From Promethearchaeota archaeon (GTDB lineage Archaea; Asgardarchaeota; Odinarchaeia; Odinarchaeales; JBHLKK01): a stretch of DNA of 19,276 nucleotides. Every line of letters begins with the position of its first letter. Within the stretch, counting starts at the first letter, position 1. The translations under genes were made by a program, and so were the position numbers. The stretch is taken from the NCBI GenBank assembly GCA_048939465.1, contig JBHLPL010000028.1, positions 1-19,276 on the forward strand, read 5' to 3'. The notes under the pieces are model-generated. The model did not search any database. It was not told where the DNA came from and saw only the letters and a list, made by a program, of their open reading frames with translations. Below, one piece after another: positions 1 through 19,276 of the stretch.

Positions 1-834
1 AAAAAAGTAATCTATGTTTCTGCTACTCCTGGACCCTATGATATGGATATGGCTGAACAAGTTGTTGAACAAATCATTCGTCCTACAGGGCTAGTAGATC
101 CTAAGATTATTGTAAAGACTACTACCAACCAGATAGATGATCTAGTTGAAGAGATCAAGAAAAGAATTGAAAGAAAAGAACGTGTTCTCGTCACAACATT
201 GACCAAACGTATGGCTGAAAAACTCTCCGAGTATTTTGTCGAAACTGGTATTAAAGCTGAATATCTTCATAGTGAAGTTGACACACTGGATCGTATCGAG
301 ATCTTGCGCAATTTGAGACTGGGAAAATTCGATACCGTTGTAGGGATTAATCTTCTTAGAGAGGGACTTGATCTACCAGAAGTCTCGCTTGTCGCCATTC
401 TGAATGCTGATAAGGAAGGATTTCTGAGGTCAGAAAGATCACTCATTCAAATTATGGGGAGAGCCTCGCGTAACATAAATGGGACTGTCATCTTGTACGC
501 GGATGACATGACAAATTCAATGAAAAACGCAATAGATGAAAACAACAGGAGAAGGGAACTGCAACTTGCGTTTAATGAGAAACATGGAATTGTCCCAAAA
601 ACCATTATTAAACCAATTTCAGATATTGCTGAATCGGCTTATGTTCCTCCGTCCTTGGCTGAAGATGTGATAAAGGAGGTAAGAGGCATGTCTGACGGTG
701 AGATTGCAATGCACATCGTGAAGCTAAGAGAGGAGATGAAAACTGCTGCTAATGATCTTGAATTTGAGCAAGCAGCGGAATTAAGAGACAAAATAGCTGT
801 CTTGGAAAACTTAATAGGCTATGCGTCTAGATGA
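1..834 (+). CDS. uvrB: Excinuclease ABC subunit B, 5'-truncated by the window edge
   Basis: Frame 1 is open from base 1 ([14 protein letters not shown], the UvrB YVSATPG motif), so the ATG at 43 is internal. Further UvrB motifs: [67 protein letters not shown], and a C-terminal UVR coiled coil ([21 protein letters not shown]). Confidence 0.97.
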
Positions 835-909
835 TGATTTACAGCTTTTCATTGACAAAAAGTGATCAATATGATTTCCCATAGAAATGTTTCTGGAGAA
901 TAGAGAAAC

Positions 910-1494
910 ATGAAAGTAATCGTATCTGGTGTTCCAGGTGCTGGAAAGAGCTCCACCTGTGAGAAAGTTAGATCGTTAACTAAAAAGGTAGAACTGGTTA
1001 ATTTCGGCGATCTGGTTTACGAGCTTTCTCTTAAGAAGTATCCGAAAAAGATCTCTACTCGTGAATCTACCAGAGAACTGCCTCGAGAAGATTACCTAGA
1101 AATCCAGAGGGCGGTTGCCAAAAGGATCGCAGAGCTAGACAATGATGTGATTGTCGACACCCACCTGAGTCTCAAGACTTCCCATGGGTTCTATCCTGGC
1201 CTTCCTAGAGAAGTTCTTGAGATTATAAAACCTGACGTTATTGTAATACTGGAACCGGCTCCTGCTGAGATTTACAAGAGAAGAATGAAAGATATGCAAG
1301 AGGACGTGAGAAATCGAGACAGGGAAGAAGAAGATGAGATAGCTTTTCATATGACAGTAAATCGTCTTTTTGGAGTTGCATACTCAGCCTCAGCCGGTTG
1401 TTATCTAGAAATAGTAGATCTTAAGTGGCATGAGGATTATCCATTTCATCACGCTGAAGTTGCTGCCAAAATCATTCTCAGATTACTCGAATGA
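910..1494 (+). CDS. adkA: Archaeal-type adenylate kinase (AdkA family)
   Basis: N-terminal P-loop GVPGAGKSS, plus VNFGD, IVDTH, GFYPGLP, PDVIVILE and RR..D...R.RD segments typical of archaeal AdkA. Confidence 0.88.
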   Translation: MKVIVSGVPGAGKSSTCEKVRSLTKKVELVNFGDLVYELSLKKYPKKISTRESTRELPREDYLEIQRAVAKRIAELDNDVIVDTHLSLKTSHGFYPGLPREVLEIIKPDVIVILEPAPAEIYKRRMKDMQEDVRNRDREEEDEIAFHMTVNRLFGVAYSASAGCYLEIVDLKWHEDYPFHHAEVAAKIILRLLE

Positions 1495-1498
1495 TTGT

Positions 1499-2143
1499 CT
1501 AACGCAAGAATATTTCAATCCTTTCTTTTCCTTTGCCGATGTTTTTTCTCTTTAGTCTTAAATTGCCGATCTCTTCAGTATTTTCGACATGTATTCCCCC
1601 ACAGGGCATCTCTATGTTTTCGCATTTCCAATGCCGATAGCTAGGATTCCTCTCATCGCTCCACGTCTTAATCACATGATTCTCCGAGACAAACCTGTTA
1701 GATAGCTCCTCAACTTCTTTCATCATTGCTGGGTCAAGCTTCCCTTCATGAGCATAGTCGCATCTGCTCTTAGACTCATCGATGTTGGAGCCAATTCTTT
1801 CATGCTCTCCAAACACACTCATGAAGTAATAGTCCACAATGTGGGCAGCAGAGTGAAGCTTCATTATTCGATATCTTCTCTCCCAATCAATAGTCCCTTT
1901 GACATTTCCCCCGACGTCAAATTTCGCTTTGTAGTCAACGATATGGATAATCCTATTATCGCTCTTTCTAGTATCCTTAACCTCTTCTTCATTGAGTTTT
2001 CCCGTGTCTCCGACTTGCCCTCCCCCTTCTGGATAGAAACATGTTTGGTTTAGAACAACACCTTCTTCTGTGATTTCAATAATCTTGGCGTCGAACTCTT
2101 TTCGGTAAGGGTCCTCATAATACAATTTCCTGCTCACTAACAC
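1499..2143 (-). CDS. alaXM: Free-standing alanyl-tRNA editing protein, AlaX-M type
   Basis: LYYEDPY, VVLNQTCFYPEGGGQVGDTG, HSAAH (HxxxH) and CGGIH (CxxxH) Zn-binding editing motifs. GTG start directly preceded by AAGGAGGATGAT on the minus strand. Confidence 0.93.
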   Translation of the reverse strand: MLVSRKLYYEDPYRKEFDAKIIEITEEGVVLNQTCFYPEGGGQVGDTGKLNEEEVKDTRKSDNRIIHIVDYKAKFDVGGNVKGTIDWERRYRIMKLHSAAHIVDYYFMSVFGEHERIGSNIDESKSRCDYAHEGKLDPAMMKEVEELSNRFVSENHVIKTWSDERNPSYRHWKCENIEMPCGGIHVENTEEIGNLRLKRKNIGKGKERIEIFLR

Positions 2144-2202
2144 ATCATCCTCCTTGAAGCATTTCTCTGCTGGAGATTTAGGAAATAATGGTCTGTGAAG
2201 CC

Positions 2203-2211
2203 TTTTAAATA
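2203..2211 (-). promoter_or_regulatory. TATA-box-like element, probably for alaXM
   Basis: Minus strand reads TATTTAAAA about 60 nt upstream of the alaXM GTG. The same AT run could also be read as a plus-strand TATA. Confidence 0.4.
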
Positions 2212-2253
2212 GATTGAAGAAACCTTTTTTTTAAGGTTACGGAAGTAAGGTTT

Positions 2254-2382
2254 TCACAGTCGCTCTATTCTCGCCCTGCGTCGGTCTTTCCCCTGATTCT
2301 TTCTTGATTGATAGCCGATAGCCGACTCAACGGAGGCGTGATACTGGCAGCCAGTGCAAGACCCGGTCGGCATCTGAGACAT
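2254..2382 (-). CDS. Candidate 42-aa small protein with C-x2-C-x2-H and a basic tail (MSQMPTGSCTGCQYHASVESAIGYQSRKNQGKDRRRARIERL); not in the ORF track
   Basis: Hand translation from ATG at 2382 to TGA at 2254. TTTAATATAAA (2417-2407, minus strand) lies at leaderless/short-leader promoter distance. No family recognised. Confidence 0.25.
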   Translation of the reverse strand: MSQMPTGSCTGCQYHASVESAIGYQSRKNQGKDRRRARIERL

Positions 2383-2638
2383 CTTTCAGCGCCCCTTCCT
2401 ACAGCCTTTATATTAAATCCCCCTTCAACATCATTAAATTGCCTGCTGATAGGGATCAGTATGTGTTTTTCGGACTCAAACATCCGCAGAATTTCCCTTG
2501 TTGTTCTGGTCGATGTATCATCCTCCTTTTGGGCATTTCGACAGACTATTATACATATAAAAAATATCGTTGATTCAGGTGACTGCAATTGTCGCATTTA
2601 GCCAAGCTATATCGCAAGAATTATCCTTAAGCATCAGA

Positions 2639-2650
2639 TTTTTATTTATG
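2639..2650 (+). promoter_or_regulatory. Possible TATA box of the hdr operon
   Basis: TTTTTATTTATG about 70 nt upstream of the hdrC ATG at 2722. An alternative AT-rich candidate lies at 2549-2566. Confidence 0.3.
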
Positions 2651-2721
2651 CAATGCCACAACTCATTAAACCACCAATTCTCCCTGTTTCCCTATCAAAC
2701 TATCTAGAAGTTGAGGTAAGA

Positions 2722-3252
2722 ATGGCTGAATTTAAGGACTCTGCGCCGAGATTGGTTAAACCAAAAGCTCAGCTTAAGGAGCATATAAGCAGAATGCTTG
2801 GCGGAGAACGACTCAAGGCCTGCTACTCATGTGGGGCATGTGTCGGGAACTGCCCTGTGGCCAGGATTTTGGACAGATTTAGGCCTCTGCGAATTATCCT
2901 AGAAACCAAGCGCGGATTGGAAGAAGAACTTGTGAAAGGAGAGCCTATTTGGGATTGCGCCTATTGCTTTATCTGCCAAGATGTATGCCCTCAACAGGTG
3001 AGTTTCCCAGATATTCTTTTTGCCATAAGAAATCTCGCTGCCAGAAAAGGCAACATACCTCAGGGATTCATGACCTTTTCTAGAAACGTCTACGATAGCG
3101 GACGATCCGTTCCTCTGGATGAGTTTATGCTGGAAGATAGGGAAGATTTGGGATTGCCTCAGTTAGAGAGTCCTATTCCGAAGAAAGCTCTATCTGATAT
3201 CCGGAAAATAATGAAAATCACGAACTTCAAGAAATTGATTAAACCAAAGTGA
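2722..3252 (+). CDS. hdrC: Heterodisulfide reductase subunit C (copy 1)
   Basis: CYSCGACVGNCP and IWDCAYCFICQDVCPQ (two 4Fe-4S motifs) followed by the HdrC-type AIRNLAARKG segment. Start moved from 2653 to the in-frame ATG at 2722, which has GAGGTAAG at 2713-2720. Confidence 0.92.
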   Translation: MAEFKDSAPRLVKPKAQLKEHISRMLGGERLKACYSCGACVGNCPVARILDRFRPLRIILETKRGLEEELVKGEPIWDCAYCFICQDVCPQQVSFPDILFAIRNLAARKGNIPQGFMTFSRNVYDSGRSVPLDEFMLEDREDLGLPQLESPIPKKALSDIRKIMKITNFKKLIKPK

Positions 3253-3265
3253 GGTTGATTACAGA

Positions 3266-4150
3266 TTGAGATATCTCTTCTTCCTGGGGTGTACTGCACC
3301 TACAAGAGTACAGGGTTATGAGCTTTCGACAAGAAAGGTCCTTCCGGCCTTGGGTGTAGAATTGGTGGATGAACCACTCTTCACTTGCTGTTCACCCGCT
3401 CCCATTATACCTTCAATCGATTTCTTGACAAGTCTTGCCATAACCGCGCGGAACCTTTGTATTGCTGAGGAAGCTGGATCAGATATCGTTACTCTCTGCA
3501 ATGGTTGTTATGGCAACCTGAGTACTGCGATTCATCAAATGGAACGTGAAGAAACCAGGGAGAAAGTGAACAGGATACTGGCTGAGATCGGCTATGAGTA
3601 TAAAGGGAAGGTCAAGGTTAAACATGTCACTCAAGTGCTTTTTGAAGATGTTGGTATCGAAAAGATTAAGGCGAGAGTCAAACGCCCCCTCCCACTTAGA
3701 ATTGGTGCTTATTACGGATGTCATCTAATACGACCTGAAGAAGCCTTGACTTTTGATTATTCGGAAGTCCCCACTAAACTTGATCAGATAGTGACTGCCT
3801 TGGGTGCCGAAAGCATTTGGTATGAATCTAAATTCGAATGCTGCGGGGGGACCTTAAGGGGGTTTAATGATGACATTTCTGTTGAGTTAGGACGACGAAA
3901 GCTTGTGAATCTAGATAAAGCAAATGTAGACTGTGTGGCAGTGACATGTCCGTTTTGCTTCCTGCAGTTTGATAGAGGTCAGGTTGCTATTACCGATAGG
4001 TACGGTGAAGAATACAACATCCCGATTTTCACGATAACTGAACTTATAGGTCTTGCTATGGGATATGATCCTACCGATCTGGGTATAAGACTTAAGGCGA
4101 TTGACGCAAGCAAGATTCTCGAAAGAATATTTCCCTCGGTGAGCGTATAA
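3266..4150 (+). CDS. hdrB: Heterodisulfide reductase subunit B (copy 1)
   Basis: Two CCG domains with all ten Cys and the GCH His (LGC, TCC, CNGC, YYGCH, CCGG, CPFC), plus ARN and QFDRGQ. TTG start with GAGGTTGA SD at 3251-3258. Confidence 0.94.
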   Translation: MRYLFFLGCTAPTRVQGYELSTRKVLPALGVELVDEPLFTCCSPAPIIPSIDFLTSLAITARNLCIAEEAGSDIVTLCNGCYGNLSTAIHQMEREETREKVNRILAEIGYEYKGKVKVKHVTQVLFEDVGIEKIKARVKRPLPLRIGAYYGCHLIRPEEALTFDYSEVPTKLDQIVTALGAESIWYESKFECCGGTLRGFNDDISVELGRRKLVNLDKANVDCVAVTCPFCFLQFDRGQVAITDRYGEEYNIPIFTITELIGLAMGYDPTDLGIRLKAIDASKILERIFPSVSV

Positions 4151-5035
4151 ATGTCTTGGCTCAAAACATCGAAGACTTTCACTGACACTGGTTTTCTGGT
4201 AACAGAACCAAGTTACACCTATGCAATCGAGTTAGAGTACTACAAAGAGATGTGTGCAGGTTGCGGTATGTGTATAGTTGCTTGTCCAAAGGGAGCAATT
4301 AAGATAAAAGATCAAGAGAAACTGATTCAGAAGACGACTGGTATTAATCTCATTGATATAGATGAAGAAAAATGCGTCAAATGTGGTATTTGCGCAGCAA
4401 CGTGTATTTTCAACGCGCTTAAGCTTAGACATAGAGACAATCTCGCTGAAGAAGAATACAGGATACCCGCGACAGAACTCGGGGTTTATCCAAGTTTTCA
4501 AACCACGGCGAAGGTTGAGCTGGAGAAATGTACCTTTTGCAAACTATGTGAAAAGATGTGTCCGAGAAAAGCAATTACAGTAATTCACAAAGAGAAAGTG
4601 GATATAAATTCCATTCTATGCATTGGCTGTGGTTGGTGTGAGTGGATTTGTCCTACGTCCGCCATAACGACTAGAAAATCCCTTACAGGAAGCATCAAAA
4701 TAAACCTGGAAGTCTGCAAAACTGATTGTGACAAGTGCGCCTCTGTCTGTCCAGCTGATGCCATCTACTCCAAATCTATTGCAGAATCGAAATTTGGCAA
4801 GGTCAAAACCAATGTTATTGAGAAGAAGATTCTGAAACAAGAGACTGAAAAGACGGTTCCATTGAGTGAGTTCTGTGTTTTGTGCGGGGCCTGTAAACAG
4901 GTCTGTCCAGTAGAAGAATGTATTGAAATCGAGAGGAAAAAAATCTCCGTCCCCAAACTACGCTCGGCAAAACTGTGGTCAAGAGTACAGGAGAAACTCC
5001 ATAAGGCCACTAGGGAGGCTGGGAGAGCTGAGTAA
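4151..5035 (+). CDS. Polyferredoxin with six 4Fe-4S motifs, FwdF-like
   Basis: Motifs CAGCGMCIVACP, CVKCGICAATCI, CTFCKLCEKMCP, CIGCGWCEWICP, CKTDCDKCASVCP and CVLCGACKQVCP. The linker (...GVYPSFQTTAKVELEKC) resembles FwdF. TAAATG junction with hdrB. Confidence 0.85.
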   Translation: MSWLKTSKTFTDTGFLVTEPSYTYAIELEYYKEMCAGCGMCIVACPKGAIKIKDQEKLIQKTTGINLIDIDEEKCVKCGICAATCIFNALKLRHRDNLAEEEYRIPATELGVYPSFQTTAKVELEKCTFCKLCEKMCPRKAITVIHKEKVDINSILCIGCGWCEWICPTSAITTRKSLTGSIKINLEVCKTDCDKCASVCPADAIYSKSIAESKFGKVKTNVIEKKILKQETEKTVPLSEFCVLCGACKQVCPVEECIEIERKKISVPKLRSAKLWSRVQEKLHKATREAGRAE

Positions 5036-5534
5036 ACGGAAGATTCTGGAAGTAAACGCGAAATTTCGAGAGAAGATCGCCAAACATATTAAAGAGGAGC
5101 TATTGACTGTCTGCAATCAATGCGGAACTTGCACGGGTTCATGTCCCGCAGCAAGGTTCTCCGATTCATTCAATCCCCGGAAAATCATAAGAGGCATAGT
5201 TTTAGGGTCGGATGATGAATTAGTTCGAGGGAATCCAATATGGATGTGTACAACGTGCCATTTTTGCTCTGAGAGATGTCCTCAGGGAATTGACGTTTCT
5301 GAAGGCATTATTGCATTGAGAAATCTGGCTGCTCAAGAAGGTAATGTTCCGGAAGATATCAAGAACGAAGTGGTCAATCTACTATCGGCTGGCGTTACCG
5401 TTCTGCCATCTCCCATGATTGAGAAAAGAAGAGACAAGTTAGGACTGCCCAGCCTACCTCGAGTCGATCTCGAGCAAGTACGAACTTTGCTTAGGGTCGC
5501 CGGTCTAGACAGACATCCGAAGGGGGACAAGTAA
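5028..5534 (+). CDS. hdrC: Heterodisulfide reductase subunit C (copy 2); start uncertain (CTG 5028 favoured over TTG 4923 or TTG 5103)
   Basis: CNQCGTCTGSCP and IWMCTTCHFCSERCPQGID, plus ALRNLAAQEG. The TTG at 4923 would overlap the polyferredoxin by 113 nt. GGGAGG at 5013-5018 sits 9 nt before the in-frame CTG at 5028. Confidence 0.88.
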   Translation: MSKRKILEVNAKFREKIAKHIKEELLTVCNQCGTCTGSCPAARFSDSFNPRKIIRGIVLGSDDELVRGNPIWMCTTCHFCSERCPQGIDVSEGIIALRNLAAQEGNVPEDIKNEVVNLLSAGVTVLPSPMIEKRRDKLGLPSLPRVDLEQVRTLLRVAGLDRHPKGDK

Positions 5535-6434
5535 ATGCTCAACTATGCTTTCTTTCCGGGATGCCTAATCTCTCGAAGATACCCTCAGATTGAACTTGCC
5601 ACCAGGAAAGTAATGGACAGGTTTGGTGTCAAGCTGATAAATATGAATGGAGCTAGCTGCTGCCCAGATCCTATCGGAATTAAATCAATCAATTCAAAAG
5701 CGTGGATGCTAGTTTCTGCCCGAAACCTCTGTATTGCAGAAGAGATGAAAAAAGATATTATGACAGTATGCAACGGCTGTTTTCTAACCCTCAAAACCAC
5801 GAATTTCATACTTAAGAAGAATTCAGCACTGAGACAAGAAATTAATGGATTCTTGGCCGAAGTGGACAAAGAGTTCAAAGGAATCATAAGAGTCAAACAC
5901 ATGTCAGAGATTCTTCATAAAGACCTTGGAATTAAAAGAATCAAAGAACTCATCAAACACCGGCTAAGCAACCTTGATGTTGCCGTTCACCATGGCTGTC
6001 ACCTAGTTATGCCGAATGATATGTTGGCCATTGATAACCCCGAACGGCCATATATACTTGATGAGCTTGTTGAGGTTACGGGAGCCAAAAGCGCGCAATA
6101 TCTTCACAAGAACATGTGTTGTGGTTATGGTACCTCCACAAATAGCAAGGAGACTTCTCTGGAAATAACAAAACTGAAGCTGTTTCAAATGCAGCGTGCA
6201 AGCGTTGACTGCATAACTCTGATGTGCCCCTCTTGTTTCACCCAATTTGACATGGGACAGATACAAATCAAAAGGATCTTCAAAGAATCATTTGACATAC
6301 CAGTAATTCACTACTCACAACTTCTTGGACTGGCCTTAGGCTTCCTACCCAAAGAATTAGGTACACATCTGAATTTGGTCAAAGTTGAGCCTGTCCTCGA
6401 GAAATTAGGAATGCTTGCATCAAATGGAGGTTAG
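5535..6434 (+). CDS. hdrB: Heterodisulfide reductase subunit B (copy 2)
   Basis: FFPGC, SCCP, ARN, CNGC, HHGCH, CCGYG, CPSC and QFDMGQ. TAAATG junction with hdrC copy 2. Confidence 0.94.
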   Translation: MLNYAFFPGCLISRRYPQIELATRKVMDRFGVKLINMNGASCCPDPIGIKSINSKAWMLVSARNLCIAEEMKKDIMTVCNGCFLTLKTTNFILKKNSALRQEINGFLAEVDKEFKGIIRVKHMSEILHKDLGIKRIKELIKHRLSNLDVAVHHGCHLVMPNDMLAIDNPERPYILDELVEVTGAKSAQYLHKNMCCGYGTSTNSKETSLEITKLKLFQMQRASVDCITLMCPSCFTQFDMGQIQIKRIFKESFDIPVIHYSQLLGLALGFLPKELGTHLNLVKVEPVLEKLGMLASNGG

Positions 6435-6440
6435 GCATCA

Positions 6441-7763
6441 ATGAGCAAAAGAAAACCATCAGTATTAGTAATTGGGGGGGGAATAGCTGGAATTCATTCC
6501 GCCCTGAAGCTGGCGGATCTAGGTGTTGATGTCTACCTAGTTGAAAAAGAGGCAAGTCTAGGCGGAACTGCCGCCAAACTAGGTAAAGTATTTCCTACCG
6601 ATGATTGTGGTGTATGTGTTACTGCGTCTGCTAGCCAGTTCGCCACAAGAACTGGATACAGAAGATGTCTCTATCGCACGAATTTTACTGAACTATCAAA
6701 TTTGACTATTCTAACATTAAGTAGGATTCAGAACGTATTGAAAAAGGAAGGAGTCTTCAGTGTAAGAGTAAAACAAGATCCCAGATATGTTAACGAGAGG
6801 GATTGCATTGCATGTAACCTGTGTTCTGAAATATGTCCCGTGGAGGTAACTGATGAATATTGTCTGGGCTTGACGAAAAGAAAAGCAATTTACCTGCCAT
6901 TTATTCAAGCTATACCTTACACATATTTGGTTGACTCTGAAAGCTGTACCCGATGCAATAAATGCGTGGAAGAGTGTCCCACAAACGCTATTAATCTGGA
7001 CCAGCAAGCGAGAGAGTTTACGCTTGTAGTGGACAGAATCGTAGTTGCAACGGGATTCAAGGAAATAGATCCCAGTCACATCAGCGAGTATGGTTACGGC
7101 CTATATGAAAATGTAATTACCCAGATGCAGCTGGCAAGCTTTCTAGACCCGACAGGTCCGACTGAAGGGAAGATTGTTACACCAAAAACAGGGAAAGCCG
7201 CAAAGGATGTTCTCATGATTTTATGTGTAGATTCTCGAAATAAGTCGAACTGGTATTGCTCCAGAATCTGCTGTACCTATGCCATAAAACATGCGATCCT
7301 CCTCAAGCAATCTGGAGTAAATGTAACTATATCGTATATTGATGTTCGAACCATGGGACAATACGAAGAGTATCTTGAGAAAGCTAGGAAAGAAGGAGTC
7401 AGATTTGTGCATGGCCGTGTAAGCACAGTAGAAGAAGATCCCACAGATCACAGGCTTTTGGCACAACTCGAAGATGTCGATAATGCCAAGGTCCTCGAGA
7501 TTCCGTTTGATCTCGTTGTGTTGACTCCACGTCTTGCCCCCTCAGACGGAACCACTGAGATAATCAGAATCCTCGGTTTACCAACTGAAGCTGGAGGCTT
7601 TGTAAAACCATTATCGGATCAGTTTGACTCCACCAGGACTAGCCAGAAAGGCATATTTGTATGCGGTACAGCCCAACAACCGAAAGACATACCAGAATCC
7701 GTAACTGATGCTGGTACCGTCGCAATGAACATTCTTCATTCTTTAATGAAGAATAAGGCATAA
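6441..7763 (+). CDS. hdrA: Short HdrA-like flavoprotein (FAD domain + inserted 2x4Fe-4S domain; no N-terminal domain, no C-terminal ferredoxin); QmoA-like layout
   Basis: Begins at the Rossmann motif VIGGGIAG...VYLVEK. Contains VFPTDDCGVC, CIACNLCSEICP/CTRCNKCVEECP, VVATG, LCVDSR...YCSRICCTYAIK and GIFVCGTAQQPKDIPES. GGAGGT SD at 6426-6431. Confidence 0.9.
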   Translation: MSKRKPSVLVIGGGIAGIHSALKLADLGVDVYLVEKEASLGGTAAKLGKVFPTDDCGVCVTASASQFATRTGYRRCLYRTNFTELSNLTILTLSRIQNVLKKEGVFSVRVKQDPRYVNERDCIACNLCSEICPVEVTDEYCLGLTKRKAIYLPFIQAIPYTYLVDSESCTRCNKCVEECPTNAINLDQQAREFTLVVDRIVVATGFKEIDPSHISEYGYGLYENVITQMQLASFLDPTGPTEGKIVTPKTGKAAKDVLMILCVDSRNKSNWYCSRICCTYAIKHAILLKQSGVNVTISYIDVRTMGQYEEYLEKARKEGVRFVHGRVSTVEEDPTDHRLLAQLEDVDNAKVLEIPFDLVVLTPRLAPSDGTTEIIRILGLPTEAGGFVKPLSDQFDSTRTSQKGIFVCGTAQQPKDIPESVTDAGTVAMNILHSLMKNKA

Positions 7764-7767
7764 GGGG

Positions 7768-7797
7768 GAGAAGGAGAATGAGAAGGAGAATGAGAAG
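7768..7797 (+). repeat. 12-bp tandem repeat GAGAAGGAGAAT x2 plus partial third copy (GAGAAG)
   Basis: Read directly: 7768-7779, 7780-7791 and 7792-7797. It creates two in-frame SD+ATG units (ATG 7778 and ATG 7790). Confidence 0.9.
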
Positions 7798-9922
7798 AAG
7801 CAAAGTAGCACTGTTTTTGTGCACCTGTGGAAGAACTCTATCCAAGACCATAGATTTTGAGCAGTTAGTCAACTTCTCCTCAGAGCTTGAAGATGTAGAA
7901 GTAGTTAGAGTTCATGATACCCTATGTCTGGATAAGGGACTTGACTTCTTCACAAAGACCTTAAAGGATGAAAAAATAGGTGCTGCAGTCATCGCTGCGT
8001 GCTCCCCTCAAATCTATGAAGAGAGATTTCTAAAAGCAATTCATAAATCTAAGTTGGGCACCCTCATCGATTTTGCTAACATCCGAGAACAATCAGCCTG
8101 GGTACATAGCTCCACCCCTCAGAAAGCTACAAACAAAGCCAAAGTAATGATCGCATCATCTATTGAAAAGGTAAAAGGAATGAAAGAAGAAAAAGCTGAG
8201 AAGAGAAAGGTCAATAAAAGCGCACTGATTGTTGGGGGAGGAATTGCAGGCTTAAACGCCGCCCTAGATATTGCAGGACAAGGATTTAATGTAATCATAG
8301 TTGAAAAGACCTCCAGCATCGGTGGCTTATCCAGATTGTTTGAAGAGACGGAAATCAGAGATTTAGTTAGTCAGAGTATGGATGATGTAAAGAAAAACAG
8401 GAGAATTAGGATCTTCAGTAATTCCCTCGTGAAAGATGTGAAAGGCGTTCCTGGGGCTTATGATGTAGTCATTGCCGGAACTTCTGAATCTGAGAAAGAA
8501 CCGGTTGAATTGCAAGTAGGTGCAATACTCCTGGCAACTGGTTTGCGGGAATATGACCCATCTTCAATTCCGAAACTGAAATACGGGAAACACAAGAACA
8601 TCATAACAGGTCTCCAGGTATCTCAGATGATGCACCCGGATGGGGCAACTGGTGGCAAGATAATTGTCCCCTCGACAAAGAAAAAACCCAAACGAGTGAT
8701 GTTCATCCAGTGTGTTGGCTCGCGCGACTCCCGACACAAATGGTATTGCTCAAGCATATGCTGCAATTATGCCCTCAAGCATGCCAACAGACTCAACGAA
8801 CTGGGAATAGAAACTTTTGTTAATTATGTGGATATCCGCACACCCTATCTTGATGAGAAAAGATACATTGACGCTTTGAAGAAAGGGACTATATTCCTGA
8901 AAGGAGAGGTCAAAGGCATAAGAGAAAATGCCGATGAACTCACAGTTTCCATAGATGACACTTTGACAGGGGATAAACTTGATATAAACTGCGATATGGT
9001 TGTCCTAAACCCAGCTTTGGTCCCGACAGAAGAAGCAGAAACTCTTTCCAGACTTCTAGGTATTGGTCTCGATTCTGCTGGATTCTATCAAACTGTCTAT
9101 CCCAAGGTAATTACTGCCGAAAGCAAATCTAGAGGGTTGTTCATATGTGGCTCCGCTTTCAGCCCCATGGATATACAGCAGACCCTTGTGCATGCGCATG
9201 CGGCAGCTCTGGAAGCCGTAGAATTCCTTCGAAGAAGCACAATTGAACCTCGAAAGACTATACCAGAACTTGATGAGGAGCTCTGCGACGCCTGTAGGGC
9301 TTGTGAATCAATGTGTGGTTTTAACGCTGTAAAAGTTGAGGCAGTCGAAGCTGGACGAGAAGTCGCGAAACTCAGATTGGAGAACTGTGTTGGGTGTGGT
9401 GTTTGCGCAGCCGTTTGTCCAACAAAGGCAATCCAGCTCAGGAACTATGATCAAGAAACCCTTTTTGCCCAGATCGAAACCGTTGTGAAAACGGCCTCAG
9501 ATATTGATGCAAGCGAACCAGTAATCTTGGGACTATATTGTAATGAATGCGCATACTGTAGCGCTGATATGGCTGGGAGATTGCATAAAGAATACTCCTC
9601 AAATATATATCCCATTACTGTGCCGTGTGCTGGAAGAATTTCAGTTCTTGAGATTCTGAAAGCTCTTACCGAAGGCGCCGATGGGGTGTTTATTGCAGCT
9701 TGCCCAAGCAAAAGCTGCCACTACCCCCCTGCTACAGACAGTGCTCGATTAATGATTGATTTCACAAAAGAAATCTTAGATGCACTTGGCGTTGATGAGA
9801 GAAGAGTAGAGATCTTTAATATGGTCTCGTATGACCCAATCAAATTTGCTGAATCTGCCAATCTAATGGCTGAGAGAGTTACGAAACTTGGCCCGAATCC
9901 TGTGAAGAATGCAACAGAATGA
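7778..9922 (+). CDS. hdrA: HdrA-MvhD fusion (N-terminal domain + FAD domain + C-terminal 2x4Fe-4S + MvhD 2Fe-2S domain); QmoB-like layout; start 7778 or 7790
   Basis: FLCTCG, AACSP, NIREQSAWVH, IVGGGIAG, LLATG, QCVGSR...CSSICC, CDACRACESMCG/CVGCGVCAAVCP, then MvhD-type YCNECAY, VPCAGRI, GADGVFIAACPSKSCHY, LGPNPV. Lacks the FPTxDC loop and the inserted ferredoxin domain. Confidence 0.92.
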   Translation: MRRRMRRSKVALFLCTCGRTLSKTIDFEQLVNFSSELEDVEVVRVHDTLCLDKGLDFFTKTLKDEKIGAAVIAACSPQIYEERFLKAIHKSKLGTLIDFANIREQSAWVHSSTPQKATNKAKVMIASSIEKVKGMKEEKAEKRKVNKSALIVGGGIAGLNAALDIAGQGFNVIIVEKTSSIGGLSRLFEETEIRDLVSQSMDDVKKNRRIRIFSNSLVKDVKGVPGAYDVVIAGTSESEKEPVELQVGAILLATGLREYDPSSIPKLKYGKHKNIITGLQVSQMMHPDGATGGKIIVPSTKKKPKRVMFIQCVGSRDSRHKWYCSSICCNYALKHANRLNELGIETFVNYVDIRTPYLDEKRYIDALKKGTIFLKGEVKGIRENADELTVSIDDTLTGDKLDINCDMVVLNPALVPTEEAETLSRLLGIGLDSAGFYQTVYPKVITAESKSRGLFICGSAFSPMDIQQTLVHAHAAALEAVEFLRRSTIEPRKTIPELDEELCDACRACESMCGFNAVKVEAVEAGREVAKLRLENCVGCGVCAAVCPTKAIQLRNYDQETLFAQIETVVKTASDIDASEPVILGLYCNECAYCSADMAGRLHKEYSSNIYPITVPCAGRISVLEILKALTEGADGVFIAACPSKSCHYPPATDSARLMIDFTKEILDALGVDERRVEIFNMVSYDPIKFAESANLMAERVTKLGPNPVKNATE

Positions 9923-9935
9923 GGAAGGAAAGATA

Positions 9936-10418
9936 TTGCTTACAAAAAGGGAACACCTCGTCAGATTGCTGCAGAAACTGGCAATACGGCAGCCAAAGGC
10001 TCCCGTAGTTACGCCCGAAAAACTTGAAGGGTTTATTACCATACTAGTCAAATCCACAAGATGTACGTTATGCAATAAGTGTGTGGAAATATGTCCAGAG
10101 GATGCTCTTTCTCCCCTCAAAATCTTTGATCTTGCCTCAGTTCTGAAGTCTCCCTATCCAAAAGACTTGAGAGCGAAGAACAGATTGACACTATATGAAT
10201 TATTGCAGAAATTGGCACGTGAAACCCCAAAGGGTCAAATCATCGTGCCTGAGGGGCTAGAAGGGTTCGGGGACATAGAATTCCGCCCGGAGAAATGTAC
10301 TGCTTGCGACAAGTGCAAAGAAGTGTGTCCTGAAGATGCTATTGAGGTCCTACCACAATTCGACCTTCCAAGAGCATTGGAAAACTTGGCAAAACGCCCA
10401 AAGGAGGCCGAAGATTGA
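9936..10418 (+). CDS. Ferredoxin-like protein built from two ~78-aa repeats, each with one 4Fe-4S motif; start TTG 9936 (or ATG 9909)
   Basis: CTLCNKCVEICPEDAL and CTACDKCKEVCPEDAI are 234 nt apart. GAGGAAGG SD at 9921-9928 precedes the in-frame TTG at 9936. Confidence 0.85.
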   Translation: MLTKREHLVRLLQKLAIRQPKAPVVTPEKLEGFITILVKSTRCTLCNKCVEICPEDALSPLKIFDLASVLKSPYPKDLRAKNRLTLYELLQKLARETPKGQIIVPEGLEGFGDIEFRPEKCTACDKCKEVCPEDAIEVLPQFDLPRALENLAKRPKEAED

Positions 10419-12415
10419 ACAAAAAAGTCAATAGCAAAGGCTCAAACGAAAATGCAAGAATAGGAGTTTTTGTATGCCATTGCGGTTCCAATATTGCTGG
10501 TGTAATTGACGTAGGAGATGTGGCCAAATATTCGAAGAGTCTACCTCACGTAGCTTTCGCCAAAGACTACATATTCATGTGTTCCGAAAGTGGGCAAAAG
10601 CTAATCAAGGATTCCATAGGTAAGCACGGACTCAATCGAATTGTTGTAGCAGCTTGTTCACCAAAGCTACACGGACCAACATTTAAGCGTTGCATATCTG
10701 AAGCTGGGCTGAATCCGTATTTTCTTGAGATGCCAAACATTAGAGAGCAATGTAGCTGGGCACATATGAACGAATCCAAAAAGGCTACTGAGAAGGCTAA
10801 AACGTTGATTCGTGGAGTTGCCGAGAAAGCTGCTCTGCTTGAGCCTGTTGAGAGTATGAGGGCACCTGTCACAAAAGCGGCTTTAATCATTGGGGGAGGG
10901 ATTTCTGGAATTCAGGCGGCTTTAGATTTGGCTGATGCTGGCATCAGAGTATACTTGGTTGAAAGATCCCCCTCGATCGGCGGAAACATGGCTCGACTCG
11001 AGAAGACATTTCCTACTGACGACTGCGCCATGTGCATACTCTCTCCAAAAATGAATGATGTGAGAGCCCATCCTAGCATAGAGCTTCTTTCTTACAGCGA
11101 AGTGATAGATGTTTCAGGATACATAGGAAATTTCAACGTTAGTGTCCTCAAAAAGCCAAGATTTGTTGATGCCCTGAAATGTACAGGTTGTGGAGTATGT
11201 GCTGAAGTGTGTCCTGTAAAGGTACCAGCAGAATGGGAGCTGAGAATGGGTATGAGATCGGCCGCATATATCCCGTTCCCTCAATCGGTGCCGCTTACTC
11301 ATGTCATTGATCGAGAGAAATGCATAGATTGTGGCCTGTGCGAAGTATCATGTCCGTCAGGTGCTATTGATTTTGGTCAAATGCCAGAGGAGGTCAAACT
11401 GGAGGTAGGTGTGATAATTGTAGCAACTGGTTGGCAACAGTGGGATCCATCTCCAATGAGGGAATACGGGTACGGAATCTATCCAAACGTTATTACACAA
11501 TTACAACTTGCTCAAATGCTTGAATCTGTTGGTCCGACCAATGGCAAAATAGTTCGGGCTGATGGAAAGCCCGCAAAAAGAATAACAATGATACAGTGTG
11601 TAGGCTCCAGAGACGAGAAATACAACTCATATTGCTCGAGCGTATGTTGTATGGCAGCAATCAAGAATGCGCAGCTGGTAAAACTTGAGCACGTACGCGA
11701 TGCCGAAATAACAATATGCTACATAGATATTCGGGCTTATCGGAAGGACTTTGAGGAATACTACAGTCGTTCAAGAGAATACGGCATCGATTTCATACGC
11801 GGTAATGTTTCAAAAGTCTATGAAGACCCTAATACAGGCTTGATGAGAATCCAAGTATACGACACATTGCTGGACAGACTGATAGAACTTGAGTCAGATA
11901 TTGTTGTACTCTCTACGGCAACAATTCCTTCTGAAGGAACCTCAGAATTGGCCCAAAAGCTGGGAATAGACATTGGACCCGAAGGATTCTTGAAAGAGCT
12001 ACATCCTAAACTCAAACCGGTGAACAGCAAAATAGAAGGCATTTTCATATGTGGAGCGGCGCAAGGACCAAAAGACATTCCCGATTCGATAGCTCAGGCG
12101 AGCGCGGCGGCAGCCAGGGCAAATATACCCCTCGCCAAAGGATATGTCATAATAGACCTAATGGTGGCTGACGTGAACAAAGAGCTTTGTACGGCCTGCG
12201 CCATATGCGTGGATGTATGTCCTTTTGCAGCTTTGGAGATGAATGAAGAGGAGAATGTTGCTGAAGTCAATCCGCTGAAATGCAAGGGATGTGGGACTTG
12301 CTGCGGAGCCTGTCCTACAGGAGCTATCCAACTGGCCCACTATCGCGACGATCAAATCATCGCCCAGGTAAAGGGTATATTGGCATCATCGAAGGAAGTC
12401 TCGGAGGAAATCTAG
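10415..12415 (+). CDS. hdrA: Full-length heterodisulfide reductase subunit A
   Basis: GVFVCHCG, MCS, AACSP, NIREQCSW, IIGGGISG, KTFPTDDCAMCILSPKM, inserted ferredoxin (CTGCGVCAEVCP/CIDCGLCEVSCP), QCVGSR...CSSVCC and C-terminal CTACAICVDVCP/CKGCGTCCGACP. TTG start with AGGAGG SD. Confidence 0.96.
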   Translation: MNKKVNSKGSNENARIGVFVCHCGSNIAGVIDVGDVAKYSKSLPHVAFAKDYIFMCSESGQKLIKDSIGKHGLNRIVVAACSPKLHGPTFKRCISEAGLNPYFLEMPNIREQCSWAHMNESKKATEKAKTLIRGVAEKAALLEPVESMRAPVTKAALIIGGGISGIQAALDLADAGIRVYLVERSPSIGGNMARLEKTFPTDDCAMCILSPKMNDVRAHPSIELLSYSEVIDVSGYIGNFNVSVLKKPRFVDALKCTGCGVCAEVCPVKVPAEWELRMGMRSAAYIPFPQSVPLTHVIDREKCIDCGLCEVSCPSGAIDFGQMPEEVKLEVGVIIVATGWQQWDPSPMREYGYGIYPNVITQLQLAQMLESVGPTNGKIVRADGKPAKRITMIQCVGSRDEKYNSYCSSVCCMAAIKNAQLVKLEHVRDAEITICYIDIRAYRKDFEEYYSRSREYGIDFIRGNVSKVYEDPNTGLMRIQVYDTLLDRLIELESDIVVLSTATIPSEGTSELAQKLGIDIGPEGFLKELHPKLKPVNSKIEGIFICGAAQGPKDIPDSIAQASAAAARANIPLAKGYVIIDLMVADVNKELCTACAICVDVCPFAALEMNEEENVAEVNPLKCKGCGTCCGACPTGAIQLAHYRDDQIIAQVKGILASSKEVSEEI

Positions 12416-12844
12416 GTGAGTGAAGAAAAAGAGTTCGAACCGATAATCCTAGCTTTCTGCTGCAATGAGTGCTCATACGCTGCCGCGGATCTGGCTGGTA
12501 CAAGTCGTCTCCAATATCCGACAAACGTCCGAATAATTTTGATACCATGCACAGGAAGAATCGATCTGACCTATATTTTTGAGTCATTTGTCAACGGTGC
12601 TGATGGCGTTCTCGTAGAAGGATGCCTAAAGGACCAATGCCATTATGTCGACGGGAATTATAGAGCTGAAAGACGTGTCGAATTTGCAAAAAGGATACTC
12701 GACGAGATCGGTATAGGTAATGAAAGGCTGGAAATGCATTTCATCTCGGCTGGTATGCCTGTGAAGTTCGCCGAGGTAGCCAGGGAATTTGTCAGAAAAA
12801 TCAAAAAACTAGGTCCAAATCCCCTTAAATTGCGGAGCAGGTAA
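12416..12844 (+). CDS. mvhD: MvhD-type 2Fe-2S subunit (methyl-viologen-reducing hydrogenase delta)
   Basis: FCCNECSYAAAD, IPCTGRID, GADGVLVEGCLKDQCHYVDGN and LGPNP. GTG start abuts the hdrA TAG. GGAGG at 12403-12407. Confidence 0.95.
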   Translation: MSEEKEFEPIILAFCCNECSYAAADLAGTSRLQYPTNVRIILIPCTGRIDLTYIFESFVNGADGVLVEGCLKDQCHYVDGNYRAERRVEFAKRILDEIGIGNERLEMHFISAGMPVKFAEVAREFVRKIKKLGPNPLKLRSR

Positions 12845-13004
12845 CAATTCTAACAAGAAAAAAAAGCTAAGCGGTGTCATTTTCTTCATCGAATTAATTC
12901 TCAGTGCAGGTCAGTCTCAGCATCTGTACTTAGAGATAGGCTAGAAGCCTTAAGAATTTTTTGCTAATACGAACGGAGCGCTTCTGGGGCCTCTTCCGTC
13001 GGGC

Positions 13005-13114
13005 GCTTTTGCCAAACTACTGTTAATCTCCTTTTCTAAGATAGAGATAACATTAATTTATCAGAATGGTAATATTCCTAAGTGTTGATGAGGTCGATTC
13101 ACTTTGGCAAAAGC
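13005..13114. repeat. Perfect 12-bp inverted repeat GCTTTTGCCAAA (13005-13016) / TTTGGCAAAAGC (13103-13114) with an 86-bp spacer
   Basis: Read directly. The right arm contains the TTG start of ORF 13104. Confidence 0.75.
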
Positions 13115-13511
13115 TGAGAATCTCAATAAACTCATGAGAAAGATTGTATATGCCCTTTACTCCGACGAAGTCCACTCGTTCTACCGTGAATCTTCTGCAA
13201 ACCCTCAAATTAGATATTCTCCTACAGATCTCTTCGCCGACATACAAGATTCTAATGGACTTCCTGAGGCGGTGAACCATCTTATACACTTGGGTTTTTT
13301 GAAAGGTGAAAAGCTTCAAGATGGAAGAACGGTTTACTCGCTATCCGGCGAAAAGATGGAGCAGGTTAGGGATTTTTGGTTTTCTGAGTTGAGAAACATC
13401 ATGTCAGAGAAACTTCAGGTTGTTATAGCTAAGTTGTTTGCAAAGAAGATCGCACTCGGATGGGATGAATCTGAGGCTCAGGAAGCAGCTACCCCATCAT
13501 TTAAAGAGTAG
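13104..13511 (+). CDS. Hypothetical protein, possibly winged-helix fold
   Basis: 135-aa ORF with TTG start and GAGGTCGA SD. LPEAVNHLIHLGFLKGEKLQDGRTVYSLS resembles a recognition helix plus beta-wing. No family recognised. Confidence 0.6.
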   Translation: MAKAENLNKLMRKIVYALYSDEVHSFYRESSANPQIRYSPTDLFADIQDSNGLPEAVNHLIHLGFLKGEKLQDGRTVYSLSGEKMEQVRDFWFSELRNIMSEKLQVVIAKLFAKKIALGWDESEAQEAATPSFKE

Positions 13512-13593
13512 AGGTCCCCAAAACGTAGCAAATAGTTTTTATAGCCTTCTTTCCAAGAGTCTTTTGATGTACTCATTTTTGAGGCTGTAGGAC

Positions 13594-16479
13594 TTGAGGG
13601 AGAATACTTTCTCGTTGCTCTCCAAATCCCTTCAGCACGTATTGACAAAAGAAGGGTTTGTCGAAGCAACAGAACCTCAGCGAAGAGCGATACCACACAT
13701 CCTTAGTGGTGGGAATGTCCTAGTTATTGCTCCTACTGCCTCAGGAAAGACTGAAGCCGCAATTCTTCCTATATTCAGCAAGTTTTTGGAATCTGAAAAG
13801 GAGAAACTTGGAATTAGGATCTTGTATATAACGCCTTTACGAGCGCTGAATCGAGATATTTTCAGAAGAATCATCAAACTCGGCGGAGAATTAGGAATGC
13901 ATATAGAAGTCCGCCATGGTGATACTGAGGCCAGCAAAAGACGAAAACAGGCATTGATACCCCCCGATATGCTGATAACTACGCCCGAAACACTTCAAGC
14001 CATCCTGCCGGGGAAAAGAATGCAACAACATCTACGTAGCGTGAAATGGGTCATAGTTGATGAAATTCATGAAATAGTCACAGATAAACGAGGAGTCCAA
14101 CTCTCGATGGCCCTCGAAAGACTGAGAAAAGTAACTGACACGGATTTCCAGAGAATCGGCTTATCTGCCACAGTCGGAGATCCCCGCAAAGTAGCATCGT
14201 TCCTTGTCGGCGAGTCTGCAGCAATAGAAATCGTAAACATACCTCACTCAAAGAGGCTGACAATAGAGATTGAGAACGTGCGTCCTACCAAGGATGATGA
14301 AGAACTCGCAAACCAGCTTTTTACAAGCTTTCGAAGTGCCGCAAGAGTAAGAAGGATTGCTGAACTTGTTGAGAAGTATAATTCTGTACTGGTGTTTGTT
14401 AACACGCGTGAGAATGCTGAGGCAATATCCTCCAGATTACGGCTGCTTGAGCCGGTTTTCCGCTTTGGAGTGCACCATGGCTCACTGTCCCGTGAGGTCC
14501 GCGTTGAAGCTGAAAAAGAGTTTAAGAACGAGGAATTGAAATGCGTAGTCTGCACATCCTCGCTGGAGTTGGGGATTGACATCGGCGCTATTGATTTCGT
14601 CGTACAATACATGTCTCCTCGCCAAGTTTCTAGACTTATTCAAAGGGTTGGCCGCTCCGGTCATTCTATTGGAGAGACCTCTCATGGACTCGTTATTTGC
14701 ACAGATTTTGACGATGTATCTGAATCCCTTGCTCTCGCAAGTAGATCTGTAAGCGGACAACTGGAAGAGGTGTTACTGCACGAAAATGCGCTGGATGTTC
14801 TTTGTCACCAAATAGTGGGCACTATTCTCGACAATCGAAGGATTTCTCAAGAGGAAATGTTCAGGATTATTAAACGAGCCTACCCGTTCCGGAACTTGAG
14901 TTGGGAAAAGTTTCTTGGAATATTAGACTACATGAGAGGACTTAGGCTGATTTGGGTTGCTGATGACTACGTATCCTCACGAAGAGGAACACATCTTTAT
15001 TATTTCACACATCTCTCCATGATTCCAGACGTGAAGCGTTATGAAGTGCTAAACACGACCACTGGAAAGCCAGTCGGGACACTTGATGAGGAGTTCATCG
15101 TAGATCATGGTGAAGGAACCGTTTTCATTGTCCGAGGGAGACCTTGGAAGATTATTAGTGTTGATGAAGAGATAGTTCGGGTTGAAGAAGTGGACAATCC
15201 TACTGGAGCCATCCCCTCGTGGGAAGGTGAACTGATTCCGGTTCCTTTTGAAGTGGCCCAAGACGTAGGGAGGTTGCGTGAAGCCATAGCGAAAGCAATA
15301 GATGCTGGAAGAGATCCTTACGAGGCGCTTTTAGAGACCGACATCTTTCAAAGGCTAGAAGCTTTTTCTGAATGGGTTCCTCTAAAGGACGACCTAGAGG
15401 TTGTAATCAACACAATAATAAATCAACTCGAAAGCAAGATTGAGGTACCCACGCATAGAAAAATCGTTGTAGAACCAGTCATAATTGATGACGTGGGTTG
15501 GTTTGTTGTAATCCACTCTTGTTTTGGCAGCAAGGTAAATCAGACAATCGGGCATATTCTAACCTCATTGCTCTCTGCTCGTCTCGGAGCAAGTGTAGCT
15601 GTCAGAACAGATCCTTATCGAATAACAATCAAACTTCCAGATATTGTGAAAATTGATGTTTTCCGTGAAATATTGCTAAAAACAAAGCCAGAGCACATAA
15701 ATGAGATTCTGAGAATCATCCTGAAAGGAACTTCTCTTTATCACTGGAGACTCATGCATGTTGCAAAAAGGTTTGGTGCTATTGATAAGGATGTTGAGTT
15801 TAGAAGGATAGGTAGGAGATTACTAGGAGCCTATGAAGAAACGCCTATTGGCGTTGAAGCTATGAGAGAAATCATGGTAGAAAAGCTGGACATCAAACGA
15901 ACCAAGAATGTCTTTGACATGATCCAGAAGGGTAATATGGAGGTAGTCTCGGCGAAGAAGTGGGGTAAAGGTTCTCCAATGTCGATCCCTTCCCTACGAT
16001 GGTTCAGACCACATGGTCGTACTGCCCCTCCTCGCCCCGAAGCTCAAATCATTGAAGCTGTAAAGACTCGATTGATGGGCCGTCAGGTTAAACTCGTTTG
16101 CCTGTTTTGTGGAAACTGGCAAACGATCAGAACAGTTGGTACTTTAGCTGAGAATCCGAAGTGCAAAAACTGCGATTCCGGGATTCTGGCAGTAACTTAC
16201 CGTGGCGATTCAGATCTACCCAAGATTGTAAAACGATGGAAATCTGGTCAAGAACTAAGCAAGGAGGAAAAAAAGAGGATCAAAAGAGCTCAAAAATCTG
16301 CAAGTCTCGTGTTATCAATGGGAAAGAAGGCAGTCATTGCGTTGGCTGGACACGGTATCGGTCCTGCGACAGTTTCCAAGATTCTAAAAAGGAAACCTAC
16401 TCTGGATAAGAAGTTCTATAAGAGCATTTTAGAGGCTGAGAAAGAATATGCACGCACTCGAGTATTCTGGGATGATTAG
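13594..16479 (+). CDS. lhr: Lhr-family SF2 ATP-dependent helicase with C-terminal Zn finger
   Basis: APTASGKTE (motif I), YITPLRALNRD, VRHGDT, LITTPETL, IVDEIHE, IGLSAT, HHGSLS, TSSLELGIDIG, QRVGRSGH, WEGELIP, C-terminal CLFC...CKNC and EYARTRVFWD end. Confidence 0.93.
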   Translation: MRENTFSLLSKSLQHVLTKEGFVEATEPQRRAIPHILSGGNVLVIAPTASGKTEAAILPIFSKFLESEKEKLGIRILYITPLRALNRDIFRRIIKLGGELGMHIEVRHGDTEASKRRKQALIPPDMLITTPETLQAILPGKRMQQHLRSVKWVIVDEIHEIVTDKRGVQLSMALERLRKVTDTDFQRIGLSATVGDPRKVASFLVGESAAIEIVNIPHSKRLTIEIENVRPTKDDEELANQLFTSFRSAARVRRIAELVEKYNSVLVFVNTRENAEAISSRLRLLEPVFRFGVHHGSLSREVRVEAEKEFKNEELKCVVCTSSLELGIDIGAIDFVVQYMSPRQVSRLIQRVGRSGHSIGETSHGLVICTDFDDVSESLALASRSVSGQLEEVLLHENALDVLCHQIVGTILDNRRISQEEMFRIIKRAYPFRNLSWEKFLGILDYMRGLRLIWVADDYVSSRRGTHLYYFTHLSMIPDVKRYEVLNTTTGKPVGTLDEEFIVDHGEGTVFIVRGRPWKIISVDEEIVRVEEVDNPTGAIPSWEGELIPVPFEVAQDVGRLREAIAKAIDAGRDPYEALLETDIFQRLEAFSEWVPLKDDLEVVINTIINQLESKIEVPTHRKIVVEPVIIDDVGWFVVIHSCFGSKVNQTIGHILTSLLSARLGASVAVRTDPYRITIKLPDIVKIDVFREILLKTKPEHINEILRIILKGTSLYHWRLMHVAKRFGAIDKDVEFRRIGRRLLGAYEETPIGVEAMREIMVEKLDIKRTKNVFDMIQKGNMEVVSAKKWGKGSPMSIPSLRWFRPHGRTAPPRPEAQIIEAVKTRLMGRQVKLVCLFCGNWQTIRTVGTLAENPKCKNCDSGILAVTYRGDSDLPKIVKRWKSGQELSKEEKKRIKRAQKSASLVLSMGKKAVIALAGHGIGPATVSKILKRKPTLDKKFYKSILEAEKEYARTRVFWDD

Positions 16480-16542
16480 ATTGCGGCTTGAATTCCGGGC
16501 AGACATCCCAAATCCCACACGATCTCTGAGAAACTGGAATGA

Positions 16543-16557
16543 GGAAAGCTTATAAAA
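16543..16557 (+). promoter_or_regulatory. BRE/TATA promoter for the small-Cys-protein-lsrF-dehydrogenase unit
   Basis: GGAAAGC immediately followed by TTATAAAA (16550-16557), about 75 nt upstream of the GTG at 16632. Confidence 0.55.
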
Positions 16558-16631
16558 TGGGACTCAAAACAGACTCTGTCTAAAAAACATCAGTCTATTA
16601 ACCTAAAGATAAAGAGAAAGGGTGATGATGA

Positions 16632-16844
16632 GTGTCAATACCAGGATACGTGGATTATAAGAGACGAGAATTCTGCAATGACATTCAGTGTCCAGTGCAG
16701 CTAAAGCTGAATTCACTGAAGGAAGGTTCTGAGGAATATCAGGAGGTCAGAAAAACTTGCGTAAATGCGTGCAAATTCACCACGTTTCAGTTTCACCATT
16801 GGTTGATAGATAAAGGTTATTTAATAGTTAAATCAAGAAAGTAG
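16632..16844 (+). CDS. Small Cys/His-rich hypothetical protein (70 aa), putative metal binder
   Basis: GTG start with GGGTGA SD. C-x4-C...C-x3-C...FHHWL pattern. Ends 9 nt before lsrF. Confidence 0.8.
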   Translation: MSIPGYVDYKRREFCNDIQCPVQLKLNSLKEGSEEYQEVRKTCVNACKFTTFQFHHWLIDKGYLIVKSRK

Positions 16845-16853
16845 AGAATTAAA

Positions 16854-17669
16854 ATGACGGGTGAGGGAAGAATGAGTTGGGGAATGAAAAATCGAATGTC
16901 GAGAATAATTAATCCGAAGACTGGCCATACCGTGATGCTTGCAGTAGATCATGGGTATTTTCAAGGACCTACCTCGGGGCTACAGATACCTCGGAAGACA
17001 ATTACTCCTCTTATACCCTATGCCGACACGCTGATGCTAACTAGAGGGATACTACGTACTTCTGTGGATGCAGAAAATCGAATACCAATAGTATTAAGAG
17101 TTTCAGGCGGAACAAGTATGGTCAGAAGAGAAGAGCTGTCCGATGAAGGGATTACTACTTCTATGGAGGAAGCCATTCGTCTTAATGTGTCTGGGGTTGC
17201 GCTCTCAATTTTCGTTGGGTCAGAACATGAGCGACAGACTCTGCTGAATCTTTCAAAGCTTGTAGATCGGGGTGAAGAATACGGCATTCCTGTTCTGGCT
17301 GTTACTGCTGTTGGGACAAAGATGGCAAGGGATGCCCGTTATCTGGGTCTCGCTTCACGTATAGCAGCTGAACTCGGGGCTCATATCGTCAAAACCTACT
17401 ACTGTGAAGATTTCGAGAAAGTTGTTGAAGGATGCCCTGTTCCTATAGTCATTGCGGGCGGAAAGAAAATACCAGAGCCGGATGCATTCAAGCTAGCTTA
17501 CGATGCTATTCAAGCTGGTGCGGTAGGTGTGGATATGGGCAGAAATATCTTCCAATCTGAGCATCCTGTGCAGGCCATAAAGGCTGTCCGTGCAATTGTT
17601 CAAGACGACTATACTGCAAAAGAGGCACTTGAACTATTTAATAAGGAGACAAGTGGAGTAGCAAAATAA
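16854..17669 (+). CDS. lsrF: LsrF-family class I aldolase-fold thiolase (3-hydroxy-5-phosphonooxypentane-2,4-dione thiolase); start 16854 or 16872
   Basis: WGMKNRMSRI, MLAVDHGYFQGPT, LRVSGG, PVLAVTAVG, AAELGAHIVKTYY (Schiff-base/catalytic Lys), IVIAGGKK and GVDMGRNIFQS. Confidence 0.92.
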   Translation: MTGEGRMSWGMKNRMSRIINPKTGHTVMLAVDHGYFQGPTSGLQIPRKTITPLIPYADTLMLTRGILRTSVDAENRIPIVLRVSGGTSMVRREELSDEGITTSMEEAIRLNVSGVALSIFVGSEHERQTLLNLSKLVDRGEEYGIPVLAVTAVGTKMARDARYLGLASRIAAELGAHIVKTYYCEDFEKVVEGCPVPIVIAGGKKIPEPDAFKLAYDAIQAGAVGVDMGRNIFQSEHPVQAIKAVRAIVQDDYTAKEALELFNKETSGVAK

Positions 17670-17734
17670 GAAACGCAAAATACGTAGCTATTGAAATTTC
17701 TTCTTTCTCTTTGCTTTGGTCAGAGGGTAGTACT

Positions 17735-18763
17735 ATGCGTGTGGCTATGTATTATAATAACAACGACGTAAGATTTGAGGAAATGCCAAAGCCAAAAATC
17801 AATCCAGGAGAAATCTTGGTTAAGGTAATGGCCAGTGGCATTTGCGGGAGCGACGTGATGGAATGGTATCGCATAAAGAAAGCTCCCCGTGTACTTGGTC
17901 ACGAAATCTCTGGCGAGATTGTTGAGATTGGTGACGGGGTGACAGGCTATCGGGTTGGGGACAGGGTTTTTGTGTCTCATCATGTACCGTGCAACACCTG
18001 CCGGTATTGCCTGTTTGGCCATCATACCGCTTGCGAGACCTTGCATACAACGAATTTCGATCCGGGGGGCAATTCAGAATATATCCGGGTACCACAAATC
18101 AACGTAGACCGCGGTGTTTTTGCTCTGCCAGAAGAGGTATCTTTTGAAGAGGCGGTGTTCGTAGAACCACTCGCCTGTGCTGTACGTGGCCAAAGACTGA
18201 TCGACGTGAAACCCGGTCAGACCGTCCTGGTCATTGGCTGTGGCATTTCTGGGCTACTGCATTTACAATTGGCACATGCACTCGGCGCAACACGTGTCGC
18301 TGCATCCTGCAAATATCCCTTTCAGCTTGAAGCCGCTAGGAAGTTCGGGGCGGACATTGTTATTGATGCAAAAGAAGATGTGTCGCATACGTTAAGAAAG
18401 GCTAATGACGGCAGACTTGCAGATGCAGCCATAGTATGTGCTGGATCCTCTTCGGCCGCAAGAACAGCCTTGGAATCCGTTGACAGGGGCGGTACTATAT
18501 TGTTCTTTGCGGTGCCACCACCAGATGTTGAATTTCCAATTAATCTAAATGAGATTTGGAGAAATGAGATTACCCTGAAAACCTCTTATGCAGCCAGTCC
18601 TTTAGACATTCTCCAGTCCATAGAGTTAATACGTTCCCGCAATGTACGGGTCCGTGAGATGGTTACGCATCGACTAAGCCTAGAAGAAGCAGGGCTGGGT
18701 TTCAAGCTCATGGCAAAAAAGACTGAGGGTGTAATCAAAGTAATACTCAAGCCGCATGGGTAA
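17735..18763 (+). CDS. Zn-dependent medium-chain dehydrogenase (sorbitol/threonine dehydrogenase-like)
   Basis: GICGSD, LGHE, structural-Zn CNTCRYC...C, EPLAC, GCGISG Rossmann motif and C-terminal KVIL. ATG at 17735 with GAGGGT SD is preferred over TTG 17711. Confidence 0.92.
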   Translation: MRVAMYYNNNDVRFEEMPKPKINPGEILVKVMASGICGSDVMEWYRIKKAPRVLGHEISGEIVEIGDGVTGYRVGDRVFVSHHVPCNTCRYCLFGHHTACETLHTTNFDPGGNSEYIRVPQINVDRGVFALPEEVSFEEAVFVEPLACAVRGQRLIDVKPGQTVLVIGCGISGLLHLQLAHALGATRVAASCKYPFQLEAARKFGADIVIDAKEDVSHTLRKANDGRLADAAIVCAGSSSAARTALESVDRGGTILFFAVPPPDVEFPINLNEIWRNEITLKTSYAASPLDILQSIELIRSRNVRVREMVTHRLSLEEAGLGFKLMAKKTEGVIKVILKPHG

Positions 18764-18765
18764 TC

Positions 18766-18873
18766 TTGAACTTGGTTCATAAAAGACTGGATGTTCCCCT
18801 GATAGCTGTAACCTACGAGGAATCACAGGAATCACTCAACAAGTACTTCCGTGAATATTTCCCCGAAAGCTGG
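18766..18873 (+). pseudogene. Duplicated internal fragment of the downstream DUF99 gene (LNLVHKRLDVPLIAVTYEESQESLNKYFREYFPESW)
   Basis: 18766-18842 is identical to 19200-19276. The continuation to 18873 reads in frame as DUF99-like sequence (KYFREYFP). The right boundary near the G7 run at 18872-18878 is inferred. Confidence 0.75.
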
Positions 18874-18935
18874 GGGGGAGTTAACATAGGAAGGAATACA
18901 AAGAGTGGTGTCCTTAAGATATAGGAGCTGAGACC

Positions 18936-19276
18936 TTGTCCGTTAGAGTTTCTAAGAAGGGCCTTCGTGCTCTTGGTATCTCCGAAAGCTTTCAAAAAGA
19001 GAAGAGTGAAAAATCGGTTTTAGCTGGTGTTGTAACACGGGCTGATCGAATAATAGACGGATTTGCTGCAACAACTATCACAGTGGGTGGATTTGACGCA
19101 ACTGATGGAGTGATTCGTATATTCGATATTATCGACAGAACAGACATTAATGTTCTAATGCTTAATGGTGTTGTAATTGCGTGGTTTAATGTTATCGATT
19201 TGAACTTGGTTCATAAAAGACTGGATGTTCCCCTGATAGCTGTAACCTACGAGGAATCACAGGAATCACTCAACAA
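18936..19276 (+). CDS. DUF99-family (endonuclease V-like) protein, 3'-truncated by the window edge; not in the ORF track
   Basis: Hand translation from TTG 18936 (AGGAGCTGA SD at 18923-18931): MSVRVSKKGLRALGISESFQKEKSEKSVLAGVVTRADRIIDGFAATTITVGGFDATDGVIRIFDIIDRTDINVLMLNGVVIAWFNVIDLNLVHKRLDVPLIAVTYEESQESLN. The LGIxESF, GVV.R.D..IDG, VGG.DAT, G..IAWFNVIDL and P.IAVTYEES motifs are typical of DUF99. Confidence 0.88.
   Translation, partial: MSVRVSKKGLRALGISESFQKEKSEKSVLAGVVTRADRIIDGFAATTITVGGFDATDGVIRIFDIIDRTDINVLMLNGVVIAWFNVIDLNLVHKRLDVPLIAVTYEESQESLN
19200..19276 (+). repeat. 77-nt exact direct repeat of 18766-18842 (offset 434 bp), reaching the window end
   Basis: Base-by-base identity over 77 nt. 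The base before each copy differs (C at 18765, T at 19199). Confidence 0.97.

Follow-up and report, generated by a model that had tools for sequence, protein, structure and literature searches.

A ten-gene heterodisulfide reductase operon of an Asgard archaeon, predicted to encode two Hdr modules, one of them built around complementary HdrA paralogues

The window analyzed here is the whole 19,276-nt stretch at positions 1-19,276 (forward strand) of contig JBHLPL010000028.1 of a Promethearchaeota archaeon (GCA_048939465.1), and it carries at 2722-12844 on the plus strand an operon of ten co-oriented genes for heterodisulfide reductase (Hdr) components. On the reading that we cautiously favor, the operon encodes two soluble Hdr modules that are produced together, an asymmetric one (S/M) and a canonical one (L/MvhD), which would act on a disulfide, probably one other than CoM-S-S-CoB, and would be supplied with electrons in trans.

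Organization of the Operon

The gene order is hdrC1-hdrB1-polyferredoxin-hdrC2-hdrB2-hdrA-S-hdrA-M::mvhD-Fd-hdrA-L-mvhD (Table 1), where S denotes the short HdrA, M the HdrA::MvhD fusion, L the full HdrA, and Fd the 169-aa ferredoxin. The gaps between the genes reach 14 nt at most, which leaves no intergenic room for an internal promoter, and the junction strings TAAATG (4148-4153 and 5532-5537) and TAGGTG (12413-12418) match exactly, confirming the single, tightly coupled ten-gene unit described in the initial annotation. The whole stretch is covered by overlapping pieces from independent mangrove and sediment assemblies, mostly at an identity of at least 99%, with no single contig among these assemblies spanning all of it. 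The start of hdrC1 at ATG 2722 is preceded by GAGGT 8 nt upstream (the frame also opens at ATG 2653), and its relatives are 151-178 aa long; for hdrC2, no ATG, GTG or TTG start follows the polyferredoxin stop codon, and the options are ATT 5043, CTG 5046, or TTG 4923, the last with a 113-nt overlap.

Table 1. Features of the operon and its flanks, with positions in the window
Feature	Position	Strand	Remarks
Candidate promoter	2550..2570	+	TATA-like A/T-rich stretch upstream of the operon, as read from sequence
hdrC1	2722..3252	+	176 aa, 2 x [4Fe-4S]; TIGR03290 114 bits, below cut-off 160
hdrB1	3266..4150	+	294 aa, two CCG domains, 10 motif Cys; CCG 2.4e-29; TIGR03288 321 bits, below cut-off 345
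Polyferredoxin	4151..5035	+	294 aa, FwdF/MvhB-like, six CxxCxxCxxxC-type motifs; FwdF model 8e-46, below cut-off
hdrC2	about 5043..5534	+	~163 aa, 2 x [4Fe-4S], start uncertain; TIGR03290 118 bits, below cut-off 160
hdrB2	5535..6434	+	299 aa, two CCG domains, 10 motif Cys; TIGR03288 365.5 bits, above cut-off 345.15
hdrA-S	6441..7763	+	440 aa; FAD, Cys194/Cys197 pair, TrxR-domain cluster, inserted ferredoxin domain
hdrA-M::mvhD	7778..9922	+	714 aa; N-terminal domain (4 Cys), FAD, TrxR-domain cluster, C-terminal ferredoxin domain, fused MvhD
Fd	9909..10418	+	169 aa; two repeats, 8 invariant Cys
hdrA-L	10415..12415	+	666 aa, complete four-domain HdrA, Cys197; 5ODC_A 4e-244, residues 12-656 on 2-650
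mvhD	12416..12844	+	142 aa, [2Fe-2S] adaptor; FlpD 1.1e-50
Probable operon end	12845..12900	+	A-run, then T-rich tracts after mvhD

By motif count the operon encodes about 31 Fe-S clusters (two in each HdrC and each HdrB, six in the polyferredoxin, three in S, five in M, two in Fd, six in L, and one in MvhD) and three FAD sites of the GxGxxG type, in agreement with an earlier count of roughly 30 clusters and three flavins. Each HdrB has two C-X(31-39)-CC-X(35-36)-C-X2-C motifs, so the claims that both copies keep all ten CCG cysteines and that the unit combines two distinct HdrB active sites with three flavin subunits are borne out. The earlier mention of two ferredoxins has to be amended for the 169-aa protein, which belongs to a distinct duplicated-unit family and is not a generic ferredoxin. 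The Hdr paralogues within the operon share only 35-42% identity and are therefore old copies; the same values rule out their recent duplication. HdrB1 has orthologues in locus L008, the closest relative, and in a Baldrarchaeia locus, and the HdrB tree has no resolved HdrB-to-HdrA pairing across families. HdrC1 and HdrC2 match the qmoC model over its N-terminal Fe-S part only, far below the cut-off.

L, MvhD, HdrB, and HdrC keep every cofactor motif of the methanogen MvhAGD-HdrABC, FdhAB-MvhD-HdrABC, and Fmd supercomplexes (PDB 5ODC, 7BKB, 8RVU, 9SW2; PMC13580544), and the Asgard cluster likewise encodes a polyferredoxin, FmdF or MvhB being the proteins that wire HdrA to a partner enzyme in those complexes. 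In contrast to them, the operon is without a hydrogenase or formate dehydrogenase module, carries two additional, degenerate HdrAs along with a further copy each of HdrBC and MvhD, and consists mostly of subunits below the NCBIfam equivalog cut-offs: among the scored HdrA, HdrB, and HdrC proteins all but HdrB2 fail them, the best HdrA reaching 868 vs 1100.

Complementary HdrA Paralogues and the Associated Ferredoxin

Only L combines all four HdrA domains with FAD, six clusters, and Cys197, and S and M each miss two elements. S aligns to residues 146-560 of 5ODC_A only and keeps the FPTDDCxxC motif, its residues C56 and C59, the counterparts of the Cys194/Cys197 pair, being invariant in 28 S-type relatives. 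In a domain map against the solved HdrA, M has no cysteine at 194 or 197, as is the case in 14/14 M-type relatives, and no inserted ferredoxin domain. The neighboring genes are thus complementary, with M having the N-terminal domain and no Cys197 and S having Cys197 and no N-terminal domain; as judged from the sequences, these losses are reciprocal and appear to keep one complete bifurcation circuit between the two proteins. In the tree, a single split (99) holds the M-type proteins and a single clade (94) the S-type proteins of Asgard archaea, both apart from the sampled Bathyarchaeia and Hydrothermarchaeota tandem pairs, and L falls with methanogen HdrA (96).

Tandem HdrAs have been proposed to act as heterodimers, with roles assigned to Cys197 and the N-terminal domain (PMC9012536), and in the published circuit electrons pass from FAD' through HA4' to HdrB and, on a second path, from FAD' to HA3, the partner protomer's shuttle cluster, and further through HA5' and HA6' to the polyferredoxin (PMC13580544). 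The division of elements between S and M agrees exactly with these published features, and it is on this logic, and by analogy, that S and M are predicted to form a heterodimer. The pattern itself is already known from ANME archaea, with tandem or fused complementary pairs such as HdrA5/6, 12/13, and 3/4 (Chadwick et al. 2022, PMC9012536), termed "type II" HdrA in PMC12054007, for which published examples include clusters that also encode a type I HdrA, and two bifurcation events have been proposed. The Asgard pair shares with these the adjacent copy that has Cys197 and lacks the N-terminal domain. It differs from them in that each partner is short of a further ferredoxin domain, the inserted one being lost from M and the C-terminal one from S, in that the set travels with Fd and has no tie to FdhAB-like genes, and in that its host is not a methane metabolizer.

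In an alignment of 17 members, each Fd repeat combines a helix with a PxxxxxVPxxLxGFG stretch and one CxxCxxCxxxC motif. The family is present in 56/399 other genomes of the phylum and, within the sampling used, in Asgard genomes only. Its gene adjoins an M-type hdrA in most sampled loci (the placement is divergent in family f28 and locus L141), and in family f31 it is fused to MvhD (Fd::MvhD).

Conservation of the Gene Order

The same ten-gene order is found in loci L008, L009, L010, and L121, the hosts including one Baldrarchaeia genome and one metagenome contig, and the synteny search suggested in the initial annotation thereby established that the intact unit recurs in other Asgard lineages; no description of the ten-gene cluster was found in the literature that could be searched. 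Many genera of a different Asgard family have an eight-gene variant that contains the same components except for the polyferredoxin; in f31 the order is hdrC-hdrB-S-M-Fd::MvhD-L-hdrC-hdrB, and in f18, f19, and one Helarchaeota genome S-M-Fd-hdrC-hdrB forms its own unit. The conserved core consists of S, M, and Fd. The cluster was not found in two genomes of the same genus (78-82% complete) and is absent from near-complete genomes of the same order, and hence is not essential to the lineage.

These arrangements bear on whether the operon instead encodes two physically separate, merely co-transcribed enzymes, a QmoAB/HdrCB-like S/M/Fd/HdrC2B2 and an ordinary L/MvhD/HdrC1B1, each with its own partners and substrates and with no exchange of electrons between them. 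Consistent with such a separation, S-M-Fd with or without one hdrCB, and with no L-type hdrA within 10 kb, is found in f28, f32, and Helarchaeota and Promethearchaeota genomes, lone L-type hdrA-mvhD pairs are common, and the paralogues are old and divergent. However, an L-type (canonical-clade) hdrA lies beside or a few kb from S/M/Fd in ~16 of ~22 loci (families f5, f17, f18, f19, and f31, the host genome, and L008), and the order is intact between lineages whose housekeeping neighbors are only 43-55% identical; these observations are suggestive only, since kin are not independent. We regard fully separate enzymes as unlikely. It has to be noted that in several families, as in L124 and L125, a stand-alone MvhD accompanies the S/M/Fd set with no L gene nearby, and the Fd::MvhD fusion is therefore not proof of a link to L.

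Genome Context and Candidate Electron Donors

The window contains no mvhAG, fdhAB, fwd, mcr, apr, or qmoC gene, as had been stated before. The host genome is 91% complete, and the searches of it that had been proposed found neither mcrA nor ComA and no Mvh-type hydrogenase, and did find FwdB, so that an absence of fwd holds for the window and not for the genome. DsrC and MetV were likewise not found at this completeness, and the search for AprB gave no match, with the control for that search equally silent. The sole soluble hydrogenase is sulfhydrogenase-like, next to two group-4-type hydrogenases; further ORFs outside that classification are a second molybdopterin ORF (contig C104) and a weak NiFe match (C71). 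The genome also has an archaeal CODH/ACS and two CofE genes.

QmoABC is found in sulfate reducers, with a qmoAB-hdrCB variant in Gram-positive ones, and the Asgard set, compared by architecture only, presumably resembles it in combining HdrCB with two flavoproteins, a short HdrA-like one and a longer HdrA::MvhD-like one, S and M being taken as the counterparts of QmoA and QmoB. A Qmo-type link to sulfate reduction, or a genuine CoB-CoM heterodisulfide reductase in the service of some cryptic metabolism of methane or alkanes, for which HdrB2 scoring above the NCBI equivalog cut-off for CoB-CoM HdrB and the match of L to methanogen HdrA could be cited, is nevertheless extremely improbable, given that mcrA, ComA, and DsrC were not found in the 91% complete genome and that the window has no QmoC-type membrane subunit.

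The statement that the cluster has no donor enzyme holds for the window, but in L008 an frhB-type gene follows mvhD after 3 nt, and the host genome keeps an orthologue of it (50% identical), unlinked to the operon and at a collinear place; of ~22 loci examined, only 1-2 have frhB next to the cluster. Also in L008, metV-metF lies immediately upstream of the operon in divergent orientation, which recalls the MetFV-HdrABC-MvhD system of Moorella thermoacetica and Sporomusa (PMC9430772, PMC9012536), where a complementary double HdrA, described in the Moorella complex as a fused pair (PMC9012536), occurs in a non-methanogen with the Wood-Ljungdahl pathway. If the Asgard Hdr were of this type, it would couple the reduction of methylene-tetrahydromethanopterin (or folate) by MetF to ferredoxin, and the host does have, besides CODH/ACS and FwdB, a MetF that is 56% identical to its counterpart in L008. 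Unlike in the Moorella and Sporomusa system, however, metF is unlinked here (contig C60, next to a family B DNA polymerase and an unknown ORF), no MetV was found in the 91% complete genome, and the operon has two HdrBC, three HdrAs, and Fd; moreover, metVF is missing from the other 20 loci checked. A MetFV-type function is accordingly judged quite improbable.

A further relative is HdrA2 (HdrA::MvhD) of Methanosarcina acetivorans, which together with a polyferredoxin and HdrB2C2 is F420H2- and ferredoxin-dependent. HdrA2 is the best NCBIfam model for all three Asgard HdrAs, with scores below its cut-off, and the Asgard set shares with that system the HdrA::MvhD fusion, the polyferredoxin, and a candidate F420 link. 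A closer look-alike of the HdrA2 pair, a 790-aa HdrA::MvhD with a polyferredoxin, is encoded on contig C16 of the host genome.

Proposed Mechanism

In the favored model, the operon would give rise to two soluble flavin-based electron-bifurcating (or confurcating) Hdr modules made together, module 1 comprising S/M/Fd/HdrC2B2 and module 2 comprising L/MvhD/HdrC1B1/polyferredoxin. Module 1 would center on an S/M heterodimer with exactly one working circuit, in which M may serve as the input arm through its fused MvhD, its C-terminal ferredoxin domain, and its N-terminal domain with the shuttle cluster, and S would provide the Cys197 that completes this cluster of M, the FAD, the cluster toward HdrC2-HdrB2, and the inserted ferredoxin domain as the low-potential outlet, with the 169-aa Fd as a dedicated subunit. 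Module 2 would be a canonical HdrA-L/MvhD, tentatively paired with HdrC1-HdrB1 by exclusion and from the gene order of relatives, and the FwdF-like polyferredoxin would be its likely low-potential wire. In f31 and f19, M has no TrxR-domain cluster, yet two hdrCB pairs remain, so that M is ruled out there as the route to the second of them.

Against this assignment, M of the present operon retains its own TrxR-domain cluster motif and might carry HdrBC, in which case the B1C1-L pairing would be wrong.

[quoted passage not shown] It is conceivable that MvhD-Fd-MvhD physically links the two modules, although we lean somewhat against it. It is very improbable that, with no classical donor, such a wire would join the input ports and one module would run in reverse, drawing by confurcation on a dithiol and on reduced ferredoxin and passing the electrons to the other module's flavin, from which they would be bifurcated to a second disulfide and, via the polyferredoxin, to a very low-potential acceptor (for instance, Fwd or CODH); if true, this would constitute an Asgard-specific thiol-driven "double bifurcation" machine.

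Implications

Among the energy genes of non-methanogenic archaea, those for Hdr rank with the most conserved and, in soil Asgard archaea, also with the most transcribed, yet papers still refer to an "unidentified heterodisulfide" (PMC11291895, PMC10667645). The present analysis provides a conserved Asgard parts list that travels jointly (S, M, Fd, L, two MvhD, and two HdrBC), with the eight-gene variant widespread in one large Asgard family, and two of its three flavoproteins, S and M, would make sense only as one asymmetric unit. This leads to testable predictions as to which subunits co-purify, which cysteine completes each cluster, and which HdrBC belongs to each flavoprotein, and to a short list of donors and acceptors that can be assayed. 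The locus may thus offer a concrete handle on the role of Hdr outside the methanogens.

Organization of the Gene Cluster

Family matches bear out all ten plus-strand open reading frames (ORFs) of the initial annotation, which are tightly packed, with intergenic gaps of no more than 14 nt throughout and overlaps at three junctions; the junction strings quoted there (TAAATG at 4148-4153 and 5532-5537, TAGGTG at 12413-12418) are exact in the sequence. The two HdrB proteins, which had been described as keeping all of their CCG cysteines, each retain two C-X(31-39)-CC-X(35-36)-C-X2-C motifs, and the cofactor tally for the cluster comes to 31 Fe-S clusters and three FAD sites, close to the roughly 30 and three first counted. 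An A/T stretch of TATA-like character is found 5′ of the cluster and an A-run with T-rich tracts 3′ of it, and the flanking genes, encoding a UvrB C-terminus, a P-loop kinase, an AlaX-like protein, an Lhr helicase, a DeoC-type aldolase, a Zn-ADH and an endonuclease dU, have no redox link. No Rfam or tRNA match turned up when the window was scanned.

Features of the ten-gene cluster and of the stretches beside it
Feature	Location	Evidence
HdrC (two copies)	+ strand, 2722-12844	Fer4_8; TIGR03290
HdrB (two copies)	+ strand, 2722-12844	CCG, 2e-29 and 1e-31
Polyferredoxin (one)	+ strand, 2722-12844	family match
HdrA (three copies)	+ strand, 2722-12844	family match
Two-cluster ferredoxin, Fd (one)	+ strand, 2722-12844	family match
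MvhD (one free, one fused)	+ strand, 2722-12844	family match
Stretch of ~500 nt 5′ of the operon	2144-2652	sole ORF unconvincing (110 codons, minus strand, no family match); Rfam, no RNA
ORF of 135 aa downstream of the operon	13104-13511	no Pfam match; Rfam, no RNA

The window makes up one entire contig (C56) of a genome (1.96 Mb in 152 contigs) with a completeness of 91% and a contamination of 3.8%. Since the whole stretch is covered by overlapping pieces from independent mangrove and sediment assemblies, mostly at 99% identity or more, an assembly artifact is an unlikely explanation for the gene order. A recent tandem duplication of the paralogues was rejected in view of their identity of 35-42%.

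For hdrC2, no ATG, GTG or TTG follows the polyferredoxin stop codon (TAA, 5033-5035), and the sole canonical in-frame start is TTG at 4923, implying a 113-nt overlap with the polyferredoxin gene; ATT at 5043 and CTG at 5046 are non-canonical alternatives. In relatives the two genes are separate and hdrC2 starts 14 nt past the polyferredoxin stop, for which reason a polyferredoxin-HdrC2 fusion via a frameshift or a tRNA-type micro-intron was rejected. Position 5037, which is C in the window, is A in three other assemblies, with the start codons unaffected.

Complementarity of the HdrA Paralogues

The short HdrA (S, 440 aa), the HdrA::MvhD fusion (M, 714 aa) and the full-length HdrA (L, 666 aa) were each aligned to solved HdrA structures. 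L aligns end to end with the HdrA of Methanothermococcus (5ODC_A, 4e-244) and retains the FPTDDCxxC motif, of which the second cysteine is Cys197. [quoted passage not shown] M retains the N-terminal domain and the four cysteines in it, the FAD site, the CxxSR...CSxxCC cluster of the TrxR domain, the C-terminal ferredoxin domain and the fused MvhD, and lacks the cysteines at 194/197 and the inserted ferredoxin domain. The Cys194/197 pair is invariant in 28 S-type proteins and missing in 14 of 14 M-type proteins; M is also devoid of the motif for HA4, the TrxR-domain cluster, in the Asgard families f31 and f19, and in a Baldrarchaeia relative it retains the inserted domain.

In the electron path described by cryo-EM in 2026,(PMC13580544) one branch runs from FAD′ through HA4′ to HdrB, and the other from FAD′ through HA3, the partner protomer's shuttle cluster, to HA5′, HA6′ and the polyferredoxin. 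HA3 was assigned to the HdrA N-terminal domain in part on the basis of the text of Chadwick et al. 2022 (PMC9012536). Judged from the aligned residues, S and M together hold each element of one electron circuit exactly once, with M supplying the MvhD, the C-terminal ferredoxin domain and the N-terminal cluster, and S supplying Cys197, the FAD, HA4 and the inserted domain, and the elements lacking in one or the other are those of the reciprocal circuit. Both tandem and fused HdrAs from ANME archaea show the same complementarity between the N-terminal domain and Cys197, and heterodimers have been proposed for them (Chadwick et al. 2022, PMC9012536).

Outside the Asgard archaea, too, a short HdrA (433-460 aa) and a long one (684-712 aa) form tandem pairs, at loci of Hydrothermarchaeales and Bathyarchaeia (L043, L019); their placement within the canonical HdrA clade of the tree suggests more than one origin for such pairs. 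In some f31 genera (loci L129, L133, L137), the L-type HdrA of the eight-gene variant is 1134-1138 aa or thereabouts, apparently a fused double HdrA, versus 677 aa.

Conservation among Asgard Archaea

The relatives confirm the Asgard kinship of the stretch, the nearest S homologues (45-52% identity, 430-450 aa) being named by their sources as Baldrarchaeia, Helarchaeota and Promethearchaeota. A synteny search, by which the initial annotation could be judged, recovered the identical ten-gene order in a 122-kb JGI metagenome contig (L008; 46-71% identity per protein) and in a Baldrarchaeia genome (L009, L010; L121 of G005). None of the 80 loci listed by a search of genome contigs with the S-type alignment has this order, the matches being generic HdrAs from many phyla. 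Comparison of 20 Fd loci with 10-kb flanks each revealed a series of related arrangements.

Arrangements of the cluster genes in Asgard families
Family	Gene order	Remarks
f31, many genera	hdrC-hdrB-S-M-[Fd fused to MvhD]-L-hdrC-hdrB	ten-gene parts list minus polyferredoxin
f19	S-M-Fd-hdrC-hdrB-L-mvhD, then another hdrC-hdrB	
f18 and a Helarchaeota genome	S-M-Fd-hdrC-hdrB	Fd ~750 aa in f18
f17	L::MvhD-S-M-Fd	
f28, f32	S-M, Fd nearby	without L

The conserved core is S, M and Fd, usually together with one hdrCB pair. Of about 22 loci, about 16 have an L-type hdrA within or near the cluster, a figure that overstates the support as kin are not independent. M-type proteins form one split in the tree (SH-aLRT 99) and Asgard S proteins one clade (94), and L falls with HdrAs of methanogens and bacteria (96). 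In the HdrB tree, the B1 and B2 clades are each common to the window, L008 and Baldrarchaeia, with the orthology of B1 and B2 to the "first" and "last" hdrCB pairs of f31 left unsettled by that tree. From these trees, the gene set of the cluster is old within the Asgard archaea. Its distribution is patchy: it was not found in two genomes of the same genus (78-82% complete), and near-complete genomes of the same order have no HdrA at all.

The best-supported reading of these sequences is that one predicted transcript would encode two Hdr-type bifurcating modules. The first would combine an asymmetric heterodimer of S and M with Fd and HdrC2B2, a grouping drawn from the adjacency of these genes in every arrangement. 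The second would join L and MvhD, a canonical unit, to HdrC1B1 and the polyferredoxin, HdrC1B1 being assigned by exclusion and from the L-hdrC-hdrB order in f31. The literature already covers Hdr modules of non-methanogens, HdrA pairs that complement each other, extra-HdrA clusters and speculation on two bifurcation events,(PMC9012536; PMC12054007) and in papers on Asgard archaea Hdr figures only as "HdrABC plus group 3c hydrogenase", acting on a heterodisulfide that those papers leave unidentified; the literature search returned no paper on the parts list of the cluster or on Fd.

The Associated Ferredoxin and a Possible Coupling of the Proposed Modules

Fd (169 aa) is made up of two repeats, each with a helix, a PxxxxxVPxxLxGFG stretch and a single CxxCxxCxxxC motif; none of the eight cysteines varies. 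Its predicted structure is confident (pLDDT 83), and Foldseek with this model returned only generic two-cluster ferredoxin folds, as an Atlas search returned only generic 2x[4Fe-4S] look-alikes. A word-index protein search, the reach of which is limited by that index, gave one near-identical protein. In an exhaustive representative search with the Fd alignment, which is contaminated by fused MvhD columns, only approximately 35 of the best 150 matches cover the Fd part by matched profile range. The 50%-identity clusters that match this part number only a few dozen, 735-750-aa forms among them. Fd serves well as a marker, being present in 56 of the phylum's 399 other genomes, spread over eight families, and in none of the 80 listed non-specific HdrA loci from other phyla.

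The fusion of Fd to MvhD in f31 argues for contact between Fd and an MvhD. Either MvhD could be the partner, since in some families a free MvhD stands beside S/M/Fd and L is absent. A complex prediction that combined Fd with two 4Fe-4S clusters, the stand-alone MvhD and the MvhD domain of M gave 0.40, against 0.45 for a control in which the M domain was replaced, scores that favor neither binding nor its absence. The two modules may be wired together through MvhD-Fd-MvhD; two independent complexes are a rival reading.

Candidate Donors and Acceptors

As the initial annotation had stated, no donor enzyme is encoded in cis. The NiFe hydrogenase matches of the genome, namely a four-gene sulfhydrogenase-like enzyme on contig C16, two matches on C109 and a weak, unclassified one on C71, do not adjoin an MvhD, and the best donor candidate would be F420H2 through an FrhB-type protein. 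In L008, an FrhB/FpoF-type gene begins 3 nt past mvhD, and the flanks of that locus (SRP19-Gar1-TFIIB and FrhB-RNase HII) are collinear, at 43-85% identity, with contig C84 of this genome (L005, 10729-14780). TFIIB and FrhB are 536 nt apart on C84, and in L008 the whole hdr block together with metFV lies between them, which marks a clean relocation or insertion site; given this collinearity, the block either left the site in this lineage or entered it in that of L008. The FrhB orthologue on C84 (50% identical) remains available in trans. The metV-metF genes of L008, upstream of the ten genes and divergent from them, bring in a rival, a MetF-linked reductase of the Moorella type; the genome of the window has MetF, and MetV was not found in it.

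The genome also has two CofE, two TusA and two GcvH. On C16, FwdB adjoins a 790-aa HdrA::MvhD and a polyferredoxin (>415 aa, truncated by the contig end), which stand in divergent orientation to FwdB and to a small Fe-S protein (L002, 20692-26200); the pair resembles the HdrA2-polyferredoxin pair of Methanosarcina, here beside a formylmethanofuran dehydrogenase subunit. The archaeal CODH/ACS directly adjoins another hdrCB pair on C152 (L003, 293-8401), where hdrC-hdrB lies ~1 kb upstream of cdhA-cdhB-cdhC-cdhD on the same strand, with a DUF166 gene between them on the opposite strand.

A true CoM/CoB role or a Qmo-type role of the cluster has low odds: mcrA, ComA and DsrC were not found in this 91% complete genome. 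A search for AprB gave no match, and neither did its control. In a Helarchaeota genome (GCA_013375455.1; L142, 14755-20836), S-M-Fd-hdrC-hdrB adjoins, on the opposite strand, an HdrD-like gene, two lipoate-protein ligase genes and three radical SAM (LipS-like) genes, a neighborhood found at this locus only among those examined. It hints at a lipoylated protein as a candidate HdrB substrate, and the substrate of both HdrB sites is probably one other than CoM-S-S-CoB.

Follow-up and report, generated by a model that had tools for sequence, protein, structure and literature searches.

Organisation of the Hdr gene cluster

The window analysed here is a stretch of 19,276 nucleotides from a Promethearchaeota archaeon (contig JBHLPL010000028.1). 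It carries a ten-gene Hdr cluster, in which two adjacent hdrA genes encode proteins with complementary sets of domains. The features are the following.

2653–3252, + strand: hdrC1
3266–4150, + strand: hdrB1, two CCG domains
4151–5035, + strand: FwdF-like polyferredoxin, 294 aa
4923–5534, + strand: hdrC2, start uncertain
5535–6434, + strand: hdrB2
6441–7763, + strand: hdrA1 (P0001), short HdrA, 440 aa, intact reading frame
6591–6617, + strand: hdrA1 loop F51-PTDD-C56-GV-C59 (FPTDDCGVC), from the alignment
6780–7004, + strand: hdrA1 inserted 2x[4Fe-4S] ferredoxin domain, residues 114-188, from the alignment and the domain scan
7778–9922, + strand: hdrA2 (P0002), long HdrA-MvhD fusion, 714 aa, intact reading frame
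7796–8173, + strand: hdrA2 N-terminal Fe-S domain, residues 7-132, with C15, C17, C50 and C75 invariant
9260–9505, + strand: hdrA2 C-terminal 2x[4Fe-4S] ferredoxin domain, residues 495-576
9512–9907, + strand: hdrA2 fused MvhD ([2Fe-2S]) domain, residues 579-710
9909–10418, + strand: two-motif ferredoxin, 169 aa, with an internal tandem repeat; overlaps both neighbours
10415–12415, + strand: hdrA3, canonical four-domain HdrA, 666 aa, loop FPTDDCAMC
12416–12844, + strand: free-standing mvhD, 142 aa
2170–12854, no strand: 10.7-kb segment with the whole ten-gene cluster, from the comparison with a congener contig

The linkage of the split pair to hdrCB and to a canonical hdrA-mvhD, noticed earlier, is borne out by this cluster, which encodes two hdrCB pairs as against three HdrA proteins; a donor enzyme is not encoded in the ten genes. 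The reading frame of hdrC2 shares 113 nt with the polyferredoxin gene, and no ATG, GTG or TTG is found just past the polyferredoxin stop. A scan of the cluster for sigma-70 promoters and terminators, a method poorly suited to archaea, gave counts not exceeding the shuffled expectation.

Besides the tree placement of the pair, which AU tests do not confirm, two observations are new. The split pair belongs to a ten-gene Hdr cluster which is conserved in Asgard archaea, and this cluster is a clean 10.7-kb presence/absence difference between the window and a congener, where 46 bp replace the segment in an otherwise collinear, approx. 80% identical contig. At the segment edges no target-site duplications or repeats were obvious by eye. 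Homologues of the 169-aa ferredoxin directly follow the long HdrA in the related loci L001, L002/L093 and L004, and in L094 the homologue is nearby on the opposite strand.

In the relative L001, metF and metV are found beside the cluster; in the window's genome metF is on another contig amid unrelated genes. A functional tie to methylene-tetrahydrofolate reductase was considered and kept as a lead only.

Domain composition of the short and the long HdrA

The hdrA1 product (A1) begins at the FAD motif and consists of the FAD/thioredoxin-reductase (TrxR) core, the Cys loop and the inserted ferredoxin only; both the N-terminal domain and the C-terminal ferredoxin are missing. Its match to solved HdrA chains was limited to residues ~145-560 of these 654-658-aa proteins (E 5e-100 to 2e-75), a span corresponding to the thioredoxin-reductase-like domain and the inserted ferredoxin. 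The hdrA2 product (A2) has the N-terminal domain, the FAD/TrxR core, the C-terminal ferredoxin and a fused MvhD (PF02662, residues 583-705, E 2e-32). It aligned to solved HdrA in two blocks, 3-232 and 237-570, skipping the ~75-residue inserted ferredoxin, and there is no FPxxDCxxC loop, the corresponding position reading LSRLFEETEIRDL. A domain scan, in which pieces of the canonical HdrA (hdrA3) of the window served as queries, resolved A1 as TrxRa-insFd-TrxRb and A2 as Nterm-TrxRa-TrxRb-CFd-MvhD. Thus the complementary domain losses claimed before were confirmed both by the alignments and by the scan. The further claim that the two proteins supply exactly one copy of every peripheral module holds in the window, but not in Baldrarchaeia and the Hel_GB_A relatives, whose long subunits still carry the inserted ferredoxin. 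All four domains and the Cys197 loop occur together in the hdrA3 product (A3), and in neither A1 nor A2.

The loop of A1 aligned to KTFPTNDC194SIC197 of M. wolfeii HdrA, so that C59 corresponds to Cys197 of 5ODC; C56 and C59 are equivalent to Cys194/Cys197 of the M. wolfeii protein and to Cys59/Cys62 of BamE. The Cys ligands of A1 (C56, C59, 2 x CxxCxxCxxxC and C262/C273/C277/C278) as well as those of A2 (C15/C17/C50/C75, C312/C324/C328/C329, 2 x CxxCxxCxxxC and five MvhD Cys) are all present and conserved in the relatives. The FAD residues, namely the GGGxAG motif (GGGIAG), the E following it, the GG and the C-terminal G...P, are kept in both proteins and invariant in both alignments. The flavin-N5 lysine of A1 is K283, at the position found in the fused proteins. 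A2 retains its flavin lysine K334, all four Cys of the TrxR cluster and the FAD motifs, therefore this FAD may have kept its activity, which might make the enzyme less 'one-way' than was suggested before.

The two genes are co-directional on the + strand, in different frames and separated by 14 nt. Independent metagenome assemblies from three studies span the junction, and in all of them there are two genes. In 2 of the 4 metagenome runs compared a T7761C variant changes the first stop to CAA; the next stop is then 7779-7781, overlapping the hdrA2 start as ATGA. Every assembly compared has a stop codon at 7761-7763 or at 7779-7781, so in none of them do hdrA1 and hdrA2 form one polypeptide. 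Several studies of mangrove and sediment metagenomes yielded contigs that match the stretch; among the listed matches there was no RNA dataset carrying it.

Conserved pairing and natural fusions

Loci were gathered by similarity to the short type, which returned all HdrA kinds, and co-occurrence was sorted by the domain scan. In 33 of the 38 distinct short-type genes, a count to which the phylum of the window itself contributes 19 sampled loci, a partner with an N-terminal domain is encoded within 2.5 kb downstream, at a median gap of ~2 nt, and 32 of these 33 partners have no loop. Three of the remaining short-type genes are at contig ends and two are alone (L098, L110), hence the short gene does not commonly occur by itself, as expected for the obligate pair that the earlier note had proposed. 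In the reverse direction a short gene is located upstream of 35 of the 38 loop-less long genes, a count that is not independent because the loci were found via the short type.

Proteins of 1000-1180 aa in which a short unit is naturally fused to a long one, the short one coming first, were also detected. Those of Helarchaeota, Sifarchaeum, Thorarchaeota and Promethearchaeia have 1151-1179 aa, matching the sum of 440 and 714 with MvhD included. The lysine corresponding to BamE Lys280 is invariant in the short type (24/24), in the first halves of the fusions (37/37), in canonical HdrA (34/34) and in QmoA (2/2). The same position is variable in the long type (K in 18/23) and in those second halves that carry the motif (18/35).

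One could suppose that hdrA1, hdrA2 or both are decaying copies of hdrA3 which have no function of their own. They are indeed the fastest-evolving HdrA copies of the cluster: the terminal branch lengths of the TrxR core were 0.86 for the long, 0.56 for the short and 0.23 for the canonical protein, the long type being the fastest, and the identities to the L001 orthologues were 45%, 56% and 76%, respectively. The whole cluster is also dispensable in the congener. However, neither frame is broken, all cofactor motifs are kept and invariant across relatives of 33-56% identity from several Asgard classes, and dozens of loci, as well as the fusions, show the same domain losses, which makes decay hardly credible.

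Predicted A1:A2 complex

A1:A2 was the only pairing modelled, so that the result does not tell a heterodimer from homodimers or from dimers with A3. The complex of A2 (residues 1-490) with A1 gave an ipSAE of 0.86 in three runs, while the best of 3 controls gave 0.00; the mark of the tool is reached by 58 of 80 solved complexes and by 2 of 110 mismatched pairs. Contact agreement between the runs was at least 84% and the partner pLDDT at least 83. The model thus supports the predicted binding of the two proteins, though, since solved HdrA homodimers exist, passing the mark may show likeness only. The predicted interface is formed by the TrxR domains of the two proteins. The N-terminal Cys site of A2 (17-20, 47-52, 75-86) would be set against the inserted ferredoxin and the post-loop segment of A1 (78-84, 120-127, 156-160, 180-181), and the loop residues 56-59 of A1 are absent from the confident contacts.

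The two truncated proteins might instead each pair with the canonical A3 encoded two genes downstream, or swap in a mixed population, the A1:A3 and A2:A3 dimers tuning one Hdr complex. The three hdrA genes are co-directional and translationally coupled within one cluster, the TrxR cores of A1, A2 and A3 are mutual closest relatives in the tree, so their interfaces may still be compatible, and the A3 loop could serve the N-terminal site of A2 just as the A1 loop could serve that of A3. Such dimers would nevertheless leave orphans, the A3 loop having no site in A1 and the A3 N-terminal site receiving no loop from A2. Judged from the sequences, besides the A3 homodimer only A1:A2 gives each N-terminal site a loop and leaves no orphan loop. 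In addition, the short and long pair occurs in many loci which have no canonical HdrA, including Helarchaeota, where the short gene, the long hdrA-mvhD, a ferredoxin, hdrC and hdrB are found, and in the fusions the short unit is always joined to the long one while neither is ever joined to a canonical unit. Pairing with A3 is therefore considered unlikely.

Relationship to Qmo and phylogeny

The earlier note had likened the pair to QmoA and QmoB (for the QmoABC complex see Ramos 2012, PMC3333476). The likeness in architecture was found to be real: the domain order of A1 is that of QmoA and the long, MvhD-containing A2 is that of QmoB, as seen in the QmoA and QmoB of two Desulfobacterota encoded next to aprA and qmoC. 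In Gram-positive sulfate reducers linkage to hdrCB in place of qmoC is already known, and QmoAB-HdrBC variants have been described together with a 'type II QmoAB', which is nearer to HdrA and occurs in organisms that have no Dsr or Apr (Neukirchen 2023, PMC10504309).

Maximum likelihood (ML) trees were built for 173 rows (quick) and for 80 rows (careful, LG+C20), with the ANME HdrA groups left out. The short, the long and the canonical HdrA of the window formed a single clade; QmoA and QmoB were sister groups in a second one, apart from the pair of the window (100/98). AU tests did not reject a clade of the short protein with QmoA (p 0.151) or of the long one with QmoB (p 0.374), nor the placement of the window's short and long proteins with the main short/fused or long/fused clades (p 0.080, 0.138).

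These architectures and the permissive AU tests would allow the pair to be a true Qmo-type module (QmoAB-HdrBC) feeding APS reductase or another dissimilatory sulfur enzyme. Against this, the 91%-complete genome gave no match at all for aprA (TIGR02061) and none for dsrA at the family cut-off, and for qmoC (NF038018) the best score was 57 bits versus a cut-off of 300, these matches being hdrC genes. The absence of aprA and qmoC, first noted for the window only, thus extends to this genome, where mcrA was not found either. Moreover, the QmoA loop is FPKLCPPTC (CxxxC) and not FPTxDCxxC (CxxC) as in A1, QmoA and QmoB form their own clade, and sulfate reduction is not known from Asgard archaea, the group to which the relatives belong. 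A sulfur-linked Qmo module is accordingly very unlikely.

Proposed asymmetric heterodimer

In the canonical (HdrA)2 both protomers contribute to each bifurcation unit: one of them lends a mobile arm, made up of the N- and C-terminal HdrA domains and the MvhD-like subunit, which serves the partner's FAD, TrxR-domain cluster and inserted ferredoxin (FAD', HA4', HA5') (PMC12350162). We consider it probable that the products of hdrA1 and hdrA2 join into one asymmetric HdrA heterodimer, and with similar likelihood that this heterodimer is, in two separate chains, what the double-length 'fused HdrA dimer' (e.g. BamE) is in one, with the QmoA/QmoB architecture. In such a heterodimer A2 would provide the arm only (N-terminal domain, C-terminal ferredoxin and fused MvhD) on a TrxR scaffold, and A1 the core only (FAD with the N5 lysine K283, TrxR cluster, CxxC loop and inserted ferredoxin), so that one complete bifurcation unit would be left.

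We infer which way the electrons flow, which substrates are used and what the FAD of A2 does; the path would be as follows. [quoted passage not shown] The high-potential electron would then travel by way of the TrxR cluster, HdrC and HdrB to a disulfide, while the low-potential one would leave via the arm cluster(s) and then A1's inserted ferredoxin to the polyferredoxin or a ferredoxin encoded in the cluster. Asgard Hdr complexes are highly expressed, their disulfide substrate is not known (PMC11291895).

The fold, the cofactor motifs, the TrxR dimerisation and the cross-protomer unit are shared with the canonical homodimer of MvhAGD-HdrABC and Fdh/Elp-Hdr (PDB 5ODC, 7BKB, 8RVU, 9SFI; PMC12350162). 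There, however, each protomer has four domains and two equivalent units arise, whereas here one unit can be assembled. BamE of the class II benzoyl-CoA reductase is a fused HdrA dimer, in which the first TrxR unit has the bifurcating FAD (Lys280) and the Cys59-Cys62 pair, and the second FAD was judged structural (cryo-EM preprint, bioRxiv 10.64898/2026.04.10.717634). It likewise consists of a short-type followed by a long-type unit, the Cys pair and the flavin lysine being in the first and the arm domains and MvhD-type adaptor going with the second. In contrast to BamE, where only the first FAD bifurcates, the pair of the window is encoded by two genes, MvhD is fused to the long subunit, the flavin lysine (K334) is kept in the latter, and the partners are HdrBC instead of the HdrD-like BamD, with no BamB/C or BamGHI genes.

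Chadwick et al. 2022 (PMC9012536) described both tandem complementary HdrA paralogues of ANME (HdrA5/6, HdrA12/13) and fused forms (HdrA3/4, Moorella HdrA), and explicitly proposed a symmetry-breaking HdrA heterodimer. The ANME tandems resemble the present pair in having two adjacent co-directional hdrA genes, one with the N-terminal domain and no loop, the other starting at the FAD motif and containing the Cys197 equivalent, with the FAD residues in both; the host here, however, is an Asgard archaeon that lacks mcrA. The idea of the heterodimer is thus already published (PMC9012536; PMC10504309; bioRxiv 10.64898/2026.04.10.717634), and our finding confirms published ideas and opens no new one. 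Asymmetric HdrA dimers appear to be common in flavin-based electron-bifurcating enzymes outside the methanogens, and to these the window contributes a clear-cut case from Asgard archaea in which the two units are not fused. With MvhD placed on the arm subunit, such a two-gene version would be convenient for finding out which flavin bifurcates and what the arm does.

Origin of the pair

In the ML tree the pair of the window falls together with the canonical HdrA encoded beside it, and not with the large tandem and fused clades, the AU tests not being decisive. This tree favours duplication beside the canonical hdrA, which the AU tests do not confirm, and an independent origin was dropped as a claim. 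As a tentative and rather doubtful possibility, the Asgard short and long pair may have arisen by duplication of the adjacent canonical HdrA; the asymmetric dimer would then have evolved convergently a third time, QmoAB and the BamE/ANME-type lineage being the other two cases. In that case the ten genes might encode one two-stage machine, in which the 169-aa repeat ferredoxin, itself conserved, would link an asymmetric A1A2 core to a symmetric A3-MvhD module, and might move between Asgard lineages as a single 10.7-kb unit. If the origin were indeed independent, the loss of one bifurcation unit would have been favoured repeatedly and would not reflect a single historical accident.

Gene cluster and domain composition of its HdrA proteins

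Ten tightly packed, co-directional genes span positions 2653 to 12844 of the window, flanked by housekeeping genes (uvrB, a kinase gene, alaX, lhr, an aldolase gene and a dehydrogenase gene).

Genes of the Hdr cluster
2653-3252, + strand: hdrC1
3266-4150, + strand: hdrB1
4151-5035, + strand: FwdF-like polyferredoxin
ending at 5534, + strand: hdrC2
5535-6434, + strand: hdrB2
6441-7763, + strand: short hdrA (HdrA1, P0001, 440 aa)
7778-9922, + strand: long hdrA fused to mvhD (HdrA2, P0002, 714 aa)
9909-10418, + strand: 169-aa ferredoxin
10415-12415, + strand: canonical hdrA (HdrA3, P0003, 666 aa)
12416-12844, + strand: free mvhD

The earlier note had described complementary domain losses in HdrA1 and HdrA2, and these were borne out by alignment to solved HdrA chains, by a domain scan and by the motifs kept. 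HdrA1 aligned with the solved chains over residues ~145-560 only, which correspond to the thioredoxin-reductase-like (TrxR) domain and the inserted ferredoxin, and its loop FPTDDC56GVC59 fell onto KTFPTNDC194SIC197 of M. wolfeii HdrA. HdrA2 matched them in two blocks, the inserted ferredoxin being skipped between these; it has no cysteine at the position of the Cys loop and its C-terminal ferredoxin runs on into an MvhD domain. With six query domains cut from the canonical HdrA and the MvhD of the window, HdrA1 was read as TrxRa-insFd-TrxRb and HdrA2 as Nterm-TrxRa-TrxRb-CFd-MvhD, while HdrA3 contained the full set. Every Cys motif and FAD motif is retained and invariant across the aligned relatives.

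Several further features of these proteins were observed. Short-type HdrAs of the window's clade (those built like HdrA1) carry an insertion of ~14 residues just past the Cys loop (window 6618-6680, residues 60-80 of P0001), with a further conserved Cys in the consensus GxRxCxYR (C76 in P0001); canonical HdrA lacks it. An intermediate architecture inside the same clade was found in Promethearchaeota DZ3M.366 (L008:1-2070), where Cys loop, inserted ferredoxin, C-terminal ferredoxin and MvhD are joined in one chain without the N-terminal domain. Many Asgard HdrA frames of ~630-650 aa (genomes G014, G016, G024, G034 and others) contain one in-frame TGA each, in keeping with a selenocysteine form of HdrA published for these archaea (PMC11227280); the three HdrAs of the window have no in-frame TGA.

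The 169-aa ferredoxin is built of two tandem halves, both with a helical lead ahead of CxxCxxCxxxCP. In L001, L002/L093 and L004 a homologue is encoded immediately after the long HdrA. The ferredoxin-repeat domain also occurs in one Asgard family as the C-terminus of a ~755-aa protein rich in winged-helix-like regions, the gene of which directly follows a short/long HdrA pair (L101:9634-11895, L104:9342-11657).

Pairing and fusion of the two HdrA types

Each HdrA-like ORF was classified in 87 loci around HdrA relatives, taken from metagenomes and species-representative genomes, and in 19 added loci around short-type genes from genomes of the window's own phylum. The reading of HdrA1 and HdrA2 as a heterodimer survived the test of whether either gene commonly occurs alone: a gene with the N-terminal domain lay directly downstream of 33 of the 38 distinct short-type genes, mostly overlapping or a few bases apart, three short-type genes stood at contig ends and two had no partner. 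The Cys loop was missing in 32 of these 33 downstream partners. In addition, single proteins of 1000-1180 aa were found in which a short-type unit is fused to a long-type unit, in the order short then long. Four Asgard fusions (1151-1179 aa) also contain MvhD and thus equal the sum of the two proteins of the window. Same-order gene fusion is standard evidence for two proteins working together.

The full ten-gene order recurs in Baldrarchaeia (L002, L093) and in L001, a contig from a JGI metagenome. A shorter form without the canonical HdrA is present in Helarchaeota (short, long-MvhD, ferredoxin, hdrC, hdrB), hence the pair can do without HdrA3. The claim that the pair holds one copy of each peripheral module stood for the window but not for Baldrarchaeia and Hel_GB_A; since their long subunit still has the inserted ferredoxin, the window represents a more reduced form.

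At the hdrA1/hdrA2 junction, contigs of independent mangrove and sediment metagenomes bridged the site and kept two genes. In two of four metagenome runs T7761C changes the hdrA1 stop from TAA to CAA, HdrA1 gains six residues, and the stop shifts to 7779-7781, where it overlaps the hdrA2 ATG as ATGA. Such an overlap is a classic coupling arrangement.

The complete cluster most closely related to that of the window is the one in L001. There metF and metV (MTHFR and DUF5981) lie upstream in divergent orientation (L001:4144-5743) and an FrhB/FdhB-like gene follows mvhD (L001:16365-17534). These neighbours hint at a methylene-tetrahydrofolate or F420 link, which the window itself does not have.

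Complex model and proposed mechanism

Residues 1-490 of HdrA2 were modelled with HdrA1, each given as an alignment, in three runs with three controls. This pair, the one HdrA combination modelled, gave an ipSAE of 0.86 in three runs versus 0.00 for the best of the three controls; among solved complexes 58 of 80 attain the mark of the tool, among mismatched pairs 2 of 110. The runs shared at least 84% of contacts, with a partner pLDDT of at least 83. As solved HdrA homodimers exist, this pass may reflect resemblance. In the model the interface is formed TrxR to TrxR, the N-terminal Cys site of HdrA2 is placed against the inserted ferredoxin and the post-loop segment of HdrA1, and the loop residues 56-59 of HdrA1 are outside the confident contacts. 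The segment following the post-loop insertion of P0001 contacts the N-terminal domain of the partner.

[quoted passage not shown] BamE of class II benzoyl-CoA reductase is a fused HdrA dimer, in which the first TrxR unit has the bifurcating FAD (Lys280 at N5) and the Cys59-Cys62 pair, and the second FAD, without bifurcation features, was judged structural (2026 preprint, bioRxiv 10.64898/2026.04.10.717634). Our sampled fused proteins have the loop Cys and a lysine after the CC motif at the positions corresponding to BamE. All canonical (34/34), short-type (24/24) and first-half (37/37) sequences have this lysine, as do both QmoA sequences (2/2); it is variable in the long type (18/23) and in second halves (18 of the 35 with the motif).

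HdrA1 would accordingly be cast as the core, with FAD, K283, the TrxR cluster, the Cys pair and the inserted ferredoxin, and HdrA2 as an arm on a scaffold, contributing the N-terminal domain, the C-terminal ferredoxin and MvhD. A single bifurcation unit would be left in HdrA1:HdrA2, which would agree with the one-way electron path suggested in the earlier note. A second, non-bifurcating route may also exist, since HdrA2 retains K334 and the TrxR cluster Cys and the gene cluster encodes two hdrCB pairs.

Relation to Qmo and previously described pairs

The likeness to QmoA/QmoB was confirmed with the qmoC loci of two Desulfobacterota genomes, where the domain strings match: encoded between aprA and qmoC, QmoA (417-425 aa) is built exactly like the short protein of the window and QmoB (748-778 aa) exactly like the long-MvhD protein. 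The QmoA loop is FPKLCPPTC, in contrast to FPTDDC56GVC59 of HdrA1.

Trees of the TrxR core were calculated quickly with 173 rows, and with 80 rows under LG+C20 with ultrafast bootstrap. QmoA and QmoB were mutual sisters (100/98), the short and long types of the window were likewise sisters (95/90) within a clade containing the neighbouring canonical HdrA (96/86), and many tandem and fused forms fell into two other large clades. This topology suggests that the short/long split arose more than once. Since the AU tests kept alternative groupings (p 0.08-0.37), multiple origin is a lead and not a result.

Tandem hdrA genes with complementarity of the N-terminal domain and Cys197 have been described, heterodimers were proposed, and fused forms and the Moorella enzyme were noted (Chadwick et al. 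2022, PMC9012536). QmoAB-HdrBC variants have been reported as well, together with a "type II" QmoAB nearer to HdrA in organisms without Dsr or Apr (Neukirchen et al. 2023, PMC10504309). The complementarity of HdrA1 and HdrA2 is real, and their reading as an asymmetric heterodimer of known design is sound. Our additions are modest: the occurrence in an Asgard archaeon, a conserved cluster of ten genes that includes the repeat ferredoxin, and a clean 10.7-kb indel relative to a congener; an independent origin of the window's pair would be a further one, as yet an unproven hint.

Distribution of the cluster and the host genome

A congener contig (GCA_048939565.1, L112) is collinear with the window at ~80% nucleotide identity and has 46 bp in place of 2170-12854 (10.7 kb). 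The missing segment comprises the whole ten-gene cluster and ~480 bp upstream, therefore the cluster must have come or gone as a single block. No orthologue of either the short or the canonical HdrA turned up in two more genomes of this genus, which are 78% and 82% complete. A second difference from the congener is a stretch of ~3.9 kb (L112:11609-15535), missing from the window at 18766-18895, which holds a rubredoxin-fused TPP enzyme and a TIP49-like ATPase.

The genome of the window (1.96 Mb, 152 contigs) is 91% complete; within it mcrA was not found, aprA gave no match, and dsrA and qmoC gave none at the family cut-off. Among named relatives, its Lhr helicase is nearest to those of a 'Promethearchaeota archaeon' (85%) and an 'Odinarchaeia archaeon' (51%), and loci from genomes of its phylum matched Baldrarchaeia and Promethearchaeota records; the host is therefore an Asgard archaeon that probably belongs to Odinarchaeia or stands close to it. 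A fourth HdrA, fused to MvhD and 790 aa long in all, is encoded on another contig just ahead of an MvhB-like polyferredoxin (G000 contig C16:22586-26200; L114:4586-8199). Upstream of it a molybdopterin-oxidoreductase-like gene is divergently oriented, and the same contig also encodes a [NiFe] hydrogenase large subunit at a distance of ~20 kb.

Follow-up and report, generated by a model that had tools for sequence, protein, structure and literature searches.

What does a homologue of the AI-2 enzyme LsrF do in an archaeal genome where no other AI-2 gene accompanies it, and what part is played by the zinc-dependent dehydrogenase encoded at its side? Thousands of genomes annotate an LsrF-like gene as an AI-2 (quorum-sensing) enzyme, and such a gene has been taken as evidence for archaeal quorum sensing (PMC11442133). 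Our preferred answer, to which we assign a probability of about 0.5, is that the two enzymes may constitute an AI-2-independent 'oxidise then thiolyse' cassette that would convert 5-deoxy- (or 5-methylthio-) ribulose-1-phosphate to DHAP and an acyl-CoA.

The window, by which we mean the whole stretch of 19,276 nucleotides that was analysed, is an entire contig (C56) of a 1.96 Mb assembly from an uncultured Asgard archaeon (Promethearchaeota) that is 91% complete. ORF calling places three same-strand reading frames at 16632-18763, precisely where an earlier note on this DNA had described a unit of a small Cys protein, lsrF and an MDR dehydrogenase. The first (16632..16844, + strand) encodes a 70-residue Cys4 protein with a GTG start, a CX4C...CX3C pattern and an invariant FHHW; the second (16854..17669, + strand) encodes an LsrF-like class I (DhnA-fold) enzyme and putative CoA-dependent thiolase, recognized by model NF006081; and the third (17711..18763, + strand) encodes an MDR zinc-dependent dehydrogenase of the polyol/threonine-dehydrogenase kind, with ADH_N and ADH_zinc_N domains. 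The remaining genes of the window encode the C-terminus of UvrB, a kinase-like AAA protein, an AlaX-like protein, a large Hdr/MvhD cluster, an Lhr helicase and endonuclease dU, and Pfam and NCBIfam annotation of the window ORFs revealed neither lsr genes nor an ABC transporter. Because the unit recurs in many lineages, its arrangement is far beyond chance. An in-frame TGA and a GGTGA Shine-Dalgarno-like motif precede the GTG start codon, and the 152-nt gap 5' of the small gene contains a possible archaeal TATA-like box, TTATAAAA (16550..16557, + strand), read from the sequence and lying 75 nt from the start codon, which is rather far for an archaeal promoter. The scan for sigma-70 promoters and intrinsic terminators is of a bacterial type and uninformative for an archaeon.

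The likely start of the LsrF-like protein is M7 (ATG at 16872), which gives 265 residues, the same as its database twin. The protein matches the DeoC/LacD Pfam family and scores 414.9 bits (417 bits in the genome search) on NF006081, 'P-HPD thiolase', against a cut-off of 297. From this name and from general knowledge, we take the reaction of the family to be the CoA-dependent cleavage of 3-hydroxy-2,4-pentanedione-5-phosphate (P-HPD) to DHAP and acetyl-CoA. The E. coli LsrF structures (3GKF/3GLC/4P2V) are matched with a phmmer E-value of 2e-92 and 312 bits, and identity to LsrFs of lsr operons is 54-57% by tblastn; the N-terminal ~26 residues of the enteric enzyme are missing. In LsrF, Lys203 forms the Schiff base, Asp57 is the general base and His58, Gly226, Gly227, Gly253 and Arg254 make up the phosphate site (Diaz 2009, PMC2728841). 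Together with D251, these residues (D57, H58, K203, G226, G227, D251, G253 and R254 of E. coli) correspond to D32, H33, K180, G202, G203, D227, G229 and R230 of the archaeal protein, and all eight are invariant among 86 homologues. Because the family score lies above its cut-off and the eight active-site residues do not vary, LsrF chemistry has probably been kept, and the protein would then act as a CoA-dependent thiolase.

A different assignment would make the protein an ordinary aldolase or transaldolase of the DhnA type, which would make a 6-deoxy-5-keto-hexose phosphate (DKFP, for example) towards the aromatic amino acids of archaea, or serve as an FBP aldolase, with CoA not involved and the dehydrogenase adjusting the aldehyde or ketone partner. 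The gene is the sole DhnA-family member detected in the source genome, models for ADH synthase and archaeal class I FBP aldolase match its product below their cut-offs, and in several bacterial lineages the pair lies amid amino-acid biosynthesis genes (argBCDFG, aminotransferases). Set against this, the PDB search gave 141 bits to the MJ0400 ADH synthase and 76 bits to an archaeal class I FBP aldolase, far below the score for LsrF, and the equivalent of the LsrF-specific Asp251, a position occupied by Ala in ADH synthase and the T. tenax FBP aldolase (PMC2728841), is retained here and invariant among the 86 homologues. The LsrF-like gene, moreover, is patchily distributed (37 of 151 Asgard genomes), unlike a core glycolytic or aromatic-pathway enzyme. 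We consider an ordinary aldolase quite unlikely.

The dehydrogenase probably starts at ATG 17735, as in its relatives, giving 342 residues. It has the GroES-like and Rossmann domains of the MDR superfamily, the catalytic zinc ligands C45/H64/E65/E152 and the structural zinc cysteines C94/C97/C100/C108 (numbered from the TTG start), both sets conserved in its clade, and a conserved GxGxxG motif that reads GCGISG. It falls below every NCBIfam equivalog cut-off; the best matches are the threonine dehydrogenase (TDH) models TIGR00692 and NF003808 (178.8 bits against 458 and 178.6 bits against 380, respectively), and the best PDB matches are a ketose reductase and sorbitol dehydrogenase. MDR enzymes of the polyol and threonine type oxidize the penultimate carbinol, as C4 of 5-deoxyribulose-1-phosphate would be. 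An NAD-type Asp at the end of Rossmann strand beta-2 is found in 70 of 75 clade members, which fits a catabolic oxidation; the enzyme of the window, and likewise that of its sister locus L003, has a Cys (Cys200) in place of this NAD determinant.

The small Cys4 protein appears to be a recurrent third member of the cassette that belongs to no known family. It had no Pfam or NCBIfam match, and its relatives in Archaea and Bacteria, which make up 280 database clusters and are 60-84% identical to it, likewise carry no Pfam domain. A set of 40 sequences shows no variation at C15, C20, C43, C47, H55, H56 and W57. The predicted structure is helical and confident (pLDDT 92.4), and it resembled nothing at E<=0.001 in a Foldseek search of the PDB, nor was a fold match obtained by VIA-align against 48,161 chains (best Z 2.9). 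The gene stands directly 5' of the LsrF-like gene in the window and in L003, L010/L012/L101, L015, L090, L105 and L107. One copy was seen beside nrdR-nrdD-nrdG instead. A predicted complex between the Cys4 protein and the LsrF-like enzyme scored 0.00, which is below the mark, was run without controls and speaks neither for nor against binding. The protein may be a metal-binding accessory or regulator.

The two enzymes themselves form a real and widespread module. Of 80 species-level loci drawn from many phyla, about 70 have an MDR homologue next to LsrF, in either gene order, and the pair occurs on contigs of Asgard archaea, Thermoplasmata, Nitrososphaerota, KSB1 and Abyssubacteria. Of 151 Asgard genomes, in which the dehydrogenase was sought with a clade profile, 34 had both genes, 111 had neither and three had each gene singly; all six single-gene genomes belong to one family, and several of their genes lie at contig ends. 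The co-occurrence of the dehydrogenase clade with lsrF, which the earlier note had put forward as a check, is thus borne out, and adjacency in so many loci, together with a shared phyletic pattern, marks the dehydrogenase as dedicated to the LsrF-like clade. Among the 80 loci no third gene was universally linked to the pair, and the recurrent neighbours (argBCDFG, aminotransferases, HPPK, NAD kinase, RecN) reflect lineage-specific synteny only.

Could this module nonetheless scavenge environmental AI-2 (DPD) as in the enterics, by way of an unrecognized kinase and isomerase? The family name and the NF006081 score could be cited in favour, and papers on ammonia-oxidising archaea have read such homologues as quorum-sensing genes (PMC11442133). 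The earlier note had seen no other AI-2 genes in the window and had named a full lsr pathway elsewhere in the genome as the finding that would overturn its proposal; the search was run, and neither the window nor the source genome (91% complete) yielded lsrK, lsrG (or another ABM/LsrG-type gene), luxS, lsrR or lsrACDB. The only FGGY kinase of that genome is XylB-like, reaches 144 bits on the LsrK model against a cut-off of 528, and is encoded on another contig next to a RuBisCO gene. Canonical lsr operons look quite different, and the constant partner here is a dehydrogenase, for which AI-2 processing has no need. The pair-linked LsrFs are also a separate clade: in a quick tree with a midpoint root and only four outside sequences, 91 dehydrogenase-linked LsrFs grouped together (SH-aLRT 99), leaving outside the LsrF of an Enterobacter lsr operon and three further LsrFs with other gene surroundings. 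Since the kinase, the isomerase, LuxS and the transporter genes of the AI-2 system were not found, independence of the module from AI-2 is supported, and AI-2 scavenging strikes us as extremely improbable.

The earlier note had offered another origin for P-HPD, in which the dehydrogenase replaces LsrG by oxidizing C4 of DXP (or of 1-deoxyribulose-5-phosphate), LsrF then cleaving the product, or the two enzymes working in reverse to build DXP from DHAP and acetyl-CoA. One part of this proposal is plausible: oxidation to P-HPD is chemically sound, DXP giving the same compound, and agrees with an LsrF active site that is fully conserved. The XylB-like kinase could be counted in favour of DXP, as E. 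coli xylulokinase phosphorylates 1-deoxyxylulose, and LsrF-like genes elsewhere, for example on a Sagittula plasmid, lie beside an FGGY kinase and a GlpD-like dehydrogenase. The substrate is the part that lacks support. Neither a DXP synthase N-domain nor DXP reductoisomerase was detected in the source genome, which makes DXP or its ribulose epimer an unlikely substrate; the kinase, as noted, sits on another contig beside RuBisCO; and the co-variation of the pair is with MtnA, and in the opposite sense with class II aldolases, rather than with genes of the MEP pathway. We know of no DXP metabolism in Archaea, which use the mevalonate pathway instead and in which the pair is common. The biosynthetic direction likewise found no support, given the NAD-type Asp that prevails in the dehydrogenase clade. 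On balance, a DXP route is a distinctly poor prospect.

The co-variation just mentioned points instead to the salvage of S-adenosylmethionine by-products. In the DHAP shunt, also a means of 5-deoxyribose disposal, MtnP or MtnK/DrdK and MtnA/DrdI are followed by a class II aldolase, Ald2/DrdA (Beaudoin 2018, PMC6079011; North and co-workers, PMC10986504). An IF-2B/MtnA-type gene is present in 50 of 55 pair-bearing genomes from many phyla, and 36 of the 55 have no class II aldolase-family gene of any kind. In the Omnitrophota sample, all 45 LsrF-bearing genomes carry IF-2B; among the 124 Omnitrophota genomes with IF-2B, those with LsrF divide into 9 with and 36 without a class II aldolase, and those lacking LsrF into 74 with and 5 without (Fisher p 2e-17, uncorrected for kinship). 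In these 124 MtnA-bearing genomes, the pair and the class II aldolases almost exclude each other.

A screen of about 90 loci for genes up to 10 kb from the pair turned up no homologue of mtnP, IF-2B, class II aldolase, AMP phosphorylase or the FGGY kinases, the sole exception being a RuBisCO homologue in L090. The 80 closest loci have no mtnP, mtnA or class II aldolase at this distance, and their neighbours are housekeeping genes (arginine biosynthesis, aminotransferases, NAD kinase). Clustering of the pair with mtnP/mtnA, absent from the window and the 80 closest loci, is present in two Omnitrophota operons of overlapping genes, L103 and L104. An MtnA-like isomerase (243 bits with the subfamily model for MTR-1-P isomerases), which in L104 alone comes after a PNP-family gene, is followed there by a class II aldolase, an ALDH, LsrF and the dehydrogenase, in this order, with radical-SAM genes adjoining. 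Three pair-bearing genomes also have adjacent mtnA and aldolase genes.

The source genome encodes an MTAP (contig C77; 281 bits against a cut-off of 274.85), as do six close relatives. Its only detected IF-2B gene, at 91% completeness, lies beside AMP phosphorylase and is R15P-isomerase-like (ribose-1,5-bisphosphate isomerase); a second, longer IF-2B copy is found in genomes of the same genus and order, and a closed relative (G001) has the small gene-LsrF-dehydrogenase unit, MTAP and two IF-2B genes, with no class II aldolase. The source genome does have a class II aldolase, encoded elsewhere than the cassette, and its best NCBIfam match, below cut-off, is ribulose-1-phosphate aldolase. The idea that the pair strictly replaces the class II aldolase was considered and set aside, as the source genome, the Asgard families f9 and f19 and L103/L104 have both; their coexistence means that replacement is not the whole story.

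These last observations bear on a further alternative, that the substrate is a hydroxylated ketopentose 1-phosphate (ribulose-1-phosphate or xylulose-1-phosphate) from nucleoside/pentose-bisphosphate catabolism, C4 oxidation and thiolysis of which would yield DHAP and glycolyl-CoA. The AMP phosphorylase beside the R15P-isomerase-like gene, a form III-like RuBisCO and the affinity of the class II aldolase for the ribulose-1-phosphate aldolase model are all features of the source genome that would suit it. In L090 the RuBisCO large-subunit homologue begins 5 nt after the dehydrogenase gene, and in Asgard family f9 the island that holds the pair also encodes an FGGY kinase, an SDR and a class II aldolase. 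Polyol-type MDRs, furthermore, oxidize the carbinol next to CH2OH. Most bacterial carriers, however, have no known pentose-bisphosphate pathway and yet share the MtnA link, L103 and L104 carry an MtnA-type isomerase (with the PNP-family gene in one) and not AMP phosphorylase, and LsrF is known, to our knowledge, only with an acetyl-bearing substrate. We therefore regard a fully hydroxylated substrate as unlikely.

We return to the oxidative-thiolytic cassette, whose substrate, direction and products we infer as follows. The zinc dehydrogenase would oxidize the C4 hydroxyl of a ketopentose 1-phosphate with a DHAP-like head, the likeliest being 5-deoxy-D-ribulose-1-phosphate, with the 5-methylthio analogue from MTA perhaps also used. 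The former would arise from the radical-SAM by-product 5'-deoxyadenosine through MTA/5'-dAdo phosphorylase and an MtnA-type isomerase; this substrate is favoured because the pair tracks MtnA-type isomerases and because oxidation of the C4 hydroxyl gives the same 1,3-diketone, P-HPD, that is the known substrate of LsrF. The DHAP end would be held as a Schiff base on Lys180 of the LsrF-like enzyme, and attack by CoA on the distal carbonyl would free DHAP together with acetyl-CoA (or methylthioacetyl-CoA). In this way the cassette would do the job of the DHAP-shunt class II aldolase, delivering NADH and a thioester rather than a free aldehyde. With somewhat less confidence, at rather under even odds, we would extend the proposal: the pair, joined in some lineages by the Cys4 mini-protein, may be a widespread and undescribed oxidative-thiolytic branch of S-adenosylmethionine by-product salvage that replaces the class II aldolase in many anaerobic bacteria and archaea (Asgard, Thermoplasmata and Nitrososphaerota, including ammonia oxidisers), keeps the carbon as DHAP and acetyl-CoA, and gave rise to the enteric AI-2 LsrF as a later offshoot. 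A literature search (LsrF with deoxyadenosine, 5-deoxyribose, DHAP shunt or archaea) returned no paper proposing such an LsrF pathway or tying LsrF to salvage. If a housekeeping route for the sugars of 5'-deoxyadenosine and MTA is indeed at work, this would correct a widespread annotation and supply the step that is missing after MtnA in many genomes without a class II aldolase. It would also establish that the LsrF substrate has a second physiological source, and suggest how the enteric AI-2 degradation enzyme arose in evolution.

Several known systems can be compared with the cassette. With the LsrF of the E. coli and Salmonella lsr systems (PDB 3GKF, 3GLC, 4P2V) the LsrF-like enzyme shares the family model, the fold family, the Schiff-base Lys, the general-base Asp, Asp251 and the phosphate-binding residues, and probably the products DHAP and acetyl-CoA; it differs in its separate clade, its shorter N-terminus and the lack of lsrK, lsrG, lsrR and lsrACDB, and its diketone would come from a dehydrogenase, not from the LsrG isomerase. 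The MJ0400-type ADH synthase and archaeal class I FBP aldolase have in common with it the superfamily, the decameric TIM-barrel fold family, the lysine and the general-base aspartate, and are set apart by weaker, below-cut-off scores and by Ala at the Asp251 position. A system of the same chemical logic is Tdh/Kbl (threonine dehydrogenase and 2-amino-3-ketobutyrate CoA ligase), in which an MDR zinc dehydrogenase oxidizes a CH3-CHOH- carbinol to a beta-dicarbonyl and CoA cleavage then yields acetyl-CoA. TDH models are the best NCBIfam matches of the cassette dehydrogenase, albeit far below the equivalog cut-offs (179 bits against 380-458), and the cleaving enzyme here is a Schiff-base TIM barrel, not a PLP enzyme, with a sugar phosphate as its likely substrate. 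The DHAP shunt, finally, would share with the cassette its input, 5-deoxy- or 5-methylthio-ribulose-1-phosphate, and its DHAP product; the upstream genes (MTAP, MtnA-type) occur in carriers of the pair, and in two Omnitrophota genomes shunt genes and pair lie in one operon. The shunt proceeds by metal-dependent aldol cleavage to acetaldehyde or methylthioacetaldehyde, catalysed by a class II enzyme, whereas the cassette, with a class I Schiff-base LsrF homologue as its cleaving enzyme, would couple oxidation to CoA thiolysis and recover an acyl-CoA together with NADH.

The cassette at 16632-18763, three ORFs on the + strand with intergenic gaps of 10-65 nt, is real and widely conserved. It lies on a contig (C56) of 19.3 kb, present here in its entirety, from a 1.96-Mb assembly that is 91% complete, and the nearest database proteins carry the label Promethearchaeota, the Asgard archaea. 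The first ORF encodes 70 aa from a GTG at 16632, with an in-frame TGA and a GGTGA motif immediately upstream; its N-terminus, MSIPGYVDY, agrees with its homologues, and no Pfam or NCBIfam family matches it. The second, whose likely start is the ATG at 16872 as in relatives (265 aa), belongs to the DeoC/LacD superfamily, scores 414.9 bits against NCBIfam NF006081 ('3-hydroxy-5-phosphonooxypentane-2,4-dione thiolase', cut-off 297) and matches the Escherichia coli LsrF crystal structures with an E value of 2e-92. The third (17711-18763; likely start ATG 17735, again as in relatives, 342 aa) encodes the dehydrogenase. Family searches found no lsr genes on the rest of the contig, which encodes the UvrB C-terminus, an AAA kinase-like protein, an AlaX-like protein, a ten-gene Hdr/MvhD-type cluster, an Lhr helicase and endonuclease dU. 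ORF and family searches thus confirm the earlier note's description of a three-gene unit with no other AI-2 genes in the window.

The ten co-directional genes at 2653-12844 form a heterodisulfide-reductase-like cluster. It encodes HdrC-like and HdrB-like (CCG domain) proteins as two pairs, and three HdrA-like flavoproteins, of which one has a fused MvhD domain; a stand-alone MvhD, a ferredoxin and a polyferredoxin complete the set. None of the scores reaches the methanogen HdrA cut-offs, and the cluster is a predicted large electron-bifurcation-type module in this Asgard genome. Close relatives of the type of locus L003, a close sister of the window, lack the entire cluster between the AlaX-like gene and a family-less 135-aa ORF (13104-13511) upstream of the Lhr helicase gene, an ORF whose position and length are kept in relatives (L003 3937-4344). 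The same relatives (LsrF 90% identical) carry between the dehydrogenase and endonuclease dU genes an insert of about 3.9 kb (L003 9892-13865; window 18763-18936) that is absent from the window and contains, besides an ORF of 59 aa, genes for a TIP49/RuvB-like ATPase and for a thiamine-diphosphate enzyme of 593 aa fused to rubredoxin. The window begins within the UvrB C-terminus; in close relatives the product of the UvrB gene (L003 1-2306) is 1358 aa long and includes both an intein and a LAGLIDADG domain.

In LsrF, Lys203 forms the Schiff base, Asp57 is the general base, and Asp251, 2.9 Å from the lysine, is Ala in ADH synthase and in the Thermoproteus tenax FBP aldolase; the phosphate site consists of His58, Gly226, Gly227, Gly253 and Arg254 (Diaz et al., PMC2728841). 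Alignment places the window equivalents, respectively, at K180, D32 and D227, and at H33, G202, G203, G229 and R230, and all eight residues are invariant in 86 homologues. In a quick maximum-likelihood tree with a midpoint root, all 91 dehydrogenase-linked sequences fall in one clade (SH-aLRT 99), which excludes one lsr-operon LsrF and three LsrFs from other contexts: Lacticaseibacillus (lsrK and an ABC transporter), Parabacteroides (DhaK) and Sagittula (FGGY kinase and GlpD-like dehydrogenase). Because the active site matches and the clade is separate, we assign the window protein, on sequence, to the LsrF family and to a distinct dehydrogenase-linked subfamily of it outside the Lsr system. 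Annotated lsrF genes elsewhere also occur apart from Lsr systems. On a Sagittula plasmid (L111) the operon containing one of them also encodes an FGGY kinase, a GlpD-like dehydrogenase and a sugar ABC transporter, together with a long class II aldolase-like gene, and on a Parabacteroides plasmid (L109) another, with no Lsr system, follows DhaK/DAK2 genes; LsrF-type thiolases may therefore be fed by several non-AI-2 routes.

The dehydrogenase is of the medium-chain zinc type (MDR), with the catalytic zinc ligands, structural Cys4 and GxGxxG motif all present. Its best family matches (threonine, scyllo-inosose and galactitol-1-P dehydrogenases) are far under their cut-offs, and the nearest solved structures are ketose reductase and sorbitol dehydrogenase. 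Two sub-clades can be distinguished, one 51-68% identical to the window protein and the other, from Nitrososphaerota, 33-40% identical and always upstream; basic residues kept in both (R85, H90, H91, R159, H320 and K343, TTG numbering) are candidate phosphate binders. At residue 200, the window enzyme and its nearest sister have Cys followed by Lys, replacing the NAD-specifying Asp found in 70 of 75 clade members, and with Cys for Asp the cofactor preference of this lineage may have shifted. The L010/L012 lineage has Asn at this position.

Thousands of close relatives of the LsrF-like protein (72-80% identity) occur in Asgard archaea, Thermoplasmata, Nitrososphaerota, KSB1, Aminicenantes, Nitrospinota and others, and on Asgard, Thermoplasmata, Nitrososphaerota, Abyssubacteria and KSB1 contigs an MDR dehydrogenase gene immediately adjoins, in either order. 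Among 80 loci from species-representative genomes of many phyla, a homologue of the window dehydrogenase sits directly beside the LsrF-like gene in approximately 70. Co-occurrence of this dehydrogenase clade with lsrF, a check proposed in the earlier note, was tested in 151 genomes drawn evenly from the window's phylum, with a positive outcome. The LsrF model matches 37 of them in a patchy, family-specific pattern, and the dehydrogenase-clade profile (E<=1e-90) likewise matches 37 with exactly the same family pattern; 34 genomes have both genes, 111 neither, three LsrF only and three the dehydrogenase only. The six single-gene genomes all belong to one family, with several of the genes at contig ends. 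The LsrF-like gene and the dehydrogenase gene together make up a conserved module.

The small protein's family comprises about 280 clusters (60-84% identity) in Archaea and Bacteria, none of which contains a Pfam domain. Invariant residues include four Cys (CX4C, CX3C), two adjacent His and a Trp. A confident structure model (pLDDT 92.4) is largely helical, and structure searches with it returned no solved fold. In seven of eight lineages examined, Spirochaetes and Omnitrophota among them, its gene immediately precedes the LsrF-like gene; it is present at a minority of pair loci. In the window's lineage the protein is a true third component, conserved by selection. In a closed Bathyarchaeia genome (L106 5001-8714) its gene lies away from LsrF, upstream of nrdR-nrdD-nrdG, the last encoding a radical-SAM activase.

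P-HPD, the LsrF substrate (CH3-CO-CHOH-CO-CH2OP), could be formed by oxidation of the C4 hydroxyl of DXP or, equally, of 5-deoxy-D-ribulose-1-phosphate. DXP, which the earlier note proposed alongside its ribulose epimer, satisfies the chemistry, but the window's own genome contains no detectable DXP synthase N-domain or DXP reductoisomerase, and we know of no DXP metabolism in most archaeal carriers of the pair; that proposal was not borne out, and DXP is an unlikely substrate. The DXP_synthase_N model also matches transketolase-like genes, which it does in 13 of the 14 controls, and it matches nothing in this genome, so a conventional transketolase may be missing from it, at 91% completeness.

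5'-Deoxyadenosine, a radical-SAM by-product, is converted to 5-deoxy-D-ribulose-1-phosphate by MTA/5'-deoxyadenosine phosphorylase and MtnA (PMC6079011, PMC10986504). The zinc dehydrogenase would oxidize the C4 hydroxyl of this sugar, or of its 5-methylthio counterpart, to an LsrF-type diketone substrate. The cassette probably acts like an LsrF fed by a dehydrogenase. The likeliest input is 5-deoxy (or 5-methylthio) ribulose-1-phosphate from SAM by-product salvage, which we consider about an even bet (probability roughly 0.5). Among 55 pair-bearing genomes of many phyla, 50 have an IF-2B/MtnA-type gene, while 36 lack any class II aldolase-family gene, and hence both MtnB and Ald2/DrdA, compared with 26 of 151 Asgard genomes and 3 of 14 controls. 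In 151 Omnitrophota genomes, IF-2B is present in all 45 that have LsrF. The 124 IF-2B-positive genomes divide into 9 with and 36 without the aldolase among LsrF carriers, and 74 with and 5 without among the remainder (odds ratio 0.017, Fisher p 2e-17, a significance overstated because the test is uncorrected for kinship); in genomes without LsrF the aldolase gene often adjoins IF-2B. Two Omnitrophota genomes (L103, L104) have tight operons of overlapping genes in the order MtnA-like isomerase, class II aldolase, aldehyde dehydrogenase, LsrF-like, dehydrogenase, both flanked by radical-SAM genes and an acyl-CoA ligase; that of L104 opens with a PNP-family gene cut by the contig end. A closed 1.4-Mb genome of the window's order (G001) encodes the small protein-LsrF-dehydrogenase cassette, MTAP and two IF-2B proteins, and no class II aldolase. 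In the window's genome, MTAP scores above its model cut-off.

The salvage reading is weakened by the 80 closest loci, where the neighbours are housekeeping genes and none has mtn genes within 10 kb, and by the window's genome, which has a class II aldolase and in which the only IF-2B gene detected adjoins AMP phosphorylase; same-genus genomes do have a second IF-2B copy. Aldolase and pair also coexist in some genomes and in both Omnitrophota operons. On this evidence, rather than plainly replacing the aldolase, the pair may serve just one of the two sugars formed as by-products, or may provide a further route that conserves energy. Less probably, the substrate may instead be hydroxylated, with ribulose-1-P from a pentose-bisphosphate route giving glycolyl-CoA: a RuBisCO homologue lies directly downstream of the dehydrogenase in a Methanobacteriota MAG (L090), and in one Asgard family (f9) the island that holds the pair also encodes a class II aldolase, an SDR and an FGGY kinase. 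The L090 locus (9677-14661) runs small protein, LsrF, dehydrogenase, with an AAA_14/DUF4143 ATPase gene inserted between the last two; the RuBisCO large-subunit homologue begins only 5 nt beyond the dehydrogenase gene.

A full lsr pathway elsewhere, which would have told against the earlier note, was searched for and not found in the window's genome, within its 91% completeness: there is no second DhnA-family gene, no LsrG-type gene with an ABM domain and no detected LuxS. The sole FGGY kinase is XylB-like (245 bits) and reaches only 144 bits with the LsrK model (cut-off 528). On contig C74 the stretch L002 760-3553 holds both its gene and, in tail-to-head arrangement, a form III-like gene for the RuBisCO large subunit, which falls slightly short of the form III cut-off (458 vs 497); on contig C137, AMP phosphorylase and R15P-isomerase-like genes adjoin. 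Our literature search found no paper linking LsrF to 5-deoxyribose, 5'-deoxyadenosine or the DHAP shunt, and one paper interprets archaeal LsrF homologues as quorum-sensing genes (PMC11442133). In our judgement, the quorum-sensing label in databases is wrong for this cassette, which contrasts with the canonical lsr operon, as on an Enterobacter plasmid, where lsrK-lsrR accompanies lsrACDBFG.
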